A DNA stretch of 59,187 nt from NCBI GenBank assembly GCA_032718475.1, contig JAUCBJ010006530.1, positions 1 to 59,187 on the forward strand, read 5' to 3'. A model generated the notes under the pieces. It saw only the letters and a program-made list of their open reading frames with translations. It had not been told where the DNA came from and ran no database searches. The stretch comes from Nemertoderma westbladi (Eukaryota > Animalia > Xenacoelomorpha). Position numbers and translations under genes: made by a program. This document shows, piece after piece, positions 1 through 59,187 of the stretch. How positions within the stretch are numbered: the stretch's first letter is position 1; the number at the start of each line of letters is the position of its first letter.

Positions 1-747
1 ATCGCTGAGTTAAATCAGTGCAAGGTCAAAGTTTCTACATTAGGAAATTAATACCCCACCTTTTGCATATTAAAATATTCTCACATTCGACATTGTTCCA
101 CCCAGCAAACTGCCTGTATTTCTCTGTGGAAAGTGAACGCCGAGTGCTAAGTCACCCGCACTCATATTAAGTAGCTTAGGAAGCCAATTCAGATTTATTG
201 TTTTGGTTATTTCTGTTTGACTTATAAATTAGAACGATTAGCTCTCTGTTGGGATTTCGACAGAGAAAAGAGCGTGTATGATTGACAGAGCCGTATTGAT
301 GAAAGAATATATCTCTGGACCCTCATGGAAACGAGGTGAAACCTCATGAGGTCATCCACACGTCACTACATACGCCATCCTTCTTGTTTATACTGTACAT
401 TACATTAATTATATTTTACCTATGCTTGTGATGTTGAGACCCATTGTTTTAAAACTAATGCAATTGTGCCACATTTCTCATGTAACCGTGCCATGTAGGT
501 ATGTACAGTACACTACTATGTTATATGCTATATGTTTATATATATTATTAACTATGCATAGTTATATAATATTCATTATTGTTTCACATCGTTGTTTCGC
601 TTCACATTGCGATTTTATCTGTTTAGTGCATTTACTGTAATTTGTTGTTGACATAAAAAAATCAAATCAAATAAAAAATAATACTTATATTTATTAAATC
701 AATAATAATTATTAAGCTTTGGATTGGTATTGTTTTTAAGTGGTTAA

Positions 748-2140
748 CCGTTACAGGAATGGGGGGGGGGGGGGGGGGTTGAATCCACCCCCCTTAAGTT
801 TATCTAGTAATCTGCGCAGAAGCACTGATCGCAGTGAGCTGAAATTTCCTGAGTTTTCCTAAAATTTAACTTTGAATCTCACAAATAAAACGAGAACTTT
901 ATAGCTCTATTAGTTGTCGAGTTATAGGGGGTGTAAAAAAAACATGTCAGCACTTTTCAAGCTAAAATTTGCAACTTTTGAAAGGATTGATGTTGTCAGC
1001 CAGTTTCCCGTTTATAAAGATTTTTTGGTATACCGAATCGAACAATGGTGTTCATTTTACGTCAAAACTTCCCTGAATACATTTTTTGGGGTCCCCACAA
1101 AAGTGGGTGCAACACGAAAATTTCAAATTTTCACTTTCAATAGTACACATTTCCAAAGGTCAATTTTCTGTGTCAAAGGTTTTCGAGGTCGCTGAATCGA
1201 TTTAGACCGATAGATAGATGTCACAGACAAGTGGGATGGTATTTTTCGGGGAGTCATTCAAAAGTGGGTGCGGCATGAAAATTTCAAATTTTCACTTTCA
1301 ATCGTACTTATTTCCAAAGGTCAATTTTCTGTGTACAAAGGTTTTCGAGGTCGCTGAATCGATTTAGACCGATAGATAGATGTCACAGACAAGTGGATGG
1401 TATTTTTCGGGGAGTCCTACAAAAGTGGGCACGGCACGAAAATTTCAGATTTTCACTTTTAATTGTACTCATTTCCAAAGGTAAATTTTCTGTGTACAAA
1501 GGTTTTCGAGGTCGCTGAATCGATTTAGACCGATAGATAGATGTCACAGACAAGTGGGATGGTATTTTTCGGGGAGTCCTACAAAAGTGGGTGCGGCACG
1601 AAAATTTCAAATTTTCACTTTCAATCGTACTCATTTCCAACGGTGAAATTTGTGTGTACAAAGGTTTTCGAGGTCGCTGAATCGATTTAGACCAAGAGAT
1701 TGGTGATGCAGACAAGTGGGATGGTATTTTTCGGGGGATCCTAGAAGTGGGTGCGGCATGAAAAGTTCAAATTTGGGTGCTTCTAAAAAATGGCATAAAT
1801 CAACATTATGAGACGATATGGACCATGAGGTAGGATTCAGTGGGGTCGAAAACCCATAAAACCGGTCGGAAAGTGACTTTTTGACTTGTTTTACTGAAAT
1901 TTTATTTTTTTCAGTGGGTGCACGAAAAGTGCCGTTTCGGTGCCACCCATAACTCGAAAATAAAATTTTTTATCACACACGAGCTAGGTATTTATTTTTT
2001 CACATTACTACCAATTTAAAAAAAAAAATGGCCTGTAATTGGCCAAAATGGAAGGGAGGGGGGGAGGGGGGGGTGGAATCAACCCCCCCCCCCCCCCCCC
2101 CCAGTCCTGGTTCACGGAAAATAGCCAAGTCCTGTAATGG
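748..2140. mobile_element. Non-autonomous piggyBac-like element (TTAA target)
   Basis: TTAA at 744-747 and 2141-2144; terminal inverted repeats CCGTTACAGGA / TCCTGTAATGG plus subterminal G/C-run inverted repeats. The joined flanks match an uninterrupted copy at ~5160-5217 (empty site). Confidence 0.85.
1075..1775. repeat. Tandem repeat, ~161-162 bp unit, ~4 copies, inside the piggyBac-like element
   Basis: AAAAGTGGG..C..CA.GAAAATTTCA recurs at ~1098, 1260, 1420, 1581 and 1744. Confidence 0.9.
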
Positions 2141-2261
2141 TTAAACTATATTAGGTGTTATCATCTCAAAATTATTGCATTTGGCAGTTATTTTTTTGAA
2201 CCCTTTTTTTCTCTTATGACCCCTTTTTTCCGACATTCGGACTGTACTGAATCAACATCTG

Positions 2262-2760
2262 GACTGTGATTCACACAGTAAACGAATAGAACATTGAATT
2301 AAATCAAATAATAACTATTTACATACTTGTGTGTAAAGTAGCACTTTACAGTGTGATGATCCGATAACCTTTGTTACACGAACGAACGTTAGTGAGTGAG
2401 TGAAAATAAAGGCGCCAGGATCAGAACACTGTAATAACTATTTACATACTTTGTGTGAAAAGTAGCACTTTACAGTGTGATGATCCGAGTGGCTTTGTTA
2501 CACGAACGTATGTTAGTGAGTGAGTGAAAATATAGCCACGAGGATCACAACACTGTAAAGTACTTTGCAACAAAGTGTATGTAATTTTATTCAAAAATTT
2601 TAACATTACGAAATGATTGTATACAGTATATATTATTAAGTGATTGCACAAATTAAATTAGTTGCTGTATAAATAAATGTAAAAGTGACATAAATTATGT
2701 TATAAATAAGTTAGCTTATATTTATGGATGGCGTTTGGAGCCATGTTATAATAATATAGC
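2262..2760. repeat. Dispersed repeat with an internal ~123-bp duplication; second copy at 58141-58532
   Basis: GACTGTGATTCACACAGTAA...GCGTTTGGAGCCATGTTATAATAAT is shared in direct orientation. Confidence 0.8.
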
Positions 2761-4006
2761 TAGGCCCTACTGGTTATTAATAGCTACCCCGCCTACCGCT
2801 AGGTATTCCATTAGGCCTATCTGGCTGTCAGGCAAATTTCCACCTATTGTTTACATGGTAACCATTGACACCGTAACATTACAGCTCACCGTCTTCGGTT
2901 ACTAAATAAACTTGGGACATTACAACACCCACTACAATACTGCAATACTAATTGTACAGGCCAATACAATACTGTACTGTATAATGTCCTCTTAAGGTTG
3001 TAAAGTGCTGACTAACAACATGCTGTTAATACTAACGGCGTTGAGTAATGTTACAATCTTGTAGGAAAGGAGCAGGTTACAGAGGCGGGTTTTCCTAACC
3101 AAAACAATAAACGGTCACTTTTTCTAAACAAAAAAATATTGGCAGTGTTGATCATGATATGGTAGAGTAGACATACAGTAGACTGTAGGTATGGTATAAC
3201 ATATATCACAATAGTCATGGTCAATCATAATTACAACAGAAATCAAGACAAATGGTTAATGCTGCACTGCACAGTGTACAGTACCGTAAACTACTCTGGT
3301 TCCGCATCATTAACTATGACTCAGCATCAGCACCACGCAACACAAACCAAAATCCGCACGCCTGTAATGAGGCGTTACCTATCAGACTATAGGCCTACTA
3401 TTCTGTAATACCGATACCGGTATTACAGACTTTAATGACTTTTTATGTATGTATTTCTTCAAACTGTCAGACTGCTGATTTCTGGACTGTCAGACAGTTG
3501 ATTTCAACATGCCTATGCCAAAACATTCAAAATTTGTTGATTTCTGGTCTGTTTGGACAGTTGGTTTCACTATGCCTGTGCCAAAACATTCAAAATTCCA
3601 TGATTTATAGACTGAGATAGATTTCCATATGTCTGTATGTGTATATAATAAAAAGGGGTCAAATGATTAAAAAAAGGGGTCATAAAAAATATTTTTCATA
3701 TTATTTTACATGCTGGAACTGAATAACTAACAGACAGTTTGTGAGGAACTGGATATTGGCTACTAGTCATGTCTGCGCTGTCACTCTCTGTAGGATGCTA
3801 ACCGTTTATTTAGGTTATGGAATTATTCTGTGAGAAAACTTTTTCTTCATTCAAACATCCTTAATAAATGGTTTCTTTATTCACGTGAGCAAATTATTAC
3901 ATGAATAATTACGATAAAACAGCTGAATGAATACTTTATGAAATAAATAAACAAACCTGTTCTAGAATCCAGCCGGATTTAGTTCCATTGTTTCCATCAT
4001 CACATA

Positions 4007-4450
4007 AGGAAACATCCAACCCACACTTGATGTGGTACAACTTTCCTTCTTTGTCTCCACAGACGCATGTTGGATTTACTGGCGAAAGGAAAAGAGCTGA
4101 CAGCAGGGAAAATAGTTTAAGACTTACGGGTAACATTTTTACAGTACTTGTATAGTAAATAACTTTGTAACTAAAGTTATGATAATTTTCTGATAGAGAA
4201 TGGTTTTAATGCCTAAAAATCCTCCTATTTATACACTTTTGACAAAGGCAATTACTTATGCAATGAATAAAGTCTCATAAAGGCAATCAAAGGCGGCAAC
4301 TATTAAAACCTTTATACTGTAGAACAATTATTAGTAACTACCTTAGTGTAGATACCATTGTATGTTAATTTATCACTTTAAATTACATTCCTATATGGTT
4401 AACAGTTAGAGACAGACAGCCTGGCGCTAGCCTATCGTTACAGACAGACT
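4007..4450. repeat. Dispersed repeat; direct copy at ~7641-7940
   Basis: Shared blocks AAGGAAACATCCAACCCACACTT and AGAACAATTATTAGTAACTACCTTAGT. Confidence 0.7.
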
Positions 4451-4720
4451 TCCGGCACCTGGCACCTGTAACAGACAAACTACTTGCGCCTGGCTACCAG
4501 TTACAGACAGATTGTCGCAGCCTGGCACGTTACTGACAGACACCTGTTGACACCTGATAGGGATACCAGTTACAGACTGACCGCTGGTGCCTGCCACCAG
4601 TTACAGACTGACCGCTGGCGCCTGCCACCAGTTACAGACAGACTGCTGGCACCTGGATAGGGATACCAGTTACAGACTGACTTCTGGCACCTGTAACTGA
4701 CAAACTCCTTGCGCCTGGCT
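4405..4720. repeat. Degenerate minisatellite (CCAGTTACAGAC core, ~30-40 bp units)
   Basis: Repeated GTTACAGAC(T/A)GA...CTGGC units. Confidence 0.75.
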
Positions 4721-4722
4721 AC

Positions 4723-5013
4723 AGCCCCGTTCACATCCAATGGTGCGTGAGCGGTAAAGTAGTCTGGCGGTATTGAAGCGGTAAGCCAGCGGTACACTAC
4801 CCGGAGCCCGTTCACACCCAACGTTACCGTTGCAGGGTAGACTGTGAATTCAACACGAAATTACATTAATTGTTTTAACATTGTTTAAATGGGCTGAGGT
4901 AAACCGTGCGGTTTAGTGCACAACTACCTGTTGGGTCGTTCACAGACAGCGGTGTACCGCTGGCCCTGCGGTACACCGCGCGGTGTACCATTCTGTTGGA
5001 TGTGAACGGGCCT
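4723..5013. mobile_element. MITE, PIF/Harbinger-like
   Basis: Terminal inverted repeat CCCGTTCACATCCAA / TTGGATGTGAACGGG; right flank TAA; left TSD imperfect. Confidence 0.6.
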
Positions 5014-5267
5014 TAACAGTTACAGACATATTTTAATATAACTAATAAACTTACATTAACGACTCCACATTGTCCATCATTTGTTTGTAATAATAAATAA
5101 ATTATATATAGTTATTGATGAAAGAATAATACATTTATTTACTAAATCAATAATATTTATTAAGCGTTGATATGGTATTGTTTTTAAAGTGGTTAAGATA
5201 TTGAATGTTATCATCTCCTCTGTCATCATCTGGGTTTGTTCAGAAGTGGAAAAAATGAGAAAGCGCG

Positions 5268-5353
5268 TCACCGGGGGTTGAGCCAGCGCTATACGTACGT
5301 TTCGGCCTAACAGGCCTCATCAGGCCTAACCAGTTCAGCCACTAACCCCTGAC
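5268..5353 (-). ncRNA. Probable hammerhead ribozyme relic within a tRNA-like (Pol III promoter-like) scaffold
   Basis: Minus strand reads CTGATGA-GGCCT GTT AGGCC-GAAAC-GTAC-GTA: conserved core, perfect stem II and short palindromic stem III. Flanked by A-box-like TGGCTGAACTGG and B-box-like GGCTCAACCC. Stem I pairing is poor. Confidence 0.6.
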
Positions 5354-6242
5354 AGTCACACTCCCACCTAATCCACTTCTATTGAACGGGCAGTCTTAGA
5401 CTGCCCGATCTGGACTGTCAGAAGTGTCAGATTTTAAACTCTGAATCTAAAGAGCATCTCCATCGTTGTACATACGGAATCAGAATTCAGATGGTCTGAA
5501 TCTGATATCCAACGTGCGTTTCGTCTGATATTAGTCTAATATTGATCGCATTGATCGTTCGTATATTAGATACATACCGTATTTCGCAGTATTATTTATT
5601 TTAATTTAATTCAGCCTCATATAGGGAATCTAAAATTTCAACAAGGAATTACGGCACTATTGGTCTAAACTTCTAACCCTACTTGAATTCTTCTGGCCAA
5701 AAAAATTAAAGAGTGATTTCAGGATTCCAAAAATAGTTTGAATTGGTTTGGGTTTGGAATAACAGTTGTTCTCTGACATTTCATATTTCGTTAAGAACCA
5801 TTTTCGTTGCCGCTTTTATGGCCGCTTTTTTTGTCACGTTTTCACTGCGTTTTTTGACGGTTTTTTGCCATGTCTTTTTCATTGCTTGACTTTAACCCTA
5901 TTACAGTCACAATCCCAATAAGCATTAACTTGGTCATTTTGGCCGCGTTGCCGCGAAGTTTTGCTTTTCACAATCTTGTCAATAAAAATATTAAAAATAT
6001 ATATACAGTATAATTCGCGGAAACTGCGGTGTTGCGTGGGGGCCACCAAGAATATTAACTTACTCAAAATATTTATATCTTAGTGGAATTTCGATCACTT
6101 TATTTCTCATTTAGATGTATATTGTATTGTTAGTTACTGTAATTCGTGATATTTGAAGTGTGGCGTAATTAAGTTTCGGTCAAGGAGTAGGATAAAATAT
6201 GAAAGTATATAATATGAAGGAGGAGGAGTGAGGGTGCAGACT

Positions 6243-6318
6243 GGGCTAGCGTGGTGAATGGCGTCCTTGAACACGCAAACTGTTGTACCTGCCTACGACC
6301 TGCGTTCGGGACCAACCC
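6243..6318 (+). mobile_element. Possible tRNA-derived SINE head
   Basis: A-box-like TAGCGTGGTGAATGG and B-box-like GTTCGGGACC; no intact cloverleaf. Confidence 0.25.
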
Positions 6319-6414
6319 ATTATTAGTATAAGGTCGGTATATATCTTTATCCTGCCGCTCTCTTTGTATTACAATAGCATAAAGCTAACCAATTGTCTAC
6401 TCCCAGTATACTCC

Positions 6415-7205
6415 AAGTATAAAACAGAGTTATGACTTAAACTAATCACAACTACAGTAGATGGCCACAGAGTTTCGTAAAAGGCGCAATCTTTAGGAAA
6501 TGCTTTATTAACCTTCACACTACTTCACACTAATTCACACTAATTTGCCGACCGTCACTGATTTTGATCATATATAAGGAGGATTGCAACTGACACATGT
6601 AGGGATTATGAAACATCATTTAATTCACACAAAAACCACTATAATGTAAGTCGCAGTTGCTACCGGTAGACCCTTCTCTTACCTCAGTAATTAAGAAAGT
6701 TGAGGGGTTTACGATTATTTATCGGTATTCTCCAAATATAACATCCATTAATATAAACAGCAATTAACAACAATATAAAATAGCATTAAGACAGTGCGGT
6801 GAACAGAGTCAGTATGCGTTATAAGAGTGTCGTGTAATATTAAATGAGTTATGATGTTATTAATAGATTTACGTTCTTATAACTCCAGCCATCAGATGTT
6901 TTTTGGGCAAAGTCTGAAACGTCTGGACTTAGGGCTGAATCCAGAATGGAATAGGATTCTCAAAAAAACATAAACTGCGCTTGAGCCAATTTCCACATGT
7001 CTCTATTGGCATAACTGGGAAGATTGCTCTGATTGGCTGAAATATGCCCAAACAAAGAAACCTCCACGTACACAACGAATCAGCTGACAGATTTCGTCAT
7101 CTCAGTTTATTTCTGATCGACGCGTAGTTGAACAATTCTAGGCCTTTTTAGAGTATTCAGCGCATTGCGTAAAAATGACTTGTTATGTCCGCAAAAGCTT
7201 TTACA
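6415..7205. repeat. Dispersed repeat family copy 1, inverted relative to 10422-11271
   Basis: AAGTATAAAACAGAGTTATG...GTCCGCAAAAGCTTTTACA matches the reverse complement of 10422-11271. Confidence 0.85.
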
Positions 7206-8337
7206 GTGTCCGGACATTGGAGCCTTTCTCTATCTGCCAACATGCAGTGCTTTACACTCAGTCTCTATTCACTGGAGTTTCTCAGGAGTTCTTTTCATGA
7301 ATGCCGCAGTATATACTGTATTTGGCCATTTTGGTCATTTTGGCCGCTAAAATGACCAAGTCAATGCTTATTGGGATTGGGACTGTAGTACCTAGCTATA
7401 AAAATTTGTGCAAATACCGGGGGGGGGGGGGTCATATTGACACATGCCCCCCCCCCCCCCCCCCCCCTCTAAAATCCAAAAATTTTTTGGAAAAAATGTA
7501 CTGGGGTGGTTATATTGCAGCATAAAAATTACAAGTAGTGAACAATTTTCACAAAATTTGAAAGTTACATTTTTGGGTCAATTGTTTTTCAATACAGGTT
7601 TTCTGGGGCGTCATTTTTTTGAGTGTATAAACTGGACTAAAAGGAAACATCCAACCCACACTTTATAAGGTAAAACTTCCCTTCTTTGTCGCAGAAGTCT
7701 GTTGGATTTACAGGCGGAAGGAAAAGAGCTGATGCAATCAATAAAGTATCATAAAGTCAATCAAATGCGGCAAGTATTAAAACCTTTATAGAACAATTAT
7801 TAGTAACTACCTTAGTATAGATACCATTGTATGTTAATTATCACATTAAATTACATTCTTATGATCAACGGTCACAGACAGACTGCTTGGCGCCGGCCTA
7901 GCAGTTACATACAGACTACTGACACCTGACTACCAGTTACAGACTGGGGCGTCGCCCATTTTTACAACAACGTAATTTATTTGAACAGTGAAAAAAACAA
8001 TAATAAAATAAAAGGTTAATAAATTCGACATTTAATATTTATTACAACATACAGTAGAGCATGATAATATTTTGCAGCATCGTAAGGGTACAAGAACAGT
8101 GGTTAATTAGAACTACCGCAAAGTATCTGCGGGTTCTTGGGACGCCAGTGCCCGTTAGACATTAGCGCCCGCCAGCGACTTAGTTAGTATATGTAATAAA
8201 TGGAGACATTTATGGAGACAATGAAGACATTTCCCGCTTCTTTAGTTCCTGCTGATACAAACGAGTCGATACTTTCTGTTTCTTCAAATTTCAAATATAA
8301 TTTCCAGTCTTTAGTTCTGGCATCTCGTTATTTAACA

Positions 8338-8645
8338 TTTAAGGTCTGATTATTTACAGCAGCAGTAGTTCCAGTACTCCTCTATGGGAGACCATGCTGG
8401 GCTCTAACTGCTGAGGACACCAAATCTCTGGATGGCACATTCACAAGAATGCTACGCCGGGCTCATTGTGTCAAGTACAATGCACACATCTCCAACCAGA
8501 CACTACAGTATATAACATTGGAGGTGTCTCATTGGTTCCCACAAGCTTGACACTAGAACAAAATCGCCTCTGCTTTGCAGGACATTGCTTTCGCCGTGAG
8601 GACCAGCCAGTGCATAATCTTGTACTTTTGCAGCCTCATGGAATC
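8338..8645 (+). pseudogene. RTE-like LINE, RT C-terminal fragment
   Basis: AVVPVLLYG..CWALT...KSLDGTFTRMLRR...RLCFAGHCFR; same family as 14900-15512. Confidence 0.8.
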
Positions 8646-9950
8646 ACTGGCACGATTGGTCTTAATGCTCTTTGCAGCAGCCTTCACTTCTGCAAAGGTG
8701 ATATCACCAATGGGAATATCTGGGAGTACAGACTCAGATACTTTTACTTCTATAAAGTTATCAGGCAATACCCTGTCATTATTGAGGTGCTTTTCAAAGT
8801 GGGCCTTCCAACCATTGAGGCGATCGGCTGGTGATTCAGCCTTAACCTTGGTGGTTGGTTGGCTTTTTCGACCAACAAGCAACTTGATCGATCTCAATGC
8901 CTGGGATGATTGCCTGCTGTCGTCAGCATCATTGATGGCATCAACCTGTTGGTTTATTAGCTCCTGTAAATGCCTGTTCTGAGTACTGTACTCTGAACTC
9001 TGTAAAAGTGTACTGCCTGTTCAGGGACCTAGATGCAGCCTTAACTGCATTCTTGGCCGCTGTAGTCTGTTTGAGTCGGGATTCTTTCTGCGCCTTGTAG
9101 AGGTCATTTCGGCACTTCTGAATTTTGTTGTCAGTCCAGGGGGCCCGTTTCCTGTTTCGAGGGTATACAGGAACTGTTTCTGCAGCTGCTAACTTAACTG
9201 CCTCTGTGAAGGCAGTATAGCCCTCACAGTGATCTGCCGCCTCAGAGGCAAGAGCCTCATACCTGTTGCTCAGCTGTAGTGTGAAGCTGGATCTCACACT
9301 TGGCTATTGCAACAGAGAGGACCAGTCATGCCGCGGCAAGGCAGAATTCGTTGTTCTGCTAGCACGCAGACTAAGTCTTACCTTGGCCACAATAAGGCGG
9401 TGATCACTGGAGAAGGGTCGTAGTGTAAATGCATTACAGTCTTGTATAGAGCTCCTGTATTTCCTACGAAACAGGATATTGTGAGGGGATACTGGGACTT
9501 GTGACCACTGGGTCCACTATGAGTCCATAGCTTTCCAGTTCGCTTCTTGAACTGGGTTCCAGCCGAAAACAATCCATTTCCAGAGATAAAATCCTAAAGA
9601 TGGACGGAATTTCGGTTGACACTTTTGCTATAGACCCAGGTCGATGTAGGTGATTGATGCAGACTTGCATTAAAGTCTCCCGAGGAATGTTAAGAATGCA
9701 TGCTGATCCACTCCATCAGTAGCTGCTTGTAGATTCTGGTAGAAATTTTCCACCTCCTCTACAGGAGCAACACTAGTTGGAGAGTAGCACACAATCAGAA
9801 CCATCTTAGGAAACTTCATAGCCAGTCTTCCAGAACATGAGAAGTGGCAACGGATGATGCGGTTAGAGATTTGGTCTATTTTGTCCAATGCTGCATGTGC
9901 AGTTGGATTCATCAATAGACCAATTCCACCATTGCCACTATCATCTGCTG
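8640..9950 (-). pseudogene. RTE-like LINE, AP endonuclease to pre-RT fragment (frameshifted)
   Basis: ISNRII, LIVCYSPT, EEVENFYQNLQ, GDFNA-like, WTHSGPSGHKSQ, APWTD, WKAHFEKHLN and ITFAEVKAAAKSIK in successive ORFs. Confidence 0.85.
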
Positions 9951-10421
9951 ATATAGATATAGATTTATTATTTCTACAAATAGATTTATGAATATAGATT
10001 TATTTATTTATTATGAATTTATTTCGATAATATCTCTGGCAATTGTTTGTAAAATTTAAAACGGTTTTCAGAATTACATCCCAAAGACAAAAAATAAAGC
10101 CAGTAAAGATTGTTAAATATTGCCAAACTTTAGTGAGAAATGTATTCCATTCAAAAAATATAATATATTGTCTCATTTATTCAACGTAATCTGATGTCAA
10201 AAATTCAAGTTTTTCGCAATTTTAAAGAAAAACATTCAAAAATCGACAATCTCCGTAAAGCTGACACCGTGGAATTGCACAGAAATATAAAATTCGTCTC
10301 TAAAATTGGTAAACTAAAGTGGAAATAAATAAGGAATGCTCACACACAAATGTCAGGGAAAATGTCAGGGTATTATTGTAAAAATAAGACAAAACAGTGA
10401 AAAGTCAGGGGTTACAGTATA

Positions 10422-11560
10422 TGTAAAAGCTTTTGCGGACATAAAAAGTCATTTTTACGCAATGCGCAGAATACTCTAAAATAGCCCTAAATGTATCCAA
10501 CTACGCGACGGGAAGGAATTAGAACCAAGATGACGAAATCTGTCAGCTGATTCTTTCTGGACGTGGAGGTTCTTTGTTCTGCCTTATTTAGCCAATCAGA
10601 GCAATTTTCCCTTTATGTCTGACAGAGGCCTATGGAAACTCGCGCAATGCATTACGGTCTTTGTTTACTTTTTTCTGAGCACCAGAACCGGCTCGGAATT
10701 TTTCTGTGCTTCTGTGTGGAAGTTTCAGACTTTGGCCTAAGAAACATCAGATGGCCTTGATTATAAGAACGTAAATCTATTAACATGGAATATTACTTGT
10801 CATTGAACACTGCACATTGCTTTAACTCATTTTATCACTTAATCACTGAACATTACGGTATTTTAACACATACTGACTGTTCACCGCATTATTTTACTTA
10901 TGTTATTAATTGTTGTTATATTAATGGATATTGCTGTTATATTTGGAGAATACCGATAAATAATCATAAACCCCTCAATCTTCTTGATTACTGAGGTAAG
11001 AGGAACAGGTTTACCGGTAGCAACTGCGACTTACATAATATTGGTTTTGTGTGAATTAAATGCTATTTCATAATCCCTACGTGTGTCAGTTGCGATCCTC
11101 CTTATATATGATCGAATTCAGTGACGGTCGGCAGATTAGTGCGAAGTAGTGTGAAGTCGTGTGAAGTAGTGTGAAGGTTAATAAAGCAACTCCTAAAGAA
11201 TGCGCTATTTACCAAACTCTGTGGCCATCTAGTTGTGATTAGTATAATTCATAACTCTGTTTTTATACTTAAAGCGCCACGTCCTAAAGGAACTGTTAAT
11301 ATTTCTCCGAAAATAAATATATTTGTCAGAGATTATATATTAACGATCAATCGAATAATACTGTAGGTCTACACTGCCATAACTCTCAATGAATCCGAAT
11401 CCAGTCTCCCACACCTTGGGTGATAGGTCGCGCACGGACTGGCTTCGGCTGATGTAACTTCAGTACACTAGGTAATTGATATAGGCTAAAGTCGATTTAT
11501 AAACAAGAGGACAACTAAAATTGGCAGGTTAAACTGCTAAAGGTCTAAAAGCGCGAACAG
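10422..11560. repeat. Dispersed repeat family copy 2 (~1.1 kb)
   Basis: Inverted match to 6415-7205; direct match to 55320-56403, including AAAGCGCCACGTCCTAAAGGAACTGTTAATATTTC and GGCAGGTTAAACTGCTAAAGGTCT. Confidence 0.85.
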
Positions 11561-13228
11561 TATATACAGGACATGAGTTATAAGCGCAAACCGTTTTTTA
11601 GACGTTTTTTTTTTAAATATTATATACTGTTATATAATATTTAAAAAAACCGTCATAAATGAAAAGTTAAAATCATTAAAGGATGGGGGGGGGGGGGGGC
11701 TATCTCAACTTCGCCACGCCTCTGGTGCAGTCTGCAAGGTGCAACAGCTATGTTAATTATTGGATTCGACACCCGGCATTAGTGCTCAGAATTATTATTA
11801 CAGTACAGTATTATACGCTTCGACCTACAGAATTCCGCCGGATTTCCTAAACAAATCGCAGAGGAAACTGGAAACCCTTTTCCTTTCCACGACAACTACA
11901 AGCGGGGATATCGCTTGATATCCCTCCTGTATTCCGGGGCGCCACATCGGAATCATTCCGACCCCACTCCCGCTTCCCCCGTGTCTACCCGACTCCCGTA
12001 GTCAGGGCGACTGATCGCTCGGAATATATCCGGGTTGGTATGACAGCCCCTGATTCCGGTTCATTTAGGACTCCTCTTCGCTCCCTCGCTTTGGCACAGG
12101 AACCGTTCCAGAAACCCAATAACTGGCGATATTCAAACGGACGCGTAAAAATATAATAGGATTTATTTGTATATTATTAGGTAATAAAGAATTTTAATTA
12201 ACAATTAATTTGTTTAATTATATGAAAAGATTTTGAATTTGAAAAGTCCAAATTTTGCTCTCGGACTTCCTCCGACGTTCTCAAAGATAAAAGATATTAG
12301 GTAATATTAGGAAGACAACTGATACGGATGTTGAAATATTTAAGGCAACACTTATGAGTTAAGGTTCACCTTAGCTAAGGTTTATTTATATGCAACCGGC
12401 CCCTCCTGGTCTAACAGCAAGTTAAGTAAATAAAGCGAAGTTATTGCAACTATAATTTATTAATATATTGTAAATATTAACCAAACATAAACCAATAACC
12501 CATAACCACCACACATATAAACTGTTAACATATAGCAGAATAGCCAAGATTCAGTCTCTTCTAAAACTTATTGGGAATTCAAACTGCAAAATAAATAATA
12601 AAAACGTTAAAATAAATAATTTTATAGTAAAAAACGATATTTATTCCGGAACTCCAGTATTATTAATTGCTTACCGGTCTACCGAGAGCCTGTTAAATAG
12701 AATACGACAATAAGATAACATTATTTTAGGTGCTGTATACAATATTTGTAAACCTATCTCTCACACATTCTCAGATTTAATCCCCTGCGTACAGAGTAGG
12801 GCCCCTAAGTAGTTTTTGTAGCAGATTGTTCGGTGTTTATACTGTACTATATGTGTATGTAATATAATTTGTATCTAATATTTCGTGCTGTGCTATTTCG
12901 TTTTTACTATGGGCCCCAGCGGCGTGGAATAATAATAAATAACATTAATAATTGTTATTAACTTTTCACCCAAATATATTATATCGTATATTTTATTTAT
13001 ATTTATATAAATATTTTATTTAATATTTATTATTATATTAATTTTTTATCATTTATTATTATTTGTTTAACATTTTAATGTTTTAAATTTATTATTATTA
13101 TTTTTTATAATTAATTTTTTATATTTTATTAATATTATTTATATATTTTATAATTAAATATAAAAGTGAGTTACCAACGCAACTCTATTGAAATTATTTA
13201 GTAATTTTATACAAAACTTACAGTTTTA

Positions 13229-14080
13229 CTAAATCAAAATCTTCATTTCAACTCGAGAAGCCGGATTCCCTTCAGTAAAAGGAATCCAATAAGGTCCTTT
13301 CACCCACTCCCCACCATATTCTCCGTTCAAGTTACTGTTTGAGCAGCTCCTGTACCACCACGCACCAGTACTATATGTGGCGCAGTTGTTGCCAAACTCG
13401 TCATTATCGCGGTCCTTGGTAGAGAATGGGAGACCGTTTATATGCTCCAATGCGTCACCAGCAGTACCATGGTAACCGGATACATGTAGGGTGTAATTAG
13501 TTGCAGCTGATCCGATAGAGAAGTTCTTGTATTCCGCGTATTTGTGTTTGTTGTTGAACCACAAATCGACTCTCAACTTCACCCCGCCTTCACTCAGCTT
13601 GTGGATCTTCTCCAACCCCAACCAAATATTCGTCTCCGGGTCGCCAAATCCTTCAACATATTCATCCCAGTTACGATAGAAGTCAACTGATCCATCAACT
13701 CTTTGTTGAATCTTTACTCCATCATTATGCTTTAGGATAGGCGCTATCAGCTTATACAGTTTTAACCCTGTAAACTGGTCTTTCAACTCTGTAAACTGGT
13801 TTTTCAACTCTGTATTCTGTTCTTTCAACTCTGTATTCTGTTCTTTCAACTCTGTAAACTGGTCTTTCAAATCTCCAACCTTTTCTTTTAACTCTGTATT
13901 CTGTTCTTTCAAACCTCCAACCTTTTCTTTCAACTCTGTATTCTGTTCTTTCAACTCTGTATTCTGTTCTTTCAACTCTGTAAACTGGTCTTTCAACTCT
14001 GTATTCTGTTCTTTCAACTCTGTAAACTGTTCTTTTATCAGTTCTTCCAACGCAGCAACCTGTTCTTGTATTTGTTGACC
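13229..14080 (-). CDS. Fibrinogen-related protein (FReD; ficolin/tachylectin/angiopoietin-like), terminal exon: heptad coiled coil plus FBG domain
   Basis: IQQRVDGSVDFYRNWDEYVEGFG, WLGLEKIH, FSTKDRDND, NCA..STGAWWYRSCSNSNLNG; 13 heptads of E/DQ(N/F)TELK type; acceptor TTTTTTTAACAG ending at 14081 (phase 0); AATAAA at 13130-13125. Confidence 0.92.
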   Translation of the reverse strand, partial: GQQIQEQVAALEELIKEQFTELKEQNTELKDQFTELKEQNTELKEQNTELKEKVGGLKEQNTELKEKVGDLKDQFTELKEQNTELKEQNTELKNQFTELKDQFTGLKLYKLIAPILKHNDGVKIQQRVDGSVDFYRNWDEYVEGFGDPETNIWLGLEKIHKLSEGGVKLRVDLWFNNKHKYAEYKNFSIGSAATNYTLHVSGYHGTAGDALEHINGLPFSTKDRDNDEFGNNCATYSTGAWWYRSCSNSNLNGEYGGEWVKGPYWIPFTEGNPASRVEMKILI

Positions 14081-14899
14081 CTGTTAAAAAAAATTATTTT
14101 ATTTATATTTTATTTCATGTAAATCATAGGACATAAAAGCACACACTGTAAGTTACAGTATGTGTAATTGTCATCCTTCTCCAGGGGAAAATAACGCAAA
14201 TGATTACTCACAAAAAAAATAAAAGTGTAACCTTTCTATTGATTTTCGTTTATTGTTTTGGTTGGAATACCGTAACGTGCCACTTTAACCTGATCCTTTC
14301 TCTAAATTGGTAATTTAACATTAAACAATTTAACACAAAACATTAATTTCAAACGCTTAAGAACCTTTGAAGGGCCCTTTTAAACGTTTTTAACAATAAG
14401 TTATACACATATACAGTATATATATATAGGCCTACTGTAATACAATAAATTATTGTCAATATATTTTGCAGTTTCGCTATGTCTAATAGATATTTAAGAT
14501 ATTATCATATATAGACTCTCGTGTTGCGCGAAGGCCCACCACAACGTGTAATTAAAAGCCGAGGCCTTATATGTTCATTTCTCTCACACCGCTACTTCTA
14601 CGTAGTTCTGTCAGTTGTACCACTATACACGCATATACTGTATATTAGTGTATTACACACTAATGTTAGAACTGCAGATTAATTAAACAATATTATCAGC
14701 TGTCCAATCATGTACAGTGTCTACGGAGCCCCTAAATGGCAATTAAAAAAAATATCTAGAGCGCTCTCGATAATTCTTGATTTTATTGATTGGACTATTA
14801 CTACTAGGATCGGCATGCTGCATTACTGCTGCGTTATATATATATATTATAAATGCTGTGCCGGCTTGTCGACAAAATTGCACCGCCACAACTCCCTAC

Positions 14900-15512
14900 C
14901 ATACATGTCATTTGCTAGATCATCCTCATTTTCATGTAAGGTGTCCTTTAAGATGCGTCTTAAGAAAGACTGGACTGGGGGGAAGACTTAAGAAAGGGCT
15001 GTCCACCTTGCTTATTCACTCCATGAGGCCGCCAAATCACAAGATAATGCCCTGTTTGGTTCTCACCGCGAAAGCAATGTCCTGCAAAGCGGAGGTGTCT
15101 TTATTCTAGTGTCAAGCTTGGGGGAACCAATGAGACAGCTCCAATGTTATATAGTGTATGAACAGTGAACTCGGCGTAGCATTCTTGTGAAAGTGGCATC
15201 CAAAGATTTGGTTTCCTCAGCAGTTAGAGCCCAGCATGGACTCCCATAGAGGAGTACTGGAACTACTTCTGCTCTAAATATTCGGACATTAATTTTCCGA
15301 TAAATTCTCAGTGGCTTCCAAATCCTGGAAAGCCTATTCAAGGCTGCCCAATCCTTTCCCTTACGTTTTCGGAGGTCCCCACCTGAGTTCCGGATCCATG
15401 ATCTCAGGTAACAGAAGTCGTTCACATGCTCAAGCATACCATCCTTTGAGCTTACGCATAGGATTGATTTGGACTGATTTGGCCGGAAGTTCAAAATGCC
15501 TGATCTCATCAT
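14900..15512 (-). pseudogene. RTE-like LINE 3' fragment
   Basis: LEHVNDFCYL.S, NRLSRIWK, RIFRAEVVPVLLYGSPCWALT, FTRMLRR. Confidence 0.85.
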
Positions 15513-16052
15513 TATCTACACCGTCAGAACGGGAACAGATTTATAATTAATTATTTTAATTTCAATTTTAATTTTCGGCAATAATTAATTAAATTCAATA
15601 TACATATAGGCCTACATATACAAGTAGGTTATAATTAATTATCCTAGATATAAATTAATCAATTATTATTAGCTTCCACGAATGGTGGAAGCTAATAGCT
15701 AAGCTAGTGGTTGCTGCCACCCAGTAAGGAAAAATAATATATTAATGAATACTGATCACAATGTGAGAGGGGTGTGGGGGTGTAAAGGGAAGGGAGGCGG
15801 GGTGGTAATTGAGGGTGGATGTATGGATAGGAACTGGTAAGGGGTCTGATAGCCTGTCATTTATAAATAAATAAAAAAATTAATAAATTAAAAATAAATT
15901 TATTATTATTTTGCAAGGATGTTCATGTATTTACTAATATGTATATTAAATGAACTGCGCGGGTAGTTGATTTAAAGATATGAAGCGAGCGATTGATGAT
16001 ATGAACGTTGGAAGCTGCTGCTACTTTGGAGGCAGGGTTTAGTGGGGCGAGC

Positions 16053-16532
16053 CACGAAGTTGGCGGAGCCTTAGCGAATTGACACTGTTAGGGGGTGGGT
16101 CAATTTATGCAAATAGTTGTCGTCGTCGTTGTCGTCGTCGTTGTCGTCGTCGTTGTCGTCGTCGTCGTTACGATTTTGACATGCTAATAACTTTGTCGGA
16201 TTTAAAGCTGCCAAGTTGAAAATTTGTAGGTATCAATATGAGCAAAAGTTGAGATTTTTGAGAGACTTTCAGACACCATCAGTGCAATGGTCTCCCGCCA
16301 GAGGGCCACATGTCTAAACATTAAATGCCCTCCCATTTCTTTGCTTTTAATCCGTTTAAGCTGAAACTTGGCAGATATGTATTAGACCATTAGCTGTGAC
16401 TTTCAAAGGAGGCGAATCCATCTGCAGTTCTCCAGTCTGCCGCTAGAGGGCCAACGTGACAACGACAACTATTTGCATAAATTGACCCACCCCCTAACAG
16501 TGTCAATTCGCTAAGGCTTCGCCAACTTCGTG
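16053..16532. mobile_element. Inverted-repeat element (~70-bp IRs) with internal (GTC/GTT)n microsatellite; MITE- or DINE-like
   Basis: CACGAAGTTGGCG...GCAAATAGTTGTCGT at 16053-16122 is inverted at ~16462-16532. Confidence 0.7.
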
Positions 16533-16586
16533 CTGCGCGAAGTCCCCACTTCGTGTTATTTATATTTTACATTTTTAGCGGCATTG

Positions 16587-16910
16587 CATGACCCCGCGTT
16601 CGGGTAGTTCTGTATGATATATTCCTAATAATTAGAAAATTAAAAGGTAGGAAATTTGATGGGTGAACAGGAGGGACTGCCTGACCCCGCGCCCGGGTGA
16701 TTCTGAAGAATATATATATTTAAAATATTAAAAAAAAGAACGAAATGGAGGGACTGCGTGGCCCCGCGCCCGGGTAGATCTGTAGTATATATTTAACAAA
16801 AGATAAAAAAAATAAAGGAAGGCGTGACCCGCGCCCAGGTAATTCTGAAGAATATATATATTTGTAATATTAAAAAAAAGAACGAAATGGAGTAGTTAGT
16901 CCGGGTAGTT
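16587..16910. repeat. Degenerate tandem repeat (TGACCCCGCGCCCGGGTAG core, 4-5 copies)
   Basis: Core recurs at ~16588, 16682, 16759 and 16825. Confidence 0.7.
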
Positions 16911-16989
16911 AGTTTAGTGACAGAATGACAATAAAATTAGAAATCAGTAAGTAGTTATGTATATTTCACTATAAACCATTGATTATTAT

Positions 16990-17150
16990 TATTTTTATAG
17001 CGCATCTAAGAAATAGTTTTTTTAGATGCTTTGAAAAATTATTTTTATTTTTTATGTCTCTAATGTTTTTGGGCAAGTCGTTCCAGAGAACAGGACCCAT
17101 ATATTTCACGGAATTCTGAGCCACGAGTAGTCCGGTGGATGGGATAAAGA
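16990..17150 (-). pseudogene. 3' end of a CR1/L2-group LINE ORF2
   Basis: NSVKYMGPVLWNDLPKNIR....NFSKHLK is the typical C-terminal W-N-x-L-P...F-K motif. Confidence 0.7.
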
Positions 17151-18169
17151 AACATCCGGTATTAGAACCAGGATATATCTTTTTACAGAACACAGTAGAA
17201 CACAGCAGAACACAATAGAATACAGGCGGAACATAGGCGAACACAGCTGTAATTAAAATCTACACCAAAAAATAACACACTTGGGAAAGTACCGGATTTA
17301 ATCATACAACTGTAAGATGTCAATTACATATTTAAATTAAATTGCGGTTTTCCATATCCTCCAAAATAAATTACTTCTCATTATCCTGTAACCATGGAGA
17401 GTTGGTTAGTTCTACAGCAGTACAGTACCGGTAGCTGAGTAGGCCTATATCAGTACATTGGTAATATACTCTACACTGTGCCCGGTAATTGCCGGTAAAT
17501 GCCTACATCTGTCTGTCTGTACAATGTACAGTCTGTCAGTCTGTACATGTCTCTACAGCACTAGGCCTACTGCAGTACTGGAACAGGCTGACAGGCAGAC
17601 TGATGGACTAGAAACAGGTACAGGCCTAACCGAACAGCTGATCGGGCAACTCGGATTTAGAACCACGGGTTTTGTGTGAGTGAATTGAGCTCAACTTATT
17701 AAAATATTTTGTAAATATCCCTACTTCTCATCTATGTTCGCTTTTATTTATATGAAATACATCGTGCATAAGCTTACACGTTCGTGGGGCCTTCGCGCAG
17801 CACGAGGCCCAGTTATGAGATACAAATTAAAATTGTGCGACTGTATCACAAAATCAGGTTATGAGAGATTAACCCACACCACCAATTAATCAAAGAAAGG
17901 GGGACAGTACGTGTTCACCCCTTTTAACCTGCACCCCCCCCCCCCCCCCTCCCCCCACCCACCAATACATAACCGCGACATCTACCACCCACGGAAGGGT
18001 AGCACGAACTTATTTCCAAACGCACGTTCAATATGCAAAGCCAGGTGGTTTATAGGAATATAATCAATGCAGTACTCGTCTTCATTATAAGCCTCTTTGC
18101 GTTCGACCTGTTTTGTATTAAAATATATTTATTAAACGCAGGCTGACGCTCTTTATAATAATAATACCT

Positions 18170-18508
18170 AGGGATGCCAGCTTCCAGACTTTCAATCTTT
18201 ACTGCCACGCAAACACCGCAGAGGAAGTTTTGGTTTGAGAGATCAAGCCCATCGGCAATTGGTGTTTCAATTTCGGTCCAGGAACTCTGACAATGGGAGC
18301 ATTCAATCTTAGCTGTGGTCCATTCCCGTGGTTTCGGCTTCCTTTTCTTCGTCCCAATGACAGATTCTTCTGAAGACGTTCGATTCGCTTTCAGTTTATT
18401 GTTGGCGTTTGTGTTTTGAAGTTGTATTCGAGTGGACAGTCGCGCCGGTTTCGAGGTAACCATACCGACCTGTGATAAGCGTTGGTTTTGTTGAGTGCCG
18501 GTATTCAT
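18170..18508 (-). pseudogene. Possible LINE ORF1 N-terminal fragment (partial PHD-like finger followed by coiled coil)
   Basis: IECSHCQSSW...FLCGVC-VAVKIESLE. Confidence 0.45.
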
Positions 18509-18834
18509 CTTCTCTCACCTCTTCAATGTCAGATGTTGCAAATACTGATAACACGAATAACGGTATATATTTCAATACTTGTCAATAGTAATATATATAA
18601 TTTAGATAACTATTTTATATCTGTACTGTTGAGCAAACTCTACATAAATTCCAACCTGTGTATCGCCGGTAGTGCTGTTGCTGCAGTGCTGTGCAAGTGT
18701 GCTGAAGTGCTAGTTGCCACCGGTCAGCCGGTACCGGTAGTAGGGTGGTACCTATGGTGCGCACTACAACGGCAGCACAGCAATACGGTGTACCGTGCCA
18801 ATGACTGAATGATTAGCGGTAACTATCTAAACTA

Positions 18835-19413
18835 TGTTGGGGATACGAGATTACCAATATTAATCTCGGGGGGGGGGGGGGGGACACAAGCCCCAAAGCC
18901 ACAGAGAAAGGTGAGAGGTCAAACCACCTCGGAGGGAAGGCAGCTAATAGAGGCTAGAAACGGAGGGGAAACACTCCCAGGGAGTGCCAAAGTGACAAGT
19001 AGTATGTTAGCCCATAGTTGGGGGGGGGGGGGGGGGGGGGGCACGTGATAGGGAACAGGAAAGCATCCATTGGGTAGAGGGCCAAAGTAGAGTAGGAGGT
19101 AAACCAAAATTCAATGTGTTAATCATATATTATCTTACATTACTGGTTTACCGGTCAGTTGTGTTATTCAGTTCAGTCAGTGTAGACTGCTCATAGTTAA
19201 TGACCGCCACCGCCATACCGGTAACAATTAATCTTTATTTTCTGCTTATTATCTACTGGCGTGCTATTATCATCCATATTAATTAATATCGAGAGACAAT
19301 ATAAACTTTCACTGTTTTTCCCAAACGGCCTCGGCCAAAGCTAGTAGCACGATCCCCAGCAGAACGGTGACGCATACGTTTCTAACCCGGTCGGGATCTC
19401 TGATCCCGTCACA
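18835..19413 (+). mobile_element. Solo-LTR-like sequence related to element A LTR
   Basis: Starts TGTT and ends GATCCCGTCACA, identical to the element A LTR end; shares internal blocks (AACACTCC..GGG.G.GCCAA, GGAAAG.CATC.ATT.GGTAGAG, AATCATAT, TCAGTTCAG). No clear TSD. Confidence 0.65.
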
Positions 19414-20702
19414 TATTAGTTGTTGTTGTAGTATGATAACAATTACTGTATGTATTACGGTTGCTCGATTTCCGTGATTCTGCCCGACTATCTATTAATA
19501 TGGAATTTGGGTTGCTCAAACTTTACTGTACAATTAGCACAATCAATATTAATTTGATTAAGTTGATTTAGTTCGTTTTTATGTGAAGCTTGAGTGACTG
19601 GAGAAACTACAGTGGATGAACATTGGTTTCCTAAAGTTGAGAGAACGAGAGAGACTGTTTCGGGATGAATTTCAAGAAACCGAATTCATATGAGCTGGTT
19701 GTTGTTGCTTCCCGGCGACAAATGTTGAATTTGTCGTAGCTCGGCCGATGGCTTATGGTTTCCCAGCTCGCGGATTGTGAACTCATGCGTCACCGATGCA
19801 CCTCAATTATAATACATACTGTATTATACTGATAGTCGTAAGTCGTTGTTCCATATCATACATTTCCTCTCATTGATCAGATGCGAAATGTAATTTGGAC
19901 GATTTTACGATTCTTTATATTATTTTAATTAAGTAGGCCCCCCTATAGTTAACATTGCAAAACTACAGATTTAACATGACTATAACATGTCTGCTAATTA
20001 GCTAACAACTAACTAAGCCTTCATAAGGCCTTCCTTTGATTGTTAACTAACCATTATTTACAATATAAAAATGTGATATTTCCACGGCATAAAGTTGAGT
20101 AAATTGAGCGTAGTGCTTCCAAGCATCGTCTGGTTGTTATTTTAAGAATGTACAAAGTAAATAGGACAATATGATAATAATATTATCATATTGTCCTATT
20201 TACATTGTATATTTGATTCACCGCGTCACTCGCCCAACAACAATTCACTTATTATTATTTTAAGAATGGTTAATCCAGTTTTTTTTTAAAGTCCCAAAAT
20301 GGCTGCATATGGCCTCCTTTTGTCTAAACGACTATTTCTTGAACAGTTTTGAATTTATTCAGAACAGTTTTGAGTTCAAATTTGTAAACCGGTTCATTTT
20401 ATGTTTACATCCAATGTTATTGAGGAATTTTGACTTAAATTTTGCGAGAAATAGTATCGTTATTCGAGTACATGGTCAATTTCATGCAATCTCATTACGA
20501 TATGTAGAAAAATTTGGGGGGGGGGGGGGGGTTCATGTACTTGAATAACGACACTATATTCCAGGACATGCTGTCATTTGTTTGTCGTTGTTTTGGCCAT
20601 GTTATAGTCTTATTATTAGGTCGGCGTAGTTACACCTCTAGAATTCATTCCGTTGTTTTTGTTAAAGTACCAGTTAGGTTTTAGTAATAAGGTATCATAC
20701 AG

Positions 20703-20765
20703 CACAGTGGCGAAGTTGGTCGTGCGTTGGACTTGGAATCTCTAAGTACCGAGTTCAATTCATCT
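20703..20765 (+). mobile_element. tRNA-derived SINE head (degenerate)
   Basis: A box TGGCGAAGTTGG and B box GAGTTCAATTC with tRNA-like spacing. Confidence 0.4.
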
Positions 20766-20968
20766 AAAGTATCGTGTGGTGAATGTTTTTGGTAGTAAGA
20801 TTGTTAGTAAGCCATTCATTCAAGGAGACACTTCATGCGTTAGTTAGCGCGGACTTTTGAGCGATTTCGCGCTTGTGTAAAAATAACTTTACATAATAAT
20901 ATATTAAATGTTGTACAGTGAGTGATGGTGAATTAAGAATGTTGTGTCCTCTACGGTAGGGACTACCC

Positions 20969-21506
20969 TGTTAGCTTATTCAATCCCGCTAACACCCCAT
21001 AAAGTTAAGCCGATAAGCAATATTGGGAGCCACGAGATTGGGTAATTAACCAACTCGTGCCATCCCAATAAGAATGGGAAGGAAACACACAACAAGGGTC
21101 AGGGGCCAAACCCCTAACCCGGAGAGAACAGGTGGAGTGAACGGGAACACTCCAAAGGGCGCCAACAAGGGTATCAACCAATCAGAGGGGGGAAAGGCAT
21201 CAATTAGGTAGAGTATCAAGGCCAACTGTGCAATATAGCCACTTGGCAGTAATCATATCAGTTCAGTTATCTCAGTGCAATATTAGTGCTAGTTTAGGTT
21301 AGATAGTTTAGCTAGGGAAGGACCGGGACTTTAGTTACCGTACCCCGCCTTCCGTGTACAACAACCTATATCTATATCTTTATACCGATCATTATATACA
21401 ACGAAGGACACAAACTCATTTACTCTTTTCCATTTACTCTTCACACACAGCGGGGACGCGTGAACTAACACCGGATAAACCGGGATCCCTCCTGGATCCC
21501 GTCACA
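20969..21506 (+). repeat. Element A 5' LTR
   Basis: TGTTAGC...CCCGTCACA; about 10 substitutions versus the 3' LTR by eye. Confidence 0.97.
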
Positions 21507-21602
21507 GTAACTAAATCGAGCTGCCGCCCTAGCTAAACTCAGTAATTAAGACCAACTGCCACCCTAGCTCAGCTAAACTCCACCAATCTAGAGGTAAAGA
21601 AG

Positions 21603-24600
21603 ATGAGTCGGTCAGGTGAGACGACACCGACGCGGACCCCGGACGAAGAACTAACGATCCGCGAGGCCGCAACCAGGCGGTACAGGCCCACAACGCCGGA
21701 CCCATCGGTAACGGGTCATCCGGCAGCTGAGGATGAGGGGGGCCGCCTGGAACCTGAGGTCGAGCCGAGAGGAGGAGAGAGCGAGACGGAGGGAGACGGA
21801 GACGAGTCGACACGAGACACGGACGTCGGTACCGATGTCGCGGGCCAGCCACAGGCCGAGGGCGACGGACGGCCCACCGAGACGGCGACGGTGGGGCCGA
21901 CGGTACGACGCCGGACCCGGAGAGACGACGGAGATGTCGATACCGATGTCGCCGGCCAGGCACAGGCCGAGGGCGACGGACGGCCCACCGGAACGGCGAC
22001 GGTGGGGCCGACGGTACGACGTCGAACCCGGAGAGACGGAGGAGAGGTCGGCGACGAGGACGTCGGGGTCTCCTGATCGACTTCGACGGGCCTACAACGC
22101 GACCCGGAGACTACTAGAGGAGGCCAGGAAGGGGAAAACGATAGACGAGGTAAAACTAAAGTCAGGACTAGGTAAGTCGGACAGACATTTATATTATCTA
22201 ATGCGCTTCGGGCAGAGAGAACTAGCCGAGGAGAGAGCAAAAGGGGTTGCCAGCGAACTGTTTGAACTATGGGAATGTGGGAGTATGGAACCTAGCGTAG
22301 CGTCAGTGTACATAGGGCCATACTTGGTCGATGCCCGGGGAGTAAAATTAGTGGGTTGGAGGGGACCTGAAGGGGGCGAATCCGAGGTTAACCCCGAGGA
22401 TTCGGCCTCGTCGGTCGGAGGAAGTTCCGGGAGGCGGGGGAAAGTTAGTAGGATCGGGAAGGCGGAGGGAATCCGTCGTAACCGATAAGTCTGCTACATC
22501 CTCCGTAAAAGAAAGACTGGTGAGAGAGATAGGTGCCGCGTGCCGTCTCGACCTGATAAAGCAAGGCCAGAGGGAAATGGATAAACAGCTAGAGGAGGGG
22601 AGAATGCGGCTAGAGAGGGAAGCGATATTGATTAGAGAAACCGGAGAGAGGGCTGAAAGGGCTTTGAGAGGCCTTAGGGAGTGTGATGAAATAGAGGAAA
22701 GGGAGTGTAGGGAGCGTGAGGCGAGAGAGGAAAAGGAACGCAAGGAGCGTGAGGCGAGACGGGAAAGTGAACGCAAGGAGCGTGAAGCGAGGCGAAGGGA
22801 GAGCGCTAGGAGAGTAGCAGAGTTGGCTGAGCGGGACGCGCGGGAGTGTGAGAGGAGAATGGTAGAAGCTGAGCGAGAGCATAAGGAATTAAAGAGACGC
22901 CAAAGTGAGCTAGCGGAACATAGGATTAGACGCACGCACGAGCTGCAACTGGTGCGGGCGGGGGCGTCTGAGAGCGAGACTGGCTCGAGTATTTTAGGGG
23001 AGCCAGGGGCCGTGGATACATTTATTAATACCCCACTTACAGGGACCGCACGACAGACCCAAAACTGGTGTGACCGTACGGGCGGGGGGGGGGGGGGGGG
23101 TAATAATGATAATGGTACAGTAGACGTGGTTAATATTAATAGTACCGTATGGGATAATTCTAATCAAACCTTTATTGCAGGAAATACTTTGCCTAGTGAT
23201 AGTAATTTAAATTTAAATCAGAACAATCCTAATATTAATGTAGAAAATAATTCTAATATTAATGTAGCTACACAAAATAATCCAAATAATCAAAATAATA
23301 ACCCAAATTCGAACCTACAAAATAATTTAAGTAACGCAATTACACAAAATAATCCAAATAATTTAAATAATGATCCGAGCCCGAATTTACAAAATAATTC
23401 AAATAGTGTAGTTGCGCAAAGTAATTCAAATGATTTTGTTTCGAACGAACAAATTGATTCCGTTTCCAATATGGGTGCTATTAACGTAAACACGTCGGGC
23501 GTGTATAGCCAGGCAGATGAGGGCCTGGTAGGCCAGATAGTTGGTAGGCAGGGAGCAGAGGGCCTGGTAGGCCACGTAGTTGGTAGGCAGGGAGTGGCTG
23601 GGTTGGGTAGACCCGGCGAGGGCCTGGTAGGCCACGTAGTTGGTAGACAGGGAGCAGAGGGCCTGGTAGGCCACGTAGTTGGTAGGCAGGGAGTGGCTGG
23701 GTTGAATAGACCCAGTGAGGGCCTGGTAGGCCACATAGTCGGTAGGCAGGGAGCAGAGGGCCTGGTAGGCCACGCAATAGCAGAGGGAGAGGCGGGGGTG
23801 AATGGACCCGACCGCGATAGGGTTGATGTGTCGACTAGAGAGGGATATAGTACCGTAGTGAGGGATAGCGAAGTTAGATGTGGCGAGTGGGGGGGGGGGG
23901 GGCTACAGGGGCCCCACAACAGCGAGTTAGCGGCGAAAGGGGGGGGGGGGGCAGAGAGTGTCCCACAGCCGTCAGCGGATAATGCGCGGGCCGAAACTAG
24001 GTAAACCGCAACACCCGGTGACGGAGAGCAATAGGGGGATTGCGAGTATCCCCAGCGGCGTGCGACCGAGCAGAGAGAGACAGGTTGACGTCGTGAGGAG
24101 GGCGGACGAAGCGTCGAGCCCGTTCAGAGGAGGGAAGAAGAATAGTGGGGTTTAACCGGGAGGTTGACGTGAGATCTCACGAGCGGGAATACTCCACTGA
24201 AAGGAGAAGAAGAGAAGACAGTAGTAGAGGTATCGCCGCGAACGATAGAAGAGCGAGGACGGATAGCAAGCCGTCGGTAGTCGAGATGAGAACGGAGAGT
24301 CAGTGGGGTCGGACTCCGGGAGATTGCCGTCGCCCCGGAGAGATGCGACCTGGCGGGGCGCACTACGCGCCGAGAGAGGGGTACGCGATGTACCGGTACG
24401 AAGATGAGGACAGTAGAGAGGGGGGTCGAAGAGAAACTTTCCGACGGAATACACCTACCGATCGAGACTACGGTAGCCGCGGGGAGGACTATTCGAGAAG
24501 AATAAACTTCGATCCCGAGCGATACATGCAGACTGTAGGACATACTGTAGGCCTTACTGCACATACCATAGGCCATACTGAGAGAGGCAATATAGGCGAT

Positions 24601-27600
24601 AGGATAGTGTGGACGACGGGATTAAACCCGGAAGTCGCGGAATACATACCGGCGAGTAGGCCAGAAGCTGATAGGCCTATACCGGTACCGGTACAGCAGT
24701 ATGACTACAGCATGCAGGGACATAACATATACCCTGGGGAGGGGGGAATTATTGCGGATAGGTGTATGGGCCCCAATATATTAACATCAACCCCAGTACC
24801 AAACATACCGGTGGGGGGGGGGGGGGGACAGGGTGACATTCCCCCATCACAATATCAACAATATACCCCGATAGGAGCAAGAACAACGAGACCCTTGGAT
24901 GAGAATAGGTCGTGTGATACAGAAATATGGAGGGGGCCGCTACCCCCGATGACATACCCAAGTCAGAGAAGGTCAAGAAATAGGACGGACGAACCGCACC
25001 AGACAGGAGAAACTATACAGCACCCATCGAATCCATTGGAAGCACAGGCGATGGGGATGGCCACGTTGATCGATGCGTTGAAAACGAGGATCGAGTTACC
25101 ACCCATGGAACCATTCAAATTCGATGGGAGCAGGCCGGAAGAATATCTACAGTTTCGGCGCATGTATAGTAACGAAATACTAACAAAGAACTTGACGCAG
25201 GCGGAGTGCCTTAAGTATCTGCAAGTATACACGGGAGGCCCAGCATACGATATTGTGAGGCAATATCAAGGAATAGAGGGCGGCTTCACGACAGCATGGC
25301 GGGCACTGGATAGGGAATACGGGTACCCGGCCAAGATCATCAGACAGACACTGAGAGGCATAACATCGGGTGGCCTGCAGGATAATCCCGTTAGCATTAA
25401 GACATTTGCTAACAAAGTTGAAAAGGCGCTAATCGTGCTGAAGACGCTAGACGCGCCATACGAGCTCAACGCGTCCAACAACATCACCACGATAGCGCAG
25501 GCACTACCGAACTGGCTGCGCAACAAGTGGAGGAAGATCGCCTTCTCCACTCGAGATAAGAAGGGTGCGGAACCGGGTTTAGAAGAAATGTCAAACTTCT
25601 TAAACTACGAGGCCGAACTAATAACTGACCCAGTCTATAGTGAAGATAGCCTGGGAAAGGGACCGAAGACAGACTACCATAGACCGAAACCAGAGCACAA
25701 TACATCAAACGCACTACCGAGACTCAGGCAATCATTGCCATATGCAGCAACGCAGGGGACTGCAAGTCCACAGCTAGCCGAGGATAAGACAACACCATGG
25801 AACGGACAGGGAAACAATAATAACACGAATAAACATAACCCCAGTACGTCCAGTAGGCTGAATCCATACAATAAGAATAGTAGGGACTTTGGTACAAACG
25901 CAACTGCGATACGCAATGCACTGTATAAAGAGGGCTACGACCCAAAGAGCAAATGCCAGCTACACGCAAATGCGCTTCATCAAACCATGAACTGCAGGTA
26001 CTGGCAGGCGCTACCTAGGCAAGAGCAGATAGATTATGCGTTCAGCAACAAAATCTGCTCGCGATGTGTAATGAGTGGACATAGAGCAAGGGAGTGCAAG
26101 GAGAAGCCAGTCAAGTTTGGTCAAAGGAGAGGCCAAACGATGGCGACGAGCACAGTAGGGGCGAAGAAGAGAGGAACGGTGCTACTTGGAGTAGTACCCG
26201 TACGAGTGATTGGGGAAGGCAATCGATCAGTAACAACACTAATGTTGGTTGAAAGTGGAGCTGCCTTCACACTAGTCGAGGAATGGGTGGCCGAAGAGAT
26301 AGGATTGAGAACGAGGCCAAGCAGAATGGCGGTAACAACCATCTCTAGCAAAGATGAGATCCTGGAGATGAGAACAGGACGGTGCGCAATTGCAGCAGTG
26401 GCACCGGGATGCGACTATGGGGCAACCATCGACCCCATCCAAGTGATAGAGTCAATTAATATCAATGCCAGGCGGCCAACTAACATCGAGGTCAAGCAGT
26501 AAAAATTCCTGGACGACATTGACTTCTCAATCCCAGACATGGACGTTAGGAAGGTGTCCATCATAGTAGGTATGGACTGCCCAACGGCCCACGAAAGAAT
26601 GCAAACGGTCTTCGGCGAAGACAAGCAGAGTGACCCGGTAGCCATATTAACACCATTCGGGTGGACGCTGAGTGGTCCAATCAAGAGCAAGATACCATTT
26701 AGGATGTCGGAGACATCAGGATGCATGTTCGCGGGAACAATACAGGAAATGGGTGACGAGGGAGCAGAGGAGCAGCTTAAAAGACTGCTCAGACAGGATT
26801 TCAAGGGACTGAAAGAAACCGGGGTCGGGACCTCGGTAGAAGACAAACAGGCTTTACAAAGCGTGGAGGAATCGATGACATGCGATGAGGGGCGGTATAC
26901 AATAGGAATGGTATGGAAACTACCGAAGATACCGCTGCCCGACAATAGAGGGATGGTACTCACGAGACTCCGCAAGCTGAAACAAACACTAAAACGGAGC
27001 CCCGAGAAGAATGAGTACATCCACAGAACGATTAAGAAGTACGTCGAGAAAGGATGGGCCGTGGAGTTACCGGTCGACGAGCCGAACACGGACAGGACAT
27101 ATTACCTGCCACTACACGTGGCTTTAGATCCAAAGAAAGGTAAACTACGGATGGTAGTCGACGCATCGGCAAAGACCGACAGAAAATGCTTAAACGACTA
27201 CCTGTTAGAAGGCCCAAACATATACAATACGGGCATAGAGGTGCTACTTAGATTTAGAAATGGGAAAGACGCCTTCACGTGTGACATAGAAGGCATGTTT
27301 AACCAAGTCCGTGTAACGAAAGAAGATAGCGACAGTCAACGCTTCTTATGGTATAACGGCGAGGAAGAACCGCCGATAATACCAGCATATAAGATGGTAG
27401 TACAAAACATGGGGGCCAAGTCGTCTTCATTTACGACGACTATGGCAGTGAGAGACACAGTAAAGGGGAAGGAAGATAGATACAGCAGTAGGGCCGTCGA
27501 TATGATTCAACGCGGCTTCTACGTAGATGACGGAATGGAGTCTGGAAATACGGTTAAGGAGATACTGGACACAGGGCGCGAGGTTCGCAACATCCTAAGA

Positions 27601-30138
27601 GGATCCGGCTTTAAACTGACCAAATACCAATCCAGTTCGGAAGAATTTATCAAGGCGATAGAAGACAAGAGACCAGAATCGACCATTGATAATCCCACAA
27701 CAGCCAAAGGGCAGGACATGGCGAACAAGAGAACAGAGTCTCAACAGAAGGCATTGGGAATCGTGTGGAATAGAGAGACAGACGAACTGAAGTATCAGCT
27801 GAGCCAAGAGGGCGCAGACACCCACACGAAGAGGGGCTATGTATCGTATATAGCAAGGATATACAATCCCCTAGGCCTAGCATCCCCATTATTAGTCACG
27901 GGAAAACAGATACTCAAGAGAGTATACAAATTGAAAGATGAGTGGGACGTAGAGGTACCAGAAGAAATCAAGAAACAGTGGAGTAAGTGGACAGGAGACT
28001 TGGAGAAGATGGGAACATACAACCTGCCTCGAGTGTATTTCCCGGATGGGAACATGATGAGTCTGGACCTACACATGTTCTCCGATGCGTCGTTGGAGGC
28101 GTACGGAGCGGCACTCTATTTAGTACAACGAGAGGGGGCTCATAAGCCCAGACTAGCCTTTAGCAAAGCAAAGTCAACGCCGCCAGATTCAGCATCAGTT
28201 CCCAAGTTAGAATTGACAGCTGCGAGACTAGGAGTTAGAGCCACAGCCTACCTAGTGGATACTATTACCAACATAGTGGAGACACACTACTGGACGGACT
28301 CCATGGTAGTGCTTGGTTTTCTACATAACGAAAGGACGAGATACCCGATATTCGTCGCAAATAGAGTGGACGAAATAAGGGCGACCACAGAACTGGAAAG
28401 GTGGTATTACTGCCCAACAGACGAGAAGCCAGCGGACTTGCTGTCGAGGGGCGTAGAACGCCACACTTTCTTGAAGAAGGAAGTATTGTGGCAGCATGGG
28501 CCACAATTTCTGAACGATAAGGAGGCCTGGCCGCCGATGAGAAAGGTGGATCCGGGCTCAGAAGTGGTATCAGAGGGAGAAGAGGGATATTCAGGGGGAG
28601 AAGAGATATACTCCCAGATGGTGAGGGATATTAGGGACGTGCAACCAAGACGAGAACTGTGCGATAACCCGACGGATAAACTCCTCAGCTACAGTTCTAG
28701 TTGGTATAAGACCAAGAAACTAGCGGCGTACTGGAGAGCCTTCGGGAATTTCCTCGCGGGAGTTGGCAAGGACAAGAAGATCAGGACAACCATAGATCTG
28801 GAAGGAGCGGCTAAGGCAATCATCCGCTATGAACAACGGAAGAACTATGGCGACGAGGTGGAACACGTCGGTAACCAACAGCACCTCCGACGGGACAGCG
28901 AGCTGATTACGCTGTCGCCACATCTCAATGACGACGTGATTCTAGTAATGAATTCTAGGGTGGGACACTACAACAGCATAGTCGTACCACCGAAACCCAT
29001 CATCATTCCCACAGGATCGCCAATAGTCCACCAGATTATCTGGGACTCCCACAAATCGATATTGCATGGGGGCACCAACCGAACCCTCACAGAGATAAGG
29101 AGGACCTATTGGGTCAAACAATTGAGGAAGAAGGTAAAAGCGGTAGTGGGGCAGTGCCAGACCTGCCGACGAGCGAAGAAGGAGCGAGCCGTACAGGAGA
29201 TGGCGCCACTACCGGCGAGTAGGGTAAGACAACACAACCCGCCATTTACGCATTGCGGTGTGGACATGTTCGGGCCGATAAAGATCAAAGTGATGCGACA
29301 CACGGAGAAACGCTACGGCATCATCTTCGAATGCAACAACACAAGGGAACTGGGGATAGAACTCGCCCAAGATGCAACTGCATCAGCATTCATTAATGCC
29401 TTAGAAAGGTTTAGAGACCGCAAAGGTGGGACGATTGCAGTGATATACAGCGACAACGGCACCAACTTTGTGGGCGCAGAGAGTGAGATGGCAGAGGCCT
29501 TGGACATCTTGGAGGGAGAAGAAGTCAGGGCGGCCATGAGACGACGACAAGTAAAGTGGGAGAGAAGGACGCCGTATGCACCACATACACTAGGATGCGT
29601 CGAGAGACTGGTAGGCAGTTCAAAGCGTCTAATGACGAAGCTGATGAACACCCACATGGTCACTGAAGACGTCTTACGGACAGTACTTGCGAAGTGCAAG
29701 GGGATCATTAATAGCAGACCGCTATATCCGGAGAATGATGACCCTGAGTCATTAGACGTGCTGACGCCTAGCCATTTCCTGATGGAAAGGCCAGCGACCA
29801 TCGATATGCGGGGTGTAGACCCAGATGACATACACTCCCGCCAAAGTTGGAAAGAGTATTGGAGGAGGTGGGTCGAGGAATACCTACCCACACTCCATAA
29901 AAGGAGTAAGTGGAGGAAGCCAAATAGGGAGTTAAGAGAAGGAGATCTCGTAATCGTTACGGATGATACTATCATCAACAACCAGTGGCGGTTGGCGAGA
30001 GTCGTAGGCACTTATTCCGACGAGGACGGAAGAGTCTGATCGGTAGAAGTGCGGATAGGTGGTAAGATAGGTGCGAAGGACAGAAAAACCTACAGGAGAG
30101 CTGTGGGAAAATGCTGTCTGCTAGAAGGAGCACCTTAG
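21603..30138 (+). pseudogene. Element A gag-pol polyprotein (few frameshifts and premature stops)
   Basis: Gag core PFKFDGSRPEEYLQF; knuckles CQLH..H..C and CSRCVMSGHRAREC; PR site VESGA; RT YYLPLH, CDIEGMF, FYVDD; RH FSDAS, PKLEL, WTDS, PAD; IN H..H..CQTC, GVDMFGP, SDNGTNF, ERLV. ORFs 24145 and 26539 share a frame across TAA 26500; reading through TGA 30037 reaches TAG 30138. Confidence 0.95.
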
Positions 30139-30289
30139 TGGAGTTAAAGAAGGGTTTAGTCATCCAAGTTTTGGACTGAGGGGGGTGGGATTGAGGGCGA
30201 GACGCCCTTCCCACACAAAAATAGAAAATAAAAATAAAAATAATGAGTAAGTACATAGTAGGTACGCAGTTAGTAGGCAGAGTTAGTTA

Positions 30290-30860
30290 GAGGGTACGTA
30301 GTACTGCTAGTTAGTTAGTTAGTTAGTTAGTTAGGAGGTACGTAGTACCGCTAGTCAGTTAGAGAGTTAGTTAGAGGGTACGTAGTACCGCTAGTTAGTT
30401 AGAGAGTTAGAGGGTACGTAGTACCGCTAGTCAGTTAGAGAGTTAGTTAGAGGGTACGTAGTACCGCTAGTCAGTTAGAGAGTTAGTTAGAGGGTACGTA
30501 GTACCGCTAGTCAGTTAGAGAGTTAGTTAGAGGGTACGTAGTACCGCTAGTTAGTTAGAGAGTTAGAGGGTACGTAGTACCGTTAGTTAGAAGAGAGTTA
30601 GAGGGTACGTAGTACCGTTAGCTAGAGAAGAGTTAGAGTTAGAGGGTACGTAGTACCGTTAGTTAGAGGATAGTTAGAGGGTACGTAGTACCGTTAGCAA
30701 GAGAAGAGTTAGAGTTAGAGGGTACGTAGTACCGTTAGTTAGTTAGAGAGTTAGAGGGTACGTAGTACCGTTAGTTAGAGGAGAGTTAGAGGGTACGTAG
30801 TACCGTTAGTTAGTTAGTTAGAATTAGAGTTAGAGGGTACGTAGTACCGTTAGTTAGAAG
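30290..30860 (+). repeat. Minisatellite in element A between pol and the accessory ORF: 15 copies of AGGGTACGTAGTACCG(C/T)TAG with variable TTAG/AGAG spacers
   Basis: Counted directly; period ~36-45 bp. Confidence 0.95.
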
Positions 30861-31341
30861 AGGGAGAGTAAGAGGTAAAAGGGGTATGTAAGATATAGAT
30901 ATTAGTTAGCAGTTAGTAGGGAGAGGGGGGCATATGAGTACAGCTGGGTAAATCGTGTGGCCACACGACGCATACTGCTGTACTGCATAGGCCCACAGAG
31001 TAGGCCAGAATGTGGATTAGAGAATAGAATAATCCATAGGTAATAGTAAGTAGTAGGACAGTAGAATTAAAATAGATAAATAAATAGAATAGGGCTGAAA
31101 GTTACAAATAATGGCAACACAAGGGAAGTTATTCTAGAACATAATAAAAGTAACGGACAGAAATTGTAAATTATGCTCATTTACTAGCTTCAAAATTAAT
31201 TAGTTATAATTTAGGTTAAAAGGCGCAGTTAAGTAGAAAATAGGCCATTATCGGACCGTACAGAACATCCTAGATACATCACTCATCTGTATTGCGCCTT
31301 GGTAAGGCACCACCTTGCAGGTGAGCAAGTGAGTGTTCGGA

Positions 31342-33888
31342 ATGGCAAGCAAGTTGATCAGGTAGAGAAAGGCGGAGTCAGGAGGAAAGGAGATACTGGT
31401 GGATTTCACCGAGAGGCATCCGGAAGAGAAGACGAGAGGGTACTACCAGAGGTTGGAAAGGGGTCACGCGGCACGAGCGCTGCAGGATCACTTCCAGGAG
31501 ATGCACGAACAGCGGCTGGTCGGGACCTACGGGACGCCGTCGCTGGAAAACGCGATCTTCCAACACTTCCACTACGTGGTAAAAGGGGACGAGGCGAAGT
31601 TCGGGATTCCGAAGTACCCGAGGGAATCACCGAGGAAGGACTGGAAGAGATTCATAGAGTCCGTCAACAGAGGAGGATATATGATCCTAGATGACGAGGG
31701 AACCGTGGAAGACGAGGCGGGTTCGAGACGAGGATCAGCGGGGTCGGCCAGGACCATACTCCTACATTTGGCCGCGCCAAATGGGGACATCTTCTTATTC
31801 GATCTAGGAACGTATGGGAAGAAGGACGGGCCGAAATTAAACCGGTTACCGAAAGCGGTACAAGTCTTGGTAAGAGAGAAGTCGACGACGAAAGTGGGAT
31901 TGGTGATTCGCGAGGATGCAGAGAGAATCATCGGTCCGGACGCCACCAACCTCCTGGACATGCAGAAGGTCTTTATGGCTATGACGGCACCGGATGGGTT
32001 GGGGGTAGTCGAAAACACAGGCCAATGCGGGGCGGTGGCGATGGGCCAACTCTTGGGGCTCATGTGCCACAAACCGATGGACTGGGGAAAGTTCAGGGAA
32101 GAATACGGAGCGGAATTAGCGAACTCGCTAAAGTGGGGAGCAAGACCGGGAAAGCAAGAGGTATATCAATTCCGCAGAGGAGCGATAAAGGTATATCAGA
32201 AGCGATATATCCTACATGAAGATTGGATGATGATAAGTTTGCTTAACTTATTTATGACCGTGGTTATCGAGAGGGAACCAGGGGCATTTCTGTTATCGGG
32301 ATCACCCTTAAGCTACAGGAGAGCCTTTAAGACGGCCTTTGACGGTCTGGTAGACCACCCGGGGCTGAAGGGTGAGTCGGTGTACTACAACAGCCGGCAT
32401 CTGGTAGACGGGGAGACAGATACGCCGTATCAGAGATGGGAGCAGCTAGAAACGGATAGACGAGAAGCAAAGTGACTGGAAGAAGTCGCCAGACGGGAGA
32501 GGATAGAAGCAGAGGAGAGGGAAGAGGAGGCCAGGACGCAGAGTTACGGTTTCGAGGAACAGGCAGGCTTAGACAAACTTCATTGGACTTCATCAGGGAG
32601 TTCAGGGGAGTCTCTAGGACGAGAATTGGGATGAACGGTGGGATCGCCGAAACAGTCGACGTCGGGGTTGCAAGCGATGCCCATACCAGCGGGCGCCGAG
32701 GGCGACCAACCGCCAAGGAAGTTAAGGGAGCTGGAGGGATGGAGAGCTACGGGCGAGAGCCAAGGCGGGAAAGGACATAGTGGATCCATCGGGATACCGG
32801 GGTTGGAGCCACTGCCAGAGATGGAGGAGGACGACGACAAGTTCGGAGAGATGCCGCCCATCGAGAGGATAGGCCACTCGGACACGGACTGGGTTGGCGG
32901 GAGGGTGGTGATGGCCAGTGGGGCGAGGGCCTTCTGGAACAGATCCGGCAAGCGGACCTGGGTGCACGAGGAGCCGGCGATGGATTTCGCGGGGAGCACT
33001 ATCAGGTTGGGCGAGCAACCGGGGACGGCACCATGGATAGTATTCGGGGAGACGATGCCCGAGAGGGGCGGGGAGATCGACGTAGATAGAGACACTAACG
33101 TGGAGAAATTCGCCTACCAGCGACTCCACAGACCTCGGAGATCGCTTGGGACGAAAGACGAGGTGGGACGGGAGACATTGGTACTCGGCTGCGACTACTG
33201 TGGGAGACAGACCCACCAGGAAAGGAGCTGCTTGTACTGGTTCCAGAAGGGAACCTTTTGTCTCTACTGCCGAGAGCCAAGCCACAGGATGGGGGCGTGT
33301 CCACGGTTGCATAACCGATGTCCAAAGTGCCACTTTCGGGGACACTACGGACGCCAGTGCAACTGGATGGACGACGAGGAGAAGTTCGCAAGATTCGAGG
33401 AGTGGGCCGATGTCGGGGCCATGACGCGCCAGCGCATGAAGGCCCAGGAGTTCAAGTGGGGTTTCTTCCTTATCAATCAGGAGACTCACATGGAAATCAT
33501 AAAGCGGAGGCTACCGTTTACCTATCAAGAGGTAGCAACGGCGGCGTCGTACGCCGGAGTGATGAACACACAAAGATATTTGGACAGGTGGACGCCACAG
33601 AACCGAAGGGAGTTTATGGATTTCTTGGCGGAGCACGTACCACAAGCAATGAAGATGATCCTATGGGACGCCACCAGAGGGAGACAACCGGGCCACTCTG
33701 AGGGGCCACCGGCGAAGCAATATCGGGCACTAATAACACCAGCTCCCAAGGAGCCAACAACTGGAATCAGCAGGGAGGTGGTGGCAAAGGTCCGAAAGCA
33801 GAAAGCGGATCCCAGAGGAGCGGTGGTAACCAAGAAACGACCCAGGGAAGAGGACGTCAGGGGGAACTATCCCCAGAGGAACAGATAG
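31342..33888 (+). pseudogene. Element A accessory ORF: DEDDy-type (RNase D/WRN/EXD-like) 3'-5' exonuclease + charged linker + three CCHC zinc knuckles
   Basis: One frame from ATG 31342 with in-frame stops at 31363, 32473 and 32632. Motifs ILDDEG, LLHLAAPNGDIFLFDL, LP..V..LV....TKVG..IREDA, LLDMQ, WGARP, Q..YILHED; knuckles CDYCGRQTHQERSC, CLYCREPSHRMGAC, CPKCHFRGHYGRQC. Confidence 0.8.
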
Positions 33889-34546
33889 GTTCCCAGAATC
33901 GAGGGAGAGAGACTGGGATTTGGACGTGGTACGCCTGGAAGGCGCCGCGTGAGACGTACAAACTATTAAGTACAAATCTAATTAATGCAAGTAATCATAT
34001 AAGTGCAATTCGTATGTACATACGTAGTAATTAGTGATCTACAAATATACGTTCGGAGTAAGTACTATAGTGATACAACCTTTCTCAATTAGCTACTGGG
34101 ACTGGGGGGTAAACTGACTATGACACTATGGACGAGACACCAGACAATTTCACACTTCTTGAGTGCGACGGCACAAGAGGGGGGGGGGGGGAGATTCGTC
34201 AGAAGGGATGAGGTAGACAAAGTGGGGTTGAGGGACGTGCGGAGAGAGTGCGGATGCAATTCTAGTGTGGGGGGGGAGAATAAGAGGCTGAGTGAGGGGC
34301 GAGGAGGTCCAAGTGTATGAGAGAGTTAGGGTGAGAGTGAAGAAGAGATAGGGCGAAAGTGTTGGGGAAACAAAGGTCGTGTGAGAGGTGAGCGCGATCG
34401 GCCCGACATGGGACGCCAGGCACACAGGGTAGCGTTATCATACCCATAGGGAGCGGCCTGGAAAGCCGGCTCCGAGAGAAAAGAATTCCACCCCACACCC
34501 GATACTAGATCGGGATCCAGCGGGATTGTAGCGCACTTTTTGGTTG

Positions 34547-34584
34547 ATGCTATCTTCTTACCGGGAAGATAGCATGGGGGGGAG
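34547..34584 (+). promoter_or_regulatory. Element A polypurine tract (34576-34584) preceded by an 11-bp stem hairpin
   Basis: ATGCTATCTTC-TTACCGG-GAAGATAGCAT followed by GGGGGGGAG abutting the 3' LTR. Confidence 0.8.
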
Positions 34585-35122
34585 TGTTAGCTTATTCAAT
34601 CCCGCTAACACCCCATAAAGTTAAGCCGATAAGCAATATTGGGAGCCACGAGATTGGGTAATTAACCAACTCGTGCCATCCCAATAAGAATGGGAAGGAA
34701 ACACACAACAAGGGTCAGGGGCCAAACCCCTAACCCGGAGAGAACAGGTGGAGTGAATGGGAACATTCCAAAGGGCGCCAACAAGGGTATCAACCAATCA
34801 GAGGGGGGAAAGGCATCGATTAGGTAGAGTATCAAGGCCAACCGTGCAATATAGCCACTTGGCAGTAATCATATCAGTTCAGTTATCTCAGTGCAATATT
34901 ATTGCTAGTTTAGGTTAGATAGTTTAGCTAGGGAAGGACCGGGACTTTAGTTACCGTATCCCGCCTTCCGTGTACAACAACCTATATCTATATCTTTATA
35001 CCGATCATTATATACAACGAAGGACACAAACTCATTTACTCTTTTCCATTTACTCTTCACACATGGCGGGGAAGCATGAACTAACACCGGATAAACCGGG
35101 ATCCCTCCTGGATCCCGTCACA
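34585..35122 (+). repeat. Element A 3' LTR
   Basis: 538-bp direct repeat of 20969-21506. Confidence 0.97.
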
Positions 35123-35127
35123 TACCC

Positions 35128-35792
35128 TACAGCCTACAAATCGACTAATACAAAGCTATAGAATATCTCTAACCGTAAAGTCCAGTAGTATACCGCTTAC
35201 CAGATCCTAGTAACCATGTATCTTACTGTAAGACTCTAGTAATGAAACGGGCTCGTACAGTATCTGACAACAAATCCCAGTCCAGGATATCTAAACAAAC
35301 AGATACAATACACAAACTAATACTGGCGAGGAGCAGAGCCTGGTGTCTATTCTATGTACGTGAGCAGGTCTAATGCCTACGAACTAGACAAAAGGATACC
35401 TGTCCTCTAACCGGTATGGCAGATGTACAGTTACAGTGACAGACCAAACTCACAGGAAAACAATGCCTGCGCAGCGAATCCTAACTATCGCTGACAGTCC
35501 CAAATTGCTGCGGTAGTTAGCAGAATATACCTATCAGTACGTGGCAAGGCGTGGTAGGATATTAATAAAACCTCCCTAGGCCAAGCGGTGTGCCGGTAGC
35601 AGAAATGCTCCTTGCCTGATCAAATAACTAACTTCAGGCAGGGGGGGGGGGGGGTACTAATGTATGTTCTACAAAGCGAATCGGTACCAAATGGTCAGTA
35701 CTGCGAATCACTAAATTATGGAACGTATGCTGTCTGTACCTAATATGTACTCGTGTACTGACGGACGGCAATAGCTCGCACCTATGAGGTAT
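35128..35792 (-). repeat. Element B 3' LTR remainder (internally deleted and truncated)
   Basis: Continues 20940-20968; matches 47179-47556 and 48169-48456; homology ends at CCTATGAGGTAT; no PPT adjacent. Confidence 0.9.
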
Positions 35793-37290
35793 GATCTCCG
35801 GGTGTTCAACTATAGGAATCTTGTAAGTTGTCTCCTTCCGGGTCGGTATACTAATAGGAAAGCTAGTTGGTCTCGCAACCGGTACTATCGCTCCAGCAGA
35901 ATGGGGTTGAGGTTCTCGCGTCATCTCGACATGAGGTATCTGTAGTCTCTGCGACAAACCCTGAGCAAAGGTGATACTATCGAAGAGCTCGGGTGTCATC
36001 TCCTTAGGTTCGGTTTCATCGTGGGATATCCAATAGAATGGTAGGCTCGCGAGCCTTCCGCCGAACTCCTAGATCTCGCCTTTCTCGTACGCCTTGTACG
36101 CCCTGTAGAGGCTCAAAGCTTCCCGTTTCTCTTGCGTCGACTTATTAGACTCGTCCACTACCATGCTGTAGACGTCTGGTTTGACTAATTTGGGTTCGTA
36201 AATAACGATCTCACCCGCGTTCAGTCCACTCATCTTAAACGAATGGTACGGATTCGTCAAAGGGTATCCGCCTTCTTGGTAACGTAGACTTTGGTGGTAT
36301 GAGCATCGCGCTAATATCAGCTCGGGTAAGGGTTCGTTTACCATCAAATATTGCAGCGTATGATATAATCGGCGTATCTCTGTGTCTGGATCCTTGCAAA
36401 TGTCACTAGCATCGCATAACGCATCGTAAGGATATAACGCATTGAACTCCGCGCGTAATTCCTCCGTTCTTTTGTTATAAGCATCCAATCGCTGTTTAGT
36501 CACATTCGGGTCCGCCTTGGATTTAGAGAGCTTGGCTGTACTTCTAGCCATACTCTCCACTCCAAACACACTAAAGTTTTTAGCTCCATAACGATTAAAC
36601 AGCGCCTGGTGCTCTTGTTCCTGCGTAAACCCCTGACGTAACTCCTTATACATCTTCTCCGCCATCATATACGTGTATATATGGTTACATATCGTTACGT
36701 TTCTACTAGATAAAGCACAAAATAGAGCTTAGATGTGAGGTGACTTAGAGTTTGTCGGCTTTTGGCTCAACTTTGCTCTAAAACCCCAACCCATTTGCCT
36801 AATGACTTCGGGTTCGCGTGATTTCGCACTGGCTCCTAATCCAAAAAATTGTGCCAATAAAAAACGAATTCCGGGTAAACTAGCCGCGAGTCTAAAATAC
36901 TCACCTTTTAATTTCCCAAACTACATTCCCAAAGAAATAATGCAGTCGAGAATTAATTCGGTCTAAATAATAGTAGACACGACTACGTAGAACAAGGCCG
37001 ATTTTCTTTTCTAAAAAAAATTTTTTTTTTCAGTAAGCTCGCAAGCCTTCCATCCGCTCTTTTCCTCCCCAATTTTACATTTTATCTAGCTGTATTCTAG
37101 AATTTGCATTCACTGGAGAATCATTTTTCTTAAATTTAAATCCAACTAAATGGATTTGTCTAATAATTTTTGAAAATTGTCTCACTTGAGGGTTCCAAGT
37201 GGAATTCCATTCCTACTGTACACACAATCCTGCTCCTATGTGATACATAAGGGTACTACCCTCCATGTTCACATATAAAACAATGGAATT
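35793..37290 (-). pseudogene. Element B accessory ORF (decayed), function uncertain, weak DEDDy-exonuclease-like motifs
   Basis: 36920-35793 is one frame with single stops at 36731 and 36071, joining the 199-aa and 121-aa ORFs. An upstream piece at ~37290-37075 lies in another frame. Confidence 0.5.
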
Positions 37291-37407
37291 CCACCACTGT
37301 CTCTATCTACAGTGAAGAGGATTACAGAATAGTAATACAGTAATACAAAATACTAAATTACTAAAATACGGTAAGTCTATGTGGCAGCCATAAAGGGTCC
37401 CACATCT

Positions 37408-40400
37408 CTATTTACTGATATTGGCTGGAGATTTGTAGTCTCCTATCTCGTTTCTAGTCTCCTCAAGGAGTACGAGACGTTGTACAGGCCTATCCACGGT
37501 ACGTCCGTCGATAGTCCGTACAGTAACTGTCCTTACTACACCAGATGTAGGGTGCGTGGTCAAAATGACTCCAGTCAGCCAAAACCGTCTTTTCAGATTG
37601 GCTTCAGCCAATAAAACGTGGTCTCCTCGTCTCAAACATCGGGTATTAAGATACCAAGAGGTTATGGTTGAAATAGAGGGCAAATAATACTTCTGCCATA
37701 TTTCCCAGAATTTATTTGCAAGCAATTGAGTGATTTTCCAAGCCTTGTTGCCGTATCCGTCGCTATTAACGAGTACCGAAATGGGCAACAATGTCGTCGG
37801 CGCCTGTATGAGCAGGTGCGCTGGTGTCAAGGCAAACTGTGCGTCGTTATCGTCTGGGATCAAAGCGATCGGTCTAGTGTTCAAAATCGCTTCAATTTCT
37901 ATTAGTAACGTCTTCAGTTGGTCGTCTGTCAAGATGTGATGCGGCTTTATTACTTTAGCCATAGCTGTTTTAATTGAGCCAATCAGCCTTTCCCAAACGC
38001 CACCTCTCCACGGACTGTCTGGAGTATTAAAATTCCAAACAATTCGGTGAGGACGTAGTTCCTCGGAAATCTGATTTTGGTCCAACTTCCTTAAAGCTCT
38101 GGTTATTTCGTTCCGTGCACCCACAACGTTTGTCCCTTGGTCACAATAAATGGATTTCACCGATCCACGTCTAGCGATAAATTGCCGTAAGGCTAGGATA
38201 AAGGCATTGGTGGTTAAATCTGTTACATGCTCTATATGGACAGCTCTGCTGGCCATGCAAGTGAAGATCAATCCCCAACGTTTTACCTGTACCCTTCTGC
38301 GATTCGCCATTACGGGTCCAAAACAGTCTATCCCCGTCTCAGTGAAAGGGGGTCTAAATGCCTGTAATCTTGCAAGTGGTAGTTCACTCATTTCTTGGTG
38401 TCCTATCCTCGCGTGCACCTTCTTACAAATCATACAGTTCCGTGTTACCGAACTAAGTGCCTTGCGAGGCCAAATCAGTACAAACCTCAATCGTAAATGT
38501 GATAGATAGTGATTTCTACCCACGTGTTTGTGTTGTACATGTGCGTCCAGTATCATAGCGCGCTGTAACTCATGGTGTTGCGGTATTATGATAGGATACC
38601 TAAAGTCAATTGCAAAGTCGATGTTTTGGAGTCTGGACTTGTGGCAAAGTAAGCCCCTATAAATAATCGGACTCTAACTCAAAATCGGTAAAGACTTGAT
38701 CTGTTTACCTTGGTTGATCGCTGTGAATTCTCGTGCGAAGTATCGCAATTGATAATGTCTAATGATATCAATTTCACAATGACCAACTTCCTTTAAGGTA
38801 AGTCTTCTAGGAAAGTCGCGTTTGCCTCTGGCATATTGTTTCAAACGTTTGAGCCATGCTAACTTGCGGCACGCGTCAGTCCATGATCTAGTTAGGTTTA
38901 CTATCCGGTCAACGTTAGTTACGTTAGTGACGTCATCAGGAAAGGTATAGTCATAGTGTGGATACTTGTCTGGACTTGGTAGGTCCACGGGCCTTCCGGT
39001 AGGTTTATCTGAGTCTCCAAGTATGTCAATCTCCACGGTCTTACCTTTACCGTCCGCTCCTAATGAGTCGACTGGCAGTAACGGTTTCAACTCTACAGTA
39101 CCAGTGTGTTCCTGTGAGCCTGTAAGCTTCCTAATCTTAGTTACACGTTTACCTGTAGGTGGTAAGTCAATTATTTTCTTTGAGCGGAGTGTGATCGCTG
39201 TGGCCACACCTTTATCGTCCAAAGAAGTCAAATTCGGTAAGTTTCTAAATGTCTGCTCCAATGGGTCTTCTACTGGAGTGTCTAGTAGACAGTCTGGTGA
39301 AGCGTCCAGTGAACAGTCTGGTGAGACGTCTGGTGAGACATAGCGCGGAACTTCCAGCAAAATGTCCTGTCGTCGGTCCCAAAGAAAGTCTGGCGTAACT
39401 TCTGTCAGAAAGTCTGGTCTAAAGTCTGGTGGACAGTCTGACGAGATGTCTGGTGGAAAGTCTGGTGAGACGTCCGGTAGACAATCTGTCGAGAGTTCCA
39501 TAAAACAATCTGGCGAACAATCCGGAGAACAATCTGGTGTGCTTCTGGTGAATAATCTAGCGAGTAATCTGGTGAACAATCCGGCAAAACGTCTGGTGAA
39601 ATCTCCCGCGGAACATCCGGTGAAGGATTTGTACGAGCGTCTGGTCAAGATTCTGGTGAGACGTCTGGCGTAATGTCAGGTCTAGCGTCTAGGTCATCAG
39701 ATTTCGTCCGTCCTTGTTTCCTCTTGACCTTGGCGTTGGCTTTCGCTTTAGATTTGACAACCTTGTCGATTTTTATCTCGGCACCCTCTGGTATGGTATT
39801 GGTTGTCGCGTCAAATAATGGTGGCCATTCGTCTGATGGTCGCTGTAGGAAATCGGGTCCTCTAAACCAAAAGGATTTATTGTCCGGTTTACAAAAGTCG
39901 AGCGGTAACATCACCCGTGAGGGCTGGGTTCAGCTTCCCTGGACAGTGACGCCAATCGTGTTTGAGCGACCGGTCTAATATTTCAGCCCGTCTGTTGGCT
40001 ACGAAAGTCTTGAACTCAAATGCTTCGTTGTTTATGTACCAAAGTACCAACGTCGCATCCGTCCAATATGTGACCTTCAAGTTAGCCTCCAGCTCGCATT
40101 GAACTAGACTGACAATATCGGTGGATATCGTCCCGGCTTGCAGCTCTCCACGAGGTATAGTCATATACTTCAACGGCGTTGTTCTAGCCCTAGAAGTAAC
40201 GAGAGACACATCGTAGCTGTCCGATGTCACTTGTCATCTAATGTATAAAGTAACCCCCAATCCTTGCTAGCGTCACTAAAGCTGTGAAGCTCTAAATCGG
40301 CAGGAAAGGTGGTCTGCAAAGGAAAGTATATCCTCGGTATGGTATAGTCTTGTAGGAACGTCAGTTGGGCTTCCCAGTCCCTCCATTGCTCAGCTGACTT

Positions 40401-43400
40401 TTCTGGGATGGGATCGTCCCATTCCAGTCCGGCTTGCCAAATGCTGCGGAGTATGATCCTAGCATGTAGGATCACTGGAATAATGAAACACAATGGGTCA
40501 TACAATCGACTCATGGTCGATAAGCAAGTCCTCTTAGTGAGAGGTCTAGTCTGGTCGTTGGACCTTACACGTACCCTAAAATTGTCGGTGTTAGGGTCCC
40601 AACTAAGTCCTAATACTTTGGTCATCGGTAGAGGTTCTAGGTCTAAGTCCAAGTCACCTCCACTGCGATCCGTTGGGTCAATTGAGTTCACTAGTTCGGG
40701 TTCGTTGGAAGCAAACTTTGTCAGGCGGAATCCGCCCTCAGCAAGACAATCCTGGAGTTGGTGTGCTACAGTTGTAGCGCGCTCCAAAGTGTCACAACTC
40801 TTGAGGCCGTCATCCACGTAGAAATCTCATTCCACTGTCCGAACTACTTCTGGGTCAAAATGGTCTCGTCTGTCCAATGTGGTCTGCTTTAAGGCGTACA
40901 TGGTGCAGTTGGGGCTGTCCCTGGTTCCGAAAACTATTACGTGCATTTGCTTTGGTAAGTTTCTGGCGGAAGTTCTAAATTTCCGTCCGGATACCAAAGA
41001 AACCTTAAGCTGTCCCTGTCCCGCTCCAAAGCCTTAACCTGGTGAAACATGGCCTCTACGTCACAGGTGAAAGCCACTTTGTGTTGTCTAAAACGCATTA
41101 GGACTCCCATGAGGTAATTATTCATATTCGGCCCGTCCATCAGTTCGCTGTTCATAGACATCCCTTGGTAAAGCGCGGCGCAGTTGTTGACTACACGCAC
41201 CTTGCCAGGTTTGTCCGGGTGTCGAACAAAATGATGTGGCAGGTAATATGTCTGATCGGTGGTTACCTCGGGATTTAACATCCTAATGGCGTATCCCTTT
41301 TGGAGATACGTCTGAAGTTGCGGATTGTATTGCATATGGGCTGTCTCATCTCGCAACAATCGCTGCCTTATTGATTTGAGTCGCCTCAAAGCAAGCGGGT
41401 AATTGTTAACGAGCTTAGGTTGTCCATTGCGCCACAACATGCCAACCTCATAGTGGCCATTTGCAGTCTGGCGAATGGTATCTCTCATAATATTTAATGA
41501 CTGTTTTTCCTGTTCTGACATAGCGGTCTCGTAACTACGGGGTTCTGCTGAGTCCTGTTCCAACCATTGAATGGTCCATTCAGTCAGCAGTCGGTCAAGC
41601 GCTGCTTGCACTGTGCCATGGTCCTCGTCCACGTCTTCGTCCGCTGCGGTGGCTAGTGTCAATGTGTCTGGTAGGCTCGCAAGCCTTCCGGTGTCACTAG
41701 TTGGTGTCGAATTGTCGTGCGGCAGTTTGACAACTTCTTGATCTGTCGGTAGGCTCGCAAGCCTTCCAAGATCAACGACCGGTGTCAAAGCCTGGTGGGT
41801 GGGGTCAATGACCTTCAGATTTTTTGGTAGGCTCGCAAGCCTTCCAAAATCCTCGTTCATCGAGTCATCCACAGCAACACCCCTTTGGCCTTCGGTAGTT
41901 AATACAACCTGGTTTACTGCAAGTAGTTGTAAGTCAGAGGTCCATGTGGTCGTGTCCAGATCAGTTACGTCAGTATCGGTGGCGTCTGCGTTTGCGACGC
42001 AAGTCTGCCGTAGTGCCGTCTGTACAATTGGACCACAGGAGTGTGAAGGAGAATTATCTATCGTGTTAGTCAATAAACTACACGTACTCAAAACGTCGTC
42101 CTCCTGGTCACTTACATCTAGTGAACGTATTGGTGCTCTAGTATACCAACCTATGGGAGTTCTACATCTGTAGGGGTTTCCCGCTGTAATAAAAGATGGG
42201 CGTGTCTCCCATACCTGATGTAAGTTAAACTGGTCTGTCCCAATTAACATCGTGATTGAGCGATAATTAACAGGACATTCCGGTATTCCAAGGTGTCAGA
42301 AATACTTATGATCTTCCGGTGATTGCTCTGGCACAGGGCCAAGCAAGTTACTAAAGTCCTTCGTAGCTGCAAAGGTCAAATTTCTTACCGGAAGTAATGA
42401 GCGCTCGCTCCTCCTTGCTGTGTTCTGCTTTGGAAAGAAGAGTGTCTAAAGTTAGTTGTACTCTTGTCACTGGAATCGTTCGCTTACCATGCATGCTGCT
42501 TACAGTATACTGAGCAGTCTTACCTTGACTCATGTCCATAACCACGTCGGCTACTTGTTCGTCGGCATAACTATGCGATGATGCAGAGTCCAAGATAGCG
42601 TATATACGCTTGCTCCCTCGGGTTCCGGTAATCTTTATAGGAATCACGCTAAACCCTTTCAATTGGTTCTGTGTGAGGAGTGTTACCAATGGCTGTTCCT
42701 CCCCCGTATGCACGTAAAATGTGTAGTCTTCCTCCTCGTCCTCGTCCGATGATCCCGATTGGTTCATACAATCCGCGTAGAAAGTACGAATCTCGCGCAG
42801 CGCACGCTCCTTATAAAGCACGTCGCATCTAGCCGCTTGATCTGGATGCTCTCGTCGAAAGTGTCTGGTCGGAGTATGACTGGTAGTGTGAAGTAACGCG
42901 TCATGGTTACATCCTCACAGAGGACATGTATCGTTGCTCGGGCAATCCTTCCGGACGTGTCCTGGCTTCGTACATCTCCAGCAAGAATCCAAAGATTGAA
43001 TTTGAAGTCTTCTCTCTTCGATTCCTAACTCCTTAAAAGCGCGACATCCACGTAGTTTATGTCCGCTATGGTTCCGCTCGCAGTATGAGCATCCCACAAA
43101 GTCCGCCGGCAACTGTTGTCATGGCTGCGTGGTGCCGATAGGCGTCAGAACTTTAGAAGTCTCAGTAGGGGTGGCGTAGGTAATGGCTTTCGCGTTTGTC
43201 GGAAACGGTTTAGTCCAATTTGGCGCAGAAATAGCTATCCCTTCTGCCGCAATATGGTGATCAGTGTAGTTCGATCGAGTCTCGATCACGGCCTCCCGCG
43301 AAATCAGCTGGTAGACGTATTGTAGACAGTGGTAGACAGTGGTAGACAGTTGGTGGTACTCGATGCGTCGCCATTCTTGTCGTAGTCGATGATGAAGTCT

Positions 43401-46136
43401 ACCGATAATTCGAATCGAATGAGAACTGTCAGTATGTTAGCGTATTTGAGTTGTCCAATGGACCGTAAGTCCCTATAGTGTTCTTGATTTCGTCCGCGAG
43501 TCGTAAAAGGTCGATCGGTTTCAAAATGCTGCCTCCTCTGCAGAGGTCTTCGATAATGGATTTAGCCATGGCGACGTTACTTCCGTAAATCGAATATAAA
43601 CGGTCGTACGCCAACTCAAAGGCATCTGGAACACCAATGAAGGTTTCCGCTAATCGTTTCAGCTCACCAGACAGGACTAGGAGCACGTAATTAAACTTCT
43701 CCGTCAAGGTGAAAGCGCACTTAGCAATCTGGGACTCTACGTAGTCTACCAATGTTCGCCAGTGTTTCGTTTTGCCAGAGAACTTCGGCGGTTACTGTGC
43801 CGGTAATCCGTGTCTAGCCGCGAATTTCGCCATCTTGCTAACCAAATCCAACTGTCCGCATCCCTGTTCGGTTGCGTCGTCCAGTCATTCCCTTCCGCGC
43901 GTTGTTCGTTGGTAGGAAATATTAATAGGATCTTCTTCTCGATGGTTCGGAGTCTGTCTAGTCTCCTGTTCTCTCCTTGGTGGTCGATGTTGTCTAGGTT
44001 GTTCCAACTCCATGCTGGTTTGTGATCGATCCGACAGTTGCGTTTCGAGTCACTCTTCTATCTGAGCTAGACGGTCTGTTACAGGTCGCATTATTTCGGC
44101 GAGTCTGTTGGTGCTGATCGCTTCCGCTGGTTGCAACGTGGGTTTCTGTTGGGGTGTTTCTCATGGTGGGTTGTCAACGAATTGGTTAGTCAATCATTCC
44201 TCTGGTTTGTAATCCGCTGCCGCTGCCGCTTCAGTACGGAATATTTCCCGTTCCGTCGACTCTGAGTCACTAGATGAGTTGCTGTCGTACGGATAAGGTG
44301 GTTGGCGGGTTCGCGTCCGGCGTATTACCTTTTGTCTCATTTGTTGAGGTCTAGAATCTACGGTTCTCCGTCTTTCGGTAGGCTCACAAGCCTTCCACGA
44401 AGTCGTAGGTCTCGTTAAACGTTGTTCGATCCTGTGGGTACAACCCACATCCGTCCTCCTCCGTTGTTCGGTAGGCTCGCAAGCCTTCCACGAAGTCGTA
44501 GGTTGCGTCAAACATTGTGTCAAAGGTCTAGTAAAGTAGTCGGGATTGCACAGCACGCCACAGGTTTAACTGCTAACGGCTTACTTACCTGATTAATTGT
44601 CATAAACGCAGGTTCCTCTCTTCCTACAAGTAGACTACGACTTACTGTAGGAGGACTAGATACATTACCTGCTAAAATTGGCGATGAAGTTGCCCTAGGT
44701 TGCGGTATTTCCGTCACAACAAACCTGTTACCTTGCGTCGAGCGCACAGGCGTTATTTCCTTAGGTTTTGTAACAAAGACCAGTTTTATCAGAGTTGTGG
44801 GGTTGAGCATAGGAATCACTTGTGGAAAACGTTCACAGTAATCCTCGACGAACTCATCTCTTCGATCCATCACTCCCACACTTCCTTCCTCGATTCGCTT
44901 CTGTATCCTGCGATATTGAGCTTCCAGGCGATCCAGGGCAGACAAATCGTGTCCAGCTCGCGATCTTATAGATCTATCTCTCGCGTTAATTTGTCTCATT
45001 AATTTGTCTCACTTCCATCTTGGCGCAAGTGTCAGATGCCGCTTTCTTCCGAGCCAACTCCGCTGCGTTTACTGTCGCAACTCGTGCTAATTCGTCGGCT
45101 GCAGCTTCTCGTGCCAAATCTTCCTCCAATCTTCTTAATTCCAAGGCTTCGACTTCTGCTTGCGCTTTGAGTTGCGCAATCCGTGCCTCATCTTCTCTCT
45201 GTTGTTTCTCTCCCTCGATGGCGATCTGTGCCATCTGTCGTTGCGCTTCTTCCTCGACGACTTGTTGTTGGCGTGCAACTTCCTGTAGTTGTTGAGTAAT
45301 TACATACGCTGTTCTACTAACATCGCCAACGTCGCTCCGCATGCTAACGAACGATCTATCTATTGGTGGATTTTGGTAGGCTCGCGAGCCTTCCGTAGTG
45401 AGAACTCCCGTCGTCCCTCGCGGTTCGACTTCCGGTTCTTCGATCGGTATGCCGTTTCTACGAAGAAAATTGGTGATCATCCCTAACCTCCCGTCCAGGC
45501 AGTATAGTTCTTCTTCCTCTTCGGGTTTTAACAACGCGTCCAAAACTGACTCACCTAGCAGTTGGGCGAACTGCTCCTGTTGAGCCAATCTTATTACTGA
45601 CTTAAACTGGAAAAGGCTTTCTCTCGCACTTACCAACTTATCTATTATCTTTACCTGAGTAAAGTTGTCGCCACGCAATTGCGTGGCGACAAGTTCTGCT
45701 CTGCAAGTTTGTGTAAACCTTTAAGTTTATCTACGGAGGCATGTACACTACTTTCTATCCTTACCTGTAAGGTGTAGAACTCGTATCTCGACATCGGGGC
45801 GGTTAACTCGCGTAAAACGCGAAAACCTTCTCCAAGGTTTCGAGTAATCTGGGCCATGTGTCCTCCCATCATTCTAATGACATTTTCTTGGCTTCCCGCC
45901 AAGCTTACCATGTCTGGTTCCTGTGACCTGGTCTGCGGGATTGTAAGGAAATCCTCAATCCTGCCGTCGCCACGCATTGCGGCTTCCGATATTTCCGTTC
46001 GGGGTACCGGCGACGCACGCGGTGTGACATCGGTAGAATCTCGGGTTCTCCTTCTCGGTTCGTCTACTGTCGATCTGTCCGGGTCGCACGAGTCATAGTC
46101 GGTAGGGGGGGTATCGAGTCGAATGGGGTGTGTCAC
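37408..46136 (-). pseudogene. Element B gag-pol (many frameshifts and stops)
   Basis: Gag FSGKTKHWRT..EKFNY; knuckles CSYC..H..C and CWRCTKPGHVRKDC; PR ILDSASS; RT YYLPHH, CDVEAMFHQV, FYVDDG; RH FSDAS, PRGEL, WTDA; IN H..H..CMIC, GIDCFGP, CDQGTN, GGVWERLI. Confidence 0.93.
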
Positions 46137-47149
46137 TCATGTCTTATTATATACGTCAAGTACGGGTAATAAAATGTCAAAGTATCGGAATGTTGAAATG
46201 TCAAACTTACCTTGGTATATATATATATAGCATATATATACCCTAACCGGTACAAATAAATCAACAAAGTCAGAATGTCGAAATGTCAAAATGTCCAAAT
46301 GTCAAACTTACCTTGATATATATATATATCATATATATACCCTAACCGATACAAATAAAACTAACAGAGTATATAATAAAATATGTAATAATCTAGCCTA
46401 CCAGCTAAATTTGTACGAATAAGTGAGATAATGGTATATGTTACCAAAATGTAGATCAACAAGTACAAATGATAGGCAAAACAGCAACGTCTAACAAGAA
46501 AAATAAGTACCAACAACACTACTAATTAGACAGTGAAACCCAGAAATTTTGAGTACTACTGTGCTTTCTAAGTTTGAACGACACGAGTCGTAAAACTACG
46601 CTCCTTTGATCTTCCAGTCGTGCAAATTCCCAAATACAAACTGGACGTGGGTCGTTCCGTTTTTCGGCGGCGCGGACAAATATTTTGTCTCCCAACCTTT
46701 GCGAAAAGCGGTCTAATCCTCGAAGCAGTACAGAAATGAGTCCTTGAGTCCTAAAAAGTCGAAGGTGAGAGTTTTACTTCTACTCTACGAAAAATCTTCC
46801 TAGGTACCGATACAACTTGGTCTTTAAACCCTATGTACCTTTTCAAATACCAAAAAGTAACACCGCACACACACGGTGTAAAACAAAATGCTACAAACTA
46901 ACTATTAGCTAGTCAAATATTAAATACGAAACTACTAGCTACCCTAAAGCCTACTGAAGCAGGGGACGATCTACAAATTACTAATTTTACTAACCTTAAA
47001 TTTTTTAAATATCTCCTACTTACAATAGCTAACAATATTTACATATATCTTACTTTAGGTAAGATATATCTACCATTTGCAAATCACAATTTGCAAACTA
47101 AACAATAAATATACCTCACTGTTGTGAGGTAAACAAACATATATCTCAC

Positions 47150-48783
47150 TGTTGTGTCCTCTACGGTAGGGACTACCTTACAGCCTACAAATCTACTAAT
47201 ACAAAGCTATAGAATATCTCTAAGCGTAAAGTCCAGTAGTATACCGCTTACCAGATCCTAGTAACGATGTATCTTACTGTAAGACTCTAGTAATGAAACG
47301 GGCTAGTACAGTATCTGACAACAAATCCCAGTCCAGGATATCTAAACAAACAGATACAATACACAAATTACTACTGGCGAGGAGCAGAGCCTGGTGTCAA
47401 ATCTATGTACGTGAGCGGGTCTAATGCCTACAAACTAGACAAAAGGATACCTGTCCTCTAACCGGTATGGCAGATGTACAGTTACAGTAACAGACCAAAC
47501 TCACGGGAAAACAATCCCCGCGCAGCGAATCCTAACTATCGCTGAAAGTCCGAAATACTGTAACTTGCCGCAGTGTGATTTATATGGTTTATATACGAGC
47601 TAGGTGGGTTACAGACCTAGCGTAACAATACTGATCTCCCTGTCTGAATCCTTCTAAAAAGGGTCGTGCCCAATATAACAATGCTGCTGCTCTAGGCAAA
47701 CAACAGTTAATAACGAAAATGAAACACTCCCTTGCCGTAACTAAATATCTGATCCTAATTTTACAAATACGAATGGTAAGTTATAGATATACTCTGCCTA
47801 AAGTGATCTAAAGTGCGCTATCTAGTAGAACTCTAAGGGTAAATATGTTTTAGGGCGTGTGTGTGTGTGTGTTACAATAAAACAATTTTGGTGTATATCA
47901 TTTACTAGGTTTTAGTAATTCTCTGACCAAAACAATACCGTGCGCTAGCTACTAAAATATGCTAGTCGCGCTTTGTAGAACTTTATACTTACAAATGACG
48001 TCAAAGCTCTCTCCTTCCTATCCACAACTCAACTGGGCAACCACGGTGTTAGTAACTACACCCGTGATCGGCACAAATACCAGATTCTGGTTGTAAGATA
48101 AGAAATAGGGATTAATTGCTACCGTACGTTAGCTGATCTGGTATACAAATTTGATTCTAGAACTTTGTTGCTGCGGTAGTTAACAGCAAATACCTATCAG
48201 TACGTGGCAAGGCGCGGTAGGATATTAATAAAACCTCCCTAGGCCAAGCGGTGTGCCGGTAGCAGAAATGCTCCTTGCCTGATCAAATAACTAACTTCAG
48301 GCAGGGGGGGGGGGGGGGTACTAATGTATGTTCTACAAAGCAAACCGGTACCAAACAGTCAGTACTGCAAATCACTAAATTATGGAATGTATGCTGTCTG
48401 TACCTAATATGTACTCGTGTACCGACGGACGGCAATAGCTCGCACCTATGAGGTATACAGGTAACCTAGGGATTCGTAATACTGACAAGGGGGTTCTGCC
48501 TAGAACATAGTTATTTGATCCTAAAATTTGCGGCGTCCCAGGACGGCGTCACGCTTACCCTGATCTATAGGTCTTACGTCGGGCAAGGGCGTCAAACAAA
48601 GTCTTACCTTCCTCATAAAGCGGGCGCTGCATGGTAAGTGGAGTATTTCAAAGGGCGAAGGGGGTGCGCGGTCTAATCTAATGTGGGCGCTAGCGTGTTG
48701 TGGACATCTTTTCCCTGCGTTGCTGATGGCCTAACGGTCTAGGCGGCCATCTTCCTGATGCTTGGCTGTCCCAAAGTTGGACA
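47150..48783 (-). repeat. Element B 5' LTR (outer end approximate)
   Basis: Begins TGTTGTGTCCTCTACGGTAGGGACTACC as at 20940; homologous to the left copy up to 48456. Confidence 0.8.
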
Positions 48784-48986
48784 TTCAGAAAAGTGCATGT
48801 TCAGAACTTTTATAGTATATTTACAGTTTACAAAACTAATTCTTCATACATTCTTCTTTATATAGAGAGGGCTGGGTTGTAGGCTGAGACAAATAGGGGG
48901 TAAATAGAGGGAGGCCAGGGGAGTGGTTTTACAAACATTGTTGTAAAGCTAAACATATGACAAATCTGCTTTGAGAACAAACTTAC

Positions 48987-49094
48987 ATTGTCTCTTTCAA
49001 CTAATTTGTTGGAGTCCTCGTTGTTGTCTCCATTGCACTCCACAGCTAAAAGAGCTGCCAGAGCTGAGAGTAGGAGAGTTTCCTTTATTGACAT
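48987..49094 (-). CDS. Signal-peptide exon (probable exon 1 of the FReD gene)
   Basis: MSIKETLLLSALAALLAVECNGDNNEDSNKLVERDN (36 codons) followed by consensus donor GTAAGT (phase 0), matching the phase-0 acceptor at 14081. Confidence 0.75.
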
Positions 49095-49147
49095 TGTAGA
49101 GTTGTGATAAATAATTTTTTTACACAAACGAAAATACAATCTTCTGT

Positions 49148-49186
49148 GAATGACTTTAATAATGACAGAAACATACCCTATATTTC
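49148..49186 (-). promoter_or_regulatory. Candidate core promoter of the FReD gene
   Basis: TATA-like AATATAGG ~30 nt upstream of Inr-like TCATTC, ~57 nt before the ATG. Confidence 0.3.
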
Positions 49187-49701
49187 TACACAAGTAATAC
49201 TAATACACACATACAGTACACATTAGATACTGTCTGCTGTAAGCTTAGTGGAAGCCAAGTAGCTCAAAGTTAACGAAGGGATCAGTTTATATGAATAAAT
49301 AATTGGTCTATTTTCTTATTATAAGTAACGGACTGATAGACCAACACAAACTCTCCTACTAAAAAGGTTCATTGGATACCAGCCGTTGCCTAATAATAAT
49401 GGATATTGGTTTCAGTAAACTACAGTAGCAAAGAGGAAATAAGAGGATAATAGCAAAGCTGAGTTGATATGAATCTTTCAAGAAGAGTTTACAGAACCCA
49501 ACTGATGTAAAGAAAATTAAGATTGTAATTGAAAAAAAAATTAAGAAAAGTAAGATTGGGCTGTACCACCATGATCATATTGTTAGATACAATACTTTTC
49601 AGTGGGGATGGACTGATGGATTTGATGGCTGACTCCATTCTCGCATCGTATGTGGCATCCTGGATCAGGCTACTCTCGGACAAGTTGGAGGCCAGACAAT
49701 T

Positions 49702-52446
49702 TAGAATGTTACAAAAATAACTTTTTTGCCCCAATTGCTTGGAAACTTTGACATGTTTTGCCATTTTAATATAGAAGTACAATGCAAAAAACCGTTTTGA
49801 AAAATATTTAGTGGAAAAGGTGTCACACGAGTCACAAAAACTGAGAGATTTAACAAAATATAGCAGTTTTAATTTACTGATAAATCTAGCGATAGATGAT
49901 TGCAATGATCTGAAACTCATGTTATGTAATGCATATATCATGGGCTTTCCAATAACGTTTTTTGCATTGTGAAATTGACAAGATCAGATGTGCCACATTG
50001 AATTTGAAAAATTGAATTTTTAAAAAAAATCTGAGAAATTTAACAAAATATAGCAGTTTTAATTTACCGATAAAATTGCAATGATCTGAAACTCATGTTA
50101 TGTAATGCATATATCATGGGCTTTCCAATAACGTTTTTTGCATTCTGAAATTGACAAGATCAGAGGTGTTACATTGAGTTTGAAAACTTAACTAATTCTA
50201 TATGGGAATGTGCTGGTCCCCCCTGAGTTAGTTCAACTATTACTGACCTGGCCATCTTTACATTGCCGCCATACACAGTAACTAACCTGTCATAAGCCGC
50301 CTCAGAGGCATTGTCATCACCTATAAACGTACCACCAATTCCTTCAGTTGACCTCTCAACTGTTGGTATAAGTAGTTGAATTTGTCAGTCAGTGAGAAAT
50401 CCTGTTGTGCGACATTGGTCTTGATATAGTTGATGAAGGTTCTCCAATGTTTAGATAAACCAGTGAAGTGCGGAGGATGTAATGGAGGAAGACTGTGTCT
50501 CGCACTGAACCTAAAAAACTCCACTGCGATTGAGTTGACCATAGTATTGTCTTCCCTTCCTACCCGTTGATGGACATCAGTTGGAATCGGTTCCAACGGA
50601 TGGGTAGGATAACTTACCTGTGGACGAGTCCGCGAATTCGTCCTGTGATAGGTTACCTTCTCACTGACTGGTGGTCTATAGTCAATCTCAAATTCTGAGT
50701 CTGTCTGAATATTTATAACTGGGCATTATTGCAATTGTGGTGTTTTAAACTTGGGATAGTCTTCAGGACATTCTTTTGTTCTTCTGTTGTTCCTGTACTC
50801 TAAGTTTTTCATTCTCCTGTTGAGCTCGCTCTACATGGTCATTGACCTCAGGGATATTACACCTAACATGGTCGAACTCCTTATCCACCTGCACTTTGAC
50901 GTTCTTTGATTTCTTTGCTACACTTCTTGCACAACACTACATACAGTTTGAACTTGTCCCTGTACCTGTTGGACTTGTGACTGAATATGTTGGACTTTAC
51001 CTTTTTCTATGGATGACTTCATCCCACACCTCCTTATTACCTTCCCTAATTGCTAAATTTAATTGATACATATGGATCTTGGGCTTACCTGGAGTAGGAC
51101 TTGGATTAAACCGCTCACAGTCTCGAGCTCCATCCCACTCGGCTTGATCGCCTTCGTTAGTCACAAATCTTTACCGAGACTCTACTTGAGGTCGTAGATG
51201 TGGTTGGTTCTAATTGGTCTCTAGGTTCGGGCTCATGGCAACCTCCGGGGTGACTTATCTGGTTTCCAGGAGTCCCAGCATCCACTGGGTCCAACCAATC
51301 CTTGGCTACCAGTCTATAGATTTATTGCGCATAATGTTGATGTGCTTCTATGGGGTTGGCTCCATGTATCTCTTTGAAGCGCACAATCGATGGTTCAGGC
51401 TGCTGATTAGTGACTCAGCGCCGTCTCATTGTTTAGCAGGGATTGAGCCTGCTCGAGTTCTTGAGCAATCCATTTGCTGTCGATCCTCCAATTCATAGGC
51501 CTCCTGTTGCGATTTGGCCGCAGCCAACTGTCTTTGTTGTTCTAGAATTAATTCCTCCTTGTGTTGTTCCATCTCGAGTTTCTTCCTGGTGATGTCGCGT
51601 TGATGAGCCAAATGTTTGTTCTCTTCATTGACTGCTCACATTGAGTCGGGCTTACTGACTGCGTACCGGCCTACCGATTTTAGCAGTCTTCCGACATTGG
51701 CAGTATTCCGTCCAAAAATTGGTAGTAGGCCTACCGGACCGGTTTAACTGCACGAATTGAACAAAATCACCTATTATTAAATTTTTAATTTTAAATTATA
51801 TGTAATTGTGGAAATGCTGCAATTTAATATTATTGTACTGTTGTTGTTGTAGTCTACTGTCCTACTGTACTTCAGTACTTTGTTGCATGGCCTTTATGAA
51901 TGAAGCAAAAGGGTCATGGAGTAACAGTAGTAGATGAAGTAGGTGCGTAGTACTGGTAAGGAGATTCACACACTCAGTTTTCATACATTTAGATCTTCAA
52001 TTTTGAAATTGTAAAAATGATAAATGTATTACATAACATGAGTTTCAGATCATTGCAATCATCTGTCGCTAGATTTATCGGTAAATTAAAACTGCTATAT
52101 TTTGTTAAATTTATCAGATTTTTTTTAAAAATTCAATTTTTCAAACTCAATGTGACACATGTGATCTTGTCAATTTCACAAGGCAAAAAACGTTATTGGA
52201 AAGCCCATGATATATGCATTACATGACATGAGTTTCAGATCATTGCAATCATCTAGCGCTAAATTTATCAGTAAATTAAAACTGGTATATTTAGTTAAAT
52301 TTCTCAGATTTTGTGACTCGTGTGACACCTCTTCCACTAAATGTTTTTCAAAACGGTTTTTTGCATTGCACTTCTATATTAAAATGGCAAAATATGTCGA
52401 AGTTTCCAAGCAATTGGGGCAAAAAAGTGATTTTTGTAACACCCTA
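49702..52446. mobile_element. Long-TIR (Mutator/foldback-like) non-autonomous element carrying a BEL gag fragment
   Basis: ~450-480-bp inverted arms (49702-~50187, ~52005-52446) built of internal ~190-bp repeats; flanks CCAGACAATT / CCAGACATGT (8/10 match, putative 10-bp TSD). Confidence 0.7.
50270..51640 (-). pseudogene. BEL/Pao gag fragment (family related to element B)
   Basis: LPPLHPPHFTGLSKHWRTFINYIKTNVAQQDFSLTDKFNYL aligns with B gag FSGKTKHWRTLVDYVESQIAKCAFTLTEKFNYV; Q/E-rich coiled-coil piece at 51426-51611. Confidence 0.8.
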
Positions 52447-53265
52447 CCAGACATGTACCATGACTGGCTAGATTGAGGGGACTACCGGTTGTCAGCGCCT
52501 CAAGAACCCCAGTAGTTCCAGTTAGGGAGGACCGAATGACCCCTCCGCAAGAAGGGATCTGAATCCCGATTTTTCCAACTTTTCGTCGACTGTTCCAGGA
52601 GAAGTACTTCTGCAGTCACTTCTGCAACATGTTTTCGTCATTACATTTGTATTGTGTGATATAATATACAAAGCGGCTCAGACGGGCAACTGAGGAGCCA
52701 TGACCATCACGCAGTTCTACAAACACTCTGTCCACACTGGTACTGGGTTTAAGATTATATATATTACTTGAGTTTATATATATTACTCAGCGGTTTCAAT
52801 TATAGTATTATACTATAATTATATTAGATATAGAATTATACAGTTATAGTAGATATAGTATATATAGAGCATAGGGGCTGTGTCACATATTACGTAACGC
52901 TCAGAAGGGGGGGAGGGGTCTGCCTGAAACGTTACTATTTTGTTACAGAGGGGGTGGGGGGGTTCGGGAATAATCGTTACGTAACGCTGAAATCTGGGTA
53001 AGAAAGTAAATTATATCAATTTGCCAAAAGTTACAATATAAAACATTTATATTTAAATATGAAAGTCTTTAATATAACTTTCATAAAATTATTATTGATT
53101 ACAATACTCCCATTGGATGCAATAAACCTATAGGCCAGGTAACTTAGTGCCCGAATACTAACAGTGGCCCAAGTGGCCCTAAATGCTAGGTAGTATCTGA
53201 GGGAATAAGACCCCATGTCCTATTTTATTGTTTTCATATTAATAACTTGGTGATTGACAACTTAA

Positions 53266-53430
53266 CCCTTTACTGCATGAATTATTGATGCTCCAAAGAA
53301 AAAAATTATTTTGGTGTTTTTCACAGTCATTTAGGTGTAAAAAACCTAAAAATTGGGAATTTTTTTTTTTTTAAATATACTAGCACTTTTTGCACCTCTG
53401 TTGCACTAGTGCAACATCATGCATAAAGGG
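53266..53430. mobile_element. Small piggyBac-like MITE (degenerate right end)
   Basis: TTAA-CCCTTTACTGCATGA ... TCATGCATAAAGGG. Confidence 0.45.
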
Positions 53431-55319
53431 GATAGAAATATACATAATATTTGGCAAATTGTAAAGATGATTGTTTTCTTGATTCTTGTGTTGTACGGTT
53501 TTATGAGGGTTATGAATTCCATGGAATATATAAAAATGGCATGAGACATCTCAAACTTCTATATTTCCGCGGTAAATCGAAAATTTGGTGCTAGCACCAC
53601 TTTTTGAAAATCCTTGCAATAGATGAATTGATTGTAACATATTGTTTCATATTGTTTAACTAACATATTGCGTTATACTGGTTTATGGCGATTCTGAAAG
53701 TAATGAAATTTTTAAAAATGACACTAGAAATCTCAAACTTGTATTTTTCGGTGGTGGGTGGAAAATTTGGTGCTAGCACCAATTTTTGAAAATACTTGAA
53801 ATAGATAAATTGATTGTGACATCTTGGGGTCACTAGACATCTCAAAATCGCATTTTTTGGCGGTGGGTGTAAAATTTGGTGCCCGGCACCAAATTGTGTA
53901 AATATAGCCAATAGTAATTGTTGTGCGACATATTGTTTCCCGCGTTATACGATTCATAAGGGTTCTCATTAGAAAAATAAATGTTAATTTTTATGAATTT
54001 AGAATGCATTCTTTTATTCTAATATTTGCATAGGCCTGCCTATTTTTGGATAAATATTGCATTGCACGAGTTTTCTATTATTTGTGGAAATCTAAGAAAT
54101 AGTTTTTACTTTTCAAGTACCACTTCTTATCTTTCACTATTTTCAGTGTCACGTCTTTACTTTTCAGTAAGTAAGTAAGTTTTAATTATCATAATAATAT
54201 GTGAATGAATGTCTGTCAATATATCTTGTAACAAGAAAGCACAAAACCATGATAAGATTTTTGCTGTGGGGGTTTTTCCGGTCGCTGATTTCATTACTGA
54301 GGTCAGTTTTTACTTTTAATGAAATCTAGTGTGCATGTATGTCTGTCTGTCGGTCTTTCAGACTATCCGACTATCTGCCTGTCAAATATAAGAAAAAGGC
54401 ACACCATTTAGCTGCTAAAAGTTTAGCTATAGGGGTTCCCTGGTCGCAGAATTCATTTCGAGTGTCAATTTTAACATTTGATGTCTTCGAAATTGTCTGT
54501 TTGGCTGTCAGACTGTCGGTTATATTTTGACAGAGATTTAAACAAGATTCCGCTACTTCAGAAAGCGGCACACATCAATAGAATTACAGGAAAACAATTA
54601 AAATGCTCCTGGATTTAAAATTTATACAAGATATTTATTATTAAAAAGTACCTTTCTGCGTTAAATTTTATTGCAGTTTTAATGAACTATTATTTAATAA
54701 TTTCTTGTTAGGTGAACCATGTCAATGAACACCTAAATTTTTACAAAATTTGGGATAATACTTTGACAAATTAATAATCGTATTTTTGGCATTTTTGCTG
54801 CTCTACTATAAAATAGACATGTTGAAGATTGTTTCACCGTGCCACCATCGATGAAATAATATAATGAAAAAAGATCTACACCCAGAACTGCCATTGAAGT
54901 AAAAGCTCTTGTCAGCTTGTTGCTTTTATATTAATAATAAATACGGCATACGGAGTCCAACGAAACACGTACATACATATATATAAATCAGTAAATAGTA
55001 ATCTTCAATCAATACCAAATACAGGGTTGGTTCAAAAACTATACGGTTGGTTGAATTCGAATACATGCAGCAACAGTCTGACAGTAGATAGATTCGAACC
55101 AGTTCCGTCTCCACTCCTCAAAGACATAAGTATAAACAATATTAACCGCACAGCCGGTAGAAGCCTTAATGCCGTACAGTGGTAGGCCTGTAAAAGCTTT
55201 TGTGGGATAACTGATACGTTTGCCTTTGCTGGCCAGTTCTCCCCCAGGCGCTGGAATACTCTAAAAAGGTTTTCTAACTGTATATATATTCCCCTCGCCC
55301 GCAAGGTACCTTTACAGGT

Positions 55320-56403
55320 GTTTTAACGGACATAAAAATCATTCTGCTATATACGTGTTTTGGCGGACATGGTAAGGCAAAAAACTTGTAATGCACCAAC
55401 TACCTTTCACAGCTTAGCCGTGATGATTCATATTACGACATCTAGCAGCTGGTTGCTGACATGGAAACAGCCATTGGACGCGTGGTTCTTTGTTTGGCTT
55501 GGGCCAATCAGGGCGGTTTTTCCTGTCGACGTGTAGCTTTTCTGCTGATCATAAGGAGAGTGTTCTGTCTTACTGTCTTTACTTGTTACTTTGTTGTTAT
55601 TGCTGTCTAAGCCAGAAACACCGGCATTTTTGGATAGATACTGCTGTACCGTAAACTGCTTGAATTATCGAAAGTATAAACTGTTACCTCATCTAACTAA
55701 CTCATTAATCATATTGTTTGTACTGTTATTTTACCGTCAGTTATTAATTGTAAATATTTGTTGATGGAAATATCGCTATTTGGATAATACGGATAAATCA
55801 CCCAATTCCCAATTTTCTTGATAACACTACAGGTTAGAGAGACCGGCTATACATAACAATTGCGATTTATATTAATGTGGTGTGTATTGAATCCAATGTT
55901 ATTTAGCAGACCCTACGTGAGTCAATTACTGCTCTCTTTATGTGTGATCAAATGTACTGACTGTCGGCAGAATAGTGTGTATGATTGTGATTGGTAACAA
56001 AGTATTTCCTAAAGAATACGTTTTATACTTTAATCATAAGCAGTATCGTTGCGTTTAGTATAAGTCTTAGTTCTGTTTAAATAGATAAAGCGCCACGTCC
56101 TAAAGGAACTGTTAATATTTCCCGAAAGCCAATAATATCTGTCAGAGATTAATTATTAACGATCTATCGAATAATACATTAGGTATACACTGCAACCTTA
56201 CACTGTAATAATACAATTCAAGCATCCGAATTCAGTCTCCCGGGTGTAGATCCATCGGGTGAATGATCGCGCATGGGCTGACTTCGGCTAATGTTTTGCG
56301 TATTAGCATAAATTATTGTCGTATGCTAAAGTGGTTTTAATTAACGAAAAGACATATAAATTTTGGCAGGTTAAACTGCTAAAGGTCTTCGAAAGCGCGA
56401 ACA
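55320..56403. repeat. Dispersed repeat family copy 3 (diverged)
   Basis: Collinear similarity to 10422-11560; strongest at 56088-56403. Confidence 0.75.
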
Positions 56404-57291
56404 AGGCCCATCTGTCCACCTCCAAACGCAATACAGCTATACACTGAAAAGGTAGGCCTACATTCAAATGCAACAAAAATAATACAATAATAAATTAACT
56501 AGACTCGTACCGGTACTGCGGTAACCAGTATATCTGTCTCTCAAAATAACTTAAACGGGGTTATACTTTTTTAAGTACAGTAGTAACTTTCGCTCATGAG
56601 CGAAACAAAGATGTAATTATTACACTTATTATGCATTTTTGAACGAATTTACAAGAATGCGAGGTGGGGTTCAAGTCTCCCACCCTAGCTGTCAAGTCTC
56701 CCCCCATTGAGGGAGACTTGACGCTTTTTCGAAAATACGAATAATTGGTTTAATTAAAAAGGTTTAAGAGTTGAAATTCTTAAACTCTCACATAATAATA
56801 GCAAATCATAAATGTAATGTGAAAAAGTTAAAACGGCATTGAAAAATTAATTTATCTTCTCTTTAGAGCGATTATAACTAAATAAGTCCCGAATAGTCCT
56901 GGATACTTCTCAGCGGATCGGCGCAATATCCTCTTCCTCAGTCTCCGCCAGCCGGAGAAGGAAGCCCATCTCCACCTAGATGCAGCATGTCATACTGGTG
57001 TGTACAGTCTGAGGGAACTCCAACTTTACAAACTATTGTCTTACAAACACGCGGGGCCTTCGCGCAGCACGTGACTCAGTTAAGCTTAGAAGCTGTAATC
57101 CTATTACTTGTTTGTATTTACAATACACCGCCATTGAACTTCAGAATCTTTATTTTATTTGACAGACCACATTTAATTTCATCAATGATTGACTGACATA
57201 TTTAGGTTTTTATCAATTATTGTTTATTGATTCAAGATTTTACACCCTCCATCTAGCACATTATAAATAATAGTTAATTACTACAGTATGA

Positions 57292-57734
57292 GAGCCCCGC
57301 GGCCTAGCCATAGATGGCAAGAAACCAGACGGAGTGACTTTGGGCCCCTGGTCTTCAGGCCGCCCACTAGTGTGGGACTACACCTGTCGTGATACGTTGG
57401 CCCAAACGTATCTACCAGCCACATCCCAGGAAGCTGGAACAGCAGCAACCATGGCCGAATCATCCAAAGGCACTAAGTATGCAGCCCTGCAACACGACTA
57501 TATATTATTGCCATTGTATATACCATTGCGACAGAAACCCTGGGACCGGTAGGAGTCGAAGGCACTGAAACACTTCGCGAAATAGGGCGCAGGATCAGCA
57601 ATCGGACAGGGGAACCCCGTTCCACTGCATACCTGTTTCGACGCCTTTCAATAGCCACCATCCGAGGGAATGCAGTAGCAGTTCTTGGTACCCTCCCCAG
57701 TCAGGCTAGCTTGGACGAGGACTTCCTTATCTGA
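57292..57734 (+). pseudogene. CRE-like non-LTR retrotransposon 3' fragment (restriction-like endonuclease)
   Basis: EPRGL..DGKKPDGVTLGPW..GRPLVWDYTC.DT, AE..K..KY, then after a frameshift ETLG..G, YLFRRLSIATIRGNA.AVLGTLP. Confidence 0.85.
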
Positions 57735-58140
57735 AACCTCCTTCACTCCGTCACCACTTCGTCTATCCTTCTTTACCACTACCTAGTCTCTTAATCTCTA
57801 TTCTTGTCCCCACCGAGCCAATCAGTCAGTTTCCGGTCGCCATTCTCATTGTAATTCTTCTGTGTAATCGTTTATTTATTCTACCCCTTGGTAGAATTAT
57901 TATATGTTCTGTTTACACGTAATACTAATTCAATATATATTAATCGAATTTTCATTAATTGTAATTTTGCTATAGTAAGTTTTAAATCTATCTTATCTCA
58001 ACTTATCTATTGTTTGTTTACCTCTTAATTTAGAAAGCTCAAATATACAACCACTGGTTGAGCTATTGAGTGTTATCATCTCAAATATTACTGTCCAGTA
58101 TTTGGTAGTTATTTTTTTGACCCCTGTTTTTGCTCTTCCA

Positions 58141-58532
58141 GACTGTGATTCACACAGTAAGCGAATAGAACATTGAATAAAATCCAATAATAACTATTTA
58201 CATACTTGTGTGTAAAGTAGCACTTTACAGTGTGATGATCCGAGTGGCTTTGTTACACGAACGAACGTTAGTGAGTGAGTGAAAATAAAGTCACGAGGAT
58301 CAGAACACTGTAAAGTACTTTGCACCAAGTATGTACAGTTATTCCAAAATTGTAACATTACGAAATGATTTTACATATACATTATAACTTACAGTATAAG
58401 TGATAGAAACTGCACCAATTATATTTAGTTGCTGTGTAAATAAATGTAAAAGTGACATAAATTATGTTATAAATAAGTTAGCTTATATTTATGGATGGCG
58501 TTTGGAGCCATGTTATAATATAATAATATAGC
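58141..58532. repeat. Second copy of the 2262-2760 repeat
   Basis: Direct high-identity match. Confidence 0.8.
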
Positions 58533-58558
58533 TACAGTCCCGCTCTCAAAAAGCATGC

Positions 58559-58750
58559 CTTTGATCAAACATTGATCAAACTTTGATCAAACATTGATCA
58601 AAGTTTGATCAAAATGTGTCCATAGAATATCATTGAAAGTAGCATTGACATTGAAATGACATTGATGGCATATTGAAATGACCTTGAAATCGATGGACCG
58701 AAATTCCAGACTTTCTGTCTCATATTGAAATGACATTGAAATGATTTCAA
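58559..58750. repeat. Short tandem repeats (TTGATCAAAC; ATTGAAATGAC)
   Basis: Five TTGATCAAA units, then several ATTGAAATGA units. Confidence 0.6.
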
Positions 58751-59187
58751 GGTAACAGTTTACATCGCTCTTCTGCGGCATGCCTTTGAACTCAGACTCC
58801 CGCCGAGAACTGGCTTTTGTTAATGGCCAAGCCGCGATGTGATTGACAGGGCGGTGGATGGAGCTTGCTTGACTTTGTGGATGGACAGCGATTGGATTTA
58901 CATGGCAGTGTTGTTGGTCTTGTTCTTGTAGGGCAGGGCCTATTATTACACTACAACTAGTTCAGAAAAACAGCCTTTGGAATATTTTTAAATGATTGTT
59001 ATATTAGAAATTAGTTTCAATGTTCCTTAAATCAGAATCAAGGCCAAAGACCTCCATTGACGTAGCAGCGCGATGTCTGCCGTTGCATTGCCTTTGCTTA
59101 TACAGTAATTGTGTAAATTCGACAAGCTTCCTTCCTGCCCCTGTCTCTAAGTATACTAATAAATGTAATTAAAGAAATAAATATATC

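Follow-up and report, generated by a model that had tools for sequence, protein, structure and literature searches.

Minus-strand DNA synthesis primed by an element's own RNA has been proven for Tf1, whose RNA is cut by RNase H between bases 11 and 12 (accessible portion of PMC7175516), and has been proposed for Tj1 (accessible portions of PMC4600332 and PMC7175516). For the plant elements Tcn1 (gypsy) and TAR (copia), self-priming was predicted from LTR-site complementarity alone (PMC6317226, in the part available to us). The accessible text of PMC5445492, PMC5443660 and PMC3601003 mentions self-priming for Tf1, chromoviruses or a hypothetical ancestor alone, and that of PMC9094657, PMC3286476 and PMC8220671 has nothing further to add. 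For the BEL/Pao elements, the ICTV account of Belpaoviridae names tRNA-Arg or tRNA-Gly as the primer, bound to a site of 18 nt, gives a genome of 4.2-10 kb, and calls replication poorly understood (PMC8742986). The terms PBS and tRNA are absent from the main text of the BEL/Pao surveys PMC3118150 and PMC554778. Our search of titles and abstract starts found no report of self-priming or junction priming in BEL/Pao, and the idea of spliced-leader priming in Oikopleura had no match in the literature searched. A further system of relevance is that of the bdelloid LTR elements Juno and Vesta, for whose DEDDy ORFs RNA 3'-end processing has been suggested, not shown; the accessible portion of that paper draws no link to priming, and the terms PBS, tRNA and self-priming are absent from it (PMC5408684).

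The window studied here (the whole stretch of DNA that was analysed, 59,187 nt) contains a BEL/Pao retrotransposon of 14.2 kb, element A, at 20969-35122 on the plus strand. Its features are as follows.

20964-20968, plus strand: left target-site duplication TACCC (second copy at 35123-35127)
20969-21506, plus strand: 5' LTR, 538 bp, TG...CA, with the terminus ...TCACA
21232-21268, plus strand: candidate core promoter, with a TATA-like AATATAG at 21232 and overlapping initiator-like TCAGTT motifs at 21258 and 21263
21305-21317, plus strand: 13-nt anchor block, whose partner is 21527-21539
21330-21338, plus strand: predicted primer 3' segment, ending TTAC^C, its final base opposite the first post-LTR base
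21460-21468, plus strand: U5 segment, predicted to fold onto the primer block in competition with the primer-binding site
21481-21501, plus strand: 8-bp G+C-rich hairpin, resembling a U5 inverted repeat, just inside the LTR terminus
21507-21517, plus strand: putative non-tRNA primer-binding site, flush against the LTR
21527-21539, plus strand: leader block, complement of 21305-21317
21542-21583, plus strand: imperfect second copy of the leader unit, with weaker LTR pairing
21604-30039, plus strand: gag-pol, in several frames with stops (for example 26500-26502 and 30037-30039)
30251-30875, plus strand: tandem repeat array with a 36-40-nt unit, between pol and the extra ORFs
34576-34584, plus strand: polypurine tract, directly before the 3' LTR
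34585-35122, plus strand: 3' LTR, holding the second copies of the blocks at 34921-34933 and 34946-34954

Element A belongs to BEL/Pao (Belpaoviridae), as its Pol order of protease, RT, RNase H and integrase and its BEL/Pao-specific domains demonstrate. Pfam matches within gag-pol comprise DUF1759, an aspartic protease, RT (with YVDD), Peptidase_A17 (E 9.6e-39), integrase (Integrase_H2C2 was also matched) and DUF5641, and PF05380 occurs in all 51 homologues found at E<=1e-50. The arrangement of PR-RT-RH-IN with DUF1759, Peptidase_A17 and DUF5641 is that of the described Belpaoviridae (Semotivirus; Tas, BEL, Pao, Sinbad, Suzu), as are the TG...CA LTRs, the polypurine tract and the 5-bp target-site duplication, and the LTRs of A lie within the family's size range of 0.2-1.2 kb. 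Unlike the family description (PMC8742986), A lacks an 18-nt site able to pair with the 3' end of a tRNA, is 14.2 kb long and carries two extra ORFs that are not env. As the family is defined by phylogeny and the tRNA site is a descriptive trait, we still file A in Belpaoviridae. The two LTRs are 98.1% identical, and none of their 10 differences falls inside the pairing blocks, a count too low to inform. A donor-like site at window position 21594 precedes the first ATG and an acceptor-like site at about 31214 precedes the extra ORFs; their scores are modest (2.1 and 4.3), and the pair could give rise to a spliced subgenomic RNA.

A preliminary description of this DNA had reported that the leader following the 5' LTR lacks TGG and pairs with the LTR in exact priming register, and these observations are confirmed. 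The leader of A starts GTAACTAAA after 21506, and the lack of TGG excludes a mature tRNA 3' end as the primer. Positions 21507-21515 are the exact reverse complement of LTR 21330-21338, which places 21338 opposite the first base past the LTR, and 21527-21539 correspond to LTR 21305-21317 in the same inverted manner; the two blocks lie 11 nt apart in the leader and 12 nt apart in the LTR. The 9-bp helix gains 2 bp past a single bulge, and the leader unit is imperfectly duplicated (21507-21541 and 21542-21583). The rarity of these matches was assessed with 20,000 dinucleotide shuffles of the A LTR: the anchored 9-mer arose in 90 of them, a 13-mer somewhere in the leader's first 40 nt in 4, and the two jointly in 1. 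Matches to the 13-mer number three against 0.04 expected, lying in both LTRs and, as an inverted copy, in the leader, and nowhere else. Under a looser matching rule, matches of at least 9 nt are seen in 57 of 472 combinations of an LTR with an unrelated leader, so the 9-mer by itself is modest evidence.

This arrangement resembles that of the Tf1/sushi group (Tf1, Tf2 and Tj1, of Ty3/gypsy), which, in the sources as available to us, also has no tRNA site and a site that complements its own LTR RNA. Both have a U5 hairpin near the LTR end, and the priming duplex is 11 bp in Tf1 and predicted to be 9-11 bp in A. Tf1/sushi elements are Ty3/gypsy chromoviruses by phylogeny, whereas the domains and homologues of A are BEL/Pao; the Tf1 primer is given in the accessible text as the first 11 nt of the RNA, whereas the block in A probably lies about 70 nt inside it; and A has a second helix, of 13 bp. 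In most of its relatives the primer would form only through a predicted splice. For Tcn1 and TAR the match had to span 10 nt or more and to begin 0-5 nt from the LTR, whereas A offers 9 contiguous or 11 bulged pairs; these elements belong to another superfamily and kingdom, and no intron-built primer is described for them in the portion of PMC6317226 available.

The pairing was then considered in other BEL/Pao elements. The search for close relatives of A was unsuccessful: the most similar proteins are 26-33% identical, and two scans of viral contigs were empty. Twelve homologues belonging to the group that lay closest to A in a quick tree (the trees used were quick and FastTree trees) were therefore aligned, and this alignment as the query retrieved 95 loci, 79 from metagenomes and 16 in genome bins, of which 56 and 12, respectively, were inspected for LTR pairs. 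The loci in bins (L080-L095) are BEL/Pao contigs within bacterial genome bins, most likely mis-binned animal DNA. Near-duplicates (L001, L012, L035, L037, L041 and L049) were dropped, as were loci with an unusable LTR end (including L011, L021 and L085), and 21 loci entered a single pairing test with a threshold of at least 10 nt matched between the site and the element's own LTR. None of the 21 has TGG in the first 8 nt of its leader, and ARAGORN found no tRNA gene in the 30 of the 95 loci that were scanned.

The threshold was reached by 19 of the 21 relatives, compared with 19 of 472 cross-family swaps. Where the boundary is fixed by both LTR copies (12 loci), 10 reach at least 10 nt. The LTR end was chosen by scan in L034, L036, L066 and L068 (0-4 of 100 shuffles) and by eye in L015, L018, L022, L027 and L064, so that hits were favoured in these 9 of the 21 loci. 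The two loci below the threshold, both among the 12, are L056, with 9 nt to its 5' LTR and 11 nt to its 3' LTR (predicted intron 77 nt), and L084, with 8 nt. The matched letters are specific to each family, which means that site and primer covary among the relatives, and the matches begin 0-5 nt from the LTR border. Of the 19 primers predicted, 13 have -AC at the 3' end, 4 have -AT and 2 have -ACT, and A also ends in -AC. Seventeen of the 19 matches exist solely across a predicted LTR intron, mostly of the form GTAAG...T-rich...AG; a canonical LTR intron with a site-complementary junction is thus predicted in 17 of 21 relatives and not in A.

L002, L009, L015, L018, L022, L027, L030, L034, L036: first nine junction-type LTRs, 10-15 nt match across a predicted canonical intron
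L039, L048, L050, L066, L068, L082, L083, L088: the other eight junction-type LTRs, 10-15 nt match across a predicted canonical intron

For the predicted intron to be inherited although the match needs its removal, at least one R copy would have to stay unspliced in junction-type elements. The remaining two matches, in the sister loci L043 and L064, are contiguous (10 and 12 nt) and end TTAC^C as in A; L043 (LTR 5871-6070) and L064 (3' LTR) have short LTRs without GT[AG]AG donors and, being nested among junction-type elements, have possibly lost an intron. Identity between A and these relatives is 31-37%, and in the tree A forms a long branch outside their clade, for which there is a long-branch warning. 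The covariation evidence therefore concerns the predicted sites of the relatives and not A's own helices, the 13-bp helix in particular. The preliminary description had made its reading depend on conservation of the pairing in relatives; with different letters, it does recur in these distant BEL/Pao loci, albeit via a predicted splice in 17 of them.

To place the pairing in the context of the whole leader RNA of A, we considered its predicted folds. The unspliced duplex with both helices is predicted at -32.2 kcal/mol, and the LTR segment pairs with the first leader copy at -35.1 and with the second at -28.3 kcal/mol (predicted). The 13-bp helix is present in every predicted fold that contains its blocks, with pair probabilities mostly of about 1.0 (0.75-0.94 for the terminal pair). 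The 9-mer behaves differently: in the predicted cis fold it pairs with U5 21460-21468 and not with the primer site, and the site-paired fold is 3.4 kcal/mol less stable than the fold with the U5 competitor. The probability of pairing between the 9-mer and the site is about 0.01 in the cis fold, except in RNA starting at 21330, and is predicted to be about 0.45 once the RNA is cut at 21338. As a sequence copy of A's site, the U5 segment is not significant (179 of 500 shuffles). A conserved U5 'decoy' copy of the site was also considered as a general feature and rejected, as it reaches significance in 3 of 14 elements, A not being among them. In L009, L039 and L056, 8-9 nt of the primer site recur in U5, 45-76 nt inward of the LTR terminus (2-7 of 500 shuffles), and these copies possibly represent competing pairing.

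Our preferred explanation, to which we assign a probability of roughly 0.66, is that A self-primes its minus-strand DNA with an intron-free primer drawn from its own LTR, whose 3' end would lie at 21338. That LTR-derived RNA is the primer had been suggested in the preliminary description, and it is favoured by the lack of TGG, the exact register and the similar pairing of 19 of 21 distant relatives. Transcription would begin near 21260-21265, on the basis of the AATATAG and TCAGTT sequences, which we take to be promoter motifs, and a start there, 40-70 nt upstream of the pairing blocks, would place them in R, about 45-80 nt into the RNA. The 13-bp helix may tether R beside the primer site, with the 9-11-bp helix acting as the priming duplex and 21338 lying opposite the first post-LTR base. 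The competing U5 pairing would have to be displaced, possibly by Gag, and the 3'-OH would most likely arise from an endonucleolytic cut after 21338, comparable to the one that RNase H makes in Tf1. A would then represent an intron-free version of a system in which most sampled relatives assemble the primer by splicing out an LTR intron. Points against self-priming in A include its predicted cis fold, which favours U5 pairing over the site, its position outside the clade of the relatives, the two relatives below the threshold, the chosen LTR ends of 9 loci, the probable location of the block away from the RNA 5' end, unlike that of Tf1, and the ICTV description of the family as tRNA-primed (PMC8742986). 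Element B, described below, likewise has neither TGG nor a match above 7 nt, though it is decayed. On balance, A is probably a self-primer of the Tf1 type in its working that stands outside the Tf1 group, being BEL/Pao, with a probably internal primer and a second helix.

If this is true, self-priming reaches a third LTR superfamily, and does so via an internal rather than a 5'-terminal primer. Host splicing would be needed in most of the sampled relatives, and the onset of reverse transcription would thereby be coupled to the processing of RNA. The reading predicts an exact junction or RNA end for each element, and would account for tRNA-based annotation tools overlooking these primer sites. 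The evidence for self-priming in BEL/Pao is computational throughout.

Other ways of accounting for the pairing differ in where the primer comes from, or in whether there is one. One of them keeps self-priming and alters the source of the 3' end, invoking one of the two extra ORFs of A.

31366-32475, plus strand: extra ORF, candidate DEDDy-type (WRN/EXD2-like) 3'-5' exonuclease, with acidic motifs at aa 109-111, 184 and 281-286
32635-33888, plus strand: extra ORF encoding three zinc knuckles of the CCHC type (aa 186, 209 and 229), with a weak Pfam match to zf-CCHC_5 (E 2.8), for which no homologue was found

Here a co-encoded exonuclease would shorten an RNA, either the 3' R copy or a short transcript terminated in the LTR, until the duplex is reached. 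We consider this unlikely; it is a sub-case of the self-priming reading, and its probability is not to be added to that given above. The 3' LTR does carry both blocks, and the ExoI/II/III-like acidic motifs of the first ORF stand in the order expected of WRN/EXD2-like enzymes. Against a WRN/EXD2-like profile (26 bacterial sequences, family confirmed via PDB matches) the ORF scores 6.6 bits, above all 500 of 500 shuffles. DEDDy ORFs are also known from bdelloid LTR elements, and in the accessible part of PMC5408684 ORF3 of Juno and Vesta is, as in A, a post-pol ORF resembling DEDDy exonucleases, although these elements are of another lineage and the ORF of A is assigned much more weakly. HHalign gave a low probability of 2.5-11.6% against the exonuclease profile, the RNase D and PolA profiles were negative, and no homologue was found in Pfam, PDB sequences, NCBIfam, PHROGs or large protein databases. 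A search of 101 Bacteroidota genomes returned short weak matches (best E 0.02), three of which were translated and did not resemble exonucleases, and a single-sequence structure model had a pLDDT of 31.5, an unusable fold. Identification of the ORF as a divergent DEDDy 3'-5' exonuclease is therefore weakly supported: the preliminary description had called it a co-encoded 3'-5' exonuclease, for which motif order and profile score speak, and the HHalign result and the lack of database homologues do not.

The further proposal made there, that exonuclease and priming form one system, is not supported by comparison with the relatives. In all 20 signature-bearing relatives measured, the distance from the end of the integrase match to the 3' LTR is 112-446 nt, leaving no space for the ORF, and tblastn of the ORF against the 95 relative loci gave no match (0 of 95). 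It follows that the pairing signature does not require this gene, and that trimming based on the ORF, possible for A, cannot be general. In addition, a modelled trans primer left the cis fold undisplaced, and the LTR of A has neither AATAAA nor ATTAAA to place the R end. No description of an exonuclease-trimmed route to a primer was found for any LTR element in the literature searched. The widest version of the argument, that a broad BEL/Pao set is self-primed by mostly spliceosome-built primers while A is intron-free, has a second helix and trims its R-RNA with its own exonuclease, seems to us just as doubtful as the trimming itself; with the exonuclease part removed, we lean slightly towards it.

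It is decidedly unlikely that a host RNA, be it an internal or 5'-half tRNA fragment, a spliced leader or another small RNA, is the primer and that pairing with the LTR plays a secondary part. The anticodon loop of Leu(UAG) could presumably pair with five bases of the site, but a short tRNA-Leu motif of this kind had no match in the viral contigs. Priming by half-tRNAs is documented in copia lineages (PMC6317226, portion available). A host primer would nevertheless leave unexplained both the 1-in-20,000 match of A to its own LTR and the family-specific covariation of the relatives. As noted, the mature tRNA 3' end is excluded by the lack of TGG; ARAGORN found no tRNA gene in the whole window, and Rfam had no family near threshold in 20960-21700, where one miRNA match fell below it.

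Ranking after a host primer, and improbable, is a purely structural pairing with no priming role, serving packaging, dimerisation or a translation switch, or left over from an inverted duplication that was local. Such a role is in keeping with the position of the strong 13-bp helix, 20 nt off the priming position, with the mostly unpaired primer site of the predicted fold and with the local duplication of the leader. It does not suit the short block, which stops exactly at the LTR border, nor the relatives, whose matches start within 5 nt of that border and have the -AC end in common, and it would leave the element primerless.

The last alternative retains self-priming and gives A the spliced primer of its relatives. 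The 9-mer of A straddles TTTAG/TTAC, resembling the acceptors of L048 and L088, and introns ending at 21334 were therefore tested, using splice scoring matrices built from 17 relatives with leave-one-out ranges. The acceptor at 21334 scores -5.7, compared with 0.7-16.7 in the relatives, and the best donor 3.1, compared with 3.0-13.0; the candidate introns contain 27-30% T, compared with 36-58%. The LTR of A has no GT[AG]AG donor, and a host acceptor elsewhere in the window is T-rich. The best junction yields 8-9 perfect pairs, nothing out of the ordinary in comparison with shuffles (22-31 of 300). Given this unremarkable and weaker junction, the low splice scores, the low T content and the lack of GT[AG]AG, we read A as the contiguous type. 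Production of the primer by splicing, with an intron that ends at 21334, before TTAC, and begins at 21208 (127 nt) or 21298 (37 nt), is thus very improbable, since the 21208 junction, with its 8 perfect pairs and bulged 'spacer' extension, reaches -26.9 kcal/mol (3' LTR sequence) and is weaker than the unspliced duplex, the splice-site scores fall far under those of the relatives, a 37-nt intron is very short, and the 13-mer would end up intronic.

Element A is itself inserted in an older retrotransposon.

20940-48459, minus strand: element B, a decayed BEL/Pao element, with A inserted into its 3' LTR

The leader of B (window 47090-47149, minus strand) has no clear self-pairing. It starts GTGAG, and the LTR end together with GTGAG is repeated about 30 nt later; 9 nt of this second GTGAG copy complement the first bases of the B LTR, and no primer was identified. 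The right LTR of B holds about 612 bp (window 47557-48167) absent from the left LTR, and no matching target-site duplication was found at the flanks of B. An extra ORF of 219 aa lies in the interval between integrase and LTR (36069-36728, minus strand) and has no Pfam match.

Elsewhere in the window, a host exon at 13229-14083 (minus strand) encodes a fibrinogen C domain (E 8e-43) joined to a coiled-coil repeat of 7 residues. An exon resembling a signal peptide (about 48858-49199, minus strand) could belong to the same host gene, in which case both elements would be intronic. A BEL/Pao gag-like remnant with DUF1759 lies at 50321-50725 (minus strand), and frames at 8553-9999 (minus strand) resemble, by eye, the remnants of a non-LTR element.

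Follow-up and report, generated by a model that had tools for sequence, protein, structure and literature searches.

Introduction

Exonucleases of the DEDDy type are already known as the third open reading frame (ORF3) of LTR elements. Rodriguez et al. (2017; PMC5408684) described them in bdelloid rotifers, where the carriers are the LTR elements Juno and Vesta as well as Athena/Terminon elements. The roles proposed there were 3'-end processing or silencing. No clear within-genome selection was found for the env and GDSL ORF3s that were sequenced, and the report left open whether the DEDDy ORF3s are active or useful (PMC5408684). Passages in reviews repeat the finding (PMC6431247, PMC5718144, PMC6338049), and the last of these, in the section drawn on here, treats the DnaQ-like domain as a well-known accessory domain of LTR elements. 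DEDDy domains are also carried by Dada DNA transposons, according to the relevant part of PMC3706591. Nor is it new to find a DEDDy exonuclease and CCHC fingers in one protein; this is the architecture of trypanosome RNase D.

Here, a predicted DEDDy exonuclease and CCHC knuckles occur together in a BEL/Pao retrotransposon of Nemertoderma westbladi. The window, by which we mean the whole stretch of DNA analysed, comprises 59,187 nucleotides of the forward strand (assembly GCA_032718475.1, contig JAUCBJ010006530.1).

The carrier element

The element at 20969-35122 is a complete, full-length LTR retrotransposon of 14.15 kb, bounded by paired LTRs and by a 5-bp target-site duplication, TACCC, on both flanks (Table 1). 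Its domain order is gag-PR-RT-RH-IN, and DUF1759, Peptidase_A17 and DUF5641 all exceed the Pfam cut-offs; a Pfam search of 22352-24001, in the N-terminal gag-like region, returned no match. The DUF1759 gag, the protease-like region, the reverse transcriptase, the Pao Peptidase_A17, the integrase and DUF5641 thus identify the carrier as a BEL/Pao LTR retrotransposon, as a preliminary description of the locus had proposed.

The studied copy is decayed, since in-frame stops at 26500 and 30037 fall within conserved pol sequence, the latter breaking the C-terminal motif of pol. No TGG-type primer-binding site is found in the 39 nt that follow the 5' LTR (21507-21545).

Table 1. Features of the studied BEL/Pao element and of its third open reading frame (window coordinates)
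Feature	Position	Strand	Remark
Left TACCC target-site duplication	20964-20968		targeted sequence: 3' LTR of another BEL/Pao element
5' LTR	20969-21506	+	538 bp, TG...CA; 98.1% identical to 3' LTR
N-terminal gag-like region	21546-24004	+	several frames, low complexity and coiled-coil
gag and aspartic-protease-like region	24097-26502	+	DUF1759, E 1e-10; in-frame stop at end
pol	26503-30138	+	RT, Pao Peptidase_A17 (E 1e-38), integrase H2C2/rve, DUF5641
40-bp tandem array	30279-30857	+	about 15 copies, between pol and ORF3
Candidate splice acceptor	31310-31320	+	21 nt before ATG 31342; overlaps donor-like GTGAG
Extra ORF (ORF3), env position	31342-33888	+	848 codons, 3 stops
Predicted exonuclease domain, unbroken stretch	31549-32374	+	residues ~70-345
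Predicted helix, then long low-confidence linker	32375-33189	+	holds both TGA stops
Three CX2CX4HX4C knuckles and conserved extension	33190-33465	+	knuckles 33190-33360; extension FE..A..G..T..R...GF
Polypurine-tract-like purine-rich stretch	34572-34583	+	directly before 3' LTR
3' LTR	34585-35122	+	538 bp, TG...CA; followed by TACCC at 35123-35127

A third open reading frame in the position of env

The preliminary description had placed an extra gene where env would lie, and ORF3 is indeed inside the element, as a separate ORF downstream of pol and ahead of the 3' LTR. Its single frame opens with the ATG at 31342, closes with the stop codon at 33886-33888 and is interrupted just three times, by a TAG at 31363 and by TGAs at 32473 and 32632. 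The two pieces that had been reported as 358 and 416 aa do share one frame; measured from stop to stop they have 369 and 417 aa, the cuts being slightly different. All of the exonuclease motifs that had been pointed out (ILDDEG, LLHLAAPNGDIFLFDL, KVGLVIRED, WGARP and QKRYILHED) are present in frame, and the acceptor-like CCACCTTGCAG, ending at 31320, is present in the letters. The ORF has no intron, and its base composition is that of the element.

The possibility that ORF3 is itself an env was considered and rejected: it has no transmembrane-grade hydrophobic stretch (the maximum 19-residue hydropathy is 1.32, in the Exo III helix), and the viral fold matches of its model are exonucleases and polymerases.

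The predicted exonuclease domain

Searches with the window protein by itself were silent. It had no match in Pfam, NCBIfam or PHROGs, none among PDB sequences and none in word-index protein searches, and a fold model from the single sequence (pLDDT 31) was unusable.

Profiles built from its relatives were more informative. Combined with 28 relatives, the window protein yields a profile that matches EXD2 (E 1.2e-10), trypanosome RNase D, Egalitarian and the WRN exonuclease; this profile also matches the knuckles of Lin28, AIR2 and nucleocapsid. When the window protein is left out, the profile of the 28 relatives scores its exonuclease piece at 89.6 bits, against 5.9 for the best shuffle (222 of 300 shuffles gave a score). 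That profile gives, in the window frame, a single domain match (31468-33642; iE 7e-70) that spans the two TGAs. One relative falls just under the cut-off of Pfam DNA_pol_A_exo1 (E 6e-5).

An AlphaFold2 model was then built from the alignment of the window protein and the 28 relatives. Its mean pLDDT is 60, with core strands at ~80-92. In VIA-align its top match is the Nibbler EXO domain (Z 13.9, rmsd 3.2-4.0, 200-207 residues aligned), and WRN, TbRND, RNase D, Rrp6 and Egalitarian superpose on it at Z 11.6-12.8; DnaQ-like exonucleases fill the rows to about rank 46. The top Foldseek matches are Egalitarian, Nibbler, trypanosome RNase D, EXD2 and Rrp6. Profile and model together support a predicted DEDDy/DnaQ (RNase H-like) 3'-5' exonuclease fold for the N-terminal domain of ORF3. 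Of the checks named in the preliminary description, Pfam is silent on the read-through protein, and the predicted structure superposes on Nibbler.

The predicted fold does not tell an RNA substrate from a DNA substrate, because WRN, Pol I-type proofreading domains and diDNases all lie within about one Z unit of Nibbler.

The catalytic columns of the window protein hold D117, E119, D192, Y289 and E293 (D-E-D-Y-E). The last acidic position is thus a glutamate where the Exo III motif YxxxD has aspartate; the relatives (n=28) have aspartate there in 13 cases and glutamate in 8. All five columns are spanned by 24 relatives, of which 14 have acidic residues at all four acidic positions and 10 have lost at least one. 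That four acidic residues are kept across lineages less than 25% identical suggests selection for catalysis in those lineages.

The knuckles and the relatives

The C-terminal part holds three exact CX2CX4HX4C knuckles, which start at residues 617, 640 and 660, as had been read from the sequence. Pfam zf-CCHC does not match the window protein; the Cys and His columns are nevertheless kept in 26-28 of 28 relatives. Within the protein family, conservation is highest in the knuckle block and its FE..A..G..T..R...GF extension; the relatives are 28-41% identical to the window protein in the knuckle block and 9-23% in the exonuclease. In the relatives, the linker between exonuclease and knuckles varies from 157 to 501 aa.

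These relatives come from a phmmer search of 1.84 billion representatives with the X-containing read-through protein, which gave 72 matches at E <=0.001 (33 of at least 450 aa, 39 shorter). For 71 of the 72, the best stretch falls within the knuckle block or beside it. When the N-terminal domain was made into an iterated profile, the first round matched 27 of the 33 long relatives and the last round had matched 30; these counts leave out two added cluster members and, in later rounds, include self-matches. Proteins found mostly through their knuckles thus have the N-terminal domain as well, in one uninterrupted frame, and at least 27 of the 33 join exonuclease and knuckles in this way. None of the 30 relatives looked up has an informative name. 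With at least 27 remote proteins of one architecture, this unannotated exonuclease-triple-knuckle family appears to be new.

The family is not uniform. One short cluster (P0007, P0097, P0098) is knuckle-only in all three of its members, in P0006 the knuckle block is duplicated and the exonuclease degenerate, and P0054/P0085 and P0042 have long N-terminal extensions ahead of the exonuclease. No donor or nearest relative is claimed from the exonuclease tree, since 14 of its 25 inner branches are open and its branches are long. Single-protein scans of viral, metagenome and genome contigs, made with P0002 and P0004 from the window and with the relatives P0017, P0036, P0038, P0042, P0069 and P0070, found no genomic context for the relatives. 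In 11 of the 30 relative clusters a member lies on a contig of 9-11.5 kb, a faint hint of element-sized contigs.

The loss of acidic residues in 10 of 24 relatives leads to a third reading, beyond the two in the preliminary description: a non-catalytic RNA binder. Here, the conserved job would be that of an adaptor resembling Egalitarian or EXD1, which binds, shields or transports the RNA of the element or sequesters small RNAs, with catalysis optional. Its best argument is that fold and knuckles were kept where catalytic residues were not. The stronger conservation of the knuckle block points the same way, as do the structures at the top of the Foldseek list, in which Egalitarian is bound to mRNA and I-factor localisation signals. 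Against it, the studied copy and 14 of the 24 relatives keep the four acidic residues over great divergence. We consider such an adaptor rather improbable, but a serious rival.

The family in the host species

Five sequencing runs of one organism, from three studies, contain part of the stretch; none contains half of the sampled words. No RNA run is among those listed, which has no bearing on expression. In all four runs examined, contigs cover 30 of 30 bins of the element, ORF3 included, and no single contig spans the whole element. Records that run on into unlike sequence make up 0-1% in runs X1-X3 and 20% in X5. A 1.35-kb part of ORF3 is covered by 2,674 and 1,567 contigs in two studies, at identities from below 90% to above 99%. 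The ORF3 cargo is a feature of the family.

This bears directly on the idea that ORF3 is a one-off captured fragment of a host gene, with no function for the element. The silence of Pfam, NCBIfam and PHROGs would fit such a fragment. It is, however, hard to reconcile with thousands of diverged contigs over ORF3 in three studies, with an intronless frame of element-like composition and third-position bias, or with an architecture common to dozens of remote unannotated proteins. Contig coverage and shared architecture largely refute the idea, which we hold to be extremely improbable.

The summed contig depth over ORF3 is 0.7-0.93 of that over pol in X1-X3, runs that were found with ORF3 itself; since contig depth cannot rank genes either, we give this ratio no weight.

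Variant sites show signs of purifying selection. In ORF3, 16 of 18 listed variant sites are at third codon positions, against 6 of 16 in pol and 7 of 13 among the sites private to the studied copy. The nominal p of 2e-6 overstates this bias, since the rows are the best-supported 40 of 1,844, are clustered on few contigs and are partly linked rather than independent. Purifying selection on ORF3 in a high-copy family is, judged from these sites, likely.

The studied copy has its own history as well. Over 1,351 bp, 13 sites are listed at which it disagrees with 85% or more of the family depth, a rate of 0.96%, or about half the divergence between the LTRs. One of the 13 is the stop at 31363, which is thus decay private to this copy. 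The codon that had been guessed to underlie it was wrong; nearly all of the depth in two runs has a letter there that is neither that of this copy nor the guessed one.

The TGAs at 32473 and 32632 are also covered, yet neither is among the 13 sites, so some of the family may have them too. Recurrent CpG decay was considered as the reason and rejected, since six CpG-type private sites are seen at >=99%.

These two stops matter, of course, for what the family encodes. It might be that the cargo is split or decaying in the studied family. The exonuclease would then end at 32475, and the knuckles would be either a separate ORF (from the ATG at 32677) or passive in a defective, trans-mobilised lineage. 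The unlisted TGAs and the knuckle-only cluster among the relatives argue for this, and DNA runs contain, at low depth, deletion joints (33356-33932 and 33161-33912) that mark family copies without the 3' part of ORF3. However, the private-site list is incomplete. Of six sites in its range that another comparison put at >=85%, it missed three (all in one cluster, 32214-32220), and it would pass over any site with two alternative letters as well. Similar stops break the conserved pol of this copy, and the rates (3/848 codons in ORF3, 3/2013 in gag-pol) do not differ significantly (p 0.37). The profile of the relatives and a predicted helix both extend across the first TGA, and no RNA structure for programmed read-through is supported after 32473 (z 0.12). 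A split or decaying cargo is, on this evidence, rather doubtful.

The fusion of exonuclease and knuckles, as first described, is seen as one open frame in distant relatives (27 of 33); for the ORF3 family itself we infer it, the TGAs not being among the private sites listed. That the fusion is ancestral is very probable. That the active family makes one exonuclease-knuckle polypeptide, the stops being decay of the studied copy, seems somewhat probable.

Surroundings of the element

A second BEL/Pao element, in the opposite orientation, received the studied element 28 bp inside its 3' LTR. This second element (20940-20968 and 35123-~48456, minus strand) is more decayed, with Peptidase_A17 (E 8e-24) and DUF5641 (E 1e-17). 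The studied element splits its 3' LTR; its other LTR, from 47150, includes ~600 bp (47557-48167) that are missing from the split copy. No TGG-type primer-binding site lies right after its 5' LTR (47100-47149), and the internal regions of both elements start with GT. Between RH and IN, a 12-bp tandem repeat encodes PD-rich tetrapeptides (38674-39675, minus strand). After pol, the second element has an extra ORF of its own, of 219 codons (36069-36728, minus strand), which has no significant match in Pfam, NCBIfam, PHROGs or the exonuclease-knuckle profile. This is a different, unknown cargo.

Elsewhere in the window, an intronless 284-codon frame (13229-14083, minus strand) joins a 21-bp tandem repeat, encoding coiled-coil heptads, to Fibrinogen_C (E 8e-43), and would be a FReD/ficolin-like host gene or retrocopy. 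Its Fibrinogen_C domain fits an animal host. Three long inverted-repeat pairs, 76-95% complementary (6415-11270, 8328-15303, 49702-52446), are likely DNA transposon or MITE ends. LINE-like fragments were seen by eye at ~8550-10000 and ~15150-15500, with one weak DUF6451 match.

Proposed function

The second BEL/Pao element of the window has no exonuclease-knuckle gene, and such a gene is thus dispensable for BEL/Pao elements in general. A dispensable gene, in turn, speaks for an accessory role directed at the host rather than for a core step of replication. This is why we commit, at modest odds, to the trimming or degradation of host silencing RNAs. The product of ORF3 would be an accessory RNA-trimming enzyme acting against these RNAs through its predicted DEDDy fold and three CCHC knuckles, a tentative reading to which we give nearly an even chance.

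The steps of such a mechanism differ in how readily they can be believed. Expression from a spliced subgenomic RNA, by way of the acceptor at 31320, is suggested by position and by the acceptor-like site, and is reasonably probable; candidate donors lie near 21614 and 22170, and spliced subgenomic RNAs are typical for ORF3s (PMC5408684). By analogy with trypanosome RNase D, the knuckles would, with good probability, hold single-stranded RNA and pass its 3' end to an active site with two metal ions. In the trypanosome enzyme the zinc-finger domain raises RNA binding and cleavage, according to the relevant part of PMC7797062. The substrate may be host piRNA or siRNA or their precursors, which would make the protein a counter-silencing factor; set against other targets, this choice has somewhat less than an even chance.

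An RNA exonuclease or chaperone might instead serve the element's own replication, by trimming the 3' end of genomic RNA, a tRNA-derived primer or cDNA ends in the particle. The ORF3 knuckles do resemble those of nucleocapsid, the TGG-type primer-binding site is missing after the 5' LTR, 3'-end processing is one of the roles suggested for the DEDDy ORF3s of rotifers (PMC5408684), and the part of PMC3706591 that concerns Dada transposons proposes that their DEDDy domains process DNA ends. However, the neighbouring BEL/Pao element manages without the gene and, from its flank, without a TGG-type site too. Even env is rare in BEL/Pao, as described in the part of PMC3118150 drawn on, so the step would not be essential. 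We judge a role in replication rather unlikely, but a serious rival.

A bolder form of the host-facing reading is that an old, widespread family, with active and dead versions, is an anti-piRNA weapon of BEL/Pao elements, a Nibbler mimic that destroys or sequesters silencing RNAs. This has a low probability in our view. If true, a transposon-borne mimic of Nibbler would serve animal BEL/Pao elements. To our knowledge, few suppressors of small-RNA silencing are encoded by animal transposons.

The preliminary interpretation stands for the carrier, the fold, the knuckles, the env position, the family-wide occurrence and the signs of selection; its ideas about silencing and processing had already been published in 2017 (PMC5408684). 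ORF3 extends DEDDy cargo to BEL/Pao, with signs of purifying selection in a high-copy family. Since at least 27 remote proteins have one architecture and include natural variants that look active or inactive, whether such DEDDy ORF3s are active or useful is now testable by ordinary biochemistry and small-RNA sequencing.

Comparison with known systems

The element resembles BEL/Pao (Belpaoviridae) in its TG...CA LTRs, 5-bp target-site duplication, DUF1759 gag, PR-RT-RH-IN order, Peptidase_A17 and DUF5641. It differs in length, 14.15 kb against a usual 4.2-10 kb, and in cargo; few BEL/Pao elements have env, and this one has an exonuclease-knuckle ORF instead (both comparisons with the part of PMC3118150 consulted). 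The word "exonuclease" is absent from the main text, as drawn on here, of two BEL/Pao surveys (PMC3118150, PMC8556966). Among the full-text matches listed, there is no report of a BEL/Pao exonuclease, nor of an exonuclease-knuckle ORF3; such an ORF may be catalogued in Repbase, Dfam, GyDB or subscription papers, which lie beyond that coverage.

The rotifer ORF3s of Juno, Vesta and Athena are alike in being RNase D-like and DEDDy, in forming a separate ORF after pol and in taking the env position; activity is unproven there too. The elements covered there are Juno, Vesta, TelKA and Mag, with no mention of a BEL/Pao case (PMC5408684), whereas the carrier here is BEL/Pao. Their motif is reported as DEED (PMC5408684) and that of ORF3 is D-E-D-E, a comparison by description only. 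No knuckles are described for them (PMC5408684); ORF3 has three.

The animal DEDDy family (Nibbler/Mut-7, EXD2, WRN exo, Egalitarian, EXD1) shares the Exo I-II-III order with ORF3, EXD2 being the best profile match and Nibbler the best fold match. Identity to the ORF3 exonuclease is 12-20%. We know of no triple-knuckle tail in any of these proteins.

A parallel in architecture is RNase D of Trypanosoma brucei (TbRND; PDB 7c42/7c45), in which, as the part of PMC7797062 drawn on describes it, a single chain has a DEDDy domain and, after it, tandem CCHC fingers. It superposes on the ORF3 model at Z 12.4 (rmsd 3.7, 199 residues aligned), and the profile matches both of its parts, the exonuclease weakly (8.1 bits). 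TbRND is, by the same passages, a cellular kinetoplastid enzyme that trims gRNA, with four fingers and a linker of ~28 aa (PMC7797062). The ORF3 family, in contrast, has three knuckles with a conserved extension and a linker of 157-501 aa, and ORF3 lies in a retrotransposon. What appears new here is that the carrier is a BEL/Pao element, that the predicted exonuclease has a knuckle tail, and that the protein belongs to an unannotated family with both active-looking and dead-looking members.
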